This document shows positions 1 through 64,000 of a stretch of 64,000 nt of DNA, piece after piece. Within the stretch, counting starts at the first letter, position 1, and every line of letters begins with the position of its first letter. The DNA is taken from positions 7,450-71,449 of the forward strand of contig JACQSC010000004.1 in NCBI GenBank assembly GCA_016206155.1. Reading direction: 5' to 3'. The stretch comes from Candidatus Uhrbacteria bacterium. Its GTDB lineage: Bacteria; Patescibacteriota; Patescibacteriia; JACQRZ01. The position numbers and the translations under genes were made by a program. The notes below the pieces were generated by a model. It was not told where the DNA came from. It worked only from the letters and a program-made list of their open reading frames with translations, and made no database searches.

Positions 1-211
1 GACGCCAGACACATCGCATTAGGCGCGGACGTTATACGCAATTCAAAAAATATTTTTGTAAAAATTGAATTTTTGATAGGCTTTTTAAAAAAGGGGAATT
101 AAGATTTTTTTGCTCGGCTACGAAAACCATTAATAGATAGATAAATTTGACCGTATTCCTTAATATGGTATACTGTAAATAATCAGCTAAACCATATTAA
201 GCATTACTCTT

Positions 212-634
212 ATGTATCTGTCCTCGATCATAAAAATACGCCTGGAAGAAAAGCTGATCAAGCTCAACAAACTTCGCCCGCATCCAAAATCAGCGGTACA
301 AAAATTGCGGGAAAAGTTTCAGATTGAAATGACCTACAACTCAAATGCCATTGAAGGCAACTCTTTGACGTTACGGGAGACTTTTTTGGTTATTAACGAA
401 GGTATTACAATCAAGGGTAAACCTCTTAAAGATCATTTGGAAGCAAAAGATCATCATGCTGCGCTCGAATATCTATATGACTTGATCGATAAAGATAAAA
501 AACACACTGTTTCTGAAATGCTCATAAAAAATTTGCATCAAATTATTTTACAAGAAACCGATAGAGAGTGGGCGGGGAGATATCGGAATGCCAATGTCAT
601 TATTGGCGGAGCCAAACATACGCCACCAGACTAA
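212..634 (+). pseudogene. Fic/DOC family protein, N-terminal fragment (stops before the HxFx(D/E)GNGR catalytic motif)
   Basis: Translation has the Fic N-terminal helices (SNAIEGNSLTL...), but the ORF stops at 140 aa and no Fic motif follows. Confidence 0.4.
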
Positions 635-673
635 CAGCAGAAAATCTGCTAGTCTAGAGCCTAAATAATCTGT

Positions 674-937
674 ATGGTCAAAGCAATCGTGAGCGATTTT
701 TCAAGAGTAGTATTGCTTCCCCTGAACCACCAGTATACCGGGGGATTGAATGCGCTCTATCGAGATCTCAAGAGCCAGGATCAGCTTGATTTTTGGAAGT
801 ATTTTCAGCTGAACAGGGCTTTGCTTGAATGGTATAAAAAGATCGGCGAGCAGGTTGATATCTATCTCTTTACTGCCGAATATATTCAAGAGGATCTGGC
901 GGTACGGTACGAACTCACTGAGCTATACGAGACATGA
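674..937 (+). CDS. hypothetical protein (possible gene remnant after the Fic fragment)
   Basis: 87-aa ORF only; weak HAD-like N-terminus (KAIVSDFSRV), no complete motif. Confidence 0.2.
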   Translation: MVKAIVSDFSRVVLLPLNHQYTGGLNALYRDLKSQDQLDFWKYFQLNRALLEWYKKIGEQVDIYLFTAEYIQEDLAVRYELTELYET

Positions 938-980
938 ATAAAGTTTTAGAATAGGCGAGAATTGACGCCGGTGCAGCCTA

Positions 981-1484
981 TCAAAGCTTCGGAACATGAT
1001 AGAGCTTTTTGGTGCGGTCTACAAAAAGAATACCGTCGAGGTGGTCAATCTCGTGCTGAAGGCAGCGTGCAAGCAGTCCTGACGCTTGAACCGTTTTCTT
1101 CGCACCTTCGCGGTCACTGTACGCAACTGTGACGGACTTCCACCGGCGCACCACGCCAAAGATTTCTGGCACAGAAAGACAGCCCTCCTCTCCATCTTCC
1201 TTGAAGAGGGAGTGACGGACGATAACGGGGTTGATAATAACAAGCGCATCATTTTTTTTCTCTCGATACTCCTCAAAACGCTCAGGGTATGGACAGAGCA
1301 CTGAAATGCGATATGAGCGATTGACCTGCGGCGCGGCAAGGCCAATCCCGTCTTTCTCATACATCGTCACAATCATGTCGTCGATAAGTTTTTGAACCGC
1401 GGGATCATCCGCCCTGGCAGCCTCTGCCGTGCGTGTGCGTAGAACGGAGTTTTTGTCGCGAAGGGTAACAATAGGGAGCATCAT
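981..1484 (-). CDS. def: peptide deformylase
   Basis: PDF motifs GIGLAAPQV, EGCLSVP and QHEIDHLDG in the translation. Confidence 0.9.
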   Translation of the reverse strand: MMLPIVTLRDKNSVLRTRTAEAARADDPAVQKLIDDMIVTMYEKDGIGLAAPQVNRSYRISVLCPYPERFEEYREKKNDALVIINPVIVRHSLFKEDGEEGCLSVPEIFGVVRRWKSVTVAYSDREGAKKTVQASGLLARCLQHEIDHLDGILFVDRTKKLYHVPKL

Positions 1485-1513
1485 ATATGAAAAGTGATAA
1501 CCGGTGATGTATG

Positions 1514-3382
1514 TTACAAGATCACTGGGTCAATGTCAACGAGCCACCCATAGGGAAGCGATCTGAGATAGCTCTGGAGTTCTTCGGGGAGCTCTGCGTT
1601 GAGAATCGTTTTTTGAGGAATTGAGAATACAATCATGGAATCGGTTTTGGAGCGTATGGTTGCGCCGAGTGTGACACAGCGGTCAGCAATGACAATGGAT
1701 GAGATCGGATCTCCTGAAATAAGTGCATGCGGCGATAATGAAACGATATGACGTCCTGGATATGGGGGGAGATCCGACCTTTGAAGACGGAGGCGAAAGA
1801 GGCGGGTTGAAGGAGGCCACTGGTGGGCGGCACGCTCAGTAAGCGCTCCTCGCGCATAGTCATCATAGTTGCCCGAATGAAGCGCCTTCATATACCTCGC
1901 ATCGGGAGAAAAAGTTTGAACAAGAAATTTTGCATTGCATAATTTCGCAAGACGCATAAACTCGAACAACAACTGTACATGCCGCTCCTCTGATCGAAAG
2001 TCAGAAAGGGTCAGAGTCGGATCACCGGAAAGCACGCCAATGCACCCGATAGAACGAAAGGCCTCCGGACATGCGCGCAGGAGATACGACGTGCCGACAA
2101 TAATAGCGTTATGAAGTTCTGGCACGCCAGTACCGCTATGGAGCCGTTTGAGGATGTCTTGCGGATGCTTCTGCTGCGTGAACTCAAGAACGCGGGAGTC
2201 AGGAAACTCCTTCTTGACCAATTCGGCGATTTTTTCCGTTCCCAGTGCAATAAAATGAAAGCGCACCGATTGGCATGCGGGACAGCGCGACGGCAGTATT
2301 TCATCGGCGTTGCACTGGGTGCAGATAAGACGCGATTGAGCGGCGCGCGCAGGCGCATCGCATTGCGCGCATGAGAAGACATGCCCGCAGTCACGGCAGG
2401 TGATCATCCTGCTCGCGCCCGTTCGATTCACAAAAAGAAACGCGCCACGTTTCTGTGCGAGGCTCTCGCGCACTGAATCAATTAATTGTTCGCTGATGTA
2501 CCCGCGTCCCGTTGCGCGAATTTCATCGCGCATATTGATAATGGTCGCAGTACATTCGCATGGTTTCCGTTTTGAAAGAAAAAATTCCTCAAGACGGGGC
2601 GTATCACTTGCATAGACCAATGGGCATCCTGTCCGTGTATGGATGTCAAGCGCAACAGCACGCACGTCAAAGCGTGGATTGAGGTCGTACTGATTGTGTT
2701 CATTTCGCTCGGCAGAATCGACAATCAGCGCACCAAGATTATGGAGAGGGACGCAGGCGCCGGCGCGTGTCGCGATGATACAATGCGGCGTTCTGTCAAA
2801 GAGCGATGACCATCGCGAGAATAGCAAACCTGCGGAAAGGTCGCTATGCATGACTGTCACAGCATCACCAGCCGCAGCGCGCGCATGCGGCTCAAGAAGC
2901 GCGGCCTCGTGAATTGTTGGAACACATATCAGAATGTTCTTTTTTTTCTTGAGCGTTTTTTTTATGAGTGCGCAGTGGTCGCGGTACCGCTCTCCTAAAA
3001 AAGATTCATGAAGCACGGAAGGAAGTGTTCGTTGCTTGCGCAGAACACCTGTTGAGAGATAGGAACGAGGAAAATCCGGAAGCAAAGCCTTGAGGGCCGT
3101 GGCACGCGAGATGCAATAGTGGCGTGCGAACCACTCGAAATGTGCGCGTTGCATATTCCACGCCATATAGCGCAATGGCAACGTGCGTGTGATCGGTTTA
3201 AGCGTCTCTGCGCGCGCTTCATCTACGCTCCAAACAAGACCTGCGATTGTTTTCTTGCGAAATGGTATTGTAACAAACGTCCCCGGAAGGCACGCGTCGC
3301 GCATATCGTCTGGAATCGAGTAGTCAAAAAGAGCGAGATTACGCGGAAGGCGTGTGATTGGAACAATGCGCGCGCTTTTCAT
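1514..3382 (-). CDS. priA: primosomal protein N' (PriA) homolog, helicase motif I apparently missing
   Basis: N-terminal 3' DNA-binding region, Cys4-Cys4 zinc-finger insertion (CRDCG...CAQC...CTQC...CPAC), and PriA-like motif Ia/II region (ILICVPTI...IVDSAERNEH); no GxGKT. Confidence 0.75.
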   Translation of the reverse strand: MKSARIVPITRLPRNLALFDYSIPDDMRDACLPGTFVTIPFRKKTIAGLVWSVDEARAETLKPITRTLPLRYMAWNMQRAHFEWFARHYCISRATALKALLPDFPRSYLSTGVLRKQRTLPSVLHESFLGERYRDHCALIKKTLKKKKNILICVPTIHEAALLEPHARAAAGDAVTVMHSDLSAGLLFSRWSSLFDRTPHCIIATRAGACVPLHNLGALIVDSAERNEHNQYDLNPRFDVRAVALDIHTRTGCPLVYASDTPRLEEFFLSKRKPCECTATIINMRDEIRATGRGYISEQLIDSVRESLAQKRGAFLFVNRTGASRMITCRDCGHVFSCAQCDAPARAAQSRLICTQCNADEILPSRCPACQSVRFHFIALGTEKIAELVKKEFPDSRVLEFTQQKHPQDILKRLHSGTGVPELHNAIIVGTSYLLRACPEAFRSIGCIGVLSGDPTLTLSDFRSEERHVQLLFEFMRLAKLCNAKFLVQTFSPDARYMKALHSGNYDDYARGALTERAAHQWPPSTRLFRLRLQRSDLPPYPGRHIVSLSPHALISGDPISSIVIADRCVTLGATIRSKTDSMIVFSIPQKTILNAELPEELQSYLRSLPYGWLVDIDPVIL

Positions 3383-4170
3383 ACCCGATACTCAAGCACC
3401 GTATAACCGACTCCAAACGGAGCTTCATATGAGAGAAGGTGCGTGTTCCATGAAAGAGAATCAAGGATTCCGCGTAGAACAATGCTGGGCTGCACTGCAC
3501 AGGCGTTCAGCCTCCGAACATCCTCTCTTTTTATCGAAAGCAGCGCGTCGGGAGCTTTTTTTCGCAATGCATCGATAAACATGTAGTCGAAAGGAAGACA
3601 TATTTTTTCATGTTCCTCTTTCTTTCCCTTTTTAACGCAATGCGCGCAGTCACCGGCCGCTAGACAGATGATGCGCTTTGCCGACCTCTGAAGCGTGCTC
3701 GTGAGCGCGCACCCGAAGGCAAATAAAGCGCGTGTATCAGTATCAGGGGGTTGAACAATGACGACCTTTATTGGAAGCCCCTCAAAAAGCGTGAGTAACG
3801 GGATGCCTGCAGTGTATTCCGGATAGTCGTTGCTGATAAGAGCAAGGGAGATATGCGCGTCACGTATATTGCCCTTGATTTCGGTGCCGAGCACCGTATC
3901 ACAGGCGAATGAACCCTTTGTTACGAGATCGCCGAACTTGCTTACATCGACACAATACTGCTGCGCCAGCTGGAGCTCGAAAACGGTTCGCCGGCGTCGC
4001 CCTTGTTCAGGCGTTTTAATTAACACGACGGTATCAACACCAAGATTGGCGCATGACGCTTTGAGCGTGGCCAATCCTTCAAGCGTCTTTACAAGCATGT
4101 CGTGAGCATCTTTTCCAATTGATGGGAGAAGGAGTGGAGAGTGCGGAATGAGGGCAGCAGAGACAATCAT
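3379..4170 (-). CDS. LigB/MEMO1-superfamily (class III extradiol dioxygenase subunit B-like) protein
   Basis: N-terminus MIVSAALIPHSPLL resembles the LigB-family HxP start; length about 260 aa. Confidence 0.45.
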   Translation of the reverse strand: MIVSAALIPHSPLLLPSIGKDAHDMLVKTLEGLATLKASCANLGVDTVVLIKTPEQGRRRRTVFELQLAQQYCVDVSKFGDLVTKGSFACDTVLGTEIKGNIRDAHISLALISNDYPEYTAGIPLLTLFEGLPIKVVIVQPPDTDTRALFAFGCALTSTLQRSAKRIICLAAGDCAHCVKKGKKEEHEKICLPFDYMFIDALRKKAPDALLSIKREDVRRLNACAVQPSIVLRGILDSLSWNTHLLSYEAPFGVGYTVLEYRV

Positions 4171-4177
4171 AATGGCA

Positions 4178-4210
4178 GGGTACAGGGTTTAGGGTACAGG
4201 GTTTAGGGTT
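4178..4210. repeat. heptanucleotide tandem repeat GGGTACA/GGGTTTA (about 4.7 units); opposite strand CCCTAAA encodes the C-terminus and TAA stop of the 4189..5613 gene
   Basis: Direct reading: gggtacagggtttagggtacagggtttagggtt. Confidence 0.85.
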
Positions 4211-5613
4211 CCTGTTTGAGCAATGCCTGTCGTTGGATCTGTATACTCTTGCTCGATAATGCGGCCAATATCGACCGGCGCGCCGAGTGGGTGCAGTGCA
4301 AGCGTTGCGCCAGTCGTTGACATGACTTGATTCCACGAAAAACCCAAAGCGGTAAACGCCTCCTCTGATACGAACTGGCGCTTCTGGCCGTGTGAGATGA
4401 TGTAGACGGTCGGATCGCCATCTGATTTTATAAGCGAGCCGTCGGAAAAAAGCATTGGCGCACCGAGCGGAACCGCATCAAGCGCTCCCTTGCGATCGGG
4501 GCGTATCGGCATGCGCGCAAAGTTTGCCTGGAGGAGTGCGCGTTCAAGCAAGGGGCGCTTGATCCCGCCGGAGAGCGCAAACACTCCGCCGGTACGGACA
4601 TCCTGGACAAGCTCCTCCATTGGTGACTGTTTTTTTGACAGGATTCCTTTTGTTGGAATCTCGTCAAGATCGTGGTCGTTGACCCGAACTATCTCGTCGG
4701 GATTGAATCCGATGCTTCGAAAGACATCTCGCGACGGGATAATATACTTTCCATCATCCGCGATCAAAAACACACCGCCGCTTGGCACCTGCAGAAGAGA
4801 GTATTGCATAAAACGGAGTGGCATTCCTTCGGTATATGTGTCCAGACTCCCGCGGGTAACCGTGACAAGATTTTTTTCAGAAAAGCGAGAGCGAAGCACG
4901 CTCATGGATGTAATTTTTCGTTTTTTTCCATCCTGAATGAGCCAGATATCCGAGGATTCATTTTCTTTTACCAGCATGCCGTCAGGAAATACTTTGCCGA
5001 AATAACTCTGCCAGAGCTTCCAGAAGCTGAAGTTGCCGCGCAGGTGGGGAGTGTAGTTATAGAGTGCGGCGGTCGCGTTGTTGCGGGGAATGAGGGACAC
5101 ACCGTCAACGATCGCTTGAGCGCCGGCGCGATAATTAAACTCGTTCGCGTTCGTAATGTAATACTTGCTGCGCCATGCCGCTTTTTCCACCTGAGTCGCA
5201 AATCCTTTATATGCGGCGATGGCAGGATCGGTCGGAGCGCAGCTGTCACAGCGCGCAAAGCCCGTCGCCCAATCATAGTTGTATGGTGTCGGATGTTGAT
5301 TTTCTATAAGGCTCTGTTCTTTTTGCAGCAAGACAAGAAGCACCTTCGGGTTCAGGCCATTGGTTGTCGCCGATTCCCAGATGACATCAGACGCTCTCTT
5401 GTTCTCGCCGCGGTGTGTCACAACCGTATACGTTGCAAGAGTTGATTGCTTTCGCTCAAGGAATGACTGCACCTCTGCGCGGCTCATATCCTCGTGATGA
5501 AAAAAATCCGCATCGGGAATAATGTCCTCGGGGTTAAACGAAAGACTCCACGCGTTTGGCACAGCACTTGCAAAAACGGTGGCACTAATGAGCAACAAGA
5601 GTATGGTACGCAT
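4189..5613 (-). CDS. secreted protein, possible cell-wall-associated hydrolase (unassigned family)
   Basis: Signal peptide MRTILLLLISATVFASA; C-terminal triple repeat of about 45 aa; C-terminus NPVP* supplied by the heptamer repeat. Confidence 0.55.
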   Translation of the reverse strand: MRTILLLLISATVFASAVPNAWSLSFNPEDIIPDADFFHHEDMSRAEVQSFLERKQSTLATYTVVTHRGENKRASDVIWESATTNGLNPKVLLVLLQKEQSLIENQHPTPYNYDWATGFARCDSCAPTDPAIAAYKGFATQVEKAAWRSKYYITNANEFNYRAGAQAIVDGVSLIPRNNATAALYNYTPHLRGNFSFWKLWQSYFGKVFPDGMLVKENESSDIWLIQDGKKRKITSMSVLRSRFSEKNLVTVTRGSLDTYTEGMPLRFMQYSLLQVPSGGVFLIADDGKYIIPSRDVFRSIGFNPDEIVRVNDHDLDEIPTKGILSKKQSPMEELVQDVRTGGVFALSGGIKRPLLERALLQANFARMPIRPDRKGALDAVPLGAPMLFSDGSLIKSDGDPTVYIISHGQKRQFVSEEAFTALGFSWNQVMSTTGATLALHPLGAPVDIGRIIEQEYTDPTTGIAQTGTLNPVP

Positions 5614-5623
5614 TCAATAATGG

Positions 5624-8275
5624 TTATGTCGCAGCGGTCGCGGCGGCAAGTTCTTTTGCGTTTGCAATGATGATCGTTTCATCCTTGGCATCGATTTGGA
5701 CGGTGTCGCCCTCCTTTACGCTGCCATCGACGATCTTGAGCGCAAGTTCATTGAGGATACAGTTTTGGACCGCGCGCTTAAGCGGGCGGGCGCCATAGAG
5801 CGGATCGTAGCCGCGTTTTGCCAGAAAATTGACAAGCGCTTCGGTAAATTCAACGGTGATATCCTGCTTTGTCAGGCGTTCGCGCACCTCTTCAAGCTGA
5901 AGCGCAACGATATGCTGTATCTGTTTTTCCGAGAGGGGATGAAAGATGATGATTTCTGTAATGCGATTGAGAAACTCCGGCTTGAAGTGTTTATGGAGCA
6001 CATCCATGATCTTGTCTCGCATTTCATCTTCATCGATGATCTTTGATGCGCGCTCCCCGGAAGAAAAGCCCAATGACGCCTGGCGTAAAAGATCTCCGCC
6101 AAGATTCGACGTCATGATGATAATGGTGTTCTTAAAGTTCACTTTTCGTCCTTTCGCGTCGGTAATATGTCCGTCGTCAAGAATTTGCAGAAGCACGTTA
6201 AATATCTCGGGATGCGCTTTTTCAATTTCATCAAAGAGGATTACGCTGTAGGGCTTGCGGCGGATTTTTTCCGTAAGCTGTCCGCCTTCATCATAGCCGA
6301 CATAGCCAGGGGGGGAACCGATCAGGCGAGAGACGGAATGCTTCTCGCCAAACTCGCTCATGTCGACGCGAATCAATGCTTGTTCGTCGTTGAACATAAA
6401 CTCCGCAAGACTCTTTGCCAGTTTTGTTTTTCCAACGCCGGTCGGACCGATGAAGAGGAATGAGCCGATGGGCTGCTGCTCTTCGGAAAGTCCTGCGCGC
6501 GATCGGCGCAATGCGTTGGCAACCGCCAGGATTGCTTCCTGTTGTCCGACAACTCGCTGTGAAAGAATGTCCTCTGCAGTTTTGAGCTTTTCAGCCTCGC
6601 TTTGAAGAATTTTCATAGCCGGAATGCCTGTCCATCGCGCAATGACCGCAGCGATCTCTTCCTCGGTAACTTCTTCTTTAAGGAAGCGGTGCTTTCGCTG
6701 AAGCGCGGTGAGGCGCTGCATCGTCTTTTTTAAGTCCTTCTCCATCTGGGGAATGATGACGTGGCGGATCTCCGCGACGCGTTGAATATCGACGCGCCTC
6801 TCGGCAATATCTTCTTCTTGTTTGAGTTTATCTATTTTTTTTCTGATGTCGCGGATTTCGGTAATCAACTCTTTTTCGTTTTTCCAGTCGATCTCGAGCT
6901 TCTGCGCCTGCTCTTTGGTCTCGGCAAGTTCTTTTTCAAGCTCCTTCAGGCGCGCCTTTGCATGTTTATCCGATTCTTTGGAAAGCGCCTGTTTTTCAAT
7001 CTCCAGCTTCAGGATCGTTCGTTTGAGCCGGTCGAGTTCGACGGGTTGGCTGTCGATTTGAAGCCGGATTGCCGATGTCGCTTCATCAATGCAATCAATT
7101 GCCTTATCCGGCAGAAAGCGGTCAGCAATATATCGATGAGAGAGGTGAGTGGCAGCAACAATAGCCGCATCGGTAATACGGACTCCGTGATGAATTTCGT
7201 ATTTTTCCTTGATACCGCGCAGAATGGCGACGGTATCGTCAACCGTCGGCTCGACAACGAGTACGGGCTGGAAGCGGCGCTCAAACGCGGCATCCCGTTC
7301 AATATATTTCTGATATTCCTTCAGCGTCGTCGCGCCGATGGTCCGCAGCTCACCGCGCGCCAGGGCGGGTTTAAGCATATTTGATGCGTCAATTGCGCCT
7401 TCAGCGCCTCCCGCTCCCACTACGGTATGCAGCTCATCGACAAACAGGATCACCTGGCCGTTCTTGCTTGTGATTTCTTTGAGCACCGCTTTAAGGCGAT
7501 CCTCAAAGTCTCCACGGAATTTTGTTCCCGCAACAAGCGACCCCATGTCAAGCGCAAGAATCTCTTTCTCCTTCAGCGATTCGGGGACGTCGCCGGAAAC
7601 AATGCGCTGGGCAAGCCCCTCAACAATGGCGGTTTTTCCAACACCCGCCTCACCGATAAGAACGGGATTATTTTTCGTCCTGCGCGAAAGCACCTGAATG
7701 ACGCGGCGGATTTCCTCATCGCGTCCGATCACGGGATCAAGTTTTTCGTGGCGCGCTTGATCCGTAAGATTCACTGCATATTTACTGAGCGCCTGGTATT
7801 TGCTCTCCGGATCAGGGTCGGTGACTTTTTGCGTTCCGCGTAACTGGGCAAGAATACGCAGGACAGCATCGTAGTCGATTTTATAAAGTTTAAGAATTTT
7901 TTCCGCCGGAGAGGGGGTTTGAATAAGCGCGAGAAAAAGGTGCTCGGTACTGATATACTCATCGCGAATATTTTTCGCCTCTTTCTCTGCTTGATTGAGA
8001 ATTTGCGCGATCTCCTTTGAGATATAGATCTGGGCGGTGCCCCCTCCTGAGACGTAGGGGATAAAGCGAAGCTCTTCCTCGAGCTCCTGTTCAAGGGTTG
8101 TAACAGGTATCTCGAGTTTTTGCAGAAGACCCGAAACAATGCCTTCTTGTTGGCGGACGAGAGAGAGAAGAAGATGGAGCGAGGTGATTTCTTGATGGTT
8201 GCGTTCGGCGGTTAGCTTGTGCGCATGTTGAAGCGCTTCCTGCGCCCGGGTCGTAAAGTTATTATTTTCCGGCAT
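5624..8275 (-). CDS. clpB: ATP-dependent chaperone ClpB
   Basis: Two AAA+ modules ([16 protein letters not shown]), long coiled-coil middle domain, Clp N-domain. Confidence 0.95.
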
Positions 8276-8295
8276 GGCTCTCTAATACTATGGAA

Positions 8296-8322
8296 TTAGC
8301 AGTCCTATAATTTGAGTGCTAA
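8296..8322. promoter_or_regulatory. CIRCE-like HrcA operator (TTAGCAGTC-N9-GAGTGCTAA) upstream of clpB
   Basis: One mismatch to the CIRCE consensus TTAGCACTC-N9-GAGTGCTAA, about 20 nt upstream of the clpB start. Confidence 0.6.
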
Positions 8323-8462
8323 TAGTATAGCCTTGGCGGCTATGATGTCAAGTGCTTGCATATAGTATATCATATATCGTGTCCATTGAGAAGAAGGGTA
8401 CAACGACTTACGCATTCGGCGCATTTCTTCGTCGTGGGGATGGTTGAGTATTTGGTGATACA

Positions 8463-9242
8463 TTGGTAGACTGGAGCAATATGAGTGTTGAAATTATAGG
8501 GGTACGAATTGACCGTCTGCGGAGCGCGGATATAAGGGAACGATGTGCGGAGTGGCTTTTACAGAAAGAGCGGCGCCGCCTCCATCAGGTGGTTACGGTG
8601 AATCCCGAATTTATCATGGAGGCACAGAGGAATAGCGAATTTCGCAAGGCGCTCAATGCCGCCGCACTTTCCCTTGCTGACGGGATAGGCCTTTTTTTTG
8701 CCTCGTGGATATTGTACGGATGGCGTAGTCGCCTTTTTCGCGTTACTGGGGTTGATTTTACCTGGATGCTTGCCGAGCTGTGCGCGCAGAACGGATCTCG
8801 GGTCTATCTTCTTGGCGCGGGCGATGGGTTAGCGCATGCTGCGGCTGCAGTGCTTCAAAGGCGCTATCCGACCCTTGTGATCGCCGGTGCGGAAATGGGC
8901 ATTCCAAAAGTTGTTGCAAAAACAAGCGATTTGCTTGATAAAGAGCTCTGTGAGAAAATTTGCTCTGCGCGTCCCGACGTTCTCTTGGTTGCCTTTGGGG
9001 CGCCGCGGCAGGATCTTTGGATCGCGCACAACGCTTCGCGCATGGACGGGATAGCGATCGCCGTTGGCGTTGGCGGAACATTTGATTACCTTGCGGGTGC
9101 GGTTCCGTATGCGCCCAAGTGGGTAAGAAGTATTGGATTCGAATGGACGTATCGTCTTATGACCCAGCCCTACCGTTGGCGGCGCATCATTACGGCGGTC
9201 ATTCGTTTCCCCATTGCCGTTCTTCGCTCAAAGTTTTTTTGA
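8463..9242 (+). CDS. WecB/TagA/CpsF family glycosyltransferase
   Basis: Family-typical length and motifs (GVRID..., GxGxG region, LVAFGAPRQD). Confidence 0.8.
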   Translation: MVDWSNMSVEIIGVRIDRLRSADIRERCAEWLLQKERRRLHQVVTVNPEFIMEAQRNSEFRKALNAAALSLADGIGLFFASWILYGWRSRLFRVTGVDFTWMLAELCAQNGSRVYLLGAGDGLAHAAAAVLQRRYPTLVIAGAEMGIPKVVAKTSDLLDKELCEKICSARPDVLLVAFGAPRQDLWIAHNASRMDGIAIAVGVGGTFDYLAGAVPYAPKWVRSIGFEWTYRLMTQPYRWRRIITAVIRFPIAVLRSKFF

Positions 9243-9275
9243 CAAAAAGCAGAAAATGTGATACACTAGCAGTGT

Positions 9276-9515
9276 ATGAAGGAAATTTCACCAAATATTG
9301 TTATTGATCCACTGGTACGATTCGGAAAGCCGATCATCAAAGGAACAAGAATAACCGTTGAAGAAGCGCTTGGTTTTCTTCGGAGCGGGATGACGTACGA
9401 CGAAATATATCAAGAGTATGAACTGACCCCAGAACAACTGCGGTGTGTCATTGATTATGCAGCTGCGTTTGTTGCTGGCGAAAACGTTCAGCAATTCAGA
9501 ACCATGGAAGCATGA
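9276..9515 (+). CDS. DUF433 domain protein (putative antitoxin)
   Basis: GKPIIKGTRITVEEALGFLRSGMTYDEI matches the DUF433 core. Confidence 0.7.
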   Translation: MKEISPNIVIDPLVRFGKPIIKGTRITVEEALGFLRSGMTYDEIYQEYELTPEQLRCVIDYAAAFVAGENVQQFRTMEA

Positions 9516-9871
9516 TGTTTTTTATTGACAGCAACCTTCCTTACTCTGCAAAACAGGCGTTCCTTCAATACGGAAAAGCATTACACACACGAGATGTCGG
9601 CTTGAAAGATGCCCCAGATATAGTTGTGCACGCATATGCTGTTTCACAAAATGCGATTTTAGTAACGCAAGATTTAGAGTTTAGTAACCTAACCCTTTTT
9701 TCTTATCCAAGGGGAACAGGACTCATTATTTTGCGTATTCCTTCATTTTATCGGAAGCAGTACATTGAAAAGTTTATAGATACATTTCTTTCCGAACATG
9801 GCCGTAATGATTTTACGAACGCTGTTACTGTTGTGCAGCCGGGGTGGATTCGAAGACGGCCGATTGAATAA
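9512..9871 (+). CDS. DUF5615 (PIN-like) domain protein, partner of DUF433
   Basis: FFIDSNLP...ILVTQDLEF pattern; 4-nt overlap with the upstream gene. Confidence 0.65.
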   Translation: MMFFIDSNLPYSAKQAFLQYGKALHTRDVGLKDAPDIVVHAYAVSQNAILVTQDLEFSNLTLFSYPRGTGLIILRIPSFYRKQYIEKFIDTFLSEHGRNDFTNAVTVVQPGWIRRRPIE

Positions 9872-9876
9872 TTTTT

Positions 9877-10434
9877 ATGTACCTCTTCATTCATGCAGCA
9901 GAACGAGAGTATGCGTATCTCCTGCTCGTTGGCAAAAGCATGCCCCGCACCACGATGCGGGGTAAGGAATTGTTAGAATTCCTTACTTTTGGTGACCTCG
10001 TTGTTTATACAAAGTACCTTGTGTATCGGGGAAAGAAATCCCCCGATGTGTTGCGCGGCATCGATGATCTACTGAATCAATTTGGTCTCGCAGCAAAAAG
10101 TCTGAAGGGCATCTGCGTGCTTTCCGGTCCGGGGCAATTTTCGTTTTTGCGAACATCGGTGGTAACTGCCAACACTTTTGGGTGGGCGTTGAACATTCCG
10201 GTTGTTGGTATTTGCGACAAGAAAATGGTGTCTGGTTCCAAGAAAATGGTGTCAGGTACAATTTCCGAAGAAATTGAACCAGACACCATTTTCTCAGACA
10301 CCATTTTCTCGCATAACACCATTTTGTTCATCACGCGCGGTCTCAAAAAGCTCTCGCGCACAAAACGTTTTCGTCCGGTTGTCCCGGAGTACGGCAGAGA
10401 GCCCAACATCACGACGCCGAAGAAAAGAATATAA
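9877..10434 (+). CDS. tsaB: TsaB (YeaZ)-like N-terminal domain protein carrying an in-frame palindromic repeat insertion
   Basis: LSGPGQFSFLRTSVVTANTFGWALNIPVVGI matches the TsaB GPGSFTGLRIG...A..LP..G motif; the C-terminal part is atypical. Confidence 0.5.
   Translation: MYLFIHAAEREYAYLLLVGKSMPRTTMRGKELLEFLTFGDLVVYTKYLVYRGKKSPDVLRGIDDLLNQFGLAAKSLKGICVLSGPGQFSFLRTSVVTANTFGWALNIPVVGICDKKMVSGSKKMVSGTISEEIEPDTIFSDTIFSHNTILFITRGLKKLSRTKRFRPVVPEYGREPNITTPKKRI
10221..10325. repeat. 105-bp nested palindromic element: 2x GAAAATGGTGTC(A/T)GG, central palindrome, then 2.5x inverted copies
   Basis: Direct reading; the same 15-nt termini recur at 14769..14822. Confidence 0.85.
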
Positions 10435-10545
10435 GTATGACAGATGAAAGCCATGTCAAGAAGCGAAGTGTCAGTCCGATCGTCTTGACAGCATTTTTAA
10501 TATGTCTATAATTCTTTATAGTAAAGAAATAAAGAATTTTTATAT

Positions 10546-10821
10546 ATGCAACTCGCGCGTATAAGCTCGCAGAAACAAATAACCATTCCCTCAAAGCTTT
10601 TTCGAAAACTTAAGCTTGATATCGGAGACCATATTGGCATTTCTGAAGAGAATGGCACGCTCGTTTTGCGCCCCTATAAACTCATTCCAAAGGATCAGCT
10701 CTGGTACTGGACAGAGGAGTGGCAAAAGATGGAACGAGAGGCGGACGAGGACATCGCCGCAGGCCGTGTGTCGGGACCCTTTACAACGGTTGAGGAGTTT
10801 ATGAAGGATCTCAAAGCGTAA
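10546..10821 (+). CDS. AbrB/MazE/SpoVT-family antitoxin
   Basis: QKQITIPSKLFRKLKLDIGDHI swapped-hairpin motif; immediately upstream of a RelE-like ORF. Confidence 0.7.
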   Translation: MQLARISSQKQITIPSKLFRKLKLDIGDHIGISEENGTLVLRPYKLIPKDQLWYWTEEWQKMEREADEDIAAGRVSGPFTTVEEFMKDLKA

Positions 10822-10828
10822 GGAGTGT

Positions 10829-11086
10829 ATGCAGATTCTTCGTACCCGTTCTTTTGAGCGCGAGTTTGTGAAGTTGCCGAACGATGTTCGGGAGCGATTT
10901 GTGCAAAAGCTCGATTTTTTTCTTTCAGACCCATTTCATCCTTCTCTCCGCTCCAAGAAAATGCAAGGAAGAATAGATATTTGGGAAGTGAGTATAACCA
11001 TGAACTATCGCTTTACATTTGATAGAGATGGTGGCGTGATCCATCTCCGTCGAATTGGGACGCACGATATCCTTAACAACCCCTAA
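10829..11086 (+). CDS. type II toxin RelE/ParE family
   Basis: 85-aa ORF with a RelE/ParE-like pattern (FVKLPNDVRERF...GRIDIWEV...RFTF...IHL). Confidence 0.75.
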   Translation: MQILRTRSFEREFVKLPNDVRERFVQKLDFFLSDPFHPSLRSKKMQGRIDIWEVSITMNYRFTFDRDGGVIHLRRIGTHDILNNP

Positions 11087-11087
11087 T

Positions 11088-12332
11088 GTGGATCTTTTTG
11101 ATTCCCACTTACAGTCCAAAAACCATGCGCCGCTTGCCGATAGGATGCGGCCTACTACGATCGATGAGATTGTGGGGCAGGATCATATCTTGGGGCAAGG
11201 AAAAGTATTGCGTACGCTGATTGAAAAAGATCAACTTCGCTCGATTATCTTCTGGGGTCAGCCCGGGACCGGAAAAACGACTATTGCATCAGTCATTGCG
11301 CGGTCGACCGGTGCGGATTTTGTCGCACTCTCTGCCGTGAACACCGGTGTAAAAGAGGCGCGCGTGGTTATTGAGAAAGCAAAGGATTCATTAAAATTTC
11401 ACCACAAGCGGACCATTCTTTTTATCGACGAGATTCATCGCTTTAGCAAATCACAGCAAGACGCGTTTTTGCCCGCTGTAGAGGACGGCACAATTATTTT
11501 GATAGGCGCGACAACGGAGAATCCTTCGTTTGAGGTGAACTCTGCCTTGCTTTCGCGTTCGCGGGTCTTTGTGCTTAATGCGCTCAACGACGAAGCGCTT
11601 TCTCATATTCTTGATCGGGGACTGAATATGGTGTCTGAAATGGAGTCAGGCGCAGATCCCATTTCACTTGACGAGACAGCGCGCCGCGCACTTATTGATG
11701 CATCTAATGGCGATGCACGCACACTTCTTAACATGCTTGAATATGCTTTACTCTTGATTGGTGATAAAAAAGTAATTGGCTTGCCTGTGGTGCAAGAGGC
11801 AATTCAACAGAGCATGCTGAGATACGATAAAAATGGAGAAGAACATTACAATGTCATATCCGCGTTTATCAAAAGCATGCGCAACTCGGATGCCAATGCG
11901 GCGCTGTATTGGATGGCGCGTATGATTATGGCGGGGGAGGATCCGCTTTTCATTGCGCGGCGCATGGTCGTGTTCGCATCAGAAGATGTGGGACTTGCCG
12001 ATCCCAAGGCAATCATGGTCGCCACTTCTGTTTTTCAGGCAGTGCACGCAATCGGTATGCCGGAGGCGCGTATTCCGCTTGCGCACTGCGCGGTGTATTT
12101 GTCAAAGGCGCCACGAAATAACTCCGCATACATGGGTATTGAAGCGGCGCTCTCTGACGCGAAGGAGCACGGCAATCTTCCGGTCCCGCTCCATTTGCGC
12201 AACGCCCCGACAAAGCTGATGAAAGACTTGGACTATGGCAAAGGGTATCAGTATGCGCACGACTTCAAGGAAAAAATAGCAGATATGCAGTGCATGCCCG
12301 ACGAGTTGAAGGACAGGCGATACCTTTTTTGA
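11088..12332 (+). CDS. rarA: replication-associated recombination protein A (MgsA/RarA)
   Basis: AAA+ Walker A GQPGTGKTT, sensor motifs, MgsA C-terminal domain; GTG at 11088 follows the relE stop (the track ORF starts at TTG 11055). Confidence 0.9.
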   Translation: MDLFDSHLQSKNHAPLADRMRPTTIDEIVGQDHILGQGKVLRTLIEKDQLRSIIFWGQPGTGKTTIASVIARSTGADFVALSAVNTGVKEARVVIEKAKDSLKFHHKRTILFIDEIHRFSKSQQDAFLPAVEDGTIILIGATTENPSFEVNSALLSRSRVFVLNALNDEALSHILDRGLNMVSEMESGADPISLDETARRALIDASNGDARTLLNMLEYALLLIGDKKVIGLPVVQEAIQQSMLRYDKNGEEHYNVISAFIKSMRNSDANAALYWMARMIMAGEDPLFIARRMVVFASEDVGLADPKAIMVATSVFQAVHAIGMPEARIPLAHCAVYLSKAPRNNSAYMGIEAALSDAKEHGNLPVPLHLRNAPTKLMKDLDYGKGYQYAHDFKEKIADMQCMPDELKDRRYLF

Positions 12333-12368
12333 TGAACTCAAAAAATAGCGAAAGGGTAAAATCAACGG

Positions 12369-12408
12369 CTAAACCGGTTTAGCCGTTGATTTTTTGTTAT
12401 AACAGCAA
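12369..12408. terminator. rho-independent terminator after rarA (18-bp perfect stem followed by a T-run)
   Basis: aaaatcaacggctaaacc / ggtttagccgttgatttt followed by ttgtt. Confidence 0.75.
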
Positions 12409-12937
12409 TGTTTTTATAGCACATTCTCATGTTATGCACAGTTGCGTGGTTGAAGGGGGTATGTTTGTGGTGTATAATAGGCATTACATGGTGAAATGTG
12501 GGGAAAAGTGGTGGATAAGTAGGGGACAAATGTGGACAAATAAATGGTTCACAACCCGAAATGCTTATAACTGTAAGCAATAAGTCAAAATGACAAAGCC
12601 CAAATACCAAATCAAATCAAAAGTTCAAATACTAACAAATGGCCCTGTATTTTTGCCATTAGGATTTTTTCATTAGGATTTTTCAAACTATGCTTGTCGT
12701 GTCTTATTTACTAGCAAACAGGAAGTTTTTATACGGGTATCTGCGAAGCGCCATTGCCACCGCGCATCCCCATGCCGCGCGGTGGCGAAGGCCGAAAATC
12801 TAATGGTTTCATTGTTAAATTGCAGAAAAGTTTTATTCCCATAGAGGTTTCTCTAACACGTTTGGACACAGATTAAAGAGATTAAAACAACAATGTGCGG
12901 TAGCAATGTAACAATTTGACAATAGAGCAATGCAACT

Positions 12938-13369
12938 ATGTTCATAGGCGAATACAATCATTCAATCGATGAAAAAGGCCGACTGGCGGTACCGGCGAAG
13001 TTTCGTGCTGAGCTGGAAGATGGCGCAGTTGTCACGCGAGGGCTTGATAACTGCCTTTTTTTGTATACTCAGCAGGAATGGAACATCCTTGCCCCACGCA
13101 TAGCCCAGCTTCCGATTCATCAGGCGAACAGTCGTGCATTCTCGCGACTGATGTTATCCGGCGCCATGGATGTACAAGTCGATAAGCAGGGAAGAATTAT
13201 TGTACCCGACTATCTTCGCTCATACGCCAAACTCAAGAAAAAGGTGGTTATTGCCGGTCTCTACAATCGTCTTGAAGTGTGGGATGAAGCTATCTGGGCA
13301 GATTACAAGATGCACACAGAAGAGGAGAGTGGGGATATTGCGGAGCAGTTGGGGGAGCTGGGAGTCTAA
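12938..13369 (+). CDS. mraZ: transcriptional regulator MraZ
   Basis: Duplicated MraZ domains (DEKGRLAVPAKFR / DKQGRIIVPDYLR). Confidence 0.95.
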   Translation: MFIGEYNHSIDEKGRLAVPAKFRAELEDGAVVTRGLDNCLFLYTQQEWNILAPRIAQLPIHQANSRAFSRLMLSGAMDVQVDKQGRIIVPDYLRSYAKLKKKVVIAGLYNRLEVWDEAIWADYKMHTEEESGDIAEQLGELGV

Positions 13370-13370
13370 A

Positions 13371-13449
13371 TACATTGTTACATTGTTACATTGCTGGCGT
13401 TTAACAATGTAACATAAGTGAGCGAAGCGAGCGATAACAATGTAACAGT
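13371..13449. repeat. cluster of ACAATGTAAC / GTTACATTGT motifs between mraZ and rsmH (tacattgt x3 tandem, then 2 inverted copies)
   Basis: Direct reading; another copy at 12903..12915 upstream of mraZ. Confidence 0.8.
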
Positions 13450-13469
13450 TGATTGTTTGAGTAAGTGAA

Positions 13470-14366
13470 ATGATGATACAGCATAAAACGGTTTTACGAG
13501 AGGAGGCGATTCGTTACTTAGGTGTTCTTTCAAATCATCATTACGTTGACTGCACATTGGGCGGCGGCGGCCACACAGAAGCCATACTGGATCGTAACGG
13601 GACAAAAGGACGCGTCATAGCGTTTGAGCTTGATGCTGATACGATTGTACGGACGAAGAGGCGTCTCAAGCGTTTTGGCGCACGATTGATTGTTGTTGAG
13701 GATAATTTTAGAAGTATTGGGAGAGTAACAGAATATGGTATGCCGATCTCCGGAATACTCTACGACCTTGGTACGTCGATGGACCTTTTGAAAAGCAGCG
13801 GTCGCGGATTTTCCTTCCTTGTCGATGAACCGCTTGATATGCGATTCTCTCTTTCAACAGAGAGAACAGCCGCAGATCTTATCAGAACAACACGGGAATC
13901 TGAGCTTGCCGATCTCATTTTTCGATACGGAGAGGAGCGATTGAGCCGCCGCATCGCCCATGCAATAATGCAGACACGTACGCACACTTCTATCACGACC
14001 ACGCGCGAGCTTGTTTCGGTCATTGAGCGGGCGGTGCCGCCATCATATTGTCGAGGTCGTATCCATCCAGCAACACGAACCTTTCAGGCGTTGCGCATCG
14101 CAGTCAATGATGAATTGGAGTGCCTTTCAGAGTCCCTTGAGCAGGCAATGGCGCTTATTGAAAGGGGTGGACGCATCGTCGTCATTTCGTTCCACTCGCT
14201 TGAAGATAGGATTGTGAAACAGTTCTTTCGAATACAAAAATTAAAAAAAACAGGCATCATTTTAACGAAAAAGCCGATTACTCCTTCGCGCGAAGAGATT
14301 GAGAAAAATCCAAACTGCCGCAGTGCAAAACTTCGCGCGCTGGAAATACTAACCCCTAGACCCTAA
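13470..14366 (+). CDS. rsmH: 16S rRNA (cytosine1402-N4)-methyltransferase RsmH
   Basis: DCTLGGGGH SAM-binding motif, mraW family layout, dcw position. Confidence 0.95.
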   Translation: MMIQHKTVLREEAIRYLGVLSNHHYVDCTLGGGGHTEAILDRNGTKGRVIAFELDADTIVRTKRRLKRFGARLIVVEDNFRSIGRVTEYGMPISGILYDLGTSMDLLKSSGRGFSFLVDEPLDMRFSLSTERTAADLIRTTRESELADLIFRYGEERLSRRIAHAIMQTRTHTSITTTRELVSVIERAVPPSYCRGRIHPATRTFQALRIAVNDELECLSESLEQAMALIERGGRIVVISFHSLEDRIVKQFFRIQKLKKTGIILTKKPITPSREEIEKNPNCRSAKLRALEILTPRP

Positions 14367-14385
14367 ACCCTAAACCCTAAACCCT
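14353..14385. repeat. CCCTAGA/CCCTAAA heptamer tandem repeat (4.5 units) overlapping the rsmH stop codon
   Basis: cccctagaccctaaaccctaaaccctaaaccc; rsmH ends ...LTPRP* with its TAA inside the repeat. Confidence 0.85.
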
Positions 14386-14390
14386 TCTTT

Positions 14391-14768
14391 GTGTCGATCA
14401 GTTTCAAAAGAATAAAAAGCAAGTGGACATCAACCGAAGCTATTCGTAGCCAAAAAATTGCTCTCTCTTGCCATAAGCTGTCACGGGCGCACATTGGTGT
14501 TCTCTTGACAATCGCCGTTTTTTCACTAGTCTATCTCGTACAAGTGAATACGCTTGCGACAAAGGGATATGCAATTCGAGAGCTCGAGCGGGATATTGCG
14601 ATTCAAAAGAAGGAATACGAACGGCTTCAGCTTGATATCATAGAAAGACAGAGCATGGGCGCACTGCAGGAGCGTATTGCTCAATTGGGCTTTGTTCCGG
14701 CTGATCGCATTGATTACCTTTCACCGACCGCTGCGGTTGCGACGGCTGTTGCAAAACCATCACGCTGA
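14391..14768 (+). CDS. ftsL: FtsL/DivIC-like cell division protein
   Basis: Single TM helix plus coiled coil; located between rsmH and ftsI. Confidence 0.55.
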   Translation: MSISFKRIKSKWTSTEAIRSQKIALSCHKLSRAHIGVLLTIAVFSLVYLVQVNTLATKGYAIRELERDIAIQKKEYERLQLDIIERQSMGALQERIAQLGFVPADRIDYLSPTAAVATAVAKPSR

Positions 14769-14822
14769 GGTGAAAATGGTGTCAGGAATAGTTTCTGCAA
14801 AAACTATTCCTGACACCATTTT
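14769..14822. repeat. 54-bp perfect palindrome with GTGAAAATGGTGTCAGG termini (second copy of the 10221 element family); likely intergenic hairpin or terminator
   Basis: 25-bp arms, 4-nt loop, directly after the ftsL stop. Confidence 0.85.
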
Positions 14823-14913
14823 CACTAGGAGAGAAGTGTAATCCGCATGGGGCGCGACACGTCTCGCGAGAACAACCAGCGACTTTTCTGCGCGCTGGTT
14901 GTTTTTGATTTGA

Positions 14914-16857
14914 GTGGATTTTGATACAATAGATACTATGATGACATTTCGTTCACGTACGAAACGAAGATCTGTGCGCGCTCATCAATTGGGCGGTTTC
15001 CATGCAATCCAGTCGCTTAAAGCTCTTGTTCGCATTGACCGCATCAGCTTCCTGAGGGGGTGCTTGTTTTTCTTCGTGCTCATATTGTTCCTGCGCCTCT
15101 TTAACCTCCAAGTTTTAAGTTACGAGGACTATCGGACGGCAGCGGAGGGCGAACATCAATTATTGAGAAAAATTCATCCCGACAGAGGAAGTATCTTCCT
15201 GCGAGAACGTTCTGCCAACGGGAGCGCAAACCAGTATCTGATGGAAGTTGAGGGGGAAAAGCTTTTTCCCGCGGTAACGAATCGTGAGTATATGCTCGTC
15301 TATGCGGTGCCAAAATCAATCAGTGACCCAGAAAAGGTCGCCGATCAACTTATGCCGCTCTTTGACATTCCAAAAGAGGAGCCAAAGAGCGATGATGACA
15401 ACAACGGTGACAAGGATGGCATTGATCCGCGCGAAGAGCGGCGTGCGTGGCTCGTTCAAAGACTGTCAAAGAAGAACGATTCGTACGAAGTGATCAAGAG
15501 GAAGGTGCCGGCGGCAAGCTGGGATATAATCAAAAAGCTGTACATTGGCGGAATCAACGCAAGCCCGGAAAGCTATCGGTTTTATCCCGAAAAGGGATTG
15601 GGCGGGCATCTTTTTGGGTTCGTGGGGTATAGCGGCGAGAGCGTCAAGGGGCTGTATGGGCTCGAGGGTTATTTTGACGATATTCTGAAAGGTAAGGAAG
15701 GATCTTTGCGATTCGAGTCAGATGCCCTTGGCGCGCTGATTCCCATCGGGGAAAAGCGCGTTGTTGAGGCGGTTCAGGGAAGCAACCTTGTATTAACGAT
15801 TGACCGAACAATTCAGCTCATGGCGTGCGATCGCCTTTCAAAATGGGTTCTCAAACACGGCGCCGATGGAGGGACCGTTGTTATTATGAATCCCAATACC
15901 GGAGCCCTCTATGCCATGTGCAGCGTACCCGACTTTGATCCTGAAAACTATTTTGATGCAGATGTGAAGCAGTATCCGAATCCCTCAATTTTTACTCCCT
16001 ATGAACCTGGTTCAATATTTAAGCCGTTTACCATGGCAATGGGCATTGACAGTGAAAAGGTTGCCCCGGCAACGACCTATGTTGATACCGGCGAGGTAAA
16101 AATTGGATCGTTCACCATCAAAAATTCTGACAGCAAAGCGCACGGCAAACAAACCATGATGGATGTTCTCGATCAATCACTCAATACGGGCGTGATCTTC
16201 GTCGCGCGCAAAGTCGGTATCGACGCGTTTCGTGATTACGTAAAGAATTTTGGTTTTGGGAAGCCGACAGGCATAGAGCTTGACCGGGAAGTATCCGGTA
16301 CGATCGCGGGACTGAACGAGAAGCAGGAGATTTATATGGCAACCGCATCATTCGGTCAGGGTTTGAGCGTAACGCCGCTCCAAATTACCACTGCCTACGC
16401 CGCTCTTGCCAACGGGGGCAATCTTGTGCAACCCTATGTTGTAGATGAGATTATCAAGTCTGACGGCAGCCGCCATCGCACCAATCCAAAAGTAGTCCGA
16501 CGGGTCATATCGGAAAAAACTTCAACACTCATCAGCAGTATGTTGGTGAACGTTGTGCGCAAAGGACACGGGAAGCGCGCTGGTGTTGACGGCTATTACG
16601 TCGCGGGCAAAACCGGCACCGCGCAAGTTGCACGCAGTGACGGCAGGGGGTATGAGCGCGACATCACAATCGGCTCATTTGCGGGTTTTGCGCCCGTTGA
16701 TAACCCTCGGTTTGTCATGCTTGTCAAAGTAGACCATCCACGGGATGTTCAGTGGGCGGAAAGTTCCGCGGCGCCACTTTTTGGCGAATTGGCAAAATTT
16801 TTATTACAGTATTTTGAGGTGCCGCCTGATGAAACAGAATCAAGAAGCAAGAATTAA
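14914..16857 (+). CDS. ftsI: peptidoglycan D,D-transpeptidase FtsI / PBP2-type penicillin-binding protein
   Basis: SIFK (SxxK), KTGTA motif, PBP dimerisation domain; acidic low-complexity insertion. Confidence 0.9.
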   Translation: MDFDTIDTMMTFRSRTKRRSVRAHQLGGFHAIQSLKALVRIDRISFLRGCLFFFVLILFLRLFNLQVLSYEDYRTAAEGEHQLLRKIHPDRGSIFLRERSANGSANQYLMEVEGEKLFPAVTNREYMLVYAVPKSISDPEKVADQLMPLFDIPKEEPKSDDDNNGDKDGIDPREERRAWLVQRLSKKNDSYEVIKRKVPAASWDIIKKLYIGGINASPESYRFYPEKGLGGHLFGFVGYSGESVKGLYGLEGYFDDILKGKEGSLRFESDALGALIPIGEKRVVEAVQGSNLVLTIDRTIQLMACDRLSKWVLKHGADGGTVVIMNPNTGALYAMCSVPDFDPENYFDADVKQYPNPSIFTPYEPGSIFKPFTMAMGIDSEKVAPATTYVDTGEVKIGSFTIKNSDSKAHGKQTMMDVLDQSLNTGVIFVARKVGIDAFRDYVKNFGFGKPTGIELDREVSGTIAGLNEKQEIYMATASFGQGLSVTPLQITTAYAALANGGNLVQPYVVDEIIKSDGSRHRTNPKVVRRVISEKTSTLISSMLVNVVRKGHGKRAGVDGYYVAGKTGTAQVARSDGRGYERDITIGSFAGFAPVDNPRFVMLVKVDHPRDVQWAESSAAPLFGELAKFLLQYFEVPPDETESRSKN

Positions 16858-16916
16858 GAATTATGCGTGGACGTCACACCCTTGACTCTTAATTCGTAAT
16901 TCGCAATTCTTCAAGG
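16843..16916. repeat. AAGAATT-type repeat plus imperfect inverted copy (hairpin) spanning the ftsI stop
   Basis: aagaagcaagaattaagaatt ... aattcgtaattcgcaattctt. Confidence 0.7.
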
Positions 16917-16919
16917 TGT

Positions 16920-18215
16920 ATGAAAAGATTACTTCAAAAAATACTTGCCCATCTTGCGCGCACGATAGTTCAAAAATACCGCCCGGATGTGATTGCCATC
17001 ACCGGCAGCGTTGGCAAGACCACGGCAAAAGAGGCGGTTGTTCGAGTGCTGTCCGAGACATTCAATGTCCGGGGAAGTGAAAAGTCCTACAATAATGAGC
17101 TTGGCGTTCCGCTGACAATAATCGGTGCACACGCTCCTGCGCGCTCGCTCGCGGGCTGGCTGCATATCTTTTTTCGGGCGTGCAGACTCCTTTGTTTCAA
17201 TGATCCGACCTATCCGGCAATTCTTGTACTTGAGATGGGCTCAGATGCGCCAGGCGATATAGAGCGTCTGGTCGCTATCGCCCCGCCAAAAATAGGGGTG
17301 ATTACAGCGATTAGCCCCGCACATTTGGAGAAGCTTGGAACCATGGATAATCTCATTGCAGAAAAGAAGAGTATTTTTTGCAAACATATAAGCGCAGATC
17401 AGTGGATGATACTCAACGCCGACGATTCCGCACTCTATCCAGTGTCACAACAAACACCGGCATGTCTCATGACCTTCGGAGAGCATCCAGAGTCGGTGTT
17501 GCGCATATCCGACGTTACAGAACGATATGTATTCCATCCTGACCAGAGCGAATATGTGACCGGGATTGCGTGCACGCTTACCTACGAAGGCCGATCGGTC
17601 CGTGCAGAATTTCCCCACCTGATCGGTCGCCATGTATTACCATCTATCATTGCCGGTGTGACAGTTGGCTGTATCTATCACATACCCCTCACAGAGATTG
17701 TGCGACGACTTCATGGTATTGAACCGGCACGGGGACGTCTGCGTCCGCTTCTGGGCATTAAGCATACGTTGATTATCGATGACACCTATAACTCATCGCC
17801 CAAAGCAGCGCGCGGGGCAATAGATACCTTGATGTCGTTTGAGATTGATGGTGGTGCGCGCCGCATTGCGCTGCTCGGCGACATGCGGGAACTTGGAAGC
17901 CATACGGAGAAAGAGCACCGTGCACTGGGTACGTATGCAGCGCAGCAGGGCATAGACTATCTTTTTGCCATTGGAAATGCGGCTCATTTTCTTGCCGAGG
18001 GTGCGCTTGAGTCTATTGACCAGAGCCGCGTTTTCGTGTTTAATGATTCGGTATCTGCGGGACGAGCGCTTCAAGAGTTGATGAGAAAAGGCGATGTTAT
18101 CTTGATAAAAGGATCTCAGAATATGATTCGCCTTGAGCGGGTTGTCAAAGAAGTGATGGCAGAGCCGCATCGCGCGAATGAGTTGTTGGTGCGCCAAGAC
18201 CGAGAATGGATGTAA
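16920..18215 (+). CDS. murF: UDP-N-acetylmuramoyl-tripeptide--D-alanyl-D-alanine ligase MurF
   Basis: ITGSVGKTT P-loop, Mur ligase middle and C-terminal domains. Confidence 0.9.
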   Translation: MKRLLQKILAHLARTIVQKYRPDVIAITGSVGKTTAKEAVVRVLSETFNVRGSEKSYNNELGVPLTIIGAHAPARSLAGWLHIFFRACRLLCFNDPTYPAILVLEMGSDAPGDIERLVAIAPPKIGVITAISPAHLEKLGTMDNLIAEKKSIFCKHISADQWMILNADDSALYPVSQQTPACLMTFGEHPESVLRISDVTERYVFHPDQSEYVTGIACTLTYEGRSVRAEFPHLIGRHVLPSIIAGVTVGCIYHIPLTEIVRRLHGIEPARGRLRPLLGIKHTLIIDDTYNSSPKAARGAIDTLMSFEIDGGARRIALLGDMRELGSHTEKEHRALGTYAAQQGIDYLFAIGNAAHFLAEGALESIDQSRVFVFNDSVSAGRALQELMRKGDVILIKGSQNMIRLERVVKEVMAEPHRANELLVRQDREWM

Positions 18216-18220
18216 GTAGC

Positions 18221-18324
18221 GGCCCTATCCTGGCCTTTGGCCAGGCAAGCTGTCTAGTGGTTAGCAAGCGAAGTCTGGCAGAGCTTGGCGAGCGCAGTCA
18301 GGCCTTCAGGCCGGAGACGACAGG
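18221..18324 (+). other. interrupted pseudo-copy of tRNA-Glu positions 1-31 (three exact blocks separated by 22-nt and 51-nt GC-rich hairpin inserts)
   Basis: GGCCCTATC, GTCTAGTGGTTAG, GACGACAGG identical and collinear with the intact tRNA-Glu at 18574. Confidence 0.7.
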
Positions 18325-18333
18325 AGACACCCT

Positions 18334-18588
18334 ATGTATTATGTGTACATAATCCAAAGTATCAGTACTGGCGGATGGTATATAGGCAGTTCAGGTGATC
18401 CCGCACGAAGACTCTATGAGCATAATAGAGGAACAACGCGTTCGACAAAACCATTCATTCCATATAAACTCATATACACTGAAAAATATTCTACGAAAGA
18501 CGAGGCGTTGAAGCGTGAATTTTTGATAAAAAAATCAGGCAGAATCCGTAAGGAATTAAAAACGAAAATATCCGGCCCTATCGTCTAG
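18334..18588 (+). CDS. GIY-YIG nuclease family protein (UPF0213/YhbQ-like)
   Basis: YYVYIIQS...GWYIGSS...RLYEHN GIY-YIG motif; the 3' end overlaps tRNA-Glu by 15 nt. Confidence 0.8.
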   Translation: MYYVYIIQSISTGGWYIGSSGDPARRLYEHNRGTTRSTKPFIPYKLIYTEKYSTKDEALKREFLIKKSGRIRKELKTKISGPIV

Positions 18589-18648
18589 TGGTTAGGACGA
18601 CAGGTTCTCATCCTGTAAACCGGAGTTCGATTCTCCGTGGGGCTACCA
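18574..18648 (+). tRNA. tRNA-Glu (anticodon CUC)
   Basis: Manual fold: 7-bp acceptor stem (2 G-U pairs), D-loop AGTGGTTAGG, anticodon loop TTCTCAT, T-loop TTCGATT, encoded CCA. Confidence 0.9.
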
Positions 18649-18704
18649 GCACAAAACAATACTTGATAGTAAGATCCCCTGAAAAATCTCTCCCGTAAAA
18701 AGTT

Positions 18705-19235
18705 ATGCAAAAAATGTATTTTATCAGTGGCGTTTCCGGTGTAGGCAAAACCGTTGTTATGGAGCATCTCAAATCGCTCTTATCGGATGGCTATGAAGTT
18801 CACGACTTTGATGAACGTGGTGTTCCTGATAACGCAGACCATACATGGCGATTAGATGAAACACGAAACTGGATAGCTCTTGGGCACAAGAAAGCTGAAG
18901 AAAATATTAAGCTCGTCATTTGCGGATTTTCAAATCCTGACGAAATAGATGAGATAGTGAAGGAATTTCCCAACCTAAAAGTACAGACAATCTTACTGGA
19001 TGGAGAGGATTCTATCATTGAACAACGTCTGCGAAAACGCAACGAGGACACCGCCGCAAGAGTAGACCTGGAGCGTGCGGTAGGACGATCTGCGGATGCA
19101 TTCATAGAGAGCAATACGAAATTCGTTCCCATCTTGCGAGAAATATGTCATCGCCACAATTGTCCCACAATCGACACATCTCATCTGGATCCGGAGATGG
19201 TTGCAGAGAGAGTTGCGGGGCTCATAGAGCAATGA
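18705..19235 (+). CDS. P-loop NTPase, small-molecule/nucleotide kinase-like (CPT/zeta-like fold)
   Basis: Walker A GVSGVGKT near the N-terminus, about 176 aa, Walker B-like LVICGF. Confidence 0.55.
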   Translation: MQKMYFISGVSGVGKTVVMEHLKSLLSDGYEVHDFDERGVPDNADHTWRLDETRNWIALGHKKAEENIKLVICGFSNPDEIDEIVKEFPNLKVQTILLDGEDSIIEQRLRKRNEDTAARVDLERAVGRSADAFIESNTKFVPILREICHRHNCPTIDTSHLDPEMVAERVAGLIEQ

Positions 19236-19279
19236 TGCGGTAGATAACAAAACGTGTCCGTTGAATCTGGAACCATGAT

Positions 19280-19489
19280 GTGATAGAATATAAAAATATG
19301 AATCAGACGAAGGAAAAAAAACTTACCCAAGCTCAAAACCGTTTTGTAAAACGTTTTATTGATATTGCCTATGAGAACATGGCAATTGAAAGAGAGGCGC
19401 CATTTTCGCGCAGGGAAGCGTATCAACGCTACCATAGAGACGCCCTTGATCTTATCGAGGATGGAACATATAAAACCATACGGTTTTAG
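19280..19489 (+). CDS. hypothetical small protein
   Basis: ORF only. Confidence 0.3.
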   Translation: MIEYKNMNQTKEKKLTQAQNRFVKRFIDIAYENMAIEREAPFSRREAYQRYHRDALDLIEDGTYKTIRF

Positions 19490-19564
19490 CTATGACAAAA
19501 ACCCCTGTCACCTATAAAGAAACATTGCAGGGTATTCTTACGGTGCGAGAGATTGAGAGTATTG

Positions 19565-20008
19565 TCATTGCCGCACGCCCTGTTGTACCACTGCGCCAGA
19601 TGAATGGATATATTTTTTACTCGCGATATAAAACGCAATAACTGCCAAAACAAAACTAGCGTGTTCCACGGTGAATTCTGATCCGGCGATCATTTGAAAA
19701 ATACGATACCCCCCTCCAACCACTACAAGGTAAAGCGTCGCAAGTTTTGCGACCTCGCCACTATCTGTGATGATATATTTTTTATTCACATAGCGAGCGG
19801 AATACATCGCTCCGAGCCAATACACCAGGGGCATAAGAAGTAAATAGACAAAAGCGAGTAAGTCAACACCACGTTCAATGTTTTCGCCAAAACCTAATCT
19901 CAAGACTGCAACCATAATAAAATAGAGGATGAATGACGGGACGACACCGCCTGTCAACCAATGAGTAGCGGCGACATACCAACGCGCGGATTGTTTTTCT
20001 TCGCTCAT
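19565..20008 (-). CDS. hypothetical integral membrane protein (4 predicted TM helices)
   Basis: Hydrophobic segments in the translation. Confidence 0.5.
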   Translation of the reverse strand: MSEEKQSARWYVAATHWLTGGVVPSFILYFIMVAVLRLGFGENIERGVDLLAFVYLLLMPLVYWLGAMYSARYVNKKYIITDSGEVAKLATLYLVVVGGGYRIFQMIAGSEFTVEHASFVLAVIAFYIASKKYIHSSGAVVQQGVRQ

Positions 20009-20013
20009 AGAAT

Positions 20014-20496
20014 TTAGAATGATTCACCTTTACAATTTGTTTGTGACTTAAAAACTTCTTCTGACAGAGCGGGAGTTTGGTATACTGTTTTCGATGAATC
20101 GATACAATAAAATTTATTCGAATGAGAGGATGTAATCCTAACCACATACATATCTTTTGTTGAAGCTACGGCGTAATCAAGCTGAATGTTTTTTTTCTTT
20201 TCCAGCGTGTCAATTATTTTTTGGATGGCATCATTATTATCTTGGTCCGCGGTAAAATTGGCGTAGCTTTGATTGTTTTTGTCATACCAATCATTAAACA
20301 TGAAGGGCATCCCCGACATTGCTACTTCTATTTCCGCATCAATGAGTTTTGCGCTGGCTTCTTGAGCAAAGGTATTCATCTCGGCCTCTTTATTTTCAAT
20401 AAAGGCCGTTTTATTTTCGACAAAGCGCGCTCCAAAAACAAGTACGAACAGAATAACAACGCCTATGCACAATACGATAATAACTTCCTTTTTCAT
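20014..20496 (-). CDS. hypothetical membrane-anchored extracytoplasmic protein
   Basis: N-terminal TM anchor VIIVLCIGVVILFVLVFG; 6-nt gap to the downstream membrane protein gene. Confidence 0.5.
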   Translation of the reverse strand: MKKEVIIVLCIGVVILFVLVFGARFVENKTAFIENKEAEMNTFAQEASAKLIDAEIEVAMSGMPFMFNDWYDKNNQSYANFTADQDNNDAIQKIIDTLEKKKNIQLDYAVASTKDMYVVRITSSHSNKFYCIDSSKTVYQTPALSEEVFKSQTNCKGESF

Positions 20497-20603
20497 AAAT
20501 GAGGTAAATCGAGTTAGTAGAATGATAGCGCTCTTTGAAATGACTGTTTTCCCCTGTTTCCCCTGGCCCTGTTTTCCGTTTTGCCCGATCCATGATATAA
20601 ATT

Positions 20604-20885
20604 TTATTCCCTATCAATAACTCTGTCCCTTCTCATACCATCAGCAATATACCTCTTCATAAGCGCTTGGTATGGCATATCGAGCACGTTCGCCCGCTCC
20701 TTTACGCCCGAAAGAATGTATTCGGGCAGTCTCAGTGAGATAGATCGCGTTGAGTGCCGAAGATTCGGGAATGATACGGGAATAAAATCGTTTTTCTCAA
20801 AATATTCAGAGAGATCGAGGTTAGAGAAAAACTCAAATTCTTTCTTCTTATTCTTCAGTTTTGGAACCGTAAATTTTTTCTTCAT
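20604..20885 (-). CDS. brnA: BrnA-type antitoxin (CopG/RHH-like)
   Basis: SISLRLPEYILSGVKERANVLDMPYQALMKRYI matches the BrnA_antitoxin pattern; overlaps brnT. Confidence 0.75.
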   Translation of the reverse strand: MKKKFTVPKLKNKKKEFEFFSNLDLSEYFEKNDFIPVSFPNLRHSTRSISLRLPEYILSGVKERANVLDMPYQALMKRYIADGMRRDRVIDRE

Positions 20886-21168
20886 AGAGATATCGTTCCT
20901 TTCGATTCAAGTCCCGCGCGGAAATAACTCGAATCCGCTTATTTCTTATTGTGAATGCCACGTAGAGCGCGCGCGTCCTGGCAGTGCTGCCGATTAAAAT
21001 AAATCGCTCCTCCTTATTCGTGGAATGGCTCCGATTGTTGAAGATACGCTTCTGTGGGTCTGAAAAGATTTGCTCGCACTCAACAACGGTTACCCGATGC
21101 TTTTCCTGATTCTTTTGTATATTCCACTCGTCCCACTCAAATTCTTGATAGATGCTAAAATCAATCAT
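20848..21168 (-). CDS. brnT: BrnT-type ribonuclease toxin (DUF497)
   Basis: FEWDEWNIQKNQEKHRV...FSDP DUF497 signature. Confidence 0.8.
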   Translation of the reverse strand: MIDFSIYQEFEWDEWNIQKNQEKHRVTVVECEQIFSDPQKRIFNNRSHSTNKEERFILIGSTARTRALYVAFTIRNKRIRVISARDLNRKERYLYEEKIYGSKTEE

Positions 21169-21264
21169 ACACTAAGTGTATATCGCGTAGATATACTTGT
21201 CAAGGACGGTATTTAAAAAGAGGCAATACCGTCTTTGTCTGGTACGTACCGTTTCGGGTACTTT

Positions 21265-22080
21265 TCAGCTTCGCCGAGTTGAGGTAAGTCCCTGCATTGC
21301 CGCGATCAGTAAGAACGCACCGGCGCCGACAAGCACAATTGTTGCGCCAGAAGGCCAATCAAGCATATATGAAAGAGCAAGACCAAGTATGACGAAGCAT
21401 TCTGCCCCAACGATACTCCAGACAACCATCTTACGAAAGGACCGTGCGATCATCTTTGCAATGGACGGCGGTACAATGAGAAGCGCGCTGACAAGAATGA
21501 CTCCAAGCAATTTTACGCCCAATACTATTGCAACGGAGACAAGGATATAAAAAAGAAGGTCGAGAGGGCTCGTATTCACCCGATAGAGCCCTGCCGTTTC
21601 TCGATCAAGCGCAAGCAGCGCAAACTGCCGGAAGTAGGTAATAAGCACGCCGATAATACCTGCGGAGAGTGGAAGGATCACCCAAAGATCTTGAGCGCGT
21701 ATTGAAAGAATATTGCCAAACAGAAAGCTCAATAATTCCGGCTGATACCCTCGCTGCATGCTCATGAGGATCAGGCCGAATGAAAGCGCGCCGGTAAAAA
21801 GCACACCGACCAGTGCATCTGAAGAAATGGATGTCTTGCGCTCCAAAATATAGACCAGGATGCCGGTACTGACGCCGACCGCCAACGCGACCGGAAAAGG
21901 ATTCACGGCCGCAACAATACCGATAGCGATACCGGCAAGTGATGCGTGCGCAATGCCATCGCCCAAGAATGATAATTTTCTCAAGGTTACAAAGGTGCCT
22001 AGGAACGGCAAAACTGCGCCGAGCGCGAGTCCGGCGACAAGAGCTTTTTGCATGAATGGAAAAGTAAAGATGTCGAACAT
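21265..22080 (-). CDS. znuB: metal (Zn/Mn) ABC transporter permease, ABC-3 family
   Basis: ABC-3 permease TM pattern; start moved to MFDIF because the track N-terminus MSSRRRPGS is the translated REP hairpin. Confidence 0.85.
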   Translation of the reverse strand: MFDIFTFPFMQKALVAGLALGAVLPFLGTFVTLRKLSFLGDGIAHASLAGIAIGIVAAVNPFPVALAVGVSTGILVYILERKTSISSDALVGVLFTGALSFGLILMSMQRGYQPELLSFLFGNILSIRAQDLWVILPLSAGIIGVLITYFRQFALLALDRETAGLYRVNTSPLDLLFYILVSVAIVLGVKLLGVILVSALLIVPPSIAKMIARSFRKMVVWSIVGAECFVILGLALSYMLDWPSGATIVLVGAGAFLLIAAMQGLTSTRRS

Positions 22081-22087
22081 TTTTAGT

Positions 22088-22115
22088 CTGGATCCCGGCC
22101 TTCGCCGGGATGACA
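22088..22115. repeat. REP-like hairpin CTGGATCCCGGCCTTCGCCGGGATGACA (copy 1 of 3)
   Basis: Near-identical copies at 29567..29594 (+) and 42701..42728 (reverse complement). Confidence 0.85.
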
Positions 22116-22116
22116 A

Positions 22117-22833
22117 TTACTCTTTGTGATGATAGTGGGCGGCTTCTTTTCCATACAGTTCCGTAAGCGTTTCTGCGGTGAACACATGTTCAGGCTTTCC
22201 ATCGCAGACAAGTTTTTTATTAACGCACAGAACAAGATCGGCAAAATTCGCAACAACATCCAATTCATGAGAAACCATTACGATTGTTGTGTTGTACTCA
22301 CGGTGGAGATACGCGATCAGTTCGTAAAATGTCTGCTCTCCTCCGACATCAACGCCTGAGACCGGCTCGTCAAGAAAAAGCACCGCCGGATCCGAGAGCA
22401 TCGCGCGACAGATAAGCACGCGTTGGAGCTGACCACCCGACAGTGTGCCCAAATGAATATCGGCGCGCCCATCCATATTGAGGCGATGAAGATATTCCAT
22501 AATCTCTGTGCGGCTTCGGCCCGGATGCGACATGTGCAAGATTTCAAAAACAGTGATGGGAAATGTTTTATCAAAGGAAAATCGCTGCGGTACATAACCA
22601 ATCAGCGTCCTGCTCTCCTTTGGCGGTTTGCCTAAGATCAGAACGTTTCCACCAGCCGGTGCGAGCAAACCAATCATTATTTTCAAAAGCGTTGTTTTTC
22701 CCGATCCGTTTGGCCCCACCAGCGCACAGATGCTTCCGTGGGGAATATCAAACGACACTCCTTCAAGCGTCTTCTCGGCGGAGGTATAGGAAAAGGATAG
22801 ATTGTGAACTTCGATGGCGTTGAGCGTCTTCAT
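22117..22833 (-). CDS. znuC: metal ABC transporter ATP-binding protein
   Basis: VGPNGSGKTT, LSGGQLQRV, LFLDEP; start set at MKTLNAIEV. Confidence 0.9.
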   Translation of the reverse strand: MKTLNAIEVHNLSFSYTSAEKTLEGVSFDIPHGSICALVGPNGSGKTTLLKIMIGLLAPAGGNVLILGKPPKESRTLIGYVPQRFSFDKTFPITVFEILHMSHPGRSRTEIMEYLHRLNMDGRADIHLGTLSGGQLQRVLICRAMLSDPAVLFLDEPVSGVDVGGEQTFYELIAYLHREYNTTIVMVSHELDVVANFADLVLCVNKKLVCDGKPEHVFTAETLTELYGKEAAHYHHKE

Positions 22834-22837
22834 TGGA

Positions 22838-23755
22838 TTACTTTCTGCTCGCACGCACGGCACCAAGCACCTGTTCTGCATTATACCTCATGAGTTCTCC
22901 ATACGTAAGCCGTCCGGGTACACCACCCAATGGATCAAGTGTTGCGATGCCGAGATTGTTCTCTTCGGCAAAACTCTTGACAGCAGATGATGAGAGCTGC
23001 GGTTCGATAAAAAATGTTGCAATCTTTTTTTCCTTAACGACGTTTGCCAATTGGGCGAGATGGCGCGGGGTTGGCTCCTCTGCCACAAAGGGCTCGAACG
23101 CGCCGGCTATTGTCAGTCCGAGATTTTCGGCAAAGTAAAACCACGCGTCGTGGAACACTAAAATCGGCGCTCCGCGATAGGGTTCCATCTGTGCTTGCAG
23201 CTCTTGTTCCGCGCGCGCTAAATCGTTCTTGAGCTTCTCTGCATTCTCGCGATACATTGATGCATTCTCTTGATCAAGAATACTCAAATACTCTGCGATG
23301 GTGTCGGTGATGATGCGCGCGTTTCCAAAATGTAACCAGTAGTGCGGGTCACTCGGCCCTTCATCCTTCTCAATACTCTCACGAATCTGAACGCCTCGAT
23401 CAACGATGGCAATAGAACTCCCCGGGATGGCATTGGTAACCTGAAGCGCCCACGCATCAAGACCGTGCCCAACAGCAAAAATCGTCTTTACACCGGAAAG
23501 ATCGGAAAGAATTTTTGGCGTCAGTTCAAAGTTGTGTTCCAGTGCGCCTGGCGGGACAATCAGTGCGACATCCGCATTGGAACCGGCAACCGTTCGAACC
23601 AGATCATAGAGCGGATAGATGGTTGCCGCAACGCGCAATCTCAGCGATTGAGGCGCCATCTGTTCACGAGGATTTTTTTGAAAAACAAGAACGCCTGCGC
23701 CCATAAGCACAAGAATTCCCAAAACGACGAGAGTAAAACGATAACCGTGCACCAT
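22838..23755 (-). CDS. znuA: metal ABC transporter substrate-binding protein (TroA/ZnuA-like)
   Basis: Cluster 9 SBP layout, signal/TM N-terminus, His-rich metal-site region. Confidence 0.8.
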   Translation of the reverse strand: MVHGYRFTLVVLGILVLMGAGVLVFQKNPREQMAPQSLRLRVAATIYPLYDLVRTVAGSNADVALIVPPGALEHNFELTPKILSDLSGVKTIFAVGHGLDAWALQVTNAIPGSSIAIVDRGVQIRESIEKDEGPSDPHYWLHFGNARIITDTIAEYLSILDQENASMYRENAEKLKNDLARAEQELQAQMEPYRGAPILVFHDAWFYFAENLGLTIAGAFEPFVAEEPTPRHLAQLANVVKEKKIATFFIEPQLSSSAVKSFAEENNLGIATLDPLGGVPGRLTYGELMRYNAEQVLGAVRASRK

Positions 23756-23788
23756 ACAATAATTGAATCATTATGATACAATTATTCT

Positions 23789-23808
23789 AATGCAAATTAG
23801 TTGCATTT
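23789..23808. promoter_or_regulatory. 7-6-7 inverted repeat AATGCAA-N6-TTGCATT about 35 nt upstream of znuA (candidate Zur/metalloregulator operator)
   Basis: Direct reading; position relative to the znuACB operon start. Confidence 0.35.
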
Positions 23809-24061
23809 GTCAAATGTCGCGTTACTGCAGAGAACACCCCGCTGGCTTGCTGCAGGCGTGAGTTTACTCAAAAATCTGAGATTTCAATTTTTTTGCTTCC
23901 TCGACAAAAAAGTTTTTCCACTCCTGGTGATCGATTGGCTTGAGCATGCGCGGATAGTCGACCATCTCCGATGCTTCAATCAATCGAGCGCCAAGATCAA
24001 TGGCGGATAGATGCCAATCAAATTTTGCTTTTGCCTGGAGAAAAAGATGCTCAAACGTATA

Positions 24062-24535
24062 TCACTTCTTTCGGATGATAAAAAAGAGGTCGATATAATC
24101 GCGCGCGCGCGCTTTGAGGACAATGGTATGAACCTTATCAACCGCAATGTCATAGATGCTCTCTATTTCAAGATTTCCAAACAAAACACCCTTCTCAATT
24201 CTTTGAAAGGGATAGTAGTTAAAGTCAACTTTTAACACTTCCCCGTCGTTGAAATGTAAAAAAAATGAATGGAGACCAAGAAAACGCTTTGTTTCAATCG
24301 AGGCGATTGAAAGCTTGGAGGCAGTCCTGCCAAAAAACTCTGAAACGCGTAATGGATTCACCTCACTCTTTTCGGTAAAGAGATTGAGGTCTTCCGAGTC
24401 GCGATGGTGGAGATAAAATTCGGAAAGCGCCGTACCACCTGCGAGATAATACCGCGCGGTAAAATACGGTTCATTGGCAATGTGTTCGAGAACTTCTTTC
24501 TGATGTGGCGTTAGGATCGATGGTGGTTTGGCCAT
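24062..24535 (-). CDS. AbiEii/DUF1814-family nucleotidyltransferase toxin, N-terminal domain only (truncated)
   Basis: YLAGGTALSEFYLHHRDSEDLNLF matches the GGTAL...R.S.DlDl nucleotidyltransferase motif; 157 aa against about 300 expected. Confidence 0.55.
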   Translation of the reverse strand: MAKPPSILTPHQKEVLEHIANEPYFTARYYLAGGTALSEFYLHHRDSEDLNLFTEKSEVNPLRVSEFFGRTASKLSIASIETKRFLGLHSFFLHFNDGEVLKVDFNYYPFQRIEKGVLFGNLEIESIYDIAVDKVHTIVLKARARDYIDLFFIIRKK

Positions 24536-24729
24536 AGCAATAGTTCAAGATATCTCCGATAAGCAGGATCAATCCGGTCAGAAATGATCGGCCAATACTT
24601 TTTTAGTTCCCGCTCGTTTAGCTTATCTCCCTCTTCACCATAATGAATCATCTGCTCTAGGCGCCAAATTTTGTACTTCTCGGGATCGGCTTTTTTCATT
24701 GCCTCCTCATCAACTGACCAATTATACAT
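24511..24729 (-). CDS. hypothetical small protein upstream of the AbiEii-like gene (possible antitoxin remnant)
   Basis: ORF overlaps the AbiEii-like start by 25 nt. Confidence 0.3.
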   Translation of the reverse strand: MYNWSVDEEAMKKADPEKYKIWRLEQMIHYGEEGDKLNERELKKYWPIISDRIDPAYRRYLELLLWPNHHRS

Positions 24730-24964
24730 AGATCGTTCATTATGAATACTTTAAGTATAGCATAGATCAACAGGAAAATCAAAGCAGTCAACGGCAGTAA
24801 AAAATGCTCAGCCCTCCTTCTCGACGACCGGTAGTAAAATAACATCTGTCAGAGTCGGCAAATGGGTGCTCCCATCACTACTCAATCGTCCTCATTACAA
24901 TAAAATCGTATTGCAAATAGCTCAATTTGTCGATAGGATACATGCAGAACTAATTTTTTACTGG

Positions 24965-25282
24965 ATGAAAAAAATATCTGTGTGCCATGGAAAAAAATGC
25001 GGGTACGCTGGCGCCGTACAGCTCATGCAAACACTCAAAAATGAATATGAGAGCGGGGGTGTTCCAGTTGAAGAGCGCGGATGTTGCGGCCGCTGCGAGC
25101 GGCATAACACGATTGTCGTGCTGGACGACAACAATACTGAGATTATCGTCAGCGACTTAAACCCCTCAACCATTCAAGAGCAATTTATCGATAACCCCGC
25201 AATCGCAATTGCGCGCGAGAGAGAGGAAAACGCTACCGCGACCGCAAAACTGGACGCGGCGCTTAACGATGATATACTATAA
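24965..25282 (+). CDS. thioredoxin-like [2Fe-2S] ferredoxin family protein
   Basis: CHGKKCGYAG ... GCCGRC cysteine pattern; start placed at MKKISVC. Confidence 0.5.
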   Translation: MKKISVCHGKKCGYAGAVQLMQTLKNEYESGGVPVEERGCCGRCERHNTIVVLDDNNTEIIVSDLNPSTIQEQFIDNPAIAIAREREENATATAKLDAALNDDIL

Positions 25283-25287
25283 ATAGT

Positions 25288-25713
25288 ATGGGCTTGTTTT
25301 CAAAAAAATCATCCTCCGCAAAAAATGTTCCGGCGATGCCGCCGTTGTTTACTGATGCGCGACAGGAGGGTCGCCACTGGAGTCTGTTTGACGAGGGACA
25401 GCTGCTTGTCGACATGTATGAGACTGACGACATGATTGTCATCCGCTCATTTGTTGCCGGGGTTGATCCGGATCATATAGAGATTTCGATGCATAACGAT
25501 ATGCTCACCATCCGCGGTACTCGACAGGATATGGAGGAAATTCACGATGATCGATTCTACCACCGCGAATGCCATTGGGGAACTTTTTCCCGCTCGGTCA
25601 TTATTCCAAAAACAATCGATCCGGACCGCATTCGCGCCCTCTTCAAAAATGGTGTTGTTACAATTCTTTTGCCAAAAGCACATCCGAATGAACCATCCGT
25701 CTCCTCATCGTAA
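25288..25713 (+). CDS. Hsp20/alpha-crystallin family small heat shock protein
   Basis: ACD domain pattern (VDMYETDDMIVIRSFVAGV...GVVTILLPK). Confidence 0.9.
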   Translation: MGLFSKKSSSAKNVPAMPPLFTDARQEGRHWSLFDEGQLLVDMYETDDMIVIRSFVAGVDPDHIEISMHNDMLTIRGTRQDMEEIHDDRFYHRECHWGTFSRSVIIPKTIDPDRIRALFKNGVVTILLPKAHPNEPSVSSS

Positions 25714-27619
25714 TAGAAGGGGCGCGCTCATTGCCGCGGCGATGCTCACTCTTGTCTTTATCGGAGGGATTGTTTTTCTTTGGTCATACGATGTGTGGTA
25801 TCAAGGGAAAATCATGCCCGGTGTTATGATGGGCAAGCGAATAGTTGGTTCATATAGCCCAGAATACACCGACGATATGCTCGAAGCGTATAGAGAGCGC
25901 CTCCGCCTCCAGGGCGCAGTATTCTCATTTAAAGGAAAAAACGTAACACTTTATTCAGTTCCCACCACACTCAATGCAGATATTCCAATCCAGACAACGG
26001 ATTACCTTTTTGACATTAACAGCGACGCAACCATTGCATCGCTGATGGCGGTTGGGCGCACCGGCTCGCTCCAACGGCAACACGTTGATCGCATGCGCAG
26101 CGCAATCGCAAAGACCTCAATTGCACCCGTCATCACAATCGACCGACAGCGCGTCATTGATCAACTAAAAAAAGAATTCTCCTTTTTCCATACACCGGCC
26201 ACAAACGCGCGCTTCGCCACTGATGAGAAAGGCGCCATCACAATAACGCCTGAGACTCGCGGCATTGAGTTTGATTACGATAAAGCGCTTGCCTCCCTTG
26301 CCGTTCAACTTTCCTCGCTGGAGCAGCCAACCATTCATCTTGACGAAGGCGCAACACTCCCCGACATCACAACACGGGACCTCGAGAGCGTGCGGAGCGG
26401 TGTCGAGCAGTTGATTGCCGAACCGCTCGAGATTACGTTTGAGAATAAAGAATCCGACCCACCACAAAAGCGCGCGTGGACACTTTCCGGGACACTTTTG
26501 TTGTCATGGGTAAAACCACAGCGGTCATCTGGTGGGCAGGCCGAAATTCAATTTGATCGGGGAGCGATAAGCGACTATCTCAAAGAGAAGATTGCTCCCG
26601 ATGTGCGCGTTGACGTCGTGCATCCTCGATTTGAGATGAAGAATGGCCGTGTTGTCGCATTTGATATTCCGCGTGACGGACGAGAGCTCGACAGCGAGAA
26701 AACAGCTGATGTGATTAGTGCATCGCTGACCGATCGACGTATTTCCGCTCAGATTGTTGTTCGCACAATCCAGTCCCCGTTTCGCCAGAGTGCGGACTCC
26801 GAGCCGGTCATTAAGGAGCTCCTCTCCCGCGCGGAAACAGACTTTTCAGGAAGTTCTAAAAATAGAGTGGCTAACATTGCGCGCGGCGCCGAGCTTATCA
26901 ATGGAATTCTTCTCGCGCCCGGCGAAGAATTCTCAACGAACAAAGCCTTGGGGGATGTTGATGCCGCGCACGGATTTTTTCCCGGATTGGTCATTAAGGG
27001 AACGGAGACCGTGCCGGAATACGGAGGCGGCTTGTGCCAGGTTTCAACAACACTTTTCCGCGCCGTGGCATTTGCCGGACTCGAGGTGCGTGAACGCAGG
27101 AATCACTCATACCGCGTATCATTCTATGAGCCACCCGTAGGGTTTGACGCAACGATTTATGGCACGTCGCCTGACTTTCGATTCAAGAATGATACCCCTT
27201 CGCATCTTCTCATCCAAGCACGAACCGTGGGCAACAAAATGATCGTTGAGTTCTGGGGGAGCAAAGATGGCAGAACGGTTGAAGTGGATACTCCGCGTGT
27301 CTTTAACATAAAAAAAGCCGGCCCGCCGAAACTCATTGAAACCGACGAGCTTGCGCCCGGTGAAAAAAATTGCACAGAAAAAGCACATAACGGCGCCGAT
27401 GCGGTGTTTGAGCGCCGCATTACGTACGCCGACGGAACCACAAAAAAAGAAACCTATAAAAGCCACTATGTTGTGTGGCCGGCGGTCTGCCTGATTGGAA
27501 AAGCAAAGGAAGATCCACCTCCACCTGATTCGAGTGCGCAAGAGAATACATCATCATCCGCTCAAGCTATTTTTTCGGACAGCCAAAAACAAGAATCGGC
27601 GCCAACGCAAGCACCGTGA
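25688..27619 (+). CDS. VanW family protein (membrane-anchored, with N-terminal peptidoglycan-binding-like region)
   Basis: GGGLCQVSTTLFRAVAFAGL...RNHSYRVSFYEPPVGFDATIY VanW core; TM after MNHPSPHRNRRG. Confidence 0.8.
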   Translation: MNHPSPHRNRRGALIAAAMLTLVFIGGIVFLWSYDVWYQGKIMPGVMMGKRIVGSYSPEYTDDMLEAYRERLRLQGAVFSFKGKNVTLYSVPTTLNADIPIQTTDYLFDINSDATIASLMAVGRTGSLQRQHVDRMRSAIAKTSIAPVITIDRQRVIDQLKKEFSFFHTPATNARFATDEKGAITITPETRGIEFDYDKALASLAVQLSSLEQPTIHLDEGATLPDITTRDLESVRSGVEQLIAEPLEITFENKESDPPQKRAWTLSGTLLLSWVKPQRSSGGQAEIQFDRGAISDYLKEKIAPDVRVDVVHPRFEMKNGRVVAFDIPRDGRELDSEKTADVISASLTDRRISAQIVVRTIQSPFRQSADSEPVIKELLSRAETDFSGSSKNRVANIARGAELINGILLAPGEEFSTNKALGDVDAAHGFFPGLVIKGTETVPEYGGGLCQVSTTLFRAVAFAGLEVRERRNHSYRVSFYEPPVGFDATIYGTSPDFRFKNDTPSHLLIQARTVGNKMIVEFWGSKDGRTVEVDTPRVFNIKKAGPPKLIETDELAPGEKNCTEKAHNGADAVFERRITYADGTTKKETYKSHYVVWPAVCLIGKAKEDPPPPDSSAQENTSSSAQAIFSDSQKQESAPTQAP

Positions 27620-27623
27620 AATT

Positions 27624-27656
27624 AAAAAAACGGCTTTGTGGCCGTTTCTTTAATTT
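27624..27656. terminator. putative terminator after the vanW-like gene
   Basis: aaaaacggc-tttgtg-gccgttt stem followed by a T-rich run. Confidence 0.5.
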
Positions 27657-28075
27657 CAGACAGAAACCTGCAGACAAGAAAATGTACTATTCGCATATTC
27701 GAGCCAAAGGCCCAAATGACGGATACCACATCCCCATGCTTGTCGTGTCTGCAGAGTTCTGTCTGAAACTGTCTGTAAAGAACGCACATGTAACGTGTAG
27801 CCGACAGTCTACCACAGCCACGGATCTTGTCAAGAGTGGTAGGTGTCCCATTTTAGTGTTCACGTCAATTTTCCTTATGGTTAAAGAAAAATGCCTCTTT
27901 CTATTCATCAGTTCAATAAGCAAGTGCACCACTTAGGGGTTCGATGTTTCCGCGGTACACTCCGTGGATATGGCATACACACACCATTCCCAAGACGAGC
28001 GCGAGAACGCTCAATCGCGTCAGCGCTTCCGGAACCCATCGCTCCGTATAACGCACCGAAGGAAAAACCAAAAAT

Positions 28076-28378
28076 TCAAGTGTTTGAAGGTGAGGATGGA
28101 ATGAAGCTCTTGTACAAGGAGCTCTGTGAATCACTGAACAATATTGAAAGTGAAGAAATCATCAAAACATACCACGCGCTTTTTGGCAATACGGAAATTG
28201 TTGCACCCGAATCAATAATAAAACGGAGAATAATAGGTTCGCCCTCTTTTGTGATCATGGTGACTTTAACCGCCGGGAATAGTGAAGCGTGTCCGGAATC
28301 AAAGAACGATATTCCGTAGGGGAAAACGATTGGCATAGTATAGTACCGACAACGAACGTGGAACGATAAGAAATTCAA
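28076..28378 (-). CDS. retropepsin-like (clan AA) aspartyl protease domain protein
   Basis: FIIDSGATISVLPKS D-S-G-A active-site motif with hydrophobic context. Confidence 0.5.
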   Translation of the reverse strand: MNFLSFHVRCRYYTMPIVFPYGISFFDSGHASLFPAVKVTMITKEGEPIILRFIIDSGATISVLPKSAWYVLMISSLSILFSDSQSSLYKSFIPSSPSNT

Positions 28379-28577
28379 CGTCGTGCAATGATCGCTCGGG
28401 GCGCGTTTGCCTCACCTTGAATATTACCTCCTCAAGGTTTTCTCCCTGAGCGACGACTTCGCCGTCTAGAAGAGCGACCTGTTTGCCACCGTATTTTTCA
28501 ATATCGATTGCGGGAATAGATGCCTTGGTCATAGTTCCTAAAGTATACGGCATCATCAAGGCAATGTTAAAAATCAC
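28299..28577 (-). CDS. small protein, DUF5678-like, partner of the aspartyl protease
   Basis: IEKYGGKQVALLDGEVVAQGENLEEV pattern recalled from DUF5678-type proteins; overlaps the protease ORF. Confidence 0.45.
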   Translation of the reverse strand: MIFNIALMMPYTLGTMTKASIPAIDIEKYGGKQVALLDGEVVAQGENLEEVIFKVRQTRPERSLHDVEFLIVPRSLSVLYYANRFPLRNIVL

Positions 28578-29557
28578 TTCGCAATGTGCGCGGGGGTTTT
28601 GCCGGAAAGGACGTCGAGGATGTTTTGTGCTGCGAGTCGCGCCATCGCATCACGACTGCGGCGGGTTGCCGATGCGATGTGCGGCGTCATGATCACTGAA
28701 TCAAGCTTTTTGAGTTCATACTGATCGGTCGGATCACAGTCAATCTCCGGCTCGCACTCAAAAACATCAAGTGCGTACCCACCGAGTTTTTTTGCGTAGA
28801 GCGCTTTCAGCACAGCCTTCTCATCAACAATCGGCCCGCGAGCGGTGTTGATAAGAAGCGCTGTTTTTTTCATCAGACGAAGGGCCTTTGTTGAAATTAA
28901 GTGGCGGGTTGAAGGAAGAAGTGGTACATGAAGGCTGACAATATCGGATTGCTTCAAGAGCTTTTCTTGCGTCGCGTATTTCACGCCGGACTCACTCTCA
29001 AACGCGAGATCACGGTGAAGATCATAATAGAGCACAGTCGCACCAAACCCAAGGCGCGCGCGCTTAACGACTTCTTTGCCAATACGGCCCATACCAAGAA
29101 GACCGACTGTCTTGTCGTAGAAATCCTGCCCGATAAGAAGGTCGGGGTCCCACCCCATATATTTTCCTGCGCGCGCAAAGCGGTCGGCTTCAACAATACG
29201 GCGCGAAAGCGCAAGCATCAGGGTAAAGGTATGTTCGGCAACCGAGATACTTATTTCTTCCGACGGCGTATTGGTCACGGCGATCTTCTTTTTTTTTGCC
29301 CCTTCAAGGTCAATATTATCAAAGCCAACGGCATAGTTTGAAAGCACCTTCAATTGCGGCCCTGCCGCATCCATAACATCGGCGTCTATTTTATTCGTAA
29401 GGAGACAAAGAATCGCATCATACTTCTTGTCTTTCACTTTTGCAATCATCTCCTTTTTAGAAAGATTCCTGCGCTCCTGCTGAAGCGTCACCGTATGCTT
29501 TTTTTTCAGCATATCAATGCCAATTTTTGGGATGGGACGGGTGATGAAAATTTTCAT
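28574..29557 (-). CDS. D-isomer-specific 2-hydroxyacid dehydrogenase (glyoxylate/hydroxypyruvate reductase-like)
   Basis: GLLGMGRIGKEV NAD-binding motif and catalytic R/E/H context; start set at MKIFITRP. Confidence 0.85.
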   Translation of the reverse strand: MKIFITRPIPKIGIDMLKKKHTVTLQQERRNLSKKEMIAKVKDKKYDAILCLLTNKIDADVMDAAGPQLKVLSNYAVGFDNIDLEGAKKKKIAVTNTPSEEISISVAEHTFTLMLALSRRIVEADRFARAGKYMGWDPDLLIGQDFYDKTVGLLGMGRIGKEVVKRARLGFGATVLYYDLHRDLAFESESGVKYATQEKLLKQSDIVSLHVPLLPSTRHLISTKALRLMKKTALLINTARGPIVDEKAVLKALYAKKLGGYALDVFECEPEIDCDPTDQYELKKLDSVIMTPHIASATRRSRDAMARLAAQNILDVLSGKTPAHIAK

Positions 29558-29566
29558 ATAGGTACA

Positions 29567-29594
29567 TTTTTTATGACTGGATCCCGGCCTTCGC
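29567..29594. repeat. REP-like hairpin CTGGATCCCGGCCTTCGCCGGGATGACA (copy 2)
   Basis: Identical to 22088..22115 except the flanks. Confidence 0.85.
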
Positions 29595-29608
29595 CGGGAT
29601 GACATTCA

Positions 29609-30529
29609 CTATTGATTCCTAAAAAGTTTAATTTTTTGCAACGCTACTTCTTTCACGAGATCATACGCTTCGGCGAGAATTTTTCGCTCGTCGGTATAGC
29701 GGGTATGCTCAAGAAGTGCACGGCGCATACCGGCAACAAACGCAAGGCGCAGGTCGGTGCCGACATTGACCTTATTGATGCCAAGACGAATGGCCTTTCG
29801 CACCGCAGCATCGGATACACCGCGTGCACCGTCGGTTCGAACGCAGTCGTGCACAATGTCGCATTGATTGTGCGCGATACGCAGGAGCTTTGACGGGATC
29901 CCGCTTGCGCCATGGAGCACCAGGGGCATGCGCGTTCGCTCTTTTATCTCCGCCAACCGTTTGAAATCAAGACGAACTCCGTCTTTTGCCTTGAAGGGGC
30001 CATGCGCCGTTCCAATGGATATCGCAAGCGAATCAATGCCGGTGCGCTTCACAAAATCAACGGCTTTGTCCGGGTCGGTAAAATGTACACTCCCTTCTTT
30101 GGTCAAATCTTCGTCTACTCCTAATGCCCCTAACTCTGCTTCAACAGAAATACCGCGTTTCTTTGCCCACCCGACAATCATTTTTGTTTTTTTAACATTC
30201 TCTTCGTACGGCAAATCAGAACCATCAAACATCACAGAGGTCCATCCCCCGTCAATACACCGCTTAATAAGATCAAGGTCCTTCCCATGATCCAGATGGA
30301 GTGCTAATGGCGCCTTTCCTTCCGCGGCAAGATATATCAGTGCGCGGAGATTGCGAAACCCCGCATACTCAAGCGAGCTTTCGCTCGTTGCGATAATAAT
30401 TGGCGAGCGTGTACTTTCCGCCGCGGACACCACTGCCTGCAGCATCTCAAGATTGTCGACATTAAACGCAGGCACCGCATAGTGCCCGCGATGAGCTTTT
30501 TGCAAAAGTTCTTTTGACGTTACAAGCAT
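29609..30529 (-). CDS. fba: class II fructose-bisphosphate aldolase
   Basis: AVPAFNV, HLDHG, metal-binding His pattern. Confidence 0.9.
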   Translation of the reverse strand: MLVTSKELLQKAHRGHYAVPAFNVDNLEMLQAVVSAAESTRSPIIIATSESSLEYAGFRNLRALIYLAAEGKAPLALHLDHGKDLDLIKRCIDGGWTSVMFDGSDLPYEENVKKTKMIVGWAKKRGISVEAELGALGVDEDLTKEGSVHFTDPDKAVDFVKRTGIDSLAISIGTAHGPFKAKDGVRLDFKRLAEIKERTRMPLVLHGASGIPSKLLRIAHNQCDIVHDCVRTDGARGVSDAAVRKAIRLGINKVNVGTDLRLAFVAGMRRALLEHTRYTDERKILAEAYDLVKEVALQKIKLFRNQ

Positions 30530-30530
30530 A

Positions 30531-31523
30531 TTAAATCTTTCGCGACTTTTTCCCACACGTTTTGCATCGCTTCATCATCTGCTCTTTTGTCAGGAGTCCT
30601 GCCTGAGGACCGATCTTTTCAATGACTGAGGCGGCATTTGCCGCACCCCACATCAATGCCTCGGAAAGCGGCAAATTATATGCAAGCGCGCTAATAAGGC
30701 CGGTGGAAAACGCATCACCCGCACCAGTGCGCTCAACAACCTTGGCGGGCACGGGAGGCATGCGATATGAATTGCGTCCATCAAAGCCAAAAGCGCCTTT
30801 GTTTCCGTCTGTCACAACCACCAATTCCGGCCCAAGACTCCTGAGGTCTCGCATGATTTCCTGAATTGGCGTCATGGGATGGGCGCCAACAAGCGAGATC
30901 GCCTCCTCTTTGTTTAAGATCAACACATTCGTAATGCGCAATATGGGCTCTAGAACTTTCTTTCCGGCGAGCAGTTGATGGGTGCCCGGGTTGAACGCAA
31001 GCTTCGTTCCGTTGCTATTTAGATACTTCACAAGGGCCTTGAACACTTTTTCAAAGCCCTTCCCCATAGAGGTGAAGTAAATCCACTTCGCTACTTGCAG
31101 CGCCGGAAGTTTATACGGCCGAAGATCGTGATAGACAAGAATTGTTCTCTCTGTTTTGTAGCTTAAAACGGTTGAGTAATTGGTCGGATTGTTTTTTTCA
31201 ACCTGGAGATAATCGTGTGCGACACCCTCTTCCTTAATACGATCCATAATCCTGCGCCCGGAATCGTCGTCGCCAAGGACGGTATACAGTGCGGTTTTCA
31301 GTCCCAATCGAGCTGAGCCGACTGCGTTGTTGCATGCATTGCCGCCGAGTGAAAAATGAAGCTCTTGCACGGGAATTTTTTCTGCATAGTTCAAACAAAA
31401 CCAACACGTTGTCTTATCAAGACTGCACAGCAGTGATGCGCGATCAATCATAAGGAATGCATCAAGGGATGTGTCGCCAATTGAAATGATGTCAAAGGCG
31501 GGAGTGGCGTGTTTCTTTGTCAT
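30531..31523 (-). CDS. PfkB-family carbohydrate kinase (putative phosphofructokinase or sugar kinase) with a Cys-rich C-terminal tail
   Basis: GAGDAFSTGL anion-hole motif, GG N-terminal motif; adjacent to fba. Confidence 0.85.
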   Translation of the reverse strand: MTKKHATPAFDIISIGDTSLDAFLMIDRASLLCSLDKTTCWFCLNYAEKIPVQELHFSLGGNACNNAVGSARLGLKTALYTVLGDDDSGRRIMDRIKEEGVAHDYLQVEKNNPTNYSTVLSYKTERTILVYHDLRPYKLPALQVAKWIYFTSMGKGFEKVFKALVKYLNSNGTKLAFNPGTHQLLAGKKVLEPILRITNVLILNKEEAISLVGAHPMTPIQEIMRDLRSLGPELVVVTDGNKGAFGFDGRNSYRMPPVPAKVVERTGAGDAFSTGLISALAYNLPLSEALMWGAANAASVIEKIGPQAGLLTKEQMMKRCKTCGKKSRKI

Positions 31524-31532
31524 ACAATGAGA

Positions 31533-31883
31533 CTATGTATCGTTATTCTTTTTTAGAAGCGCGATCTCGCGCACAAGCGTTGTAATCTCTCCGTCAATTT
31601 TCTCAAGTTTTGCAACCATGCGGAAGAGAAGATAGAAAATTACGACGATTGAGAGGTAGAACACCGCATCAGCCCCGCGCGTCACTTGCAGGAATGCCGC
31701 CAAGTAATCCGTCAAGTTCGGTTGCCAAATAAGGAAGATGACAGCGATCCAAAACAGCGACCACACTAAAATGGTTTTACCGTGCACTTCCTTCTTCTGA
31801 AACTTTGAAAGGGCCTTCCCGATGACGAGGACGCTAAAGAGCGTGACGAGAATCTGAATGGTCATGTGAGCAATTTTTTCCAA
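31533..31883 (-). CDS. DUF2304 family membrane protein
   Basis: Two TM helices followed by a C-terminal coiled coil; typical partner of GT2 DPM1-like enzymes. Confidence 0.65.
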   Translation of the reverse strand: MEKIAHMTIQILVTLFSVLVIGKALSKFQKKEVHGKTILVWSLFWIAVIFLIWQPNLTDYLAAFLQVTRGADAVFYLSIVVIFYLLFRMVAKLEKIDGEITTLVREIALLKKNNDT

Positions 31884-32536
31884 ATCATTTTTAAGCCGAT
31901 TGCGATGGCATTTACAGATCGTTGCCCCTTTTGCCGCGAGTAATCGGTATAGGTAATTGTAACAGGAACTTCAACGTATCGCAATTTCAAACGGCGGATT
32001 TCATCAATCAATTCTGATGCGTAGGCAAATCGATCTTCCGTGAGTACGATTCGCTCCGTAGCGACGCGAGAAAACGCCCGCATGCCATTATGCGCATCGG
32101 TCAGGCGGATACCGCTCATCCACCAGGTAAAAAATGTTCCAAGCTTGAGGAGTACTTTGCGCGTATTTGAAATATTGGTAATTGAATCTTGAAGAAAGCG
32201 GGATCCGAGCACCACATCGGCCTCTCCGCGCTCAATCGGCGCAATGAGCGCGGGTATATCTTTCGCGTGATGTTGTCCGTCAGCGTCAAAGTGAACAATG
32301 ACATCACCGCCGTGCGCGAGCGCATACTCGGTGCCAGTTCGTATAGCGGCGCCCTTGCCGCGGTTAATAATGTGCCGAAGAACGACCGCGCCATGAGCGC
32401 GTGCGATCTCACCGGTATGATCACGCGAACAATCGTCTACAACGACGATAGTGGAGGTTACCGTTTTTACATCATTAATCACAGCGCCAATTGTCTGCTC
32501 CTCATTATATGCTGCAATAAATACCCAGATATTCAT
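31862..32536 (-). CDS. family 2 glycosyltransferase (DPM1-like polyprenol-phosphate glycosyltransferase)
   Basis: VFIAAYNEE...VVVDDCSRD...FDADGQH motifs. Confidence 0.85.
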   Translation of the reverse strand: MNIWVFIAAYNEEQTIGAVINDVKTVTSTIVVVDDCSRDHTGEIARAHGAVVLRHIINRGKGAAIRTGTEYALAHGGDVIVHFDADGQHHAKDIPALIAPIERGEADVVLGSRFLQDSITNISNTRKVLLKLGTFFTWWMSGIRLTDAHNGMRAFSRVATERIVLTEDRFAYASELIDEIRRLKLRYVEVPVTITYTDYSRQKGQRSVNAIAIGLKMIWKKLLT

Positions 32537-32618
32537 CCCGTTAGAAGTAGATCGCTTTTATGGCTTAACCCCCTCCCTCCCCTCTTATCCCGCCGAAGTG
32601 ATCGCAACTTCTAACGGG
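32537..32618. promoter_or_regulatory. 12-bp inverted repeat (CCCGTTAGAAGT / ACTTCTAACGGG) enclosing a 58-nt C-rich loop, abutting the GT2 start codon
   Basis: Direct reading; in the minus-strand mRNA the loop is purine-rich (GGAGG-like). Confidence 0.5.
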
Positions 32619-32656
32619 ATTCATAGTACCACAAGCATATCACCTATTTCCAAAAC

Positions 32657-32684
32657 AAAAAAGAGGCCCTGGCCTCTTTTTTTA
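32657..32684. terminator. bidirectional rho-independent terminator (AAGAGGCC-CT-GGCCTCTT flanked by A/T runs)
   Basis: Directly downstream of tRNA-Gly on the minus strand. Confidence 0.75.
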
Positions 32685-32692
32685 AAATCATC

Positions 32693-32766
32693 TGGAGCGG
32701 GTAAGGGGAGTCGGACCCCTCGCTTCTCGTTGGCAACGAGATATATTACCGCTATACGATACCCGC
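32693..32766 (-). tRNA. tRNA-Gly (anticodon GCC)
   Basis: Manual fold of the reverse complement: acceptor GCGGGTA/TACCCGC, anticodon loop TTGCCAA, T-stem AGGGG/CCCCT with unusual T-loop TCCGACT, encoded CCA. Confidence 0.85.
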
Positions 32767-32785
32767 AGAAAGTATCACTATGCTA

Positions 32786-35350
32786 TCATTTCTTTTTTCT
32801 GCGGTCAAGATAAAATTGTGCGCCAAGGCCGGCGGCGATGATGAGTGTAGCAATGAACGTAACGATAAAGTACTTTAAAAGATTGGCTCGAGGGTCTTTC
32901 CGCTCTGGCAAAGTGAGTACGCGCGACTCTGATACTTTCTCGCCAAGAATCGCGCCTTCCGGTGTCGCGATGGCGATGTCGTTTTCGTCGCGGGGGAGAA
33001 TGCGGTATCCGGCGCTTGTTTCACTCACAATACCGGTAACGGCCATGACTGATTCTTTTGGCATGCTCTCCTTCGCGATACCGGTGTTCTTTGTTACATA
33101 CACCCGAACGCGCGCGTCACCCTCTTCAAGATACACATTGGGCCAGCGCGTATCGGCAACAGTGCCAGTTACACGCACAAGCTCTCCTTCAAGCGCTTCC
33201 CCTATTTCACCCAACGAGGTCTCAAGCGCGAGCGGATCCTCTTCGCGCCCGATAATGGCAATATTATTCGCCTGCTCAATGCGTATCGCTGTTTCTTTTC
33301 CGTTTTTGCGCACGGCGCCTGATATCGCGATTTTATCGCCGCGTGCAAGCGGCGGAAATTCTTTCCTCAGATTCCATATTTGAATGCCGGAACCGGCAAT
33401 GTAAAAATAATTTTCACTCACGATACCGGGTGGCATGGATACAACACCTTCAACAACAACACGCGTTCCTGACTTGAGGGAACGGACGCGACCAAGCGAT
33501 GTGCTGATTGATTTGGTCTGGATGGGGGGTGTGGTCACGGATGAGGGTGGCTGAACTACGGAGTGACGAGCGGGCGATGAGGAATTGGCGTGAGCAGAGA
33601 ATGACGGTGGCGTAACCGTTGCCGCAGAAATACGATCCTCAATAACGATATGATGAAACTGCGCCATGCTCACGTGTCCGTCGCTCACGGTGAGCAGGAT
33701 AGGAAACGCATCTTCATCGTCAAAACGATGATGAACAACCGGACCTGCGCCAGTTGTTCCATCGCCAAAATTCCAGTGAAAAATAAGCGGATCGCCATCA
33801 CGATCATACGTGTCTGATGCGTCGAAAGTCAGCGGATCACCGGGAGACGCACTATACGGTCCAGCAATCACAATGGTTGGCGGCGTGTTGTCCCGCTTAA
33901 TCACATTAGTATCATTCGGCGTGCTTGTCTGTGTCCATTCAAACATGCCCGTCGCGTTCCGCGCGTAACTCAAATCAAGCGGCGCGTTCTCGGTATATCG
34001 CACCTCATCTGTTGCGCGAAGAGCATTGGGGGCAAAGAGCCGTACGCGCTCACCGCCGGTATTGCGGAGCGGAAGGCCGGTCATACTTCGCGGGTAGGCG
34101 CGATACTCCTGTGGTTTCAATGGCTTTCCATCTGAAAATACATACCGTATATCGTTCAGAAGAGTCAGTTCCCATCCGGTCAGATTTACCGGCACATCGT
34201 TGGGATTATACAGTTCGATAAATTCGTCCTCCGGCGAACGTGAAGACGGATTGGGAACGAGTTCGGAGATAACGAGTGGCGGCGCTTCCGGCACGCGCGC
34301 CGTTTCCCTCTCGACGATGGTGTTTGCCGCGCCCTTTGTAGGCGCCCCGGTCATACGAAAATCATCACGGTTGTTTAAGGTGTTTCCGATACGCGCAAGC
34401 GAGAAAGGATCAACTGCCGCAACTGCGTTGTCGCGCAGATCCCCGTCATCCCAATTTCCGTAGGTGAGCCGGTCAATCATCACGCGCTCTGCGCTATACA
34501 ATATAATCATATCGCCGGCATTGTCGAGAAATCCGGATCCAACGGAAAAAACCGCGTACTGTTTTCCGCTTTTTACATCAAGTTTCCCCGACAACGTGAC
34601 CACACCGCCGCTTCCATCTTCAAGCGTCCATCCCACGAAATCGATTATTTGCCGTGTCGTGTTGTACAGTTCCACCCACTCTTCCTCGCGATCAATAGGA
34701 TCGGAAACGATCTCGTTGATGAGTACGGCTCCGCGCCCGGGACGCCACACCGCGGGAGGCGCCTGTTCATTTTTTTTCTCCGATTCCTTCGCTTGTTGTT
34801 CCGATTCTTTTTTTTGTTCTTGTCCGCCAGTGGTGGCATTGCTGTTCTGCGCGCCGATGGTATGGCTGTCAGGATGGCTCTGCCAATTTGCCGCCGTATA
34901 ATCGGCGGTGTTCACGTTTTTTCGTTCGAGCGATGTTTTTTTTGCTTCAATGTACGTAAACAATTCAACGATGTCGCCACTTGCGTTTTTAAGCCCAACC
35001 TCCTCTCCTTTTTCCGCAAGAGTACCCCATGAACTGTCAATGAGCGTGCCGGTTAAGCTCGGATGTTTTACTTCAACGTTATCCGCCTTATTCGCAATCA
35101 CCGCGTACTCTCTCGGCTCGATAATAAAATCGCCGCGATACGCGGTGAGCTTGTGATTGACACCAGCCTCATAAAACTTCCATCCCGTGATGTCAACTGG
35201 TTCGTTTCCTCTGTTGTAAATTTCAATCCACTCATAATCACTCGATTCGTGCGCGGCAATCTCATTGATAACAATATCCTGGTCGACGGCAAAAAGCGGC
35301 GACGGTGCGAAGAATATAAAAAATATCACGATGAAAAATCGAGAGGCCAT
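32786..35350 (-). CDS. large surface protein with lamin-tail (LTD) domains, a PKD domain and a C-terminal TM anchor
   Basis: LTD-like repeats (INEI...EWIELYN...DITGW), PKD core FHWNFGDGTTG, N-terminal signal peptide (start set at MASRFFIVIFF), C-terminal TM plus RRKKK. Confidence 0.75.
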   Translation of the reverse strand: MASRFFIVIFFIFFAPSPLFAVDQDIVINEIAAHESSDYEWIEIYNRGNEPVDITGWKFYEAGVNHKLTAYRGDFIIEPREYAVIANKADNVEVKHPSLTGTLIDSSWGTLAEKGEEVGLKNASGDIVELFTYIEAKKTSLERKNVNTADYTAANWQSHPDSHTIGAQNSNATTGGQEQKKESEQQAKESEKKNEQAPPAVWRPGRGAVLINEIVSDPIDREEEWVELYNTTRQIIDFVGWTLEDGSGGVVTLSGKLDVKSGKQYAVFSVGSGFLDNAGDMIILYSAERVMIDRLTYGNWDDGDLRDNAVAAVDPFSLARIGNTLNNRDDFRMTGAPTKGAANTIVERETARVPEAPPLVISELVPNPSSRSPEDEFIELYNPNDVPVNLTGWELTLLNDIRYVFSDGKPLKPQEYRAYPRSMTGLPLRNTGGERVRLFAPNALRATDEVRYTENAPLDLSYARNATGMFEWTQTSTPNDTNVIKRDNTPPTIVIAGPYSASPGDPLTFDASDTYDRDGDPLIFHWNFGDGTTGAGPVVHHRFDDEDAFPILLTVSDGHVSMAQFHHIVIEDRISAATVTPPSFSAHANSSSPARHSVVQPPSSVTTPPIQTKSISTSLGRVRSLKSGTRVVVEGVVSMPPGIVSENYFYIAGSGIQIWNLRKEFPPLARGDKIAISGAVRKNGKETAIRIEQANNIAIIGREEDPLALETSLGEIGEALEGELVRVTGTVADTRWPNVYLEEGDARVRVYVTKNTGIAKESMPKESVMAVTGIVSETSAGYRILPRDENDIAIATPEGAILGEKVSESRVLTLPERKDPRANLLKYFIVTFIATLIIAAGLGAQFYLDRRKKK

Positions 35351-35435
35351 ATCCACCAAGTATACCAAATTTTTAGACGGTAGTGCGCCTCCACTCTTGA
35401 CCAGTGAATGCCTTGCGTGATTTAATAAAAGCACT

Positions 35436-36794
35436 ATGGCATCAATAGGATTTTATGGTGGCGCAGGAGGGGTCACCGGCGCAAACTATCTTCTCGACAC
35501 CGGATCGTGCCGCATCATGGTTGATTGTGGCCTGTTCCAGGGATGGCGGTTTGCCGAGGAAGAAAATCACAAACCGTTTCCTTATGATCCGGCATCTATT
35601 GACGCTGTCTGCGTAACGCACGCGCACGCCGACCACATTGGACGTCTTCCCAAGTTAGTGCGGGAAGGATTTCGAGGAACCATCTACGCAACCGAACCAA
35701 CTGCCGCACTTATGCGGGTCATGCTTGAGGATGCGGTCAAGATCATTCAACACGAATGCGAATGGCATAGTGATACGCCGCTGTATGAAAAAACCGATCT
35801 TGAGAAGACCCTCTCATTGATCAAACCTGTGCGCTACGATGAAAAAATCACGCTTCCGAATTGCGAACTCACCCTTCATGACACCGCGCACATTCTTGGA
35901 TCGGCGATGGTTGAAATGCATGTAAACGAAAAGATTATCGTTTTCACCGGCGATATTGGCAATACTCCTTCCCCGCTTTTGAAAACATTGTATCCACTCA
36001 CGTATTGCGACTACCTTGTGATGGAGTCGGTGTATGGGGATCGATTCCATGAGCCGGCGCAAGAGCGCGTGCTCAAGCTTGAGCGCACTATTGAGGACAC
36101 GGTCACGCGCAAAGGAACGTTGATTATTCCGGCATTTGCGCTGGAGCGCACGCAAGAACTTCTTGCCCAACTCGATGAACTCGTCGAGCACAATCGCATT
36201 CCGCGCGTGCCTGTCTATCTGGACAGTCCCCTCGCGATAGGAGCCACAGAAATTTATCGGCAGTACGCGCACTACTTTAACGACTCAATTCAACAAGAAC
36301 GCAAACACGGCCACGATGGCGATATCTTTCATTTCCCCGGATTGGTCATGACACAATCACGAGAGGAATCCCAAAGAATCAACGCCATACCCTCGCCAAA
36401 AATCATAATGGCGGGAAATCCGCACGGCTATGGCAGCCGCATTATGCACCATTTTGTACGCACGCTCCCCGACCCTGACAGTACCGTACTCTTTGTCGGG
36501 TACGCGCGCGTCAGCAGTTTGGGCCGTAAGCTTATTGACGGCGCAAAAGAGGTCAAACTTTTTAAACAAGTTGTTTCGGTACGATGCCATATTGAGCACA
36601 TCTCAGGATATTCCGCGCACGCCGACCAGGCTCAGCTCACCGCCTTTGTTTCCCGCATCAACAAACCCATCAAGCAAGTTTTTGTGGCTATGGGCGACCC
36701 CGAAGCGGCAAAAACACTTGCGACGATTTTGCAGGATACCGTTGGTGTGCATGCGACTGTACCCAATCTCGGCGATGTGGTAGAATTAGAGTAG
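35436..36794 (+). CDS. MBL-fold metallo-hydrolase with beta-CASP/RNA-metabolising domain
   Basis: HAHADHIGRLP metallo-beta-lactamase motif and beta-CASP layout. Confidence 0.8.
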   Translation: MASIGFYGGAGGVTGANYLLDTGSCRIMVDCGLFQGWRFAEEENHKPFPYDPASIDAVCVTHAHADHIGRLPKLVREGFRGTIYATEPTAALMRVMLEDAVKIIQHECEWHSDTPLYEKTDLEKTLSLIKPVRYDEKITLPNCELTLHDTAHILGSAMVEMHVNEKIIVFTGDIGNTPSPLLKTLYPLTYCDYLVMESVYGDRFHEPAQERVLKLERTIEDTVTRKGTLIIPAFALERTQELLAQLDELVEHNRIPRVPVYLDSPLAIGATEIYRQYAHYFNDSIQQERKHGHDGDIFHFPGLVMTQSREESQRINAIPSPKIIMAGNPHGYGSRIMHHFVRTLPDPDSTVLFVGYARVSSLGRKLIDGAKEVKLFKQVVSVRCHIEHISGYSAHADQAQLTAFVSRINKPIKQVFVAMGDPEAAKTLATILQDTVGVHATVPNLGDVVELE

Positions 36795-36800
36795 CAAGCT

Positions 36801-37439
36801 ATGGCAACAAACAACAAACAGCTTCTTGAACAATCATACCTGAAATACAAAATCTGTGTCTCCGGTTCTGCCGACACTTTCCATTGCCTTCCTGGGGCAT
36901 TGGAAAAAGCAAAAGAATTGGGTCGACAAATCGTCCTTCATAACGGCGTGCTCGTCACCGGCGCAACAACGGGCATCCCCTATTGGGCGGCGATCGGCGC
37001 GAAAGAAGCGGGCGGCATTAGTATTGGTATCTCGCCGGCCGCATCGGAATTGGAGCATGTAAAAAAATATCGTCTTCCTGTCGATTACTTTGATCTTATC
37101 ATGTACACCGGCTTTGAATATTCGGGCCGCAACCTGCTTCTCGTTCGCACGACCGATGCCGTAATTGAAGTGTGCGGACGCATCGGAACGCTCAATGAAT
37201 TCACCATCGCATTTGAAGACAAGAAGCCTGTCGGCGTTCTCGAGGATACCGGCGGGACAACGGCGATGATTCGTGACATCTTAGAAACTGCGCATCGCGG
37301 TGAGGGAAAAATCGCCTACAGCCCAGATCCAAAAGAGTTGATCGACAAAGTCATCGCACTGATTGACAAGGAAAAGGTTGTTCCGATTCCAAAATATGAA
37401 TACGCGAAAGGACGGCCTAATGGAAAGCGCCGCGGATAG
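36801..37439 (+). CDS. TIGR00725/LOG-like (SLOG) Rossmann-fold nucleotide-binding protein
   Basis: KICVSGSA...LVTGATTGIPYWAAIGAKEAGGISIGISP pattern. Confidence 0.6.
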   Translation: MATNNKQLLEQSYLKYKICVSGSADTFHCLPGALEKAKELGRQIVLHNGVLVTGATTGIPYWAAIGAKEAGGISIGISPAASELEHVKKYRLPVDYFDLIMYTGFEYSGRNLLLVRTTDAVIEVCGRIGTLNEFTIAFEDKKPVGVLEDTGGTTAMIRDILETAHRGEGKIAYSPDPKELIDKVIALIDKEKVVPIPKYEYAKGRPNGKRRG

Positions 37440-37444
37440 ATATG

Positions 37445-37579
37445 CCCCGCACTTAAGAACGATTGTTGCCCATTATTCATCCGTACGTTTATGATGCACA
37501 CCACCATTATTATTGATCAAACGATTTTCTCAGTGTACATACGACGAAACACGGGGATGAATCGTTCTTAAGTGCGGGG
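37445..37579. promoter_or_regulatory. perfect 20-bp inverted repeat (CCCCGCACTTAAGAACGATT / AATCGTTCTTAAGTGCGGGG) enclosing 95 nt, ending 1 nt before the rpiB ATG
   Basis: Direct reading; 20/20 complementarity. Confidence 0.8.
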
Positions 37580-38033
37580 TATGCTGTATATTGCCTCTGA
37601 TCATGCAGGATTTGCATTAAAGGAATACCTCAAACGATTTTTGAAAAAACACTCAATTGCCGTTGAGGATATTGGCGCACATAGATACGATAAGGCGGAT
37701 GATTTTCCTCGCTATGCGTTTTCCCTTTCAAAAAAAGTCGCCTCGGATTCCTCACATCGCGGAATTCTTCTTTGTGGAAGCGGGCAAGGCATGTGCATTG
37801 CGGCAAACAAAGTAAGGGGCATACGCGCAGCATCTGTGTGGAACAAAAAAAGCGCTATTGCTTCGCGACACGACGATGACACAAACATTCTTTGCCTTTC
37901 CGGCCGCATGCTCACGAGAAAAGAGACTGAAGAAATTCTTTCATCGTGGCTCTTTACCGGATTCTCCGGTTTGGCACGCTATAAGCGCCGGCTAAACCAA
38001 ATTGCCGCCTACGAAAAAAACTCCCGCGCATAA
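37572..38033 (+). CDS. rpiB: ribose-5-phosphate isomerase B
   Basis: MLYIASDHAGF...LLCGSGQGMCIAANK RpiB/LacAB motifs; the likely start is ATG 37581. Confidence 0.9.
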   Translation: MRGMLYIASDHAGFALKEYLKRFLKKHSIAVEDIGAHRYDKADDFPRYAFSLSKKVASDSSHRGILLCGSGQGMCIAANKVRGIRAASVWNKKSAIASRHDDDTNILCLSGRMLTRKETEEILSSWLFTGFSGLARYKRRLNQIAAYEKNSRA

Positions 38034-38051
38034 CGGGAGTTTTTTCTTTTG

Positions 38052-38234
38052 CTAGACTTCCCACTGATCATCGAGTTTTTGATACTCTTCTGTATTGGAT
38101 TCCATCCCGTGTCGGTCATCCTCGCACTCGCACGACTGAAGAGGCTGGTTATAGTTTGAGCAGCTAGAATCCTGACAAAGTTTTTGTTCGTCCGACACTG
38201 CGCCGCAGGTACCCGGACAGATATAATGCTCCAT
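38052..38234 (-). CDS. hypothetical small Cys-rich acidic protein
   Basis: 60-aa ORF with 7 Cys, convergent with rpiB; weak. Confidence 0.3.
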   Translation of the reverse strand: MEHYICPGTCGAVSDEQKLCQDSSCSNYNQPLQSCECEDDRHGMESNTEEYQKLDDQWEV

Positions 38235-38343
38235 ATACCCATTATTTATTATTTAATACCTATTAGTATAGCACATTTAAAAAAATTAACTCCCTTGCTA
38301 TACTATACTAAACCCTAGACCCTAGCCACTAGACCCTATTTTT

Positions 38344-38976
38344 ATGATCCCCGCAAACCTAAAAAAATACTTCGCGCCATCGGTGCTCGTCTATTCAAAG
38401 AAAGAGGCACAAAAAAAGCTTTCTTTTATCAATGAACATTTCCCTCACAACCATCTTCATGTTGACGCCGCGGACGGGAAATTCGTACCTTCTACATTTT
38501 GGTGTAAACCCCATGATTTCAAAAATCTTCGCATCAAACAATCGTTTGAGGCACACCTCATGACGCTGAACCCCGAACGGCGTGTTGCGGCATGGAAGCG
38601 CGCCGGCGCCGCACGCATCATCTTTCACTATGAAGCAACAAACAATCCTCTGCGTGTCATAGAAACCATTCAAAAACATCATCTTGAGGTCGGGATCGGC
38701 CTGAACCTTGAAACGCCAACAAAACAGATTGAATTGCTTCTTGATCGCCTTGATGCTATACTCTTTATGAGTATTGTTCCGGGATGGAGCGGACAGCCAT
38801 TTCATCCGGAAGTTATTGGAAAAATACGGAATTTTCATAAAAAATACCCTAAAAAATTCATCATCGTAGATGGCGGCGTAAGCACCGGCAATGCGCAAAA
38901 ACTTATTGCCGCCGGCGCTCGACAGTTGGTGTCCACGTCAGCCGTCTACGGATCAGGAAATTATGCCAGAGAATAA
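38344..38976 (+). CDS. rpe: ribulose-phosphate 3-epimerase (divergent)
   Basis: HVDAADGKFVP and SIVPGWSGQPF...VDGGV resemble Rpe H.D.MDG.FVP / M.V.PGFGGQ.F / DGG motifs; adjacent to rpiB and tkt. Confidence 0.75.
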   Translation: MIPANLKKYFAPSVLVYSKKEAQKKLSFINEHFPHNHLHVDAADGKFVPSTFWCKPHDFKNLRIKQSFEAHLMTLNPERRVAAWKRAGAARIIFHYEATNNPLRVIETIQKHHLEVGIGLNLETPTKQIELLLDRLDAILFMSIVPGWSGQPFHPEVIGKIRNFHKKYPKKFIIVDGGVSTGNAQKLIAAGARQLVSTSAVYGSGNYARE

Positions 38977-39838
38977 AAAAACAACCATTCCTCAGTGGCT
39001 CACCGACATCGGCGAATATCTCAATAAACCGCTTCCGCCGCTTCTCGATATTGATCTGTCCCTTCTTTCGAAGCGGGCACCCGCCCTTGTGATTCCTGAC
39101 GGCATCGCAATCTCGGTTATTATTCCGGCGTGGAATGAAGAGGCATACATTGCGCGAACGCTCGATGCGCTCCACCGCCAAACATTTCCGCGCGACCGGT
39201 ATGAGATCGTAGTTGTCGATAATGTCTGCACCGACCGCACCGCCGATCTTGCGCGCGCATATGGCGCTGACAAAGTTGTCTCTGAGCCATGCAAGGGAAC
39301 AAACTTCGCACGCCAGCGCGGTATCGAAGAAAGCACCGCCGACATCATTGCATTTCTGGACGCCGACTGCGTACCGCCTCCTGAATGGCTTGAGAAAATA
39401 TATACAAAGCTGACCGAAAAAAATCATCGCTGTGCGGCGATTGCAGGATCGTATATCTTCCATGTCAATCCGACTGAATCCCTCTTCCTTGCGCAAGAAA
39501 TCTATCGCTGGATTGTTATGCCCACGATGTCCACGCTCTTTGGTCGACTCTTGGGGCGGGGCGGGGTGATTATTGGCGGCAACTTCGCATCGTTCCGCGA
39601 AAACTTCAATAAAATAAACGGCCTTGACACCTCGTTCACTTTTTTTGGCGACGACGCAAGCATTGCACGCAAATTTGGAGAGATCGGCTTTGTTGAGTTT
39701 GATCCCCTCCTCTACGTCCTGACCTCGACGAGACGCTTTGAGCGTGATGGTCTCCTGAAAACAAACTGGGAGTACGCGCGCAATTATTTTAAAGTCATGT
39801 TCGATGATCATTCACGACCAAAAAGTAAGGCGTCTTGA
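38963..39838 (+). CDS. family 2 glycosyltransferase
   Basis: ISVIIPAWNEE...VVVDNVCTDRT...FLDADC motifs; start set at MPENKK. Confidence 0.8.
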   Translation: MPENKKTTIPQWLTDIGEYLNKPLPPLLDIDLSLLSKRAPALVIPDGIAISVIIPAWNEEAYIARTLDALHRQTFPRDRYEIVVVDNVCTDRTADLARAYGADKVVSEPCKGTNFARQRGIEESTADIIAFLDADCVPPPEWLEKIYTKLTEKNHRCAAIAGSYIFHVNPTESLFLAQEIYRWIVMPTMSTLFGRLLGRGGVIIGGNFASFRENFNKINGLDTSFTFFGDDASIARKFGEIGFVEFDPLLYVLTSTRRFERDGLLKTNWEYARNYFKVMFDDHSRPKSKAS

Positions 39839-40661
39839 GAAGCTTGCAAACTCCATTCGCCGAGACATCATAGCCATGCTCGTAAAGGCTGGATCAGGGC
39901 ACTCGGCCGGCCCCCTGGATATGGCGGATGTCTTTACAGCGCTGTATTTTCATATTCTCCATCACCGACCAAAACAACCTCAGTTGGAGGGACGTGACCG
40001 TCTCGTTCTTTCATGTGGCCACATCTGTCCGGTTCGCTATGCCGCAATGGCACGCGCAGGATATTTCCCGCTCAAAACACTTTCGACCCTCCGCAAGCTC
40101 GGATCACCTCTGCAGGGACACCCAGAGCTTCATAAACTGCGTGCAGTAGAAAATACTAGCGGCCCCCTTGCGCAGGGAACATCGGTGGCGGTCGGCATGG
40201 CGCTTGCCGGAAAAATGGATAACAAAAAATGGCGCGTCTATGGTGTGTTGTCAGACGGCGAACATCAGGAGGGGCAAACATGGGAGGCCGTCATGTTTGC
40301 GGGGAACAAGGGACTCAACAACCTTACCTTCCTTGTCGATCGTAATAATATCCAGATTGACGGCATGACCGAGGAGGTGATGCCCCTAGAGCCGTTTGCC
40401 GACAAGTACCGTGCGTTCAATTGGCATGTCATCGAAATTGACGGCCATAACATTCGAGAGATTGTTGATGCATGTGAACAGGCAAAGCGCATTTACGAAA
40501 AACCAACGGTCATTATCTGTCATACCATTCCCGGCCGCGGCGTTGAATTTATGGAAAAAAAATACGAATGGCACGGCATCCCTCCCAATGAGGAACAAGC
40601 ACAAGAAGCGTTGCGCGATCTCCGCACGTTACGCGGAAAAATTATTTCGGAGCACGAATAA
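39804..40661 (+). CDS. tktA: transketolase, N-terminal (TPP-binding) subunit
   Basis: SGHSAGPL...GHP...GPLAQG..GMA...DGE TPP-binding motifs; 285 aa means a split transketolase. Confidence 0.9.
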   Translation: MIIHDQKVRRLEKLANSIRRDIIAMLVKAGSGHSAGPLDMADVFTALYFHILHHRPKQPQLEGRDRLVLSCGHICPVRYAAMARAGYFPLKTLSTLRKLGSPLQGHPELHKLRAVENTSGPLAQGTSVAVGMALAGKMDNKKWRVYGVLSDGEHQEGQTWEAVMFAGNKGLNNLTFLVDRNNIQIDGMTEEVMPLEPFADKYRAFNWHVIEIDGHNIREIVDACEQAKRIYEKPTVIICHTIPGRGVEFMEKKYEWHGIPPNEEQAQEALRDLRTLRGKIISEHE

Positions 40662-40663
40662 GC

Positions 40664-41014
40664 TTGAACGCTACCATGAAAACGTCAATCCATGCGCCGA
40701 TTGTCATAAATCCGAACGATATCCCGTGGAAAAAAATAGCACCGGGCGTGACAATGAAAGATCTAGCATTCGACAAGCCAAAAAATCAAAGACTCACACT
40801 TTTTAAATTTAATAAGGGAGCGCGACTCAAAACCCACAAGCACTCCGCCCTTGAATGGATGTATGTCCTTGATGGCATCTACCAGGATGAATTTTGCACT
40901 ATACCAAAGGGCAGATTGAAAATCAACAAAAAGGGTTCAATCCACACATCACAACCAAAACGAGGGTGCACCCTCCTTGTGGTATGGAGTGGGAAACATA
41001 TTACTGTGCGATAG
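40664..41014 (+). CDS. cupin domain protein
   Basis: Cupin-like beta-barrel length and His-containing motif (HKHSALEWMYVLDG). Confidence 0.45.
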   Translation: MNATMKTSIHAPIVINPNDIPWKKIAPGVTMKDLAFDKPKNQRLTLFKFNKGARLKTHKHSALEWMYVLDGIYQDEFCTIPKGRLKINKKGSIHTSQPKRGCTLLVVWSGKHITVR

Positions 41015-41025
41015 CGTTAGTGTAT

Positions 41026-42693
41026 ATGAAATTAAAAAAATCAGAGCAGAAAAAAAATGGGGCCGAGCTCCTCGTCGACTGCCTCAAGACGCAGAACGTC
41101 AAATATATCTTTGGCATTCCTGGCGCTGCTGTCATGCCCATCATGGAATCATTACGTGTCAATGAACAGCAGGGCGGCCCCAAGTTTATTATCACGCGCC
41201 ATGAACAAAATGCGGCCTTTATGGCGCAAGCCTGGGGCCGCATCACAGAAACACCGGGAGTCTGTCTGGCAACGGCCGGGCCAGGCGCGACAAATCTTGT
41301 TACGGGTGTTGCAACTGCAACGGCCGATCGCGATCCAATGGTTGCAATTACCGGCGAGACACCCCGAGTAGAACATTTTCAAAAAACTCATCAAACGATC
41401 CGCACCGCTACATTATTTCGCCCAATAGCGAAGTGGAGCGAAGAAATTCAAGACGCCGCGGCAATCCCCGAAGCGGTCTCGCTGGCATTTAGAGCTGCAA
41501 AGCTTCCTCATGAGGGGGCCGTCAATATGACGTTTCCCTTGGACGTGCAGACCTCCCGTGCAAAAGGGATACCCCTTACATCTGAGTCGCCATTGTTCGG
41601 AAAAGCTTCAGCAGAAGAATTACAAACAGCGGCCGAGATTCTTGCTCGCGCGAAACATCCTTGTCTCCTTCTTGGATGCGGTGCAACACGCGCCAAAACC
41701 ACCGGAGCGCTCCGTAGATTTCTTACCAATCATGCGGTGCCGGTCGTTGGTACCTTCGAAGCAGCTGGTGCAATCTCGCGGGATCTTGTCCATCTTTTTG
41801 TTGGACGCGTGGGCCTCAAAGTTGAAGAACCGGGAGATATTGCATTACGCAATGCCGATTGCATCATCACCGTTGGCTTTGATCCGATTGAGTATCACCC
41901 CTCCTTCTGGCACAGCAAGGCAGTACCGATTGTTCATATTGACGAACTTCCCTCAGAGCCCCATACGCTCTACCAACCTGCCGCAGAACTCATGGGTGAT
42001 ACCGCAAAGAACCTTGATTCGCTCTCGGAGCGCGTTACGCGATCGTACCCATTTCACCCTGCGGCAAAAAAAGCTCAGGCCACTATGTTCAAACACATGC
42101 ATCAAGCGGCACCAGGAACAACGGTACACCCGCTAACCTTTATCAATATCCTCCGTGAAAGCATCGACGATACCGTGACGGTATGCTCTGATGTTGGCGC
42201 GCATCAAATCTGGCTTGCAAAACATTTTCTCTCGTACGAACCACGTCATCTTCTTTTTAGCATGGGGTTCCAAACAATGGGCGTGAGCTTACCGTGGGCA
42301 ATTGCGGCAAGTCTGGCTCGCCCCAAAACGCACATCGTCTCACTAAGCGGTGATGGATCGTTTATGATGAGTGCGATGGAGCTGGAAACAGCGGTCCGCC
42401 TTAAACTCCAAATCACGCATATCATTTGGCGCGACGGAAGCTATAACCTCGTAAAAATCCAGCAACAGGAGACGTATAAAAAGACGTATGGTATCTCATT
42501 TGGCAATCCTGATTTTGTTAAGCTTGCTCAAAGCTTCGGCGCACAAGGATTTCGAATAACAAAGCCATCGCAAATACAACGAACACTCAAAAAAGCACTT
42601 TCAATAAAAACACCAGCCGTCATTGATGTTGCGATTGATTATCGGAAAAACCTTTCCCTTCTCCGGCCTTCTGAACTAGCCTCACTTTCATAA
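41026..42693 (+). CDS. thiamine-pyrophosphate enzyme of the acetolactate synthase family
   Basis: N-terminal PYR domain (GIPGAAV...), central domain, GDGSF TPP-binding motif; start set at MKLKKSEQ. Confidence 0.8.
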   Translation: MKLKKSEQKKNGAELLVDCLKTQNVKYIFGIPGAAVMPIMESLRVNEQQGGPKFIITRHEQNAAFMAQAWGRITETPGVCLATAGPGATNLVTGVATATADRDPMVAITGETPRVEHFQKTHQTIRTATLFRPIAKWSEEIQDAAAIPEAVSLAFRAAKLPHEGAVNMTFPLDVQTSRAKGIPLTSESPLFGKASAEELQTAAEILARAKHPCLLLGCGATRAKTTGALRRFLTNHAVPVVGTFEAAGAISRDLVHLFVGRVGLKVEEPGDIALRNADCIITVGFDPIEYHPSFWHSKAVPIVHIDELPSEPHTLYQPAAELMGDTAKNLDSLSERVTRSYPFHPAAKKAQATMFKHMHQAAPGTTVHPLTFINILRESIDDTVTVCSDVGAHQIWLAKHFLSYEPRHLLFSMGFQTMGVSLPWAIAASLARPKTHIVSLSGDGSFMMSAMELETAVRLKLQITHIIWRDGSYNLVKIQQQETYKKTYGISFGNPDFVKLAQSFGAQGFRITKPSQIQRTLKKALSIKTPAVIDVAIDYRKNLSLLRPSELASLS

Positions 42694-42700
42694 TACTGTT

Positions 42701-42728
42701 TGTCATCCCGGCGGAGGCCGGGATCCAG
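42701..42728. repeat. REP-like hairpin (copy 3, reverse-complement orientation)
   Basis: tgtcatcccggcggaggccgggatccag. Confidence 0.85.
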
Positions 42729-42737
42729 CCCAAATAT

Positions 42738-43721
42738 ATGCCCTCTCATTCCACACACCTCAACCCCCACTTGTTTTCTTCAGATGTTGAACAGATTCCG
42801 ACGCGGAATGGCTATGGCGATGGGTTACTTATGCTCGGCGAATCAAATCCGGATGTTGTCGTGTTAACCGGAGACCTTGCAGAATCAACGCGTGTTCTTG
42901 AATTTGGGAAAAAATACCCCGAACGATTCGTTGAATGCGGTGTTGCGGAACAAAATATGGCGGGCATCGCTGCGGGGCTTGCGCTTGCCGGTAAGATTCC
43001 TTTTATTTCAAGCTACGCTGTGTTTTCTCCCGGAAGGAACTGGGATCAGATTCGAGTCAGTACGTGCTTGAATAACGCGAATGTAAAAATCGTCGGTGCG
43101 CATGCGGGCATTTCCGTCGGTCCTGATGGCGCGACCCACCAAGCGCTTGAAGATATTGCCATCATGCGCGTACTCCCTCACATGGTCGTTGTTGTACCAT
43201 GCGATTATCAAGAAACAATGAAAGCAACGTTTGAAGCAGCGGCATGTATTGGACCCTTTTATTTCCGATTTGCTCGAGAGAAAACACCGTGCATCACAAC
43301 GTTAAAAACACCGTTCAAAGTGGGGCGCGCGGAAATCTTTAGAAAGGGAAAAAACGTCAGTATCATTGCGTGCGGTCCACTTGTGTACCAATCTCTTGTC
43401 GCGGCAGAGGAACTTGCCAAGAGTGGCATCGACTGCGAGGTCATCAACAACCACACAATCAAACCACTTGACGAGAAAACGCTACTCGCATCGGTGCGAA
43501 AAACAAAAGCGGTTGTCACCGTTGAAGAACATCAAATCATGGCCGGTGCGGGAAGTGCGGTATGTGAGCTTCTTTGTAAAAAATATCCCGTGCCAGTTGA
43601 AATGGTCGGCATGAACGATTCCTATGGCGAAAGCGGAAAGCCATCCGAACTTCTTGAAAAATACGGTATGTCAGTCAAAGCAATCAAAACCGCTGTTAAA
43701 AAAGTACTGAGAAGAGCATAG
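42738..43721 (+). CDS. tktB: transketolase, C-terminal (pyrimidine-binding plus C-terminal domain) subunit
   Basis: Tkt PYR-domain motifs (ESNPDVVVLTGDL, GVAEQNMAGIAAG) and C-terminal domain. Confidence 0.9.
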   Translation: MPSHSTHLNPHLFSSDVEQIPTRNGYGDGLLMLGESNPDVVVLTGDLAESTRVLEFGKKYPERFVECGVAEQNMAGIAAGLALAGKIPFISSYAVFSPGRNWDQIRVSTCLNNANVKIVGAHAGISVGPDGATHQALEDIAIMRVLPHMVVVVPCDYQETMKATFEAAACIGPFYFRFAREKTPCITTLKTPFKVGRAEIFRKGKNVSIIACGPLVYQSLVAAEELAKSGIDCEVINNHTIKPLDEKTLLASVRKTKAVVTVEEHQIMAGAGSAVCELLCKKYPVPVEMVGMNDSYGESGKPSELLEKYGMSVKAIKTAVKKVLRRA

Positions 43722-43783
43722 CGCCGACTTGACGATTTGGCTGTACATGTATATACTTATGTATATACATTCATCTATCTCAT

Positions 43784-44026
43784 ATGATTCAAAAAATCGA
43801 CCGATGGGGCAATAGCTTAGGTATTCGCCTGCCAAAGCAGCTTGCTGATCAGCTCTTCCTTAATGAAGGAAGTACTGTTGTTGTTACCCTGGAAAAAAAC
43901 GCCCTTATGCTGCGCCCACAAAAGAGAAGCACTCAGACATTAAAACAGCTTCTTGAACACATCACTCCAAACAATCTTCATAAGACCGTGGACTGGGGGG
44001 AGCCGCAGGGAAAGGAGGTATGGTAG
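43784..44026 (+). CDS. mazE: MazE/PemI-like antitoxin (AbrB-type)
   Basis: MIQKIDRWGNSLGIRLPKQL swapped-hairpin motif. Confidence 0.75.
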   Translation: MIQKIDRWGNSLGIRLPKQLADQLFLNEGSTVVVTLEKNALMLRPQKRSTQTLKQLLEHITPNNLHKTVDWGEPQGKEVW

Positions 44027-44361
44027 AGACAACATATACTCCAAGCCGCGGCGACGTTGTTTGGATTAATTTCAATCCAACAAAAGGACGTGAGCAGGGC
44101 GGTTCACGTCCAGCACTCGTTGTTTCTCCTCAATCGTATAACGAACGGGTTGGCTTAATGCTTGCGTGTCCCATAACATCAAAGATAAAAGGATACCCCT
44201 TTGAAGTTGTCATTAGCATCCATGACATCGAGGGCGTGGTACTGGTGGATCACATACGAAGCATTGACTGGGTCTGTCGAAGCGTTAATCTTGTAGGGCG
44301 GTGTGATGAAGAAACACTTGAAGAGGTGAGGCATAAATTAACCGTCCTGATCAATGAATAA
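44020..44361 (+). CDS. mazF: MazF/PemK family endoribonuclease toxin
   Basis: RGDVVWINFNPTKGREQGGSRPALVVS signature. Confidence 0.85.
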   Translation: MVETTYTPSRGDVVWINFNPTKGREQGGSRPALVVSPQSYNERVGLMLACPITSKIKGYPFEVVISIHDIEGVVLVDHIRSIDWVCRSVNLVGRCDEETLEEVRHKLTVLINE

Positions 44362-44443
44362 GCCCGGGTGGTGTAACTGGCAGCCACGTTCGACTTAAGA
44401 TCGAATGCCGTAAGGCGTGCGGGTTCGAGTCCCGCCCCGGGCA
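44362..44443 (+). tRNA. tRNA-Leu (anticodon UAA), type II with long variable arm, no encoded CCA
   Basis: Manual fold: acceptor GCCCGGG/CCCGGGC, 3-bp D-stem, anticodon loop CTTAAGA, variable hairpin GCCG-TAA-GGC, T-loop TTCGAGT. Confidence 0.9.
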
Positions 44444-44593
44444 AATTTGAACGAAGTGAAAAATTGAATGGGGAGCAACAGAACTGCTTCTGTTGCGTCG
44501 GGACGAGAACGCCGGAGCGATGTTCGGCCAGCAGGCCGAACCGCGAGGCGGTGGCTAGACCGAGGTGAGCGACGGCGAGCCGAGAGTCAAAGC

Positions 44594-44614
44594 CGAGTCC
44601 CGCCCCGGGCAAAT
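44594..44614. repeat. 21-bp exact direct repeat of the tRNA-Leu 3' end (att-like)
   Basis: cgagtcccgccccgggcaaat identical to 44426..44446. Confidence 0.85.
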
Positions 44615-44647
44615 GAGAAAGTTTTACTAGACACAATAAGCAAGAAT

Positions 44648-45316
44648 ATGAACAAGATCGTTTTCGCCATTGTTTTATTTACTTTGCTTATCATCCCGTC
44701 CTCGACGACATATGCACAGATAACTGGCGGTGGTTTTGCCACCGATGACCATACTGCCCAAGAAGAAGCGGATGGCAAAGCACTGTGGCGGAAATTGCAA
44801 AATAAAGAAACTGATTGTGCGAGTTTATCGGATGATGATTTCGGTGCCGTGGGGGAATATTTTATGGGACAGATGATGGGTAATGCTCATCCGGCAATGA
44901 ACCGGATGATGGTAGCTATGGTTGGCGAAGATGGGGAAGAGCAAATACATATCGTTATGGGCGAACGTTTGAGCTGCTGCGATACATCGGCGATAGTTCC
45001 ATCGCAAGCAATAGGATTTATGCCGATGATGTCTATGATGATGGGGGGATGGTCGTCTCCTTTTAATAATAATTCAACAAGCAATATGATGAACTTTGGG
45101 TTTGGGTCTTTTGGTTCTTTTGGATTTATTTTTATGATTCTCTGGTGGGTTCTGATCATCGTCGGTATTGTCGCGCTTATCAAATGGCTCACGAATCAGT
45201 CGCGCTCCACTCGCGATCAGAAAAAATCAGCGCTTGACATTCTGAAAGAACGATATGCTCGCGGCGAGATAGATAAAAAGGAATTTGAACAAAAGAAAAA
45301 GGATTTGAGTTTATAA
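44648..45316 (+). CDS. Met-rich membrane protein with C-terminal SHOCT domain (putative metal/copper-binding)
   Basis: Signal peptide MNKIVFAIVLFTLLIIPSS, Met-rich motifs (MGQMMGNAHPAMNRMMVAM, MPMMSMMMGGW), TM helix, SHOCT-like ALDILKERYARGEIDKKEFEQKKKDL. Confidence 0.6.
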   Translation: MNKIVFAIVLFTLLIIPSSTTYAQITGGGFATDDHTAQEEADGKALWRKLQNKETDCASLSDDDFGAVGEYFMGQMMGNAHPAMNRMMVAMVGEDGEEQIHIVMGERLSCCDTSAIVPSQAIGFMPMMSMMMGGWSSPFNNNSTSNMMNFGFGSFGSFGFIFMILWWVLIIVGIVALIKWLTNQSRSTRDQKKSALDILKERYARGEIDKKEFEQKKKDLSL

Positions 45317-45435
45317 AAAAGAAACAGCGGTATGCCCAATTTCAACAATGGCAGATTTGCTCAAAATGGTTGAGGAGAGCGATAAGGTGTTGGTTTTTTG
45401 ATTGGCGTTGCCCGCCGATTGCCCATGAGTGAAAA

Positions 45436-45476
45436 AGGGTTCGAGTTCCGCCCTGGCAAATTTGAACAAAGTGAAA
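45436..45476. repeat. degenerate copy (about 38 of 42 nt) of the tRNA-Leu 3' end plus its 20-nt native downstream flank
   Basis: gggttcgagttccgccctggcaaatttgaacaaagtgaaaa compared with 44421..44462. Confidence 0.75.
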
Positions 45477-45487
45477 ACGGAATAAAC

Positions 45488-46525
45488 ATGAACTACATAA
45501 AACCACAACGATTAAAAGAAGGCGATACGGTTGCGATCGTGTCGCCATCGTGGGGAGGACCAAGCGTTTTTCCGGCTGTATACGAACATGGTCTCAAGGT
45601 TTTACTGGCATGGGGATTGAATATTAAGGAGTTCCCTACTGCAAGAATGGATGCCGCCTTTCTGCGGAATAATCCGCGCATTCGCGCACAGGATATAAAC
45701 GACGCTTTTGCCGACACCGAAGTTAAAGCAATTTTCGCCTCCATCGGCGGTGATGATTCCGTTCGGATTTTGCCCTTTTTAGATAAAAAAATTATCGCGA
45801 GTAATCCTAAAATACTGATGGGCTATTCCGACACCTCAACGCTTCATGTTTTTGCAAACCTCCAAGGATTGGCGAGTTTCTACGGTCCCTCAATCATGGC
45901 TGGTTTCTCACAAATGAATAATTTGCCAGTAAGCTTTAAGAACCACGTGAGGGAAATGCTCTTTGAGCCAAAAGAATACTATGAGTATAAGCCGTATCAA
46001 ACATATTGCGATGGCTATCCCGATTGGGCGAATAAAGAAAATCTTGGAAAAGTTAATCCGATGAAGGCAGATGACGGTTGGCACTGGCTCCAAGGAAAAG
46101 CAACGGTTCAAGGAGAGTTATTTGGTGGCTGTATTGAAGTTTTTGAGATGATGAAAGCAACCGAGTTTTGGCCAGCACAGGAATTTTGGAAGGATAAAAT
46201 ATTTTTTCTCGAAACGTCTGAAGAAAAACCGTCAATCCATTATATTGATCACGTGCTGAGAAATTACGGAATGTTGGGTGTGTATGATACCATTAGCGGT
46301 TTCATTTTCTCGCGCGCTAGAGATTATTCGGATGAAGAAAAGAAAGAACTGGAAGAAAAAATAGCTTCAATAATCGCGAATGAGTTTGGAAAACCGGATC
46401 TATCGATTATCGCAAACTTTGATGTCGGGCATACCGACCCTCAAGTGGTATTGCCGCTTGGAGTGAAGGCGGAAATTGATTGTGAGACAAAAAAAATACG
46501 CCTCGTAGAATCCTGGCTGCAGTGA
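45488..46525 (+). CDS. LD-carboxypeptidase (peptidase S66, LdcA/MccF-like)
   Basis: GYSDTSTLH nucleophile motif, S66 length and C-terminal His/Glu region. Confidence 0.85.
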   Translation: MNYIKPQRLKEGDTVAIVSPSWGGPSVFPAVYEHGLKVLLAWGLNIKEFPTARMDAAFLRNNPRIRAQDINDAFADTEVKAIFASIGGDDSVRILPFLDKKIIASNPKILMGYSDTSTLHVFANLQGLASFYGPSIMAGFSQMNNLPVSFKNHVREMLFEPKEYYEYKPYQTYCDGYPDWANKENLGKVNPMKADDGWHWLQGKATVQGELFGGCIEVFEMMKATEFWPAQEFWKDKIFFLETSEEKPSIHYIDHVLRNYGMLGVYDTISGFIFSRARDYSDEEKKELEEKIASIIANEFGKPDLSIIANFDVGHTDPQVVLPLGVKAEIDCETKKIRLVESWLQ

Positions 46526-46600
46526 ATAAAGTGACTATGTCAAAGTCGTTCTGTTTGACATCGATGGCGTGCTCCTTGAGCAATAGCATTAAAGCGCCCT

Positions 46601-47290
46601 ATGCGAAAAATATATTTTCAATACTGCGTTGTTTTTCTTTGTGGCGCGATTGTTGGCAGTGTCCTCATCACGCGATTGCCAAACAGAGCGGCGCCAGCAC
46701 CCGCGCCGAAACCGTCAATTGAAAAAATAACTTTGCCCATTCAAGCATCCGCAAAACGCATTCCTCAAAAAGATAACGTTTCGACATCGCATCAAGATAT
46801 CAAAAAAAGTACAGTCGCAGCTGCAATAGAATCGACTAAGCCCTTCACGCAAGCCTCCCAATACTTCCATGTAACGAAAGTGATCGATGGCGACACCTTC
46901 GATGTTCTCATTAATGGAACCACCGAACGCATTCGACCAATCGGCATAGACTCTCCCGAAACGGTCGATACAAGAAAAACAGTTGAATGTTTTGGCAAAG
47001 AGGCATCAAAAAAAACAACCGAACTTCTCCTCTATAAAAATGTGCGCCTTGAAAAAGATCCAGCGCAAGAAGACCGAGATATCTATGGGCGGCTCCTTCG
47101 CTATGTCTATCGTGATGACGGCCTTTTTTTCAACCAATGGATGATTGAAAATGGCTATGCGCATGAATATACCTACAAAACGCCTTACGCATTTCAAAAA
47201 AAATTCAAAGATGCGCAAACATCTGCGCGAGAACAGGAAAAAGGACTGTGGACGCCCAATGCATGCGCTCCTTCCGGCGACTTGCCGTAA
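46601..47290 (+). CDS. thermonuclease (staphylococcal nuclease homolog), membrane-anchored
   Basis: VIDGDTFDV...RPIGIDSPE...YGRLLRYVY SNase motifs; N-terminal TM. Confidence 0.85.
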   Translation: MRKIYFQYCVVFLCGAIVGSVLITRLPNRAAPAPAPKPSIEKITLPIQASAKRIPQKDNVSTSHQDIKKSTVAAAIESTKPFTQASQYFHVTKVIDGDTFDVLINGTTERIRPIGIDSPETVDTRKTVECFGKEASKKTTELLLYKNVRLEKDPAQEDRDIYGRLLRYVYRDDGLFFNQWMIENGYAHEYTYKTPYAFQKKFKDAQTSAREQEKGLWTPNACAPSGDLP

Positions 47291-47346
47291 ATGGCGAAAT
47301 CAGATAAAATGCCAGCAGTAATTTCATTTTACGTATAGCTTGTTGT

Positions 47347-48777
47347 ATGGCATTCCTAAAAAAAGACCTTCCAAAAAAATCAGAAAATCTCTCCGACTGG
47401 TATAACAATATTGTTCTGCGCGCAGAGCTTGCCGACTATGGTCCGGCAAAGGGAACGATGATCTATCGTCCTTACGGCTTTGCCATCTGGGAGCTGATTC
47501 AAAAGGAAATGGATGCGATGATTAAGGAGAGGGGCGTATCAAACGCCTACTTCCCCCTCTTCATTCCAGAATCGCTACTCAAGAAGGAAGAAGCGCACGT
47601 TGAAGGATTCTCCCCAGAATTGGCTGTTGTCACCATCGGTGGCGGAGAAGAACTCAAAGAAAAACTTATCGTCCGCCCCACCAGCGAAACAATTATGTAC
47701 GATGCATACAGCCGCTGGATTCACTCATGGCGCGACCTTCCATTGATGATCAATCAGTGGAACAACGTGGTTCGCTGGGAAAAAAGAAGCTATCTCTTCT
47801 TGCGCACAACGGAATTTCTCTGGCAAGAAGGCCATACCGCACACGCAACCCATGAAGAAGCATGGGAGATGGTCGAATGGGCGATGAAAATGTACGAGAA
47901 GGTGTATCGCGACCTCTTTGCAATGCCCGGATATATTGGCAGAAAATCCGAGTCGGAAAAATTTGCCGGCGCGGATGTCACACTCACATACGAAGCGCTG
48001 ATGCCGGAGGGCAAAGCATTGCAGTCATGCACGTCGCACGATCTTGGACAAAATTTTTCAAAGCCGTTTGAAATTACCTACCAAAGCGACAAAGGAGTAA
48101 ATGAATATGCGTGGCAAACAAGTTGGGGGCTCTCTACCCGCTCAATCGGCGGCATGATTATGGCCCATGGCGATGATGGCGGTTTGCGACTACCACCACG
48201 GCTTGCGCCAATTCAGGTTATCATTCTTCCGATCAAAGTAAGTGAGGAGTTAATCGCCACCGCAAAAGATATTGGCGACGATTTGAAAAAAGCAGGCATC
48301 AGAACGTTGGTTGATGCGGCGGACAATGAGACCATCGGTTTTCGCATCAATAAATGGGAATTGAAGGGCGTGCCGCTCCGTCTTGAAATTGGCCCAAAAG
48401 AACTCGAGAAGCGCGTCATCACCGTCGTGCGCCGCGATACTGGCGAGAAGACGCAATTACCAATTAAGGGTCTTGAAAAAAGTATTGCCGAAATGCTCGA
48501 TGCAATACAGGCAAATATTTTTGCTGAGGCAGAGCGGTTTCTTAAAGAGAATACGCATGCCACAACAGACTACAAAACATTCAAAGAGGTCATGAAAAAA
48601 TCGCGTGGCTTTATCTCCGCCCCGTGGTGTGAAAACGCGGTGTGTGAGGCGAAAATAAAAGAAGAGACAAAGGCATCAACACGCTGTGTCCCGCTTGACG
48701 GGAGGGAAGAGGACGGCTCGTGCATTGCATGCAACAACCCCGCAAAACTCCGCTGGTACTTTGCGCAAAGCTACTAA
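47347..48777 (+). CDS. proS: proline--tRNA ligase, archaeal/eukaryotic type
   Basis: Class II motifs, about 476 aa, characteristic C-terminal zinc-binding domain ending ...WYFAQSY. Confidence 0.9.
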   Translation: MAFLKKDLPKKSENLSDWYNNIVLRAELADYGPAKGTMIYRPYGFAIWELIQKEMDAMIKERGVSNAYFPLFIPESLLKKEEAHVEGFSPELAVVTIGGGEELKEKLIVRPTSETIMYDAYSRWIHSWRDLPLMINQWNNVVRWEKRSYLFLRTTEFLWQEGHTAHATHEEAWEMVEWAMKMYEKVYRDLFAMPGYIGRKSESEKFAGADVTLTYEALMPEGKALQSCTSHDLGQNFSKPFEITYQSDKGVNEYAWQTSWGLSTRSIGGMIMAHGDDGGLRLPPRLAPIQVIILPIKVSEELIATAKDIGDDLKKAGIRTLVDAADNETIGFRINKWELKGVPLRLEIGPKELEKRVITVVRRDTGEKTQLPIKGLEKSIAEMLDAIQANIFAEAERFLKENTHATTDYKTFKEVMKKSRGFISAPWCENAVCEAKIKEETKASTRCVPLDGREEDGSCIACNNPAKLRWYFAQSY

Positions 48778-48786
48778 CGCAACCAT

Positions 48787-49326
48787 ATGATATACAGTGA
48801 CGATTCGGAGTGGTGGGAAAGTCATATTCTGGCTGTCAACGAAAAAGACACCTACTGGGAAACAACAGACACCTCTGGTCTTGTTTTTTTTATTTTAAAA
48901 AAACATGGCGTCAAGCCGTCTATTGGTGAGACGATCCGTTACTATGGCTCTGGAGCTCCAAATGCAATTCGTGGCGTAGAGATAAACGGAAAACGCTGTT
49001 TCTATGAAACGCCAGAACAATTTGCAGAGCGAATAAAGCCTTCTGTGACCGAAGCGATTCCGCCGCCGACAAGAGAGAATGACACGAATTTCCGAGATTG
49101 TACAATCAAAATTGTACACGATATTGGCTCATATTGGCAGATCAAAGACAATAAAAATTTAACCTATAATCTGCAAAAGGAATTCGGGGTGCAGCCTTTT
49201 CCGGGCGACATCATTCGGTATTACGGCGGATCTGCCATTTATGGCATAGACATCAATGGAAAAAAGATATTTTACGAACCGCTTGGAGATGAAAACGATG
49301 AACCGCGCGAATGGAATTCGCGCTAA
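48787..49326 (+). CDS. hypothetical protein with internal tandem duplication
   Basis: Two copies of the IRYYG(S)GA...GVEINGK..FYE motif. Confidence 0.45.
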   Translation: MIYSDDSEWWESHILAVNEKDTYWETTDTSGLVFFILKKHGVKPSIGETIRYYGSGAPNAIRGVEINGKRCFYETPEQFAERIKPSVTEAIPPPTRENDTNFRDCTIKIVHDIGSYWQIKDNKNLTYNLQKEFGVQPFPGDIIRYYGGSAIYGIDINGKKIFYEPLGDENDEPREWNSR

Positions 49327-49409
49327 TGAATAGTTGCCAATTTTTAATCGCGATATTGATTCCATGGGACATTGTGATAGAATAGATCCATAAACAATAA
49401 CATGATTCT

Positions 49410-49706
49410 ATGCGCGAAGAATCAATGAATGAAGATCAAGGCGAACGCCAGCTTGAAAAAAATCTCGCTGAGACAGAAAACAGATATCGAAACTTATTTA
49501 GTGAATTAATCCTTCCTCAAATCCTCGCACAGCCAACCACTGCTCAGACAACGCATGACATCGCTCTTGTTTTTGAACAAGCGCTTCCCGCAGATCCAGA
49601 GCTGCGAAATCAGCTTCTCGATGCGCTTGAACAAAGAACCAATCTTGTTGAACACTCAATACTTTTGGCGGCGTACGAATCGTGGAGTACGGGGTGGAAA
49701 AAATAG
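49410..49706 (+). CDS. hypothetical protein
   Basis: ORF only. Confidence 0.3.
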   Translation: MREESMNEDQGERQLEKNLAETENRYRNLFSELILPQILAQPTTAQTTHDIALVFEQALPADPELRNQLLDALEQRTNLVEHSILLAAYESWSTGWKK

Positions 49707-49763
49707 AACAACCTATCTTGAGACGCGAACATACAGAAAAAATGATTCGTTAATGCTGAAACT

Positions 49764-50090
49764 ATGTTCAACACAAAGCGGCTTTATGAAGAAAATCCTC
49801 ATCTTCTGACGTGCACCGCAAGTGCGCTGGATGTGATGAATGAAAATGGGGAAACAGTCGTTATTCTTGACCAAACGGTTTTTCAACCGCAGAAAGCCGG
49901 AACAGAGACTGGCGTCGGACTTATTGAATCGGAAACAAAACGCTTTCACGTGAACCGTGTTGAACGGCTCGAGGATTATATTCGCCATCTTGGAGTGTTT
50001 GAGTCTGAACCGTTTGAAGTTGATGAGGTTGTCACATGCATTATCAATGAAGAATTCCGCAAAGAAATTGACGAGAACAGGGTTGATTAA
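49764..50090 (+). CDS. hypothetical protein
   Basis: ORF only. Confidence 0.3.
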   Translation: MFNTKRLYEENPHLLTCTASALDVMNENGETVVILDQTVFQPQKAGTETGVGLIESETKRFHVNRVERLEDYIRHLGVFESEPFEVDEVVTCIINEEFRKEIDENRVD

Positions 50091-50308
50091 TAGATATCAG
50101 AGTCGTTTCAACGGCTAAGTCGATTTTAGCCATTGAAGCAGTGTGCCATTTTAACATTTTGAACTTTCATTTTGATTTATACTTTCAAGAACTCACAAAA
50201 TTGTCTGAAGAATCGTTTCTTTAAGTTATCCACTTCCATTTGTTATACACCAGTGTAATCTTCTACTCGATGAAGTAAGTATGTTTCCCCATGCGCATAC
50301 TTGCAATG

Positions 50309-50338
50309 AAAAAAGCTCCGCGCAAGCGGAGTTTTTAT
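50309..50338. terminator. bidirectional rho-independent terminator downstream of pilB
   Basis: gctccgc-gcaa-gcggagt stem flanked by A-run and T-run. Confidence 0.7.
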
Positions 50339-50351
50339 TATCTTTCATGCT

Positions 50352-52034
50352 TTAATCGGCGACAGAAAACACTTCATCAACGGACGTAATTCCCTCCAAC
50401 GCGCGCAGGAGACCATCCTGAATCATGGTGACCATGCCATTCTTAACCGCGATATCCTGAATCTGATATTCAGAAGATGATTTTGCCAGTATGAGTTGCT
50501 CAATATCAGGGCTCATGACCATGATCTCATAGATACCGATGCGCCCCTTATACCCAAGGCCATGGCAGGTATCACAGCCTTCTGCCTCAAAAAAAATAAG
50601 ATGTTCCATATCAACCTTTACACCGCTTTTTGGCGAAATGGCGAACAACTCTTTTCTGATACGATCGATTGTTTCCCGCTTTGGTACCGCAGATTTTTTA
50701 CAGCTCTGGCACAGACGCCGCACCAAACGCTGTCCGATAATGGCGTTGAGTGATGGCGCAAGCAAGAACTCTCGAACCCCCATGGCAAGGAATCGCGGAA
50801 CCGCGCCCGCGGCGCTGTTCGTGTGAATCGTTGAGAGTACGAGATGCCCGGTGAGCGCCGCGTTGATCGCGGTGTCAGCCGTTTCCAAATCTCTAATTTC
50901 GCCAACCATAATAATATCGGGATCTTGGCGCAGAATCGATCGGAGGCCTGTTGCAAAAGTGTAGCTTTTTGAGGTATCAATTTGACTTTGATTAATTCCT
51001 CCGAGCTTATATTCAATAGGATCCTCAAGGGTGATAATCTTAATCTCGGGCGTATTGAGATAGTTTAAAATCGCATACAGCGTTGTGGTTTTACCAGATC
51101 CGGTCGGTCCGGTCGTAATAACCATGCCGTTTGGCTTATCAACCTGACTCTTGAGAAGCGCGTTGGCATACGGAGACAGCCCCAAGTCCTCAAAGCTTAA
51201 CCCCGCTGCCGTTGAACGCAGGAGACGCATGACAACGCTTTCCCCATACCCTGTAGGAAGCGTTGATACGCGAACCTCCACCTTGTCATTTTTAAAATGA
51301 ATCGTAAACCGTCCGTCCTGAGGCCGATCAATAATATTAATTTTTAGCCCTGCGGTAAGCTTGACGCGCGAAATGAGCTGCTTCCACAAATCAGGAGAAA
51401 GCTCGGCAACGTCATGAAGAATTCCGTCAATGCGCAGGCGCGCTTTAATATCCTTCTCTTCTGCTTCGATGTGAATATCGGACGAACGCGTCGCAAGCGC
51501 AACGGCAACGAGAATGGTGATAATATCTGTAACATTTTTGTCGGCAAGCCTCTCCTTAAGCGTCCGAATGTCGGCATATTCATCACCGTAAAGCTCAAGG
51601 TCTTTTTCTGAAATTTCTACACCGCTTGTCTCTTCCTTTATATGCGGTATTTGCGCATAGAGCTTCAAGGCGGAATCAAGGCTTTCCTTCGTGATAACGT
51701 ATACCGAAATGGTGCTGTGTGTTTTTTTTTGAAGGTTTTCAAAAAATGCCTTGAGGTCTTCGTTGTACGGATCAAGAACGGCGACGCGCTTCTCCTCAAT
51801 TTCTGAAGAAAAGCACACAACACCCAGAGCGCGCGCGTCCTCCTCAGAAATGAGCTCGAGCGCGTTTGAGGGAATCGGCATACCCACAAGGGAAATGTAT
51901 GGCAAACCGGAAGAATAGGCGAGCATCTGCGCTTCTTGCGCTTTTTGCTTAAGAGCAAGGTGCGCCATCTTCTGCTGGAGCCTCTCCTCGGCGCTAGAAA
52001 ACCCTTGCGCTGACGTGATCGTATCATCAGGCAT
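50352..52034 (-). CDS. pilB: type II/IV secretion system ATPase (GspE/PilB family)
   Basis: T2SSE_N domain, Walker A GPTGSGKTTTLYA, Asp box, His box, Cys4 motif. Confidence 0.9.
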   Translation of the reverse strand: MPDDTITSAQGFSSAEERLQQKMAHLALKQKAQEAQMLAYSSGLPYISLVGMPIPSNALELISEEDARALGVVCFSSEIEEKRVAVLDPYNEDLKAFFENLQKKTHSTISVYVITKESLDSALKLYAQIPHIKEETSGVEISEKDLELYGDEYADIRTLKERLADKNVTDIITILVAVALATRSSDIHIEAEEKDIKARLRIDGILHDVAELSPDLWKQLISRVKLTAGLKINIIDRPQDGRFTIHFKNDKVEVRVSTLPTGYGESVVMRLLRSTAAGLSFEDLGLSPYANALLKSQVDKPNGMVITTGPTGSGKTTTLYAILNYLNTPEIKIITLEDPIEYKLGGINQSQIDTSKSYTFATGLRSILRQDPDIIMVGEIRDLETADTAINAALTGHLVLSTIHTNSAAGAVPRFLAMGVREFLLAPSLNAIIGQRLVRRLCQSCKKSAVPKRETIDRIRKELFAISPKSGVKVDMEHLIFFEAEGCDTCHGLGYKGRIGIYEIMVMSPDIEQLILAKSSSEYQIQDIAVKNGMVTMIQDGLLRALEGITSVDEVFSVAD

Positions 52035-52045
52035 ACCAATACCAA

Positions 52046-52165
52046 AAAGAATGAAGAATCAAGAATTAAGAATTAAGAATTAAGAATTAAGAATTAAGAA
52101 TTAAGAATTAAGAGGACCCATGATATGCCTTGCTTCGTAATTCTTACTTCTTAATTCTTCATGAT
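52046..52165. repeat. (AAGAATT)x7 tandem repeat followed by an inverted partial copy (hairpin-forming), between ftsH and pilB
   Basis: Direct reading. Confidence 0.9.
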
Positions 52166-52198
52166 TGCAATGAATACAAACCATGAGAACAGAGCTTG

Positions 52199-54031
52199 TT
52201 ATTCAGATGATTCGTTCGCCTCTTTTGCAAAGAGTGCATCAAACTCCTCCTTTTCAAGCATTTCCTTCTCTAAGAGTAATTGTACCAGAGATTCAAGCTT
52301 TTCTCTATGGGTATTCAAAATATCTTGAGCTGTGCGCGCCGCCTCTTCTATAAATGCGTTCATCTCCTCATCAATGCGTTCGGCGGTCTTCTCGCTGTAA
52401 TCTCTCTGTTCGGTAATCTCTCGTCCCAAAAATATCATCTCTTCCTTCTCGCCAAACGTGCGCTGTCCAAGCGCGCTCATACCATACTGTGTCACCAGCT
52501 TGCGGGCAATGCGGGTTGCTTTCTTAAGATCATCGCTCGCACCAGTTGTCACGTCGCCAAAAATTGTTTTTTCTGCGGTATATCCGCCAAGAAGCACCGC
52601 GAGTTCCGCCTTAAATTCAGAACGATTCTTGAATATCCTGTCTTCTGTCGGAAGGTTCAACGTGTACCCTGCCGCATGGCCGCGAGAGATGATGGAAATT
52701 TTCTGCACAGGCGGTGCGGCAGGAAGAATATGTGAAACAAGCGCATGGCCACCCTCGTGGTAGGCGGTAATTTTTTTCTCTGCATCAGACATGAGTCGTC
52801 CCTTCCTCTCCGGACCCAAGATAACTTTCTCAATGCTTGAAAGTATGTCGGGCATCGTAATGATGGCGCCATTCTTGCGCGCAACAAGAATCGCCGCCTC
52901 GTTCAAAAGATTGGCAAGATCGGCGCCGGAAAATCCAGGGGTGCGGCTTGCGATACGATTAAAATCTACATCTTGTGCCAGCGGCTTGTTGCGCGCGTGC
53001 ACCTTAAGAATCTCTTCGCGATCCAGAATCATTGGAAGATCAATAATCACCCTGCGATCAAATCTTCCGGGACGCAGAAGCGCGGGATCAAGCACGTCAG
53101 GACGGTTGGTCCCGGCAAGCACAACGACATTATCGGTTGGATCAAACCCATCCATCTCCACAAGAATCTGGTTGAGTGTCTGTTCGCGTTCGTCGTGCGA
53201 TCCGCCAAGACCCGCCCCGCGCTGGCGGCCAATAGCGTCAAGCTCGTCGACAAAAATAATGCACGGAGCATTTTTCTTTGCCTGCGTAAAAAGATCACGA
53301 ACACGCGCGCTCCCGACGCCGACAAACATTTCGATAAATTCAGAACCGGACACGTGAAAGAACGGTACCTCGGCTTCTCCGGCAACAGCTTTTGCGAGCA
53401 GTGTTTTCCCGACTCCCGGCGCACCCATCAACAACACTCCCTTCGGAATCTTTGCGCCAAGATCGTGAAACTTTTTCGGCTGCTTTAAGAACTCAATAAC
53501 CTCTGCAAGCTCCTGCTTTGCCTCTGCCGCACCAGCAACATCGGCAAACGTAATCTTGTTCTTGGTTTCTTTGGGGTCAAATTTTCGCGCGCGGCTTGCG
53601 CCAAATGAGAGAGCGCGCGTATTGGCGCCCTGTACCTGGCGAATCATCAGGAAGACAAAAAAGGCAAGGAGGAGAAAGGGAACAAGGAAAGAAAGAATCG
53701 TGTTAATCCAAAAGTTCTTTGTCTGATCCTCGATCGCCAGCTCTATTTTCCCGGTCTTTTCCGGACTGACATCAAAGTTTTTCAAAAGCGTGCTCAGGGA
53801 TTCGCCGGGCTCCTTGTGGGCAATCTCTTTTTTTCCGTCGGACAGCTCAATTTCCAGCGTCTCGCCTTTGACATCAATTTTTTTCACCTTCTCATCCTTA
53901 ATCTGCGCAATGAGAATCTCAATCCCGACGGTTTCCGGTTTTTGCGGTCCTGCGGTGTAGAGGCTGAAGAACGCTCCGACAGCGATCATCGCGACGAGAA
54001 AAACAATGACGTTTTTTATGATGGGGTTCAC
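52199..54031 (-). CDS. ftsH: ATP-dependent zinc metalloprotease FtsH
   Basis: AAA Walker A/B, SRH, HEGGHAL zinc motif, two N-terminal TM helices. Confidence 0.95.
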
Positions 54032-54059
54032 GAAAGTTTCAGATTTACGATTTATGATT

Positions 54060-55289
54060 TCAAATTTCCTGGTCGTTTGCCGCCGTTGGTTGTTCGGGAG
54101 CCGGCTCAGCAGTTTCCGTGGGAGTTTTTTCTTCCACTGATTCCTGCGTGTCCGCCGTGGCGGGATTACTGATTCCTGATTCCTCTTTAAACGCTTTGAG
54201 GCTCAATCCAAGACGATGTTCCTCCGGCTCAATGGACACGATACGAAATTCGACCATGTCGCCCTGTGACGCAATGGTTGTGGGATCAACATTCGTTTTC
54301 GTTGAAAGTTCTGACACGTGCGCAAGCCCGTGAATTTCCGGATCCAGCTCGACAAACAAACCGAATGGATTAACTTTTAATACCTTGCCTTTTACGAGCT
54401 GACCGACAGCATAGCGATCCTTCACGTTCTTCCAGGGATCGGGAATAAGATTTTTCATCGAAAGAAATATCTTTGACCCCTCTATTTTAATAATTTGTGC
54501 CTTGATCTTCTGTCCCGAGCGCAGAAACTCTTTTGGATCATCGATGCGTTGCCACGCAATCTCGGAAATATGGACAAGCCCTTCAAGGCCTTGACCGAAC
54601 TCAACAAAGGCGCCGAAATCTGTGATAACAGTTACAACCCCTTCAATATTATCGCTCACCTTGTAGCTAGAGATAACATCTTTCTGGCGCACTTCCCATG
54701 CCGCCTTTTCCGAGACGATGAGCTTCTCTTCTTGCTCATCTGCGTCGATAATTTTTACTTCAAAACTTTCGCCCGTATAAGACTTCAATTTTTCGAGAAT
54801 CTTATTTTTGTCACCACCCTGAATACGCGGATAATGTTCGGGACAGAGTTGAGAAACCGGCATAAAACCGCTTACATTTCCGCACACGACCATGAGGCCA
54901 CCCTTGTTTGCGTCGACGGACTTCACAGTGACAATCTCACCCGATTGGCACAGTTGCCGCAGATGATCCCAGGCCTTTTTATGCCCGGCGCTTCGAAATG
55001 AAAGCTCAAAAAGCCCTCGCTCGTTCTCAAGCTCCAGAACCGTTGCGCTGACTTCATCGCCGAGTTTGAGATTGGAATATTCACCGGATTCATCGACCAG
55101 CTCCATTCCCCGAACAACGCCGGTCGCGACACCGTTGATATCAATCTGCACATCTCCTTTGGAAACTGATAATACCGTTCCGGTAATAATATCGCCGACT
55201 TTCGGAAGCGCGGCGCTGTACTGATCAAGAAGCTCTCTGAACTCTTTTTTACTCTGTTCGTCAGCAAGCTGTTGTGTTGTCGTAGTCAT
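54060..55289 (-). CDS. rpsA: 30S ribosomal protein S1 (four S1 domains)
   Basis: Repeated S1 OB-fold motifs; acidic C-terminus. Confidence 0.9.
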   Translation of the reverse strand: MTTTTQQLADEQSKKEFRELLDQYSAALPKVGDIITGTVLSVSKGDVQIDINGVATGVVRGMELVDESGEYSNLKLGDEVSATVLELENERGLFELSFRSAGHKKAWDHLRQLCQSGEIVTVKSVDANKGGLMVVCGNVSGFMPVSQLCPEHYPRIQGGDKNKILEKLKSYTGESFEVKIIDADEQEEKLIVSEKAAWEVRQKDVISSYKVSDNIEGVVTVITDFGAFVEFGQGLEGLVHISEIAWQRIDDPKEFLRSGQKIKAQIIKIEGSKIFLSMKNLIPDPWKNVKDRYAVGQLVKGKVLKVNPFGLFVELDPEIHGLAHVSELSTKTNVDPTTIASQGDMVEFRIVSIEPEEHRLGLSLKAFKEESGISNPATADTQESVEEKTPTETAEPAPEQPTAANDQEI

Positions 55290-55317
55290 ATCTTATGAAT
55301 TAATTTATGAATAATGA

Positions 55318-55497
55318 TATTGACCTTCGCCTATTGCGTTAACATGAAAAATGTATGATTTTGAGACAGATCCGCTGCTCTGGAACCGCAAAAAACCACA
55401 GTCGTACTATCAGTACGATGAGGATTTTTTGTGGCGAAGAGCAAGGAGCTGGTCAAAATCATAGGCTTTTCGTTAAGGTAATAGGCGAAGGTCAATA
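55318..55497. promoter_or_regulatory. 180-bp element bounded by perfect 18-bp inverted repeats (TATTGACCTTCGCCTATT / AATAGGCGAAGGTCAATA), filling the hppA-rpsA intergenic region (rpsA leader)
   Basis: Direct reading; internal hairpin cgtact-atc-agtacg. Confidence 0.8.
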
Positions 55498-55498
55498 G

Positions 55499-57487
55499 TT
55501 AGCGTACCACGGTAAGCGCTATCAAGAGCGCTACAATGTTAAGAATTTTAATCATAGGATTGATCGCCGGTCCAGCCGTATCCTTGTATGGATCGCCGAC
55601 CGTATCACCGGTCACCGCCGCTTGATGCGCGAGTGATCCTTTTCCGCCAAAGTTTCCTTCTTCAATATATTTTTTTGCATTATCCCAAGCGCCGCCACCA
55701 GATGTCATCGATACGGCAACAAAAATTCCCGTCACGATAGAACCGACAAGAACACCGCCCAGCGCCTCAAACCCAAGGAGCGCCCATATCACCAATGGTG
55801 TTGCGACAGGAATAAGCGCTGGAACGATCATCTTCTGAATTGCGGCGCGCGTCACAATATCAACCGTTCGCCCGTAATCTGGCTTTGCTGCTCCCTCCAT
55901 AATGCCTTTAATTTCTCTAAATTGGCGTCGTACCTCCTCAACAACCTTCCCCGCTGTTGCGCCCACTGCTTCCATTGAAAGCGCACCAAAGTAATAGGGG
56001 AGAAGCCCGCCGATAAAAAGGCCGATGAGAACTTTTGGTTGGTCTATGAGAAATTGAGTTTTTCCGCCAAGCGCGTGCGTGTAGTCGGCAAACAGAACGA
56101 GTGCGGCAAGTGCGGCGGAACCGATCGCATATCCTTTTGTCACTGCTTTTGTGGTGTTGCCAACGGCATCAAGCGGATCGGTAACGTCGCGCACCTCTTT
56201 GGGCAATCCCGCCATCTCGGCAATACCTCCTGCGTTATCGGTAATCGGACCGTATGAATCGATAGCAACAATCATTCCGGCCATCGAGAGCATAGCCATT
56301 GCCGCAACCGCAATACCGTAGAGGCCGCCAAGAGAGAACGCGGCGAGGATACCCGCGCAAATCACGATCACGGGCCATGCTGTTGACTTCATTGAGATTG
56401 CCAGTCCGGTAATAATGTTGGTGGCGTGTCCGGTTTGCGATGCGACAGCGATAGCGCGAACAGGAGAATGCTTTGTCGATGTATAGTATTCGGTAATGGC
56501 AACAAACAATCCCGTCACGGCAATGCCAACGAGCGCGGCAAAGTATACATTGATGGCAGAGACCGACTCAAGCCCTCCCATCATTTTCATCGTAACGGGA
56601 TAGAGAACCAACGCGGAAAGCGCGCCAGAAACGATCAGCCCCTTGTATAACGCCCCCATGATATTGTTTCGCGATCCAAGCCTGATAAAAAAAGCTCCGA
56701 TAATTGAGGTAACGATAGAAAGCGCTCCGATAACCAACGGATACAGCACGGCGGCATCGCGACCGGCGAACGTGTAATACCCCAAAACCATTGTCGCCAC
56801 AGCCGTCACGGCGTATGTTTCAAAAAGATCGGCAGCCATTCCTGCGCAATCGCCAACATTATCGCCAACATTATCGGCAATCACAGCCGGATTGCGCGGA
56901 TCGTCTTCAGGAATTCCCGCTTCCACCTTTCCTACCAGGTCGGCTCCAACATCGGCCGCCTTGGTAAAAATACCGCCGCCAAGCCGCGCAAACACCGAGA
57001 TAAGGCTTCCGCCAAAACCAAGACCGATCAGAGCCTTAATGTCGTGCGTTAGTGCATAGAATCCCGCGACCCCCAACAATCCAAGTCCGACGACAAGCAA
57101 GCCGGTTACCAGCCCCCCTTTTACGGCCATCTCAAGGGCTGGCGCGAATCCGCGTTTTGCCGCCTCTGCGGTGCGGACATTCGCGCGTACCGATACGTTC
57201 ATACCAATATATCCTGCCGCACCCGAGAACGCCGCGCCAATGAGAAAGGCGGCTGCCGTCTTGATGCCAAGAAATAAGGCGATAAGTATTGCAACAATAA
57301 CTGCAACAATGACAATTGTTCGATATTGGCGATTTAAATATGCGGAAGCTCCCGCCTGTATTGCCTGCGCGATAGATTTCATGGTTTCATCACCGGATGG
57401 TTGACGGACAATCCAACGGATCAAAAACGCGCCATAGATAATCGCGGCAATGCTTACAATGATTGAAAAAAGAAGTTCTGGAGACAT
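55499..57487 (-). CDS. hppA: membrane-bound proton/sodium-translocating pyrophosphatase
   Basis: GDNVGDCAG and other H+-PPase signature motifs, multi-TM. Confidence 0.95.
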
Positions 57488-57496
57488 ACAAGAAAA

Positions 57497-57530
57497 GGGG
57501 TTAGGGGTTAGGGGTTAGGGGTTAGGGGTT
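57497..57530. repeat. (GGGGTTA)x5 tandem repeat; the opposite strand supplies the last codons (TPNP) and TAA stop of nusA
   Basis: Direct reading. Confidence 0.9.
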
Positions 57531-58764
57531 CTTCTTCGTCAGATACAGTTGCGCGAAGGTCTATCTCTTCCCCGGCATCCTCAGACTGTTCACTGCCCTC
57601 TAGATACTCCCTGACAGCTCCGTCTGGATGAATCTCTATATTCCATTCCGTAAGCTGCGACGCAAGGCGAACGTTCTGTCCGCCCTTTCCAATCGCAAGC
57701 GAGAGCTGATCCTCGGGAACAAGAACACGCGCTGTTTTCATCTCGGGAAACAATTCGATAGAAGAAATCTTTGCCGGGGAAATCGCGTTGGCAATAAACA
57801 CTTCAGGGTCGTCATCATACATGATGACGTCGATCTTTTCACCGCCGAGTTCTGCTATGATCATCTGGATGCGTCCGCCACGCTGGCCAATGCACGAACC
57901 AATGGGATCGATGTTGTCCTGATGAGACAAGACAGCGACCTTTGAACGATTGCCACCGTCACGGCTGATTTTTTTTATCTCAATTGCGCCAGATGCAACC
58001 TCTGGAATTTCTGATTCGAAAATGCGCTGAACCATTAATGGTGTTGCGCGGGATACGATAATTTCGGGTCCGCGGCCGCTCTCATGGACTGAAAGCACGA
58101 ATACCTTTATGCGATCGCCGGGATTGTAGCGTTCGCGAGAAATCTGTTCCGACATCGGGAGCATGGCAGAGATCTTTCCCAGATCTATCAAGACGCGGCT
58201 GTCCTCTCGCCGCTGAACCGTTCCTGTGATAATGGCTCCCTCTTTATCCTTGAACATACTGTACAAAAGATTGCGCTCCGCTTCTCGAATTTTTTGAATG
58301 ATTACCTGTTTGGCTGTTTGCGCCGCCATGCGTCCGTATTCTGCCGGCACGGATAACTCGGTGCGCATTTCCTCGCCGAGGCCGACGTCCTCCTTTAGGA
58401 TTCGCGCATCAGACAATTGAATGTCTGTTTTCGGATTAAAACGCCTTTTTTCCTCATCTTCTTCGGCACTTACCTCAACAGCTTCTTCAAGATCGCTCTT
58501 TCTCTTCTCTTCCTTACCCTGCTCTTTTTCTTCCTCTCCTTCACTAAAATCTTCTGGAAGGTCTTCAACGACAGTCTTCACATCAAAAACACGAGACTCA
58601 CCCGTTTTGATGTCAAACTCAACTTTGATATTTTGATTTTTCTCGCCAAAATCTTTGCGATAAGCGGCAGCCAATGCTGCCTCAAGCGCCTCAATAACCT
58701 GCTCCTGAGGGATGCCACGATCGTCGCAAATTTGCTTGATAGCCGATGCTATTGGATTGTTCAT
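57508..58764 (-). CDS. nusA: transcription termination/antitermination factor NusA (with an acidic insertion in the N-terminal domain)
   Basis: NusA NTD, S1 and two KH domains (GxxG motifs IGKGGQNV); about 70-aa Glu-rich insert. Confidence 0.9.
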
Positions 58765-58772
58765 ACTAAATA

Positions 58773-58806
58773 GGGTTTAGGGTAGAGGGTTTAGGGTAGA
58801 GGGTAT
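58773..58806. repeat. GGGTTTA/GGGTAGA heptamer tandem repeat (about 4.7 units) between the CAP-domain gene and nusA
   Basis: Direct reading. Confidence 0.85.
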
Positions 58807-58883
58807 AGTAAAAAAGGATAGTGTAACCACTATCCTAATGTTTCATATACTACTACAAGCACCCTGTTTAGTCAAGGGGACGC

Positions 58884-59762
58884 CTACACCTTCAGCAAGA
58901 ATGCAAACAGACCGATGAGCGCGAGGGTCTGTGCAATGACGTGTGGGTGCTGTTTTTTCATCTCGATCACAATGGTGAGCGCAAGCGCAACGCCAAAGAG
59001 GGCTATGAGTCCGATATAGATCCAACGGGAGGCGGCAAAGGCTTGTGAAATAGTGGATCCTAAGCTCTTTGCGTAGGTATATTTTTCGATCGGTGTTGGC
59101 TGAATAGGCTCTGCCCGTGCAACAGCAATCCCGTCTCCACGGGACTCCTTGTTTGGGCGCACATCGCCAAATGAGCCTTGCGCGCCGCTGTTTCGCGGCG
59201 CCGCAAAATGCTGTGCGACAAATATCGTTTGCGCGCCATTGTATTCACCGCTGATGGCTCCTACGCCGATGTCTTTAAAATCCTTGTCGATCAAATTTGC
59301 ATAATGGGTGCCGCTCTTTCTCCACGCGTCAACAACCTGTTCTGCCGAGAAGAATCCCATGGCAAGATTCTCTCCGACTACTTCATAATCATAGCCCTCA
59401 CGCCGTATCCAGGAGGCAAGCGTTTTGCCATCGGGACCAGTGTGGCTAAAGTACTGACTTCCAGCCATGTCGTGAGCTTTTTCGCGAGACGAAGAGGAAA
59501 GAGCCCGAGAAACCGAAAGCGGAGGCGCTCCATTTTGAGCGCGCAGGTCATTCGTAAGAGAGGCAATCTGTATGGCTTGCGCCTCGAGCGCATCTTCTGC
59601 CATAAATGCTCCCAGCGGAACTGCAAACACCACAAGCATAACAATGCCCTTTACCAACAAACCAACGCCCCCATAAAGCACTATCCGTTTTGCATGAAGA
59701 ATATGGGGATGATAATTGTTTTCCTCATGCGGAATAAAATACTTCTTTGCCGTTGCGCGCAT
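58884..59762 (-). CDS. CAP (SCP/PR-1-like) domain membrane protein
   Basis: CAP motifs (HYANLIDKDFKDIGVG, GENLA) between N- and C-terminal TM helices. Confidence 0.7.
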   Translation of the reverse strand: MRATAKKYFIPHEENNYHPHILHAKRIVLYGGVGLLVKGIVMLVVFAVPLGAFMAEDALEAQAIQIASLTNDLRAQNGAPPLSVSRALSSSSREKAHDMAGSQYFSHTGPDGKTLASWIRREGYDYEVVGENLAMGFFSAEQVVDAWRKSGTHYANLIDKDFKDIGVGAISGEYNGAQTIFVAQHFAAPRNSGAQGSFGDVRPNKESRGDGIAVARAEPIQPTPIEKYTYAKSLGSTISQAFAASRWIYIGLIALFGVALALTIVIEMKKQHPHVIAQTLALIGLFAFLLKV

Positions 59763-59767
59763 AGTGA

Positions 59768-62700
59768 CTATTGTCCTCCTCCTCTTGCGATATCGGCAAG
59801 ATCAACATTGCTAATGCCAAGACCAAGGCTCCTCATAACCCGAAACGCATCTGCGGGGCGGCCAAGGTAATATCGCTTTAAGTCAGTCGGATTCACATAC
59901 CATGCTTCACCGTGCGATTGAACCTGAAGAAAAATAAATCCCGCATATCGCCGCGCAAATGAAGAGTCGAGGTTCATTGACGCGGCGCCACCCTTCCGTG
60001 GGTCGTAACTCGCAAATAGTTCCGTGTAATCGCTATATCCATCACCGTCGCTGTCTCTCTTCTGCGGATCGGTTCCAAGCGACTGCTCTACTGCGTCTGA
60101 TAAACCGTCTTCGTCCTGGTCCGGCTTGCCGTCAACATTCAAATTCGCCATTGGAATGCGTTGAATATCGCCGTTCGTGATGCCAACCCCCAGGGATCGC
60201 ATGATGGCAAACGCATCTGCAGGACGGCCAAGATAATGCCGCTGTTTTGTCTTGGGATAGACATACCACGCTTCACCCTTTTCTTGCACCTGAAGAAGTA
60301 TCTTTCCGGAAAGGCGCACCGCGCGTGCCGAAGGAGGGGGTGTAGCCTGCTCAGTGACTGGTAAAGATATAATTTCTTTCGTTGCCGTTTGAACGGTATC
60401 ATTTAACTGAAGATAGAGAATTGAGTCAGAGACTGCTTTTGACGCGCTCCCGTTGCTATGGAGAAACTTTACGTATACTGTTTTTGTCCCGAACCCATCG
60501 GAAAAAGTCCATGGTTTTGTCTTTGCGAGCGATTCTTTTTTTGCCCCTTCAAACTGTTCGTTGTTTGCGATCAATACAAAAGCGGTGTCGGGCCCTGCGT
60601 TAAGCGTCAGAGTTACCTCGCGCGACGATGTCATTGCGTCATCGTTGTTAATCACAACCGTAAAACCTCCTTTCGGCGCTGTTGGTTTGAGAGATGACGA
60701 TTCGGTGGTTGAACTGCTTGACGATCCACCCCCACCACCCCCGGAGGAACCACCGCCTCCGCCAGACGATCCGCCGCCACTGCTTTGCGCCACTGTCTCA
60801 GAATATGCGGCAAACGTTGTAAAATGTTTTGTCCATATCACAAGATCTGACCCTGCATCAATCTTACATGTTCCAACATCGGGCAGCGCATCTCCGACTG
60901 CCTGGCTATTCGAAGAACAGGATGAGGTTATTTCGGTAAACTCGCCTCCGGGTCGAATATATCCGGCTCTTTTTCCCGCCTCCCCTGTCAGCGTAATCGC
61001 AACCCCCTTGCTCAATGAAAAATTTATTGTTGCGGATCCCACTTCAACAGCTGCGCTCAACGTTCTTGTTTTGCCACTAGCGGTGGGAAGCGTAACATTT
61101 GTTGTGGGCGTTGGCATCTTCAGCACGCCGTCCCACGAACTGCTTGAACTCGTAAGGGTTGTACTGTCCGGTATGGAAACAGTGGCGCGCGCATGATTCA
61201 TGGTTATTCTTGGGAATATGCCCGAACCGTTTGAAACAAGCGTCGCAGCGTCAAGACCTGAATCGGTGAGACCTTCGTCAATGCTCACGGTCACCGCTTC
61301 CTCCAAAGAACGCACAACAATACGTGGATACTCGCGCGTGGCTGTTGCTCTTCCGTTTGTATCGGGGAGTCGATCGATTGTGGTGAGCACTTTTGGCATA
61401 ACGGTGTATTGTTGTGTTGTCCCGTCTTCTGCCGTCACCGTGTATACCACAGGATTTGTAAAATTTTGCGCGGAGCCGGATGCCGGGGAGATCGAAGCGC
61501 CCGTATGAGTAATCGTTGGCGTTAATGTCGTGATTGTTGCATTAACCGGGATCGGAATAACAATCACGCGTCGGTTCTCGTGAATAATCCCTTGCACTAC
61601 CGGATTTTGAAATGAAAACGCGGTAATGCGCTTTGCAGGATTGAGTGCAACGCTCATGTTCAGCGTATAACTCCGTTGCGATCGATCCTGCGACGTCACC
61701 GTATAGGTTTGCTGCGCCTGAAACGTAAGCGCTCCGGCCGCCGGACTTATGGAGGAGCCGGCAAATTGGATGGCGGAGGTCAAATTGGAAATGGGCGTCC
61801 CAAACGGAAAAACAATTGTGATGGTGCGGGCAGTCTGATCAATGGTTCCTTGCGCGGTGGCCGAACTCGATCCGGGATTTGTCGCTGTCACCGCAAATGC
61901 TGTAATCCTTGGCTCTTGGGCAATCGTCACAGTCACCGTATATGATGCGCGAGTGCCATCTTGCGCGGTAACCATGTACACCACAGGATTGGTGAAATTT
62001 TGCGCGGAACCGGATGCCGGGGAGATCGAAGCGCCCGTATGAGTAATTGTTGGCGCCAATGCCGTGACGGTTGTGTCGTATGGAACAACAGCACTTATTG
62101 TTTTTTGCTCCTCATCAATCGTGCCAACGTATTCGTTCGTATCCCGCGTAATAGTAAAAAGTGTTATTCGTTTCACGCTACTTGGCGCAACCGTCACGGT
62201 CACAATGTAAGTCTGCGTGGTTGAATCCGGTGCTGTAACCGTATATACCACGGGAGTGGTAAAATTTTGCACAACGCCGGATGCCGGAGAAACGGAGCTG
62301 CCAAGGATTTCGATCGTGGGTGATAGTGCGGTCACATCGGTGCCAAATGGAACCATTAATGCAATACCCCTGCTTTGATCATTGATGGTGCCCGCTACCG
62401 GTCCGCTCAATACGGTAAACCCGACTATTTTTTTTGCGGTTTGATGGGGTGCGCTTTGCACCTGTATCGCGGAATCCGAAAGAGCGTTATTGTTTACGTC
62501 TCGTACGGTTGTCGCAAGTCCTGCGGGAACTGAAAATTGTTTGTTGCCCGAGAGCAAACCGCTGCCGCCTGTTCGGGCGGTAAGCGTAATGGTCAGTACC
62601 GTTGCGGAGGAATCAAGAGAAAGCGTTCCGTCATACGTTGTATCGGCGGGAGTATCTCCCGCATCAACGTCAACGGTTGCAATATTTTTTATCGTAACGA

Positions 62701-63973
62701 CACCCGTTGTTCTTGCCAGGGAAACATCTCCTGTCGCGCCGTCGGCAATGGTGAGCGCCGATCCTCCCGGTATGAGCGTTTGCGCAATTGAGGTGGCATC
62801 GATTGGTTCGATAAACGTGAGCGTCAGAATATCTCCCGCATCAAGTCGATTGCGCGCCGCTGTGTCGGTAAAGACAAGCGACGTAACGCTTGGACGGGTC
62901 GTATCAACGCTTCCCGAGGATCCGACCGCTGCCAACGCTCCGCCGTTTATGGTTCGTTGTGTTTGATAGATATCGGCGTATTGCGTTGTGCCGTCACTCC
63001 ATACCACGTCGGTTGTTGCAACGCTGAAACTCACCGATCCCACTGCAGAAAAACCAATGTCCGCCCGCACAACGAAATTTTGCGGGTTCCCATCGGAAAC
63101 GTTTTGGCTGCTATTGTACGTATTGATAGCGCACCGCCATTTTGTTTGTGAGTGCGGATTGCACGATGTTTTATACAAATTATTGAGATCAAATTGCTCG
63201 GGATAGATGACAAGATTGTTAACAGTTGCAAAACTCTTGGAAACAGTTACATCCATGCGAGTAATGCTCGCGGTGTTTACCGTTGCATCGTTTGTATCAC
63301 CTTGCGCTTGCGCGGTCATCCTAAGAACCATCACTCCTTGCGCTCCGGTTATAGCGCCGCTCGGTGTGTTTCCCGCTGGCGCAAGGGCAAGGAGGGCGTG
63401 TGCAAGTGTAATGCTATTCCCTTGCACGCCGGCAAGTGCGGTACCACTCAACGAAAGAACAGCTGACGAAACAGCTCCAACCCCATGCACACCCGAAAGC
63501 GCAAATGAGACAGACAGCCCTGAGACCGGACCGGATTGAAATCCCGCATACTGCGGACGAACCAAGAGATAGGTCGACTGAGAAGCAACTACCTGAATTC
63601 GGTTGTCTCCGGCAAGTTGCCACGTCACTGTTCCCGGGTTTGTTCCGTTCGCCGAGAGATTCACGGAGCCCCCTTTTTGGGTCCATGGCCCGCTTGCGGC
63701 AAGTGCGGTCCACAGCGTTGCCGATGTAAGCGCCGCGTCTTGAGCGTCGGCTTGTGTTTTGATAATTACTTGATCAACAAGAATATCTTCTGTGGCGGAA
63801 GCGGTTAGCTGCGCAAGCAACGCGCCTTGATCGGGAGCCGTACCGGCAACTGCATAATAAGCCGCGGGGGTTGAAGAGTGCAGGGAGGCAGAAAGTGTTG
63901 GGGCCGGAGCAACTGTTACCGTTACCGTGTATATCTTTGTTGACCCGTCAAGGGCGGTAACCGTATACTGCAC
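59768..63973 (-). CDS. giant surface repeat protein (Ig-like/SbsA-type repeats, Gly/Ser linker, C-terminal duplicated domain with Asp-rich calcium-binding-like motif); N-terminus probably beyond the window edge
   Basis: Repeats of ...SISPASGSAQNFTNPVVYTVTA.DGT...YTVTVT..., (SSGGG)n linker, twice-repeated ~50-aa C-terminal domain (...QVQ..GEAWYV.P......YLGRPADAF..MRSLG.GI.N.D...I...) around DSDGDGYSD. Confidence 0.7.
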   Translation of the reverse strand: MQYTVTALDGSTKIYTVTVTVAPAPTLSASLHSSTPAAYYAVAGTAPDQGALLAQLTASATEDILVDQVIIKTQADAQDAALTSATLWTALAASGPWTQKGGSVNLSANGTNPGTVTWQLAGDNRIQVVASQSTYLLVRPQYAGFQSGPVSGLSVSFALSGVHGVGAVSSAVLSLSGTALAGVQGNSITLAHALLALAPAGNTPSGAITGAQGVMVLRMTAQAQGDTNDATVNTASITRMDVTVSKSFATVNNLVIYPEQFDLNNLYKTSCNPHSQTKWRCAINTYNSSQNVSDGNPQNFVVRADIGFSAVGSVSFSVATTDVVWSDGTTQYADIYQTQRTINGGALAAVGSSGSVDTTRPSVTSLVFTDTAARNRLDAGDILTLTFIEPIDATSIAQTLIPGGSALTIADGATGDVSLARTTGVVTIKNIATVDVDAGDTPADTTYDGTLSLDSSATVLTITLTARTGGSGLLSGNKQFSVPAGLATTVRDVNNNALSDSAIQVQSAPHQTAKKIVGFTVLSGPVAGTINDQSRGIALMVPFGTDVTALSPTIEILGSSVSPASGVVQNFTTPVVYTVTAPDSTTQTYIVTVTVAPSSVKRITLFTITRDTNEYVGTIDEEQKTISAVVPYDTTVTALAPTITHTGASISPASGSAQNFTNPVVYMVTAQDGTRASYTVTVTIAQEPRITAFAVTATNPGSSSATAQGTIDQTARTITIVFPFGTPISNLTSAIQFAGSSISPAAGALTFQAQQTYTVTSQDRSQRSYTLNMSVALNPAKRITAFSFQNPVVQGIIHENRRVIVIPIPVNATITTLTPTITHTGASISPASGSAQNFTNPVVYTVTAEDGTTQQYTVMPKVLTTIDRLPDTNGRATATREYPRIVVRSLEEAVTVSIDEGLTDSGLDAATLVSNGSGIFPRITMNHARATVSIPDSTTLTSSSSSWDGVLKMPTPTTNVTLPTASGKTRTLSAAVEVGSATINFSLSKGVAITLTGEAGKRAGYIRPGGEFTEITSSCSSNSQAVGDALPDVGTCKIDAGSDLVIWTKHFTTFAAYSETVAQSSGGGSSGGGGGSSGGGGGGSSSSSTTESSSLKPTAPKGGFTVVINNDDAMTSSREVTLTLNAGPDTAFVLIANNEQFEGAKKESLAKTKPWTFSDGFGTKTVYVKFLHSNGSASKAVSDSILYLQLNDTVQTATKEIISLPVTEQATPPPSARAVRLSGKILLQVQEKGEAWYVYPKTKQRHYLGRPADAFAIMRSLGVGITNGDIQRIPMANLNVDGKPDQDEDGLSDAVEQSLGTDPQKRDSDGDGYSDYTELFASYDPRKGGAASMNLDSSFARRYAGFIFLQVQSHGEAWYVNPTDLKRYYLGRPADAFRVMRSLGLGISNVDLADIARGGGQ

Positions 63974-64000
63974 GGGTTGAGTAAAATTTTGCGCGCTTCC

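Follow-up and report, generated by a model that had tools for sequence, protein, structure and literature searches.

PriA is the central factor of bacterial replication restart, and its helicase motifs have been described as conserved across bacteria with the sole exception of the Deinococcus-Thermus group (PMC4504706, PMC5778457). The PriA of Deinococcus radiodurans binds fork DNA and DnaB and is without ATPase or helicase activity (Lopper, Boone & Morrow 2015, PMC4504706). In Escherichia coli, the single substitution K230R eliminates the ATPase of PriA; the corresponding allele, priA300, is nearly wild type in vivo and supports restart and primosome assembly, and the enzyme has been suggested to have another, weaker site for nucleotide (PMC5778457). 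ATPase-dead E. coli PriA needs the PriA-PriB pathway, and the PriA-PriC pathway and Mu transposition fail with it. Between its 3' DNA-binding domain (3'BD) and its helicase core, E. coli PriA carries a winged-helix domain, which is not found in all PriAs and which aids binding to forks without a 3' end. Natural conversion of PriA to a pseudohelicase is demonstrated experimentally so far in Deinococcus only. Actinobacterial PriAs may also be without the helicase motifs, a point on which UniProt may carry a caution for the Mycobacterium tuberculosis protein. We found no paper that deals with PriA in Patescibacteria or in the Candidate Phyla Radiation.

A PriA homolog and the state of its helicase motifs

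The window, by which we mean the whole 64-kb stretch of Candidatus Uhrbacteria DNA analysed here, contains on its minus strand an open reading frame (1514..3382) whose 622-aa product is identical to the NCBI protein MBI4252946.1, a record entitled 'hypothetical protein HY623_02060 [Candidatus Uhrbacteria bacterium]'. The initial annotation, made from the DNA letters alone, had called this product a PriA homolog, and profile and structure comparisons bear it out: the protein is matched by Pfam PF17764, the PriA 3'BD model (E 1.1e-13), by the PriA structures of Klebsiella pneumoniae and E. coli in HMMER (E 3e-34), and by NCBIfam TIGR00595, the profile that the annotation had named (E 4.9e-65), in an alignment that begins at model position 17, past the P-loop, and scores 220.1 bits against a curated cutoff of 230.35. 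A profile built from the family aligns with K. pneumoniae PriA (E 5.7e-97) over the 3'BD and then from residue 240 to residue 745 at the C-terminus, and on the 622-aa protein neither the zinc-ribbon model nor the C-terminal-domain model that Pfam has for PriA gives a match reaching E = 1. The AlphaFold model (pLDDT 88.8, pTM 0.88; low confidence at residues 112-129 and 540-557) has PriA chains as its nine best Foldseek matches in the PDB (E 7e-39 to 1e-30), led by 6dcr, the winged-helix-deletion protein of E. coli PriA; the next family is Mfd (E 3e-10). On these alignments and the predicted fold, the product of 1514..3382 is a genuine, conserved PriA homolog. The gene and the remnants of three helicase motifs within it are as follows.

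1514..3382, minus strand: priA-like gene encoding a probable PriA pseudohelicase of 622 aa, identical to MBI4252946.1
2984..3007, minus strand: motif I remnant ESFLGERY, aa 126-133, in a gapless HMMER and MAFFT register
2708..2719, minus strand: degenerate motif II, D222-S-A-E225 in place of DEEH, from alignments and codons read directly
1940..1963, minus strand: degenerate motif VI, E474-F-M-R-L-A-K-L481 in place of QxxGRxGR, from alignments

At the position of the Walker A motif, GVTGSGKT is replaced by ESFLGERY: Arg132 stands where the Walker lysine would be, Glu131 takes the place of the invariant Gly, and Tyr133 that of the Thr. Motif III is degenerate (SATP to SDTP), motif V partly so (GTQ to GTS), and both arginine fingers of motif VI have become Leu. 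HMMER pairs motif Ia ('kknilicvptiheaall' with 'grqalvmvpeigltpq') and motif II together with the aromatic-rich loop ('galivdsaernehnqydlnprfd' with 'gvividEEHdssykqqe-gwryh'), which reproduces both of the alignments in the initial annotation. Its claims of a missing Walker A and an altered motif II (DSAE for DEEH) likewise hold, and its suggestion of an ATPase-dead PriA is supported by the sequence and did not go far enough, motifs III, V and VI being degenerate as well. The alignments thus show the ATP-binding and hydrolysis motifs I, II and VI all to be destroyed, together with coupling motif III and part of V; alignments and model together show that, in the sublineage of the window protein, the strand preceding the P-loop is deleted.

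The initial annotation had itself raised a misjudged alignment or a sequencing frameshift as the cause of the missing motif. The HMMER, MAFFT and family profile alignments agree on the register and exclude the first. The second, in the broader form of a sequencing or assembly artefact by which a frameshift or misassembly conceals the P-loop of a normal helicase, could appeal to the origin of the sequence in a metagenome-assembled genome and to two A8 homopolymer runs at ~2938-2963, close to where the P-loop is expected. These runs lie downstream of the P-loop position, within a well-aligned helix. The region 2650-2800, around which the annotation had proposed to look for a displaced P-loop, is that of motif II, the P-loop being expected at ~2984-3007 (aa 126-133). 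All six frames of the whole window were scanned, and none has an [AG]xxxxGK[ST] between 1514 and 3382; across 2600-3400 the two alternative frames are rich in stops and contain no GK[ST], GxGK or GxxGK. The losses, which include motifs II, III and VI, fall at four separate places in an uninterrupted frame of 622 codons; a separate Logan assembly is identical to the window over 4466 bp; and five diverged orthologs from other samples (47-62% identity), the comparison with related genomes that the annotation had named, have intact reading frames with the same architecture and motif losses. We regard an artefact as refuted, with practically no probability left to it.

It is also hardly credible that the protein is a cryptic ATPase, using nucleotide through Arg132 or through the second nucleotide site proposed for PriA. 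Arg132 does occupy the Walker lysine position, and a Glu-Arg pair recurs there in many motif-less lineages; a second, weaker site has been put forward for the E. coli enzyme (PMC5778457). In that enzyme, however, K230R alone is enough to eliminate ATPase activity (PMC5778457), and here none of the P-loop glycines remains, the Thr is lost together with the catalytic Glu of DEEH and the two arginines of motif VI, the strand that bears the P-loop is deleted, and neither Arg132 nor the other ATP-motif positions are conserved across the family.

Domains retained

The protein is divided into the following parts.

3068..3382, minus strand: 3' DNA-binding domain, aa 1-105 (PF17764, E 1.1e-13)
2996..3067, minus strand: short linker, aa 106-129, replacing the winged-helix domain and strand beta-1; coil, pLDDT 64-78
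2573..2995, minus strand: RecA-like lobe 1, aa 130-270, aligning to PriA lobe 1 with pLDDT mostly >90; ATP motifs absent
2663..2707, minus strand: aromatic-rich-loop region RNEHNQYDLNPRFDV, aa 226-240, from alignments
2258..2407, minus strand: Cys-rich region, aa 326-375, four CxxC pairs forming two predicted zinc sites
1517..1906, minus strand: probable C-terminal domain, aa 493-622, with the conserved W.(V/I)D.DP at its end, from the family profile alignment

Alignments and the predicted structure show that the PriA fold is retained, with a 3'BD, two RecA-like lobes, a Cys-rich insertion with two predicted zinc sites and a probable C-terminal domain. The family profile matches the structure of the isolated E. 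coli 3'BD (2d7e, E 8e-10), and D20, Y21, G34 and K62 are the counterparts of Asp17, Tyr18, Gly37 and Lys61, which form the 3'-end pocket of E. coli PriA (PMC5778457); in the alignment columns Y21 and G34 do not vary, while conservation of K62 is >=90%. The most conserved stretch of lobe 1 across the motif-less family is the aromatic-rich loop (KQ..NPRY), which has a role in DNA binding by PriA (PMC5778457). The putative zinc-binding Cys-rich insertion noticed in the initial annotation is present as eight Cys in four pairs (C329/332, C338/341, C354/357 and C367/370), in agreement with the CxxC(n)CxxC(n)CxxC(n)CxxC definition of the two-Zn insertion of PriA (PMC5778457); all eight are invariant in two of our alignments (A1 and A3), and in the third (A2) seven are invariant and C341 is conserved at >=90%. 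At the C-terminus, where PF18074 is undetected and residues 540-557 are modelled with pLDDT <50, the family profile can be aligned as far as the very end of K. pneumoniae PriA; R517, P523, P524, D616 and P619 are conserved columns.

The winged-helix domain is absent, only ~24 residues lying between the 3'BD and lobe 1. The linker of the window sublineage carries a 23-aa deletion relative to sister alleles: the spacing from P102 to P155 is 53 residues here, 76 in the sister proteins P0004-6 and >=73 in PriAs that bear a Walker A motif.

Together, the losses and retentions make it probable that this Uhrbacteria PriA ortholog has turned into a pseudohelicase that serves as an ATP-independent scaffold for fork recognition and DnaB loading, a reading drawn from the sequence, the predicted structure and analogy with characterized PriAs. 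Such a pseudo-PriA would be unable to bind or hydrolyse ATP, and for that reason should neither translocate nor unwind DNA. It would still recognise abandoned forks and D-loops by means of its 3'BD, its aromatic-rich loop and the further motifs that contact nucleic acid, the parts that stay conserved. Bound there, the protein could provide, with no need of ATP, a platform to which the replicative helicase DnaB is recruited, either directly or with a local loader, in parallel with the role proposed for D. radiodurans PriA and with that of E. coli K230R in the PriA-PriB pathway. The 64-kb window contains no DnaB, SSB or loader gene. Among the points that count against a scaffold are the fast evolution of the gene, the absence of the winged-helix domain, the missing Pfam matches for the zinc ribbon and C-terminal domain, the low-confidence stretches of the model, and the dependence of the ATPase-dead E. 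coli protein on PriB.

The locus and its evolution

The priA-like gene lies in a co-directional cluster with the following neighbours.

4189..5613, minus strand: p474, conserved 474-aa protein with no family match, in the same co-directional cluster
3379..4170, minus strand: LigB/Memo-like gene, 263 aa, immediately upstream; a conserved neighbour in motif-less lineages
981..1484, minus strand: peptide deformylase (def), 29 bp downstream of priA, in the classical priA-def(-fmt) arrangement

The ATG of priA overlaps the stop codon of the LigB/Memo-like gene by 4 bp (ATGA). The order clpB, p474, ligB-like, priA, def(-fmt) is common to the window, four of the other loci compared (L001, L002, L004 and L006) and many loci of metagenome-assembled genomes (MAGs), and intact PriAs of Patescibacteria likewise adjoin def. 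No other SF2 helicase or PriA-like reading frame is present in the 64-kb window.

Among the priA orthologs, pN is 0.25-0.35 and pS 0.67-0.73; the synonymous sites are saturated, which makes the value of dN/dS itself unreliable, and we therefore use only the inequality pN << pS and not the ratio. Within the clade, 196 of the 622 positions are invariant, and these are densest in the 3'BD and the aromatic-rich loop, in motif IV and in the Cys-rich region. The dN of priA (0.30-0.47) exceeds that of the neighbouring genes (0.02-0.31), so that priA evolves much faster than they do and is under weaker constraint. A comparison of the window with L002 also gives signs of allele replacement at priA.

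Patescibacteria have strongly reduced genomes, and a PriA in the course of being lost through genome reduction, its reading frame a functionless and decaying pseudogene, would accord with the loss of every catalytic motif, with a rate of evolution several-fold that of the neighbours and with the name of hypothetical protein given by NCBI. Decay of this kind is nevertheless very improbable, as >100 clusters (50% identity) retain full-length frames of 600-660 aa; pN falls far short of pS; the eight Cys, the residues of the 3'BD pocket and ~20 other columns are invariant among proteins that are only 22-25% identical; the fold is predicted with confidence; and the gene keeps its position and an apparent translational coupling to the gene upstream.

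That coupling could instead point to a change of function, in which the PriA scaffold has taken on a different task, such as binding other DNA structures or regulation, perhaps jointly with the LigB/Memo-like neighbour, and restart is carried out by another factor or by a second PriA. The LigB-like/p474 pair lies upstream in 21 of 32 loci without Walker A and in 0 of 16 loci with it (Fisher p = 6e-6), an association that is confounded by phylogeny, fits a single lineage and, the loci being phylogenetically non-independent, was rejected as functional evidence. The start/stop overlap, the fast evolution and the signs of allele replacement would all suit a new role, and the search of the source genome for PriA covered the 64-kb window only. 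Against it, the gene occupies the canonical slot beside def, the same as that of intact PriAs in related lineages; the 71 PriA loci detected in a scan of genomes (see below) come from as many different assemblies, with no two-copy genome under a narrow search pattern; and what has been conserved is precisely the set of parts by which E. coli PriA recognises forks. We consider neofunctionalisation unlikely and retain the ATP-independent scaffold as the probable role of the protein. The apparently co-translated LigB/Memo-like protein might be a new partner of pseudo-PriA.

Probable pseudohelicase PriAs in Patescibacteria and their known counterparts

Loss of the motifs extends well beyond the source genome. 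Among the 150 best representative clusters (50% identity), Walker A is missing in 113, including all of the top 50, and motifs I, II and VI are all missing in 100; dozens of Patescibacteria MAGs have the same motif loss. One bipartition of a neighbour-joining tree separates all 46 Walker-A-bearing proteins from 117 Walker-A-less proteins, the tree being computed from p-distances, unrooted and without support values; long-branch attraction of fast-evolving sequences is possible. Midpoint rooting of this tree was uninformative owing to unequal rates, and the unrooted bipartition is used in its place. The ATP motifs show zero conservation among the 117 proteins, which keep motif Ib (GTR), the aromatic-rich loop (KQ..NPRY), motif IV (LF.NR.G), the eight Cys, DFR..E and, at the C-terminus, PPF and D.DP. 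Scanning the genome collection with a profile of motif-less proteins yielded 71 Patescibacteria-type loci, one from each of 71 assemblies, found with an aromatic-rich-loop variant as the search pattern and hence a biased sample in which the motif-less fraction is not a measure of prevalence; all are 20-29% identical to the window protein, and its close relatives are therefore not among the species representatives. Judged by sequence, the window protein belongs to a large, apparently undescribed family of pseudohelicase PriAs in Patescibacteria; loss of the ATPase motifs goes far back and marks whole lineages in much of that group, and is not confined to the source genome. The initial annotation had seen in an ATPase-dead PriA a notable change to replication restart: the predicted loss of the ATPase stands, whereas the change is neither unprecedented, in view of D. 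radiodurans and E. coli K230R, nor specific to one genome, in view of the Patescibacteria family.

We suggest tentatively that the ATPase of PriA was lost early in much of Patescibacteria (Uhrbacteria, Kuenenbacteria, Falkowbacteria, Kerfeldbacteria and parts of Moranbacteria and Parcubacteria, at least 100 clusters at 50% identity) and that pseudo-PriA persists in these ultra-small bacteria as the sole PriA, a minimal scaffold that has no winged-helix domain, works without ATP and loads DnaB directly. If so, the view that the motifs are conserved everywhere but Deinococcus would be overturned, and these bacteria would offer a natural minimal system defining what PriA must do: its indispensable function would be structure recognition and helicase recruitment, not unwinding, and restart would handle only forks that need no remodelling, or would borrow another helicase. 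Annotation pipelines would then systematically miss PriA in such genomes, because the identical NCBI protein is named hypothetical. Being small and simplified by nature, the motif-less proteins also lend themselves to structural studies of those restart steps that need no ATP.

The nearest counterparts with intact motifs are the compact PriAs of other Patescibacteria (P0008, P0016, P0021, P0035 and the Moranbacteria loci L026-L028), which are 22-26% identical to the window protein and, like it, are without a winged-helix domain, with def nearby and a length of ~650-690 aa. Unlike it, they keep GxxGSGKT, DEE[HQ] and mostly QxxGRxGR, and the upstream LigB-like/p474 pair is absent. Canonical PriA, as represented by the E. 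coli and K. pneumoniae proteins (4NL4, 6DCR, 6DGD, 8FAK), is homologous to the window protein in the 3'BD, both lobes, the Cys-rich insertion and probably the C-terminal domain, shares with it the residues of the 3'-end pocket and the aromatic-rich loop, and is likewise encoded beside def; the window protein differs in being without Walker A, DEEH, SATP and QxxGRxGR, in having a 24-residue linker and no winged-helix domain, and in its length of 622 aa as against ~730. The PriB and DnaT partners of the E. coli system are expected to be absent from the host.

The ATPase- and helicase-dead E. coli mutants K230R, K230A and K230D provide a mechanistic precedent for performance of the core task of PriA without ATP; these are, however, single-residue laboratory mutants of an otherwise intact protein, whereas the loss in the Patescibacteria family is natural, ancient and spread over several motifs. 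The closest natural parallel is D. radiodurans PriA, in which motifs I and II are degenerate, with Arg at the Walker lysine position, and for which fork binding and DnaB recruitment without ATP hydrolysis have been proposed as the role. By the definition applied to that protein (PMC4504706), the window protein would rank as a pseudohelicase: its descent from PriA is clear and its Walker A and Walker B motifs are non-consensus, while the motif loss and the conserved DNA-binding elements predict that it is without ATPase and helicase activity and still binds fork or single-stranded DNA and DnaB. Descent of both losses from a common event is unlikely, given that the source is a Candidatus Uhrbacteria genome; from the taxonomy and the intact PriAs of related Patescibacteria, the loss here was presumably independent of that in Deinococcus. 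Decay in the window protein is also more radical than in D. radiodurans PriA, extending to a P-loop remnant that keeps none of the motif's glycines, deletion of beta-1 and the loss of motifs III and VI. Patescibacteria would represent a further natural loss of the PriA helicase motifs, far greater in extent than that in Deinococcus and more extreme.

Identity of the gene and state of its helicase motifs

The gene priA (1514-3382, minus strand) encodes a protein of 622 aa from an ATG start that shares 4 bp (ATGA) with the stop codon of the upstream, LigB/Memo-like gene. Its sole Pfam match is the PriA 3' DNA-binding domain (3'BD; PF17764, E 1.1e-13); among NCBIfam profiles the PriA models match, and the alignment to TIGR00595 (E 4.9e-65) opens at model position 17, immediately past the P-loop. 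With phmmer, PDB sequences of K. pneumoniae and E. coli PriA are retrieved (E ~3e-34; residues 137-534 against PriA 250-657), and a profile from alignment A3, in which the window protein is joined by ten relatives without the motifs (five close orthologs, five more distant homologs), matches PriA with E 5.7e-97, spanning the 3'BD and the entire core to the C-terminal residues. The AlphaFold2 model, built from 62 aligned sequences, is a confident one (mean pLDDT 88.8, pTM 0.88); its nine top PDB fold matches are PriA chains only (E 7e-39 to 9e-31), headed by the E. coli winged-helix-deletion protein (6dcr), and the next family is Mfd (E 3e-10). The winged-helix domain is absent from the window PriA.

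The initial annotation had aligned the protein to PriA around motifs Ia and II, and HMMER yields both alignments again. It had also found motif II altered and no recognisable Walker A: the pattern [AG]xxxxGK[ST] is indeed absent from every frame of 1514-3382, so that no P-loop is displaced by a frameshift, as had been suggested; the other two frames of 2600-3400 are stop-rich and lack GK[ST], GxGK and GxxGK. The P-loop had been expected near 2650-2800, but that stretch is motif II, and the expected P-loop site lies at ~2984-3007. Motifs I, II, III, V and VI are all off consensus, in agreement with the predicted ATPase-dead PriA.

Helicase motifs of the window PriA, in the register on which HMMER and MAFFT agree
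Motif I (Walker A): consensus GVTGSGKT; window PriA E126-SFLGER-Y133
Motif II: consensus DEEH; window PriA D222-S-A-E225
Motif III: consensus SATP; window PriA S259-D-T-P262
Motif V: consensus GTQ; window PriA G430-T-S432
Motif VI: consensus QxxGRxGR; window PriA E474-FMRLAK-L481, with Leu at both Arg sites

In motif I, the Walker Lys is replaced by Arg132, the invariant Gly by Glu131 and the Thr by Tyr133. Relative to the sister alleles P0004-6, a deletion of 23 residues, shared with homologs P0002 and P0003, removes the strand before the P-loop (P102-P155 spacing of 53 residues versus 76 in the sisters); AlphaFold2 models this region as coil (pLDDT 64-78) without a strand and gives high confidence to the lobe-1 strands beta-2 to beta-7. 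The window gene is very probably a genuine ATPase-dead ortholog of PriA.

In SF2 helicases, NTP is bound and hydrolysed through motifs Q, I, II and VI, and nucleic acid is contacted through motifs Ia-c, IV and V. Comparing 117 Walker-A-less proteins against 46 intact proteins shows that the former have zero conservation at the ATP-site motifs but still conserve motif Ib (GTR), the aromatic-rich loop (KQ..NPRY), motif IV (LF.NR.G), the Cys, the DFR..E segment, QT..P, R....PPF and the terminal D.DP; therefore the DNA-binding surface is retained and the engine is gone. A cryptic ATPase in the window PriA is very unlikely. All eight Cys of the predicted two-zinc region, CxxC(n)CxxC(n)CxxC(n)CxxC, are conserved. 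The 3'BD pocket residues D20, Y21, G34 and K62 are kept, Y21 and G34 being invariant in the alignments; they correspond to Asp17, Tyr18, Gly37 and Lys61 of E. coli PriA, which grip the leading-strand 3' end (PMC5778457).

Selection, gene neighbourhood and allele divergence

Other samples yielded five orthologs (47-62% identity), all full-length ORFs with the same motif losses, and the alternative that a sequencing artefact produced the losses is refuted. An identical copy of window 1029-5494 occurs in Logan assembly SRR12113422, possibly from the same source reads. Against two of the five orthologs, pN is 0.25-0.35 and pS 0.67-0.73, of which only the inequality pN < pS is usable, dS being saturated; within the window clade, 196 of the 622 positions never vary. 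Purifying selection acts on the gene, and its being a pseudogene is very unlikely.

The gene belongs to a compact co-directional cluster:

981-1484, minus strand: def
3379-4170, minus strand: LigB/Memo-like gene overlapping the priA start (PF02900, E 2e-19; no NCBIfam match)
4189-5613, minus strand: p474, encoding a 474-aa protein without a family match
5624-8275, minus strand: clpB

The arrangement priA-def(-fmt) is classical. The same cluster surrounds the orthologs (loci L001 and L002), the homolog P0017 (L006), many MAG loci and, at L004, an Uhrbacteria protein (P0063) just 23-26% identical to the window PriA; intact compact PriAs of other Patescibacteria have def adjoining or within ~5 kb (P0008), without the LigB/p474 pair. 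Because the cluster and def position are conserved across loci, the neighbourhood is evidence that this is the orthologous PriA and no stray paralog, and the 64-kb window holds no second PriA-like or SF2 helicase gene. The LigB-like/p474 pair precedes priA at 21 of 32 Walker-A-less loci versus none of 16 Walker-A-bearing loci; it may be a mere lineage marker, and a neofunctionalised PriA paralog, possibly acting together with the LigB-like neighbour, is improbable.

Between the window and the Logan contig SRR22388342 (L002), nucleotide identity is 78-91% in clpB, p474 and the ligB-like gene and 71-76% in def, but falls to 46-65% in priA alone (window 1524-3350 versus L002 4225-6189), with breaks that coincide exactly with the priA borders. 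Amino-acid identities are 96% (clpB), 84% (p474), 84% (ligB-like), 78% (def) and 51% (priA), and synonymous divergence is pS 0.73 for priA versus ~0.50. It is L001, the more distant locus, whose priA is closer (62%). It looks as if the priA allele was swapped between Uhrbacteria lineages, or else the L002 contig is chimeric.

The window otherwise contains typical Patescibacteria housekeeping genes. A RarA/MgsA homolog (11055-12332, plus strand; MgsA_C E 2e-63) lies on the opposite strand, 7.7 kb from priA, with no linkage implied; in B. subtilis, RarA is reported to modulate replication restart (PMC6101539). A transketolase is split into N-terminal and C-terminal genes with a 599-aa thiamine-pyrophosphate enzyme of acetolactate-synthase type between them (39804-40661, 40894-42693 and 42738-43721, plus strand). 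Two very large probable surface proteins are encoded at 32786-35434 and 59768-63973 (both minus strand): one has 882 aa, with three lamin-tail domains and PKD, and the other, 1401 aa long, combines DUF5018 with a TSP3 repeat. A 140-aa ORF (212-634, plus strand; ..NSNAIEGNSLTLRETF..) has no Pfam or NCBIfam match; it may be a truncated gene, because its sequence, apparently like the N-terminal half of Fic-family proteins, ends ahead of the catalytic motif.

Distribution of motif loss in Patescibacteria

A word-indexed search found Walker A missing from six window-clade members and seven more distant proteins, and intact in ~70 others. An exhaustive search of 1.84 billion representatives gave 12,935 matches at E <= 1e-3; among the best 150 representatives, each standing for one 50%-identity cluster, Walker A is missing in 113 (including all of the top 50) and motifs I, II and VI jointly in 100. 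At 71 loci of species-representative genomes, a sample biased by the search pattern, the majority of PriA homologs lack the motifs; the taxon labels of these genomes are Kuenen-, Falkow-, Uhr-, Kerfeld-, Moran-, Parcu- and Paceibacteria, those of several TPA MAGs being implausible. GPxGSGKT and DEEQ are retained in a Moranbacteria-type subset, with motif VI present or absent, and five loci (L050, L052, L055, L036, L068) have HNLQ(S/A)ERHxLY at the P-loop, keep DDEH or a variant, and have lost motif VI, with NK... in its place. Several motif-less lineages that are otherwise unrelated, the window's among them (GERY), show an E-R pair where G-K would stand. A neighbour-joining tree, which carries no support values and may contain long-branch artefacts, has one bipartition that separates 117 Walker-A-less proteins from a group of 52 containing every one of the 46 Walker-A-bearing proteins. 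The split is compatible with one main, ancient loss and a few independent ones.

PriA is probably under-annotated in many Patescibacteria genomes, because such proteins are labelled hypothetical (fragment P0003, relative P0085 and MBI4252946.1, 'hypothetical protein HY623_02060 [Candidatus Uhrbacteria bacterium]', which is encoded on a 288-kb contig and 100% identical to the window PriA) and the window PriA scores 220.1 bits against TIGR00595, barely under the curated cutoff of 230.35. Its family is large and goes under the label hypothetical in annotation pipelines; of moderate interest alone, the window PriA is of more interest as an entry to family-wide loss of PriA helicase activity in Patescibacteria.

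Proposed role and known PriA pseudohelicases

The protein combines a PriA fold devoid of ATP sites with conserved fork-recognition elements, and its gene is under purifying selection in an orthologous position; a role as restart scaffold is predicted and appears reasonably likely. The window PriA would bind abandoned forks or D-loops via the 3'BD pocket and lobe surfaces and then recruit DnaB, directly or through a local loader, with no remodelling of DNA; forks whose lagging strand needs unwinding would either fall to another helicase or go without restart.

We found no paper tying PriA to Patescibacteria or the Candidate Phyla Radiation. A PriA pseudohelicase of natural origin is already a known kind of protein: in D. 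radiodurans PriA, motifs I and II are degenerate (Lys to Arg) and ATPase and helicase activities are nil, and the protein binds ssDNA, forks and DnaB (PMC4504706). In E. coli PriA, the K230R change kills the ATPase, but primosomes are still built and the in vivo phenotype is close to wild type, although the PriA-PriC pathway and Mu transposition are impaired (PMC5778457). From comparison with these two proteins, the window PriA is therefore predicted to work as a PriA pseudohelicase. Like D. radiodurans PriA it is degenerate in motifs I and II, with Arg at the Walker Lys; its motif decay, however, is far more radical and its architecture shorter, and it presumably represents a separate, independent lineage.

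Follow-up and report, generated by a model that had tools for sequence, protein, structure and literature searches.

A REP/REPIN-like repeat cluster in frame within a tsaB-like gene of Candidatus Uhrbacteria and its probable place in the TIRYT repeat family

INTRODUCTION

The TIRtrons, or TIRYT-associated inverted repeats (Di Nocera et al. 2013, PMC3733652), correspond to the Group-1 RAYTs (Bertels et al. 2017, PMC5581495) and to subclass 2.1 of the TnpA_Y1 transposases (Quentin et al. 2018, PMC6006769). The published consensus of the TIRYT flanks is GGGGWSAS (PMC3733652; PMC6006769). Subclass 2.1 proteins are ~238 aa long and have the signature NH[VYF]H, W[EQ], and a YIELNP-like motif, followed by a C-terminal extension; no REP-like sequences were found near their genes by Quentin et al. 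(PMC6006769). REP dimers that lie inside genes, in frame, and encode 20 to 30 aa have been reported (PMC3733652). Among the Rickettsia palindromic elements (RPEs), RPE-4 and RPE-6 are, according to Di Nocera et al., CGTC-tagged REPs without an associated transposase (PMC3733652).

Here, we analyzed a stretch of 64,000 nucleotides (nt) of Candidatus Uhrbacteria DNA (the window), in which a cluster of four arms and one decayed arm of a REP/REPIN-like repeat occupies positions 10220 to 10327, inside a tsaB-like gene. We consider it probable that the cluster consists of REPIN-like nonautonomous doublets of the TIRYT repeat family, kept in frame in a permissive loop of the protein.

RESULTS

Anatomy of the nested palindrome

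A reading of the sequence only had described a nested palindrome within a TsaB-like open reading frame (ORF). The palindrome is real: it contains multiple motif copies and inverted arms of 15 to 25 nt, and the 136-nt region around it folds at −60.5 kcal/mol (z = −9.3). Around a palindromic core lie copies of (A)GAAAATGGTGTC(T/A)GG, of which two are direct, two are inverted, and one is degenerate (Table 1). The motif GAAAATGGTGTCWGG occurs exactly at 10221 (+), 10242 (+), and 10279 (−), with one mismatch at 10294 (−), and with three mismatches at 10312 (−). The arms pair in more than one way. Positions 10241 to 10265 and 10270 to 10294 are 25-nt inverted arms, 92% complementary, around a 4-nt loop; arm R1 pairs through its inner part with L2 and, without a mismatch, through its outer 19 nt with L1. 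Positions 10220 to 10234 and 10295 to 10309 are 15-nt inverted arms that are 100% complementary. Arm R2 is both an inverted repeat of 10220 to 10234 and a direct repeat of 10280 to 10294.

Table 1. Coordinates of the host ORF, the arms of the nested palindrome, and the second family member in the window.
Feature	Position	Strand	Evidence
Short TsaB-like ORF, 185 aa	9877-10434	+	ORF list, Pfam, database protein
Arm L1, outer left, AGAAAATGGTGTCTGGTTC	10220-10238	+	Exact motif; 19 nt 100% complementary to 10276-10294
Arm L2, inner left, AGAAAATGGTGTCAGGTACAATTTC	10241-10265	+	Fits family consensus rAAA-AATGGTGTCAGG-nACnaTTT
Apical loop CGAA of inner hairpin	10266-10269	.	Inverted-repeat search and fold
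Arm R1, inner right, inverted, GAAATTGAACCAGACACCATTTTCT	10270-10294	-	Motif scan, inverted-repeat search, MFE structure
Arm R2, outer right, truncated inverted copy, CAGACACCATTTTCT	10295-10309	-	1-mismatch motif match
Degenerate third right-hand copy, ATAACACCATTTTGT	10313-10327	-	3-mismatch match; 73% direct repeat
Single doublet, GTGAAAATGGTGTCAGGAATAGTTTC / tgca / AAAACTATTCCTGACACCATTTTCAC	14770-14825	.	Motif scan, fold, flanking genes

The degenerate copy encodes SHNTIL, which aligns with native sequence of the homologues at the start of a confident helix (residues 146 to 161); hence, the copy may be a decayed arm, or its likeness may be due to chance or to similarity of the target site.

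When up to three mismatches were allowed, GAAAATGGTGTCWGG had 12 matches in the 64-kb window versus 3.1 expected, a number that none of the shuffled sequences reached. Rescanning the window with a shorter core of the motif had the same outcome. No convincing copies were found in the window beyond the cluster and a second locus at 14770 to 14825.

The second family member

The second locus, also described by the sequence-only reading, is a true family member. It is a single doublet with exact copies of GAAAATGGTGTCWGG at 14772 (+) and 14809 (−), and it folds into a hairpin with a perfect 26-bp stem (−43.6 kcal/mol, z = −8.9). The doublet begins 2 nt past the stop codon of an ORF in the ftsL position (14391 to 14768) and lies upstream of a gene for an ftsI-type penicillin-binding protein (PBP) (14914 to 16857); this is the usual extragenic placement for such repeats. 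It had been placed between ftsL and ftsI. The surrounding genes mraZ, rsmH, and the ftsI-type PBP gene were confirmed, but the 125-aa ORF called ftsL has no Pfam match, and its name is positional.

A terminator scan of 14300 to 15100 for intrinsic terminators, which have a T-run after a GC-rich stem, did not call the hairpin; its tail reads TTTTCAC. Rfam was searched with the window and with six loci, using both gathering and E-value thresholds, and the only matches were tRNAs, a tmRNA, and spurious subthreshold hairpins resembling microRNA precursors. Such spurious matches are expected for any long hairpin.

The host gene and the in-frame insertion

The product of the ORF at 9877 to 10434 is 100% identical to the NCBI hypothetical protein HY623_02095 from a Candidatus Uhrbacteria metagenome-assembled genome (MAG) (288-kb contig). 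Its match to PF00814 (Pfam TsaD) covers only residues 60 to 114 (E = 6.8e−10) and stops where the palindrome begins. The frame used stays open, without stops, across the palindrome, so the claim that the element resides in coding sequence without breaking the frame is borne out.

That the segment is an insertion was confirmed by an alignment of 24 sequences. Relative to 23 homologues, the protein has ~28 to 29 extra residues (116 to 144; nt 10222 to 10308) at the site of a linker of ~10 residues, and the segment is missing from 22 of the 23. The length of "exactly 35 codons" given previously followed from the coordinates chosen; by the alignment, it is ~29 codons. In the AlphaFold (AF2) model, the insert is a low-confidence loop (pLDDT of <50 at residues 123 to 142) flanked by confident secondary-structure elements; the linker is predicted to be a permissive loop.

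Other Uhrbacteria TsaB-like genes carry sibling elements with the core GGGGTCWGG, both in the same linker and in the N-terminal variable region. Three Uhrbacteria have different subfamilies at slightly shifted codons of this one linker. A stretch at 11624 to 11665 in rarA/mgsA was considered as a third copy in the window; it adds no length relative to a 79% identical homologue and was therefore set aside.

Distribution and consensus of the family

Inverted pairs of the 12-mer AATGGTGTCAGG, separated by a core that varies but is self-complementary, matched at least 120 metagenomic loci, and hairpins of this type were also present in four MAGs of unrelated lineages. The existence of a repeat family, with the motif at hundreds of places beyond this genome, is therefore established. 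Among the metagenomic matches listed, the GC content of the contigs ranged from 0.32 to 0.73. Because the 12-mer was fixed in the search pattern, its invariance among those matches is by construction; independent support for conservation of the core comes only from loci reached through the transposase protein (see below). The reference-genome scan, which matched only the four MAGs, used the strict pattern GAAAATGG...CCATTTTC; since copies in Xanthomonadales read GAAATGG or AAAAGG, cultured genomes with the family were missed.

From 114 unique doublets among the matches listed, the family arm is ~24 nt long with the consensus rAAA-AATGGTGTCAGG-nACnaTTT or, with variants, rAAA-AATGG[T/G]GTCAGG-nACnaTTT. 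The motif had been taken for a terminal repeat, but the conserved block lies inside the arm, which runs ~3 to 5 nt further outward. Among the unique doublets in the matches listed, pairing outside the conserved block fades to chance by position −7. Single arms fold as hairpins in some subfamilies (−5.7 to −7.2 kcal/mol); those of the window, at about −1 kcal/mol, fold no better than shuffled sequences.

Family members occur as singles, dimers, and clusters, the window having one cluster (10220 to 10327) and one dimer (14770 to 14825). Coding sequence is depleted of them: among the matches listed, 32% of doublets fell within long open frames versus 78% of random positions, and ~8% sat within very long ORFs. 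Many lie directly 3′ of stop codons and are preceded by an A-run and followed by a T-run. On one 3.5-kb contig (L064), every intergenic gap holds one hairpin. Arm duplications are frequent across the loci of the matches listed.

Target-site duplications of k = 2 to 8, sought at six boundary offsets around 111 doublets, were no more numerous than expected by chance, and no direct repeats flank the two copies in the window. Viral contigs scanned with strict, relaxed, and G-variant patterns had no match, nor did plasmids searched by blastn with the consensus doublet. A full-text literature search with the motif strings matched only unrelated primer sequences, the motif is absent from the supplementary files of PMC3733652, and a literature search for in-frame palindromic insertions in CPR bacteria found nothing relevant. 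A sequencing or assembly artifact was rejected because many independent assemblies, as well as finished genomes, have the motif beside a specific gene.

Linkage of the arm to Y1/HUH transposase genes

That gene encodes a Y1/HUH transposase. The same arm flanks it in Luteimonas, Rhodanobacter, and Thermomonas and on one divergent metagenomic contig. The locus from a Luteimonas MAG (L001) has a 232-aa ORF (3407 to 4105) that matches Pfam Y1_Tnp (E = 3.7e−13) and scores 61.4 bits against NCBIfam REP_Tyr_transpos (NF047646), below the 80-bit cutoff. Its motifs, NHAH, WE, and YIEFNP, and its length fit subclass 2.1 (Table 1 of PMC6006769). CAAAATGGTGTCAGGGACAATTTC lies ~55 to 80 nt upstream of the gene, and three inverted copies begin at its 3′ end. 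Homologues from Rhodanobacter sp. Col0626, Luteimonas lutimaris, and Thermomonas sp. are 76 to 82% identical to the L001 protein and have the same layout, with one arm ~100 nt upstream and an inverted arm overlapping the stop codon. On L046, a homologue that is 33% identical is followed downstream by GAGAGGTGTCAGGCACC...GGTGCCTGACACC. Plasmid-borne homologues, 41 to 51% identical, have the related flanks AAATGGGGTCAGAG, AAAGGGTCAGAG, CTGGGGTCAGAG, AAAAGGGGTCAGACCCC, and AAAGGGGACAGA, which fit the TIRYT consensus GGGGWSAS (PMC3733652, PMC6006769).

Arms of the T variant flank TIRYT genes in L001 and L127 to L129. Full or partial TIRYT homologues were found at 6 of the ~120 loci among the matches listed, which had been fetched solely for the hairpin. 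The only gene found with the arm at both ends was the Y1/HUH transposase gene; an adjoining rve-type gene in L129 is not flanked by arms. One of the six, a TIRYT-like gene beside Desantisbacteria-type copies (L094), was rejected as a cognate partner because its flanks differ (AAAAGGGGACG). A phmmer search of the PDB with the TIRYT protein gave no match at an E value of ≤0.01.

No Y1/TIRYT homologue was found in the window or in two other Uhrbacteria loci, L125 (16 kb) and L126 (8.6 kb), a total of ~89 kb. In this genome, therefore, the link to TIRYT is one of motif identity. Measured against GGGGWSAS, the window arms match at 7 of 8 positions for GGTGTCAG (one mismatch) and at 6 of 8 for GGTGTCTG, and the sibling GGGGTCAG in L064 matches at all 8.

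Comparison with known systems

The closest systems are those of TIRYT, which likewise combine a Y1/HUH gene of ~230 to 240 aa (NH.H, WE, YIE.NP) with inverted-repeat flanks sharing GGGGWSAS; in Xanthomonadales genomes and MAGs, such genes have the arm GG[T/G]GTCAGG at their flanks. Moderate numbers of TIRYT repeats are also dispersed singly, in dimers, or in clusters. The differences are that the host belongs to the Patescibacteria (Uhrbacteria) and has no TIRYT within 64 kb, that T replaces the third G of GGGGWSAS in the window variant, that the copy of interest is intragenic and in frame, and that an exact 12-mer across so wide a range of GC content and lineages is not described in the cited TIRYT literature.

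Canonical REP/REPIN-RAYT systems (Group 2/3, such as E. coli TnpA_REP and the Pseudomonas REPINs) share with this family the two inverted short repeats with a short spacer that form one long hairpin, BIME-like clusters of alternating orientation, a mainly extragenic location just downstream of genes, and, as a partner, a single-copy Y1 transposase gene with repeats at its flanks. In contrast to them, rAAAAATGGTGTCAGGnACnaTTT does not have GT[AG]G at the foot of the hairpin (0 to 2 nt 5′; criterion of PMC6006769), the partner falls under the NCBIfam REP_Tyr_transpos cutoff and carries a C-terminal extension, and a single arm of the window subfamily does not form a hairpin by itself.

RPEs are alike in behavior: they are in-frame palindromes in the genes of a reduced genome that add a surface peptide without destroying the protein. 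No relation in sequence is obvious. RPE-1 elements are longer (~100 to 150 bp), and to our knowledge RPEs are restricted to Rickettsia. The subterminal hairpins of IS200/IS605 elements and their miniature derivatives share Y1/HUH chemistry, hairpins on single-stranded DNA, and the absence of target-site duplication. However, the two ends of these elements are asymmetric, their target is a fixed tetra- or pentanucleotide, and their TnpA is of subclass 1.1 (Y...Q motif), whereas the protein found here has Y...NP.

DISCUSSION

Most probably, then, the cluster is made of REPIN-like doublets of the TIRYT family. For this lineage, we infer that the autonomous partner is TIRYT, a Y1 HUH tyrosine transposase (Group-1 RAYT, TnpA_Y1 subclass 2.1), which would be, or would once have been, present in these Uhrbacteria. 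Two inverted arms of ~24 nt would form a long hairpin on single-stranded DNA, and, by analogy with the IS200/IS605 TnpA and E. coli TnpA_REP, such hairpins may be recognized, cut, and rejoined there by the Y1 enzyme without target-site duplication. We know of no biochemical demonstration that TIRYT moves such repeats. Slippage or template switching inside the palindrome could then add extra arms. The copy in the TsaB-like gene would have persisted because the net length gained is divisible by three (~29 codons), the frame is free of stops, and the short surface linker is tolerant.

Alternatively, the palindromes may be immobile relics that entered long ago or horizontally, lost their transposase, and were kept by template-switch correction and drift. 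The ~89 kb of Uhrbacteria sequence without TIRYT, the mere two loci per 64 kb, and the decayed arm are what relics would leave, and there are documented cases of REPs that lack a RAYT gene (PMC6006769, PMC3733652). However, the arms are near perfect (19/19, 15/15, and the 26-bp stem), which suggests a recent origin or recent correction, and the different subfamilies at shifted codons of the same linker in three Uhrbacteria suggest repeated insertion, not one ancient event. We regard relics as unlikely.

A more speculative idea, to which we give a low probability, is that Uhrbacteria have no TIRYT of their own. The doublets would then have been acquired or mobilized in trans, for example by contact with a TIRYT-carrying host bacterium, or the near-invariant AATGG(T/G)GTCAGG core would be read by another conserved factor; in compact episymbiont genomes, the doublets would survive mainly inside permissive protein loops.

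We think it still less likely that the repeats are host-selected structural hairpins (terminators or attenuators, mRNA stabilizers, or protein-binding sites) kept for their function and not mobile. The very stable folds, the many members right after stop codons between an A-run and a T-run, and the second window copy 2 nt past a stop codon fit such a role, and REPs elsewhere affect termination and mRNA stability (PMC3733652). But such a role leaves the copy within an ORF, the arm duplications, and the arms at both ends of the transposase gene unexplained, the terminator scan did not call the second copy, and there is no Rfam family beyond the spurious microRNA-like matches. A secondary use of the hairpins by the host is compatible with their being TIRYT repeats.

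The sequence-only reading had likened the element to a small MITE, and it does look like one: it is short, has inverted termini, is present in multiple copies, and lacks coding capacity. A classical MITE is a deletion derivative of a DDE insertion sequence that is cut and pasted via its terminal inverted repeats. The 111 doublets examined at six boundary offsets have no 2- to 8-nt target-site duplications above expectation, and hence the element is not a classical MITE. In addition, the conserved block lies within the arm and the outer pairing fades gradually, the gene with an arm at both ends encodes a Y1/HUH and not a DDE enzyme, and the rve-type neighbor in L129 is not bounded by arms; this origin is therefore very improbable. 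Lastly, a native repeat of the TsaB-like protein with an incidental DNA palindrome, suggested by the peptide repeats visible in the translation (KKMVSG and DTIFS, twice each), is effectively refuted by the absence of the segment from 22 of 23 homologues and by the same DNA motif in noncoding DNA, other frames, and other genes; the segment is also predicted to be disordered.

The novelty of the TIRYT-repeat interpretation is modest: the kind of element is known, and only the subfamily and the host phylum are new. It does give Group-1 RAYT/TIRYT repeats a concrete sequence (rAAA-AATGG[T/G]GTCAGG-nACnaTTT) and a REPIN-like doublet architecture; one large survey saw no REP-like partners for subclass 2.1. 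With the conserved core defined, TIRYT activity could easily be put to a biochemical test (GGTGTCAGG versus the changed GGTGAGAGG).

For annotation, inserts such as KMVSG...PDTIF and MGSGSIF...VPDPIF, which are odd, short, and of low complexity, can be recognized in CPR proteins as repeat derived instead of as lineage-specific features. The repeats are seen in Patescibacteria, a group in which mobile DNA is considered scarce, and they provide a second reduced-genome case, after Rickettsia, of in-frame palindromic repeats within genes. The TsaB-like genes of three Uhrbacteria carry different subfamily members at two permissive sites. If the doublets are indeed mobilized in trans or read by another factor, small proteins of essential pathways would repeatedly gain new surface segments from them.

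A palindromic repeat family is present at two sites in the window

A nested palindrome lies in a TsaB-like open reading frame (ORF), and a second element lies past the ORF in the ftsL position; their coordinates, those of their arms (an arm is one short repeat copy), and those of other features are given in the table. With up to three mismatches to the arm GAAAATGGTGTCWGG allowed, 12 matches were observed in the 64 kb (expected, 3.1), a count reached by no shuffle out of 100. The nested arms were recovered by a repeat finder. The region of the window element has a folding energy of −60.5 kcal/mol (z = −9.3), and the second element, with its perfect stem of 26 bp, has −43.6 kcal/mol (z = −8.9). 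From the copy counts versus shuffles, the nested arms, and the folding z-scores, we therefore conclude that the nested palindrome and second copy described in the sequence-only reading are real and far beyond chance. Motif searches found no further family members in the 64-kb window.

Features of the window and of loci outside it
Sequence	Position	Feature
Window	9276-9871; 10546-11086	Two small toxin-antitoxin-like pairs bracketing the TsaB-like gene
Window	9877-10434	TsaB-like ORF, 185 aa
Window	9938-9965	Second small in-frame palindrome in the TsaB-like gene, CATGCCCCGCAccacgaTGCGGGGTAAG, encoding SMPRTTMRG
Window	10220-10327	Nested palindrome, AGAAAATGGTGTCTGGTTC-ca-AGAAAATGGTGTCAGGTACAATTTC-cgaa-GAAATTGAACCAGACACCATTTTCT-CAGACACCATTTTCT-cgc-ATAACACCATTTTGT
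Window	10221 (+); 10242 (+); 10279 (-); 14772 (+); 14809 (-)	Exact copies of GAAAATGGTGTCWGG (pattern search)
Window	10294 (-); 10312 (-)	Imperfect copies of GAAAATGGTGTCWGG with one and three mismatches, respectively (pattern search)
Window	10222-10308	Extra segment of the TsaB-like protein, residues 116-144
Window	11055-12332	rarA/mgsA ORF
Window	11624-11665	Stretch in rarA/mgsA, GAATATGGTGTCTGAAATGGAGTCAGGCGCAGATCCCATTTC, encoding NMVSEMESGADPIS
Window	12358-12393	Perfect 36-bp palindrome just 3′ of rarA/mgsA, AAAATCAACGGCTAAACC/GGTTTAGCCGTTGATTTT, unrelated in sequence to the TIRYT-type repeat
Window	14770-14825	Second element
Window	16836-16910	Shorter AAGAATT-family version across the stop codon of the ftsI-type gene
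Window	52060-52162	Different family: tandem AAGAATT heptamers, ∼8 copies at 52060-52115, then a partly inverted copy (CGTAATTCTTACTTCTTAATTCTT)
Window	57495-57530	GGGGTTA, 4 to 5 in tandem (AGGGGTTAGGGGTTAGGGGTTAGGGGTT), telomere-like heptamer run
L126	∼7620-7730	In-frame insert of ∼30 aa (RYSEQPRNSRGPSQARNDDSGLDPGLRRDDIGEHS) in the RarA/MgsA homologue, absent from the window RarA
L002 (also L011, L094)	6960-7583	Desantisbacteria MAG: in-frame element within the gene of an MBL-fold hydrolase (KKIMMKMVKMVSGTSQSQTPFSKPVP), immediately ahead of the THAHPDH motif; the second clear example of in-frame residence inside a gene
L024	1022-1140	Truncated TIRYT gene: N-terminal fragment running directly into a doublet
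L127	11971-12204	Truncated TIRYT gene: C-terminal fragment ending in an inverted arm
L031; L043; L075; L082	∼5483; 4874; 1403; 5099	Elements with a common right flank, ttcgattagtttttttcccatttcactgtgaaaa
L064	1-3480	Low-GC contig of 3.5 kb with a family hairpin in each gap between genes, T variants occurring alongside G variants
L064	261-310	T and G variants combined in one doublet
L064	1088-1111	Minimal single palindrome, TTAATGGTGCCAGGCACCATTTAA

The element is an in-frame insert in a TsaB-like protein

The host protein is identical to a hypothetical protein on a 288-kb contig of a Candidatus Uhrbacteria MAG, and its match to Pfam TsaD (PF00814) is confined to residues 60 to 114. In an alignment with 23 homologues of 132 to 184 aa, the IPVVG strand is invariant; 38 residues separate it from the F(I/V)xxGLKK helix in the window protein, versus about 10 in 22 of the 23 homologues. 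SHNTIL, from the degenerate third copy, aligned to native residues at the helix start. The alignment thus bore out the proposed in-frame insertion and reduced its size from 35 to about 29 codons. AlphaFold2, run on the same alignment, gave a mean pLDDT of 78.5, with strand 109-112 and helix 146-161 confident; because pLDDT fell below 50 at residues 123 to 142, the model indicates a disordered surface loop there. The reading frames used through the element have no stops. Retention in the gene would follow from a net length that is a multiple of three, stop-free frames, and the loop location.

Similar elements are found in related Uhrbacteria. In P0003, the L125 homologue, this linker contains a sibling element placed two codons deeper (GGGGTCTGGCTCAATTTCG-cttg-CGAATTTGTGCCTGACCCC, with the right arm duplicated); P0003 also has an element in the N-terminal variable region, where P0008 (L126) and P0012 have GAAAATGGGGTCTGGCTCGATTTTTG...AAATGTGCCTGACCCCATTTTC. 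Judged from these siblings, the family core is thus AATGG(T/G)GTC(A/T)GG and comes in a T and a G variant. Family elements have entered two loops of this small protein repeatedly, from which we infer that permissive sites are selected, not targeted, in compact genomes; because L125 and L126 were picked for TsaB-like proteins with inserts, no enrichment statistic is claimed.

The peptide encoded by the N-terminal palindrome at 9938 recurs in homologue P0014 (MPRTAMRVKE), where it is an extra segment of the N-terminal variable region; this loop thus seems to be occupied by another family of palindromic inserts. One of the pairs bracketing the gene combines DUF433 and DUF5615 (PIN-like); the other consists of a MazE-type antitoxin and a ParE-like toxin with a weak match. 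A WecG-type glycosyltransferase gene immediately precedes the TsaB-like gene at L125 and L126, so that in the window the DUF433/DUF5615 pair has the appearance of an insertion. The stretch in rarA/mgsA resembles a compact left-arm/right-arm pair, but was rejected as an inserted family copy: the 79% identical RarA of L126 has unrelated residues at nearly the same length. The resemblance could be accidental or could stem from an old replacement.

In other genomes a Y1 transposase gene is flanked by the repeat arm

At L001 (Luteimonas MAG) one ORF has an arm on its upstream side and three inverted copies that begin at its 3′ end. The ORF matches Pfam Y1_Tnp (IS200-like) and, below the cutoff, the NCBIfam model for REP-associated tyrosine transposases. 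Both its length and its HuH, W, and Y motifs (NHAH, WE, and YIEFNP) agree with TnpA_Y1 subclass 2.1; Quentin et al. treat this subclass as equivalent to the Group-1 RAYTs of Bertels and to what Di Nocera et al. call "TIRYT" (PMC6006769). TIRYT genes have flanking inverted repeats sharing GGGGWSAS, and their repeat families occur as dimers and clusters (PMC3733652). In each of three close homologues from a protein search (Rhodanobacter sp. Col0626, Luteimonas lutimaris, and Thermomonas sp.), AAA(A/T)GGTGTCAGGGACAATTT precedes the gene by about 100 nt, and an inverted copy overlaps its stop codon. The L046 homologue, only 33% identical, has a GGTGTCAGGCACC hairpin 3′ of the gene, and the flanks of five plasmid-borne homologues (41 to 51% identical) are related, being based on GGGGTCAGAG, GGGTCAGAG, GGGGTCAGACCCC, or GGGGACAGA. 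TIRYT homologues or fragments are present in 6 of the ∼120 hairpin-selected loci listed, by rough reckoning far above expectation for a roughly single-copy gene; one of the six, at L094, was rejected as a cognate partner since its flanks differ. No Y1 gene was found in the 64-kb window, L125, or L126. The truncated genes of L024 and L127, which adjoin the repeat, look like decayed TIRtrons (a TIRYT gene plus flanking inverted repeats).

The family is widespread and depleted in long open frames

A scan of species-representative genomes found the strict inverted pair in four MAGs (Luteimonas, Candidatus Desantisbacteria, a proteobacterium, and Usitatibacteraceae); all four share the arms and differ from one another in the self-complementary core. 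In metagenome contigs, AATGGTGTCWGG-N8-38-CCWGACACCATT matched at least 120 loci (contig GC, 0.32 to 0.73), where by our own estimate about one match is expected by chance. Because the pattern fixed the 12-mer, its invariance among these matches is by construction; taxonomic breadth is judged from the names of five MAGs and the GC spread. Across 114 unique doublets (inverted arm pairs around a self-complementary core), the arm consensus is rAAA-AATGGTGTCAGG-nACnaTTT. Inter-arm pairing is 0.74 to 0.92 over the first eight inner positions and reaches chance level by position −7 outside the 12-mer. Subfamilies are separated by the apical stem (GGGACAATTTC, GGTACGAAATA, GGAACCATTTA, or GGCACCG), with paired changes at the tips.

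Among the matches listed, extra tandem arms are frequent and many copies lie immediately 3′ of stop codons. Long open frames cover 32% of doublets versus 78% of positions drawn at random from these contigs, and about 8% of doublets are within very long ORFs. At L082 the left flank and loop differ despite the shared right flank, as if the doublet were at a recombination or cassette boundary.

Interpretation

The best reading of these sequences is that the window element would be an arm cluster of a TIRYT-associated repeat family whose unit is a REPIN-like doublet. Motif and architecture group the family with TIRtron repeats, and it would work like REP/REPIN-RAYT systems; it differs from canonical REPs, whose GT[AG]G it lacks. 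A classical MITE, one of two options in the sequence-only reading, is rejected, as no target-site duplication was detectable around 111 doublets. By analogy with IS200/IS605 and E. coli TnpA_REP (PMC6006769), a Y1/HUH enzyme likely recognizes the hairpin on single-stranded DNA and cleaves and rejoins it without duplication.

In-frame intragenic REP dimers encoding 20 to 30 residues, and Rickettsia RPEs, have already been described (PMC3733652). What is new is the specific subfamily with its REPIN-like anatomy, for a subclass (2.1) said to be without REP-like partners (PMC6006769), the presence of the repeat family in Patescibacteria, and its repeated residence in the loops of TsaB-like proteins.

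Follow-up and report, generated by a model that had tools for sequence, protein, structure and literature searches.

The mraZ gene of this Candidatus Uhrbacteria genome is flanked by copies of a short motif, which raises the question of whether these copies are control sites of the mraZ operon or repeats of another kind. In the 64,000-nt stretch analysed here (the window), an earlier note had described copies of ACAATGTAAC around mraZ and had offered three readings, namely an alternative operator set for MraZ, an internal promoter region for rsmH-ftsL-ftsI, or a dispersed repeat. All of the listed copies are present, at slightly offset coordinates. The copy upstream of mraZ, GCAATGTAACAAT, spans 12903-12915 and precedes the ATG (12938) by 35 nt, and the reverse-orientation tandem copies, TACATTGT x2.9, occupy 13371-13393, 2 nt past the stop codon (13367-13369). 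The two last copies, each TAACAATGTAACA, are found at 13402-13414 and 13435-13447, not at 13402-16 and 13436-49 as first given. What had been missed is that the true repeat unit is an 8-mer, ARCAATKK, that the upstream copy extends into four consecutive RCAATNNR units (12902-12935), that an additional copy in the opposite orientation stands at 12803-12823, and that the copies pair as inverted repeats.

With at most one mismatch, the 10-mer matches the window eight times, where shuffled sequences give 3.3 +/- 1.8 matches. Six of these matches fall in 12806-13447, and the exact matches, three of three, fall in 13377-13446; the Poisson probability of at least six matches within 650 nt is ~2e-12. 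The spaced pattern (CAAT-N4)x2-CAAT, again with at most one mismatch, has five matches in the window where 1.08 are expected, all of them within the elements E1 and E2 (Table 1), and none of 100 shuffles gave five. Within the 64-kb window, the ARCAATKK unit is confined to the surroundings of mraZ. The motif cluster is thereby confirmed as real and far above chance.

We consider it probable (about 0.6) that E1 and E2 are two recent repeat insertions, specific to this lineage and built from 8-nt units, and that the motif copies make up their inverted arms. The two insertions would belong to a wider population of tandem arrays with 7-9-nt units, frequently arranged as inverted pairs, in intergenic spacers of this genome and of other Patescibacteria.

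Table 1. Features of the mraZ-rsmH region, in coordinates of the window.
Feature	Coordinates	Strand	Details
Sigma-70-like promoter, mraZ operon	12450-12478	+	TTGAAG-17-TATAAT
MraZ-box array (likely operator)	12490-12535	+	GGTG/GTGG cores with 10-bp period at 12490, 12498, 12508, 12518 (degenerate GTAG) and 12532
Conserved leader	12690-12802	+	Starts ATGCTTGTCGTGTC; hairpin 12750-12792, loop AUCCCCAUGC
E1	12803-12935	+	133-nt insertion between conserved leader and mraZ ATG
E1 left arm (L)	12803-12823	+	ATGGTTTCATTGTTAAATTGC; units in ATTG orientation
E1 right arm, array U	12902-12935	+	8-nt units AGCAATGT AACAATTT GACAATAG AGCAATGC
mraZ	12938-13369	+	143 aa; Pfam MraZ, E = 5.6e-40
mraZ-rsmH spacer	13370-13469	+	100 nt, nearly all E2
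E2	13370-13449	+	Just past mraZ stop; size 80-100 nt
E2 left arm, array A	13371-13394	+	TACATTGT x2.9 plus C, opposite orientation
E2 copy B	13402-13414	+	TAACAATGTAACA
E2 copy C	13435-13447	+	TAACAATGTAACA; 22 nt before rsmH ATG
rsmH (mraW)	13470-14366	+	Pfam Methyltransf_5, E = 1.5e-98

The promoter of the operon comes after the hairpin (12358-12393) that terminates the rarA/mgsA gene upstream. A scan of 12200-13700 found no other promoter-like site, and the promoter is identical base for base in the related loci L001, L002, L095, L169, and L170. It is followed by a period-10 array, detected by TRF at 12489-12526, which includes GTGG-N6-GTGG at 12498-12511. Published MraZ boxes are three to four direct GTG(G/T) repeats with 6-nt spacers and a 10-bp period, situated at the promoter (PMC12957436; bioRxiv 10.1101/2022.02.09.479790). 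Because the array matches these boxes and their 6-nt spacers, it is likely to be the true MraZ operator. GTGG boxes are kept in ~150 Patescibacteria mraZ loci. The box pattern precedes mraZ closely, on the + strand, in nearly all related loci, and it is without a match anywhere in only 14 of 168.

The conserved leader lies between these boxes and E1. In an alignment of seven lineages, 16 pairs are predicted for the leader, five of which show compensatory changes. The leader can also be read as a 36-aa ORF, the frame of which is broken in L169 although the hairpin is kept; judged from these comparisons, its behaviour is closer to that of a structured RNA than to that of an ORF. At the gathering threshold, Rfam returned only three tRNAs for the whole window; with E up to 10, it returned only chance miRNA/sRNA matches far below threshold for 12300-13520, and it returned nothing for five related loci. 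RsmH has a Candidatus Uhrbacteria counterpart in NCBI (P0001) with 100% identity.

The motif copies resemble MraZ boxes in that they are short repeats clustered at mraZ, with one copy upstream of the start codon. They are tightly grouped at mraZ with none elsewhere in the 64 kb, and arrays of direct repeats are what MraZ binds (PMC12957436; bioRxiv 10.1101/2022.02.09.479790), so that auxiliary operators, used for looping or roadblocking around the gene's own locus, could be imagined. However, the ARCAATKK copies carry no GTG(G/T) core and no GTGG, their period is 8 nt (TRF) instead of 10 nt, and they occur in both orientations. A conserved canonical box array already stands at the mraZ promoter, ~430 nt upstream of mraZ, whereas the motif copies are 325-970 nt away from the sole promoter-like site, all on its downstream side and most of them beyond mraZ. 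In addition, the motif is missing in L169, L170, L172, L001, and L002 (MraZ 78-87% identical, both DXXXR motifs invariant), and it is wholly missing in the closest relatives, which have a near-identical MraZ (85-87%) and the same promoter; the unit also occurs between uvrA and uvrC in L121. These results speak against an alternative MraZ operator set and make even an auxiliary role highly improbable. MraZ autoregulation would instead act at the GTGG boxes, not at ACAATGTAAC.

For E1, the left arm is a minus-strand match of (CAAT-N4)x2-CAAT and has 86% identity with its counterpart in E2, and the two arms of E1 are 92% complementary (12811-12823 versus 12903-12915). Array U contains the first copy of the earlier note and ends 3 nt before the mraZ ATG; its CAAT core is invariant in four of four units, and the remaining four positions are variable. 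The GC content of E1 is 33%, compared with 48% for the whole window (range for E1 and E2, 33-35%), and its predicted fold pairs both ends (z = -2.1). L002 has no E1, and TATG comes there immediately after the leader end, AATCTAATGGTTTC. L001 is also without E1, and L169, L170, and L095 have a different sequence at this position.

For E2, array A has a period of 8 with 2.9 copies and a 100% match (TRF), and copies B and C comprise 1.6 units each. Copy B is complementary to 13376-13388 at 13 of 13 positions, with a 13-nt loop between, and the predicted local A:B hairpin has an energy of -13.2 kcal/mol. In the alternative A:C pairing, 13369-13388 is 85% complementary to 13435-13454. The A:C pairing closes the spacer in the MFE and centroid folds alike (-30.1 kcal/mol, z = -3.3), and none of 200 shuffles folded as stably. 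The mraZ-rsmH spacer is only 7 nt long in L169, L170/171, and L172, the RsmH proteins of which are 76-80% identical, and 13 nt long in L001, which has no E2. Spacers of less than 25 nt are found in ~60% of 149 Patescibacteria loci, and this comparison suggests that the ancestral spacer was ~7 nt.

E2 is missing in L169, L170, L172, and L001, and the surroundings of the elements, with promoter, boxes, and leader, are conserved. Since the closest relatives have the same promoter and boxes and lack both elements, E1 and E2 are lineage-specific insertions. As for how they arose, 8-nt ARCAATKK units would have filled two formerly very short spacers flanking mraZ, most likely through replication slippage and template switching or through local copying between spacers 450 nt apart, and less likely through classical transposon spread. 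Random insertion would not be expected to place both copies found in 64 kb at one gene, and their position may reflect a local cause or one connected with mraZ. Eight Logan contigs of one sample series carry the identical MraZ; over E1 and E2 their identity is 99.8-100%, and they are uninformative on unit-number variation or covariation.

Mobile elements would be another possible source of such insertions. Correia elements are among the small palindromic repeats, for which RNase III processing has also to be considered. E1 and E2 could be read as MITEs or REP-like palindromic repeats, given that they have terminal inverted repeats and hold their left and right ends in common (86% and 85%), that they are small (133 and 80-100 nt), non-coding, and AT-rich with arms that are 92% (E1) and 85-100% (E2) complementary, that their presence varies among relatives, and that an element with similar arms occurs at another locus in a distant lineage. 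REP/BIME and other bacterial MITEs are small palindromic intergenic repeats that are co-transcribed with genes (PMC3184786, PMC3733652). They and the Correia elements are like E1 and E2 in being short non-coding insertions with inverted ends between co-directional genes, with stem-loops in the mRNA (predicted for E1 and E2) and variable presence. In such families, however, the whole sequence is common to all copies, of which a genome contains tens to hundreds, and target duplications or a GTAG/CGTC tag are frequent. The tandem-unit arms are all that E1 and E2 have in common, and their interiors are unrelated (BLAST against all loci and the masked window), so that the two did not arise as plain copies of a single mobile element. 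Neither element has a visible target-site duplication, and no further copies are found in the 64-kb window. An origin as MITE-like elements is thus improbable.

The arms also form a longer inverted repeat, in that 12902-12923 in array U and 13374-13395 at array A make up a 22-nt inverted repeat, 91% complementary, that brackets the mraZ ORF exactly. Such copies might be recombination sites of an mraZ inversion switch. This reading is scarcely credible, because all eight independent contigs with this mraZ have the same orientation and sequence, the ORF list contains no recombinase gene nearby, and inversion would part mraZ from its promoter without evident benefit.

The predicted stem-loop of E2 is stable, stands directly past the mraZ stop codon, and is followed by the moderately U-rich GUUGAUUGUUUGAG, as might be expected of a terminator or of an attenuator that would reduce transcription past the end of mraZ. 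The spacer might also hold the internal promoter for rsmH-ftsL-ftsI that had been proposed. Conversely, the scan found no promoter-like or terminator-like sites in the spacer (13370-13469), nor any promoter or terminator signal on the + strand of 12478-13700, and the E2 stem is AT-rich and lacks a U-tract, its tail being GUUGAUUGUUUGAG, which is not the make-up of an intrinsic terminator. The sole sigma-70-like site in 12200-13700 is that upstream of the MraZ boxes, and the closest relatives lack the whole spacer; with only 7 nt in its place, they need no internal signal. The internal promoter is not supported, and a transcriptional role of E2 in either form is very unlikely. A promoter inside E1 or E2 was likewise rejected by eye and by scan, as TTGACA at 12915-12920 has no usable -10 and TTGNNN-17-TANNNT was not found.

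Under the preferred reading, as repeat insertions, both elements would be transcribed within the mraZ-rsmH mRNA, because the sole promoter signal lies upstream of both and no terminator signal lies between. In this mRNA, local pairing of the arms (L:U and A:B or A:C) would close each inserted spacer into a stem-loop, and pairing across the cistron (U:A, L:C) would be an alternative. Any effect would then come after transcription, through the stability or processing of the mRNA or through mraZ-rsmH translational coupling, and may be near neutral.

Arrays of this kind extend far beyond mraZ. In 859 kb (the window and related loci), 487 arrays with a period of 6-9 were found, versus 108-133 in Markov controls (~4-fold), and 99 arrays had an inverted partner within 250 nt, versus 7-11 in controls (~12-fold). 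A total of 258 of the 487 arrays are intergenic although only ~29% of the sequence is intergenic. The 64-kb window itself holds 19 such arrays, and its other elements of this type are at 16836-16910 and 52047-52167 (AAGAATT units), 10218-10325, and 14770-14825, the last of which is also missing in L169 and L172. The long mraZ-rsmH spacers of other lineages consist mostly of hairpins formed from lineage-specific tandem 7-9-mers, and in the same spacer the unit sequence changes from lineage to lineage, which amounts to rapid turnover. In addition, the ends of co-directional spacers are complementary (<= -12 kcal/mol) in 16% of cases, compared with 7% for mismatched end pairs (p = 5e-5). E1 and E2 have the same traits as these intergenic long-unit arrays, namely tandem intergenic 6-9-nt units, over-representation in the lineage, and rapid turnover.

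In L121, the ARCAATKK unit itself forms another hairpin, between uvrA and uvrC, and the unit is also present in L151, L089, L023, and L150. Array U is identical to an array before rsmH in L023 at 26 of 29 bases and to an array in L089 at 17 of 18 bases; its irregular stretch ACAATAGAGCAAT is found again in L089, and L023 carries ACAATAGAACAAT. The dispersed repeat of the earlier note therefore comes closest of the three readings, as the copies are arms of two repeat insertions and arrays of the same 8-mer occur in other Patescibacteria at other loci, but within the 64-kb window the unit is found only around mraZ.

The invariant CAAT of array U and the return of its irregular stretch in L089, with ACAATAGAACAAT in L023, are more in keeping with a recognised core under constraint than with neutral slippage. 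The units, (AACAAUGU)n with CAAT every 8 nt, might then be sites of a putative sequence-specific protein, for which the most plausible candidate would be a single-stranded-RNA binder acting where translation of mraZ and rsmH begins. Since a spacing of 8 bp does not fit the helical repeat, a protein that binds DNA is a less likely candidate. We know of no LexA, NtcA, parS, or DnaA box motif that fits ARCAATKK. The core is invariant and the flanking positions are variable in array U and in the arrays of other lineages alike, although this invariance is partly circular, since the arrays of other lineages were selected by requiring CAAT. Unit arrays stand directly before start codons, 3 nt from mraZ here and before rsmH in L023, L003, L098, and L132, and Shine-Dalgarno motifs are rare upstream of the genes of the window; TAACTGA arrays upstream of start codons without Shine-Dalgarno motifs are a published analogue (PMC4679880). 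Against this, 134 arrays in co-directional spacers show no start-side preference (67 versus 67), neither composition nor stop codons show strand asymmetry, no candidate protein was found, and the closest relatives lack the unit and express the same genes without it. A protein-site function is thus possible but doubtful.

Tandem heptanucleotides are known in cyanobacteria as STRR, and T7 epsilon and TMV omega are motifs with which a translation-enhancer reading of arrays can be compared. In Beggiatoaceae, Cyanobacteria, and Bacteroidetes, TAACTGA heptamer arrays stand just upstream of start codons without Shine-Dalgarno motifs and have been proposed as S1, Csp, or CsrA-like sites (PMC4679880), and in Xanthomonas and Nostoc there are GGGAATC/GGGGAYT heptamers, some of them as inverted pairs (PMC4692102). 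The arrays in question are similar to these in that tandem 7-9-nt units occur only in intergenic spacers with 2-10 copies per array, in their fast turnover of length and sequence between relatives, with slippage as the suspected origin, and in that some stand directly before such start codons and some are inverted pairs able to form stem-loops. The unit flanking mraZ differs in having 8 nt and another sequence. The Beggiatoaceae arrays are dominated throughout the genome by a single unit that points towards start codons, whereas in Patescibacteria many units coexist (ACAATGTA, AAGAATT, ACCCTAA, and others), without orientation or position bias across loci. A search of the literature did not find such arrays described in Patescibacteria.

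A general translation-enhancer rule, by which arrays would stand at start codons with a G-poor sense strand, found no support: the G<C bias has p = 0.07, 67 arrays are nearer the start and 67 nearer the stop among the 134 in co-directional spacers, and both strands are equally closed to translation.

If the arrays are functional, they would offer a way into the control of gene expression in a phylum that has few regulators and makes only weak use of Shine-Dalgarno sites. One speculative form of this idea, which we hold to be unlikely, is that Patescibacteria have an undescribed class of post-transcriptional operon stem-loops, with tandem 7-9-nt arms and a short conserved core (CAAT every 8 nt), that close co-directional spacers and are read by a conserved RNA-binding factor or RNase to set the expression of neighbouring cistrons in genomes largely without Shine-Dalgarno sites. 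In that case, E1 and E2, which bracket mraZ, would tune the dosage of MraZ against that of RsmH and the downstream division genes. If the arrays are neutral, they would be traces of mutagenesis by slippage or template switching, and regulon predictions from motifs in these genomes would have to allow for them. In either case, the small genomes of Patescibacteria, usually called "streamlined", contain fast-turnover long-unit arrays and array-built palindromes in their few spacers, even inside essential operons. For mraZ, the conspicuous ACAATGTAAC copies appear to be the wrong place to seek MraZ autoregulation, which should rather be looked for at the GTGG boxes, behind the long conserved and probably structured leader.

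A scan for (CAATGTAA)x2.5 found the repeat in six unrelated viral contigs, with GC contents of 30%-58% and in non-homologous contexts; the unit recurs there, and this says nothing about function. Forward orientation next to the start codon was seen for array U and for several other arrays of the window.

The start of the dcw cluster was found in the window on the + strand; an NCBI protein of a Candidatus Uhrbacteria MAG matches its RsmH at 100% identity, and all MraZ relatives retrieved come from Patescibacteria (CPR) genomes. The motif copies claimed in an earlier note are present around mraZ, essentially where they had been placed. The repeat unit is an 8-mer (ARCAATKK), represented by 2.9 copies of TACATTGT at 13371-13393 with a 100% match (TRF). 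The exact 10-mer ACAATGTAAC has three matches in 64 kb, all inside 13377-13446; with one mismatch allowed, eight matches were observed, where shuffles gave 3.3 +/- 1.8, and 12806-13447 holds six of the eight (Poisson probability ~2e-12). Likewise, all five matches to three CAAT at an 8-nt period (<=1 mismatch; 1.08 expected) fall in the two mraZ-flanking spacers. Overlooked in the earlier note were the continuation of the upstream copy as four units (AGCAATGT AACAATTT GACAATAG AGCAATGC; array U, 12902-12935), which end 3 nt 5' of the mraZ ATG, an extra copy in the opposite orientation (12803-12823), and the inverted-repeat arrangement of the copies. Each sense-orientation copy also contains ATGTAA, a start codon with an immediate stop (12906-12911, 13407-13412, and 13440-13445), and its TAA reaches all three frames, given the 8-nt period.

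Coordinates of genes, repeats, and conserved elements (window positions unless a related locus, L, is named)
Feature	Coordinates	Strand	Remarks
rarA/mgsA	11055-12332	+	ORF and Pfam calls
Terminator hairpin after rarA/mgsA	12358-12393
Conserved leader	12690-12802; L001 2495-2606; L002 2879-2990; L095 1098-1210; L096 379-490; L169 364-470; L170 1468-1575
E1	12803-12935		left arm ATGGTTTCATTGTTAAATTGC, right arm array U; arms 92% complementary
mraZ	12938-13369	+	Pfam MraZ, E = 5.6e-40
E2	13370-13449		array A, then two copies of TAACAATGTAACA (B, C)
rsmH	13470-14366	+
ftsL-sized ORF	14391-14768	+
ftsI	14914-16857	+
AAAATGGTGTCAGG palindrome family	10218-10325; 14770-14825
AAGAATT/AATTCTT palindromes	16836-16910; 52047-52167		tandem units up to 9.6
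ACCCTAA-type tandem heptamers	4176-4210; 14349-14385; 38308-38338; 57496-57530; 58770-58808	sense
ACCCTAA-type arrays in relatives	L169 1815-1850; L172 1205-1228; L002 2852-2882; L096 488-517 and 2001-2031

The copies form two inverted-arm elements, E1 upstream of mraZ and E2 after its stop, with a GC content of 33-35% vs 48% in the window. Their left ends are 86% identical (direct repeat pair D3) and their right ends 85% (D4), and their interiors are unrelated to each other; a classical MITE is unlikely, as whole-length homology between E1 and E2 fails. In the E1 RNA fold, the two ends are paired (-28.9 kcal/mol, z = -2.1). In E2, array A and copy B form a perfect 13-bp stem, and the A:C pairing closes the mraZ-rsmH spacer in the MFE and centroid folds (-30.1 kcal/mol, z = -3.3), with none of 200 shuffles equally stable. 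Because U and A are 91% complementary across 22 nt, they can also pair across the mraZ ORF in the fold of a 691-nt segment, the centroid of which retains the local hairpins. A DNA inversion switch was unsupported in eight contigs.

In the related locus L002, the leader ends in ...AATCTAATGGTTTC with mraZ immediately after, where the window holds ~125 additional nt, and L001, L169, L170, and L095 carry different, unrelated sequences of 20-135 nt at the E1 position. The mraZ-rsmH spacer is 7 nt in the closest RsmH relatives (76-80% identity: L169, L170/171, and L172), 13 nt in L001, and <25 nt in ~60% of 149 Patescibacteria loci. As judged from these sequence comparisons, E1 and E2 are lineage-specific insertions. 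There is no sign of altered MraZ DNA specificity, since the MraZ proteins of relatives with short spacers are 78-87% identical to that of the window and both DXXXR motifs are invariant.

The earlier note had proposed that the motif is an MraZ operator set or an internal promoter for rsmH-ftsL-ftsI. As an operator, the motif failed all four testable defining features. Published MraZ boxes are 3-4 copies of GTG(G/T) with 6-nt spacers at the promoter (PMC12957436; bioRxiv 10.1101/2022.02.09.479790). The internal promoter found no promoter signal in its favor: the sole sigma-70-like site in a scan of 12200-13700 is TTGAAG-17-TATAAT at 12450-12478. Directly 3' of it lie GTGG cores at period 10 (TRF array 12489-12526; GTGG-N6-GTGG at 12498), and promoter and boxes align nearly base for base with L001, L002, L095, L169, and L170. 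GTGG-N6-GTGG was seen on the + strand just 5' of mraZ in nearly all 168 fetched loci, 14 of which lack any match. These boxes, instead of the 8-mer motif, are likely the actual MraZ operator, at which binding is predicted; they lie ~430 nt 5' of mraZ in this lineage because a conserved leader intervenes. Promoter and terminator readings of E1 and E2 themselves are unlikely, as the signals are missing. The scan detected no terminator signal between the 12450-12478 promoter and the genes; E1 and E2, being located between this sole promoter signal and the genes, should therefore be present in the mRNA.

The leader, ~110 nt long, separates the MraZ boxes from mraZ in Uhrbacteria-like lineages. Its start is a nearly invariant ATGCTTGTCGTGTC, and its first hairpin is variable; in the second (window 12750-12792), the loop, (U)AUCCCCAUGC, is conserved, and compensatory changes affect 5 of 16 pairs. 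The leader is also readable as a 36-37-aa ORF (MLVVSYLL...AYPHA...); because L169 has lost the reading frame and kept the hairpin, a structured RNA is the likelier reading. The leader has no match in Rfam. A homologous ~90-nt structured insert lies after the leader in L095 (1215-1350) and before it in L169 (233-358), with the core GAGTRCAGTTCKAGGC...GAAGCGAGGAG/GAGCACCGGAG...hairpin...CGAMGRAATGTG, two inner helices with apparently compensatory changes, unrelated closing stems, fold z-scores of -4.8 and -4.2, and no Rfam match; it may be a small mobile structured RNA. In the window, a long imperfect hairpin (27654-27768; 29-nt arms, 86% complementary) follows a gene ending at 27619, and its loop and 3' arm, ACATCCCCATGCTTGTCGTGTC, fuse the leader motifs AUCCCCAUGC and AUGCUUGUCGUGUC. 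Just two exact copies of the 12-mer GCTTGTCGTGTC are present in the window, at 12692 and 27738.

The third proposal of the earlier note, a dispersed repeat, stood in part: within the 64 kb of the source genome that were searched, the motif occurs only around mraZ, but its unit recurs at other loci in other lineages. In L121/L123, the uvrA-uvrC spacer contains a hairpin built from the ARCAATKK unit (z = -4.3), L151 has a similar element at its start, and arrays of the unit were found 3' of rsmH in L089 and 5' of rsmH in L023, L150, L003, L098, and L132. Long mraZ-rsmH spacers in other lineages are very often inverted repeats of tandem 7-9-mers of lineage-dependent sequence, including CCTAATT, CAAAATG, ATCATGTA, TAACATGT, AAGAATT, and CGAAATT. 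Over 859 kb, 487 arrays of period 6-9 were counted vs 108-133 in first-order Markov controls, and 99 vs 7-11 have an inverted partner <=250 nt away; with simple longest-ORF gene calls, 258 of the 487 are intergenic, though intergenic DNA makes up only ~29% of the sequence. In addition, the ends of co-directional spacers are complementary in 16% vs 7% of mismatched end pairs (<= -12 kcal/mol; p = 5e-5), with no such signal in the small samples of convergent or divergent spacers. The motif is thus not tied to dcw and is a member of a wider class. The same tandem unit, as (TAACAATG)n with 2.5-6 copies, was also seen in six unrelated IMG/VR viral contigs (L175-L180) of very different GC, at least five of the six in apparently non-coding stretches.

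We give a probability of roughly 60% to a joint account in which E1 and E2 are young array-built insertions, present in the mRNA as stem-loops bracketing mraZ, with a post-transcriptional or near-neutral effect. Most simply, tandem arrays of the 8-mer, lying in either orientation, would recently have colonised the spacers beside mraZ, probably through slippage and template switching or through copying between spacers just 450 nt apart. Once transcribed, E1 and E2 would fold into stem-loops on either side of the mraZ cistron, which may also influence translation or the processing and decay of the mRNA. The ancestral mraZ-rsmH spacer was 7 nt, a length typical of translationally coupled genes. 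An insertion that is self-complementary would hold the stop and the next start spatially close, and such insertions may be tolerated because of this proximity.

The CAAT core is invariant in array U, the remaining positions of which vary, and the irregular stretch ACAATAGAGCAAT of this array is found again in L089, with ACAATAGAACAAT in L023, as might be expected if a sequence-specific reader recognised CAAT at an 8-nt period. Such a reader resembles that proposed for TAACTGA heptamer arrays, which precede SD-less start codons (PMC4679880), and Shine-Dalgarno motifs are rare in the window. However, we regard this explanation as unlikely and have not adopted it, because the arrays show no general start-codon or strand bias.

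Array-built insertions such as E1 and E2 add a case to a kind of repeat already known. The closest described are of two sorts. Intergenic long-unit tandem repeats comprise the TAACTGA arrays (PMC4679880), the GGGAATC/GGGGAYT heptamers of PMC4692102, which in part form inverted pairs, and the tandem heptanucleotides of cyanobacteria that the latter paper cites. REP and MITE are small palindromic repeats co-transcribed with genes (PMC3184786; PMC3733652). Our literature search found no account of such arrays in Patescibacteria.

More members of the wider class were found in the window, namely the AAGAATT palindromes and the AAAATGGTGTCAGG family. Both AAGAATT palindromes fill co-directional gene spacers, with the AATTCTT arm 10-12 nt 5' of the next start codon, and L027 and L150 also carry the heptamer between mraZ and rsmH. 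The palindrome directly after the ftsL-like ORF (14770-14825) forms a stem of 26 perfectly paired bp (-41.6 kcal/mol, z = -11), lacks a U-tract, and is missing from L169 and L172; 3' of it, a terminator-like hairpin, AACCAGCG...CGCTGGTTGTTTTT (about 14879-14905), is conserved. Two more long intergenic inverted repeats, neither of tandem units, lie at 37442-37582 (40-nt arms, 80% complementary, 61 nt apart) and 55318-55497 (26-nt arms, 92% complementary and 128 nt apart, within which a 19-nt pair is nested). Just 5' of rarA are two small overlapping ORFs (10546-11086), the second of which (85 aa) looks by eye like a RelE/ParE-type toxin. Shine-Dalgarno-like sequences are rare in the 60 nt before every called gene of the window, with clear cases only at about 10829 and 44020; G-poor repeats precede many genes instead. 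The ACCCTAA-type heptamers (ACCCTAA, ACCCTAG, AACCCCT, and ACCCTGT; plant-telomere-like CCCTAAA) end 5-8 nt 5' of the start codons of unrelated genes in at least the four arrays scored. One such array overlaps the final rsmH codons, just 5' of the ftsL-like ORF, and relatives carry arrays of this type at the same rsmH/ftsL junction with different unit counts.
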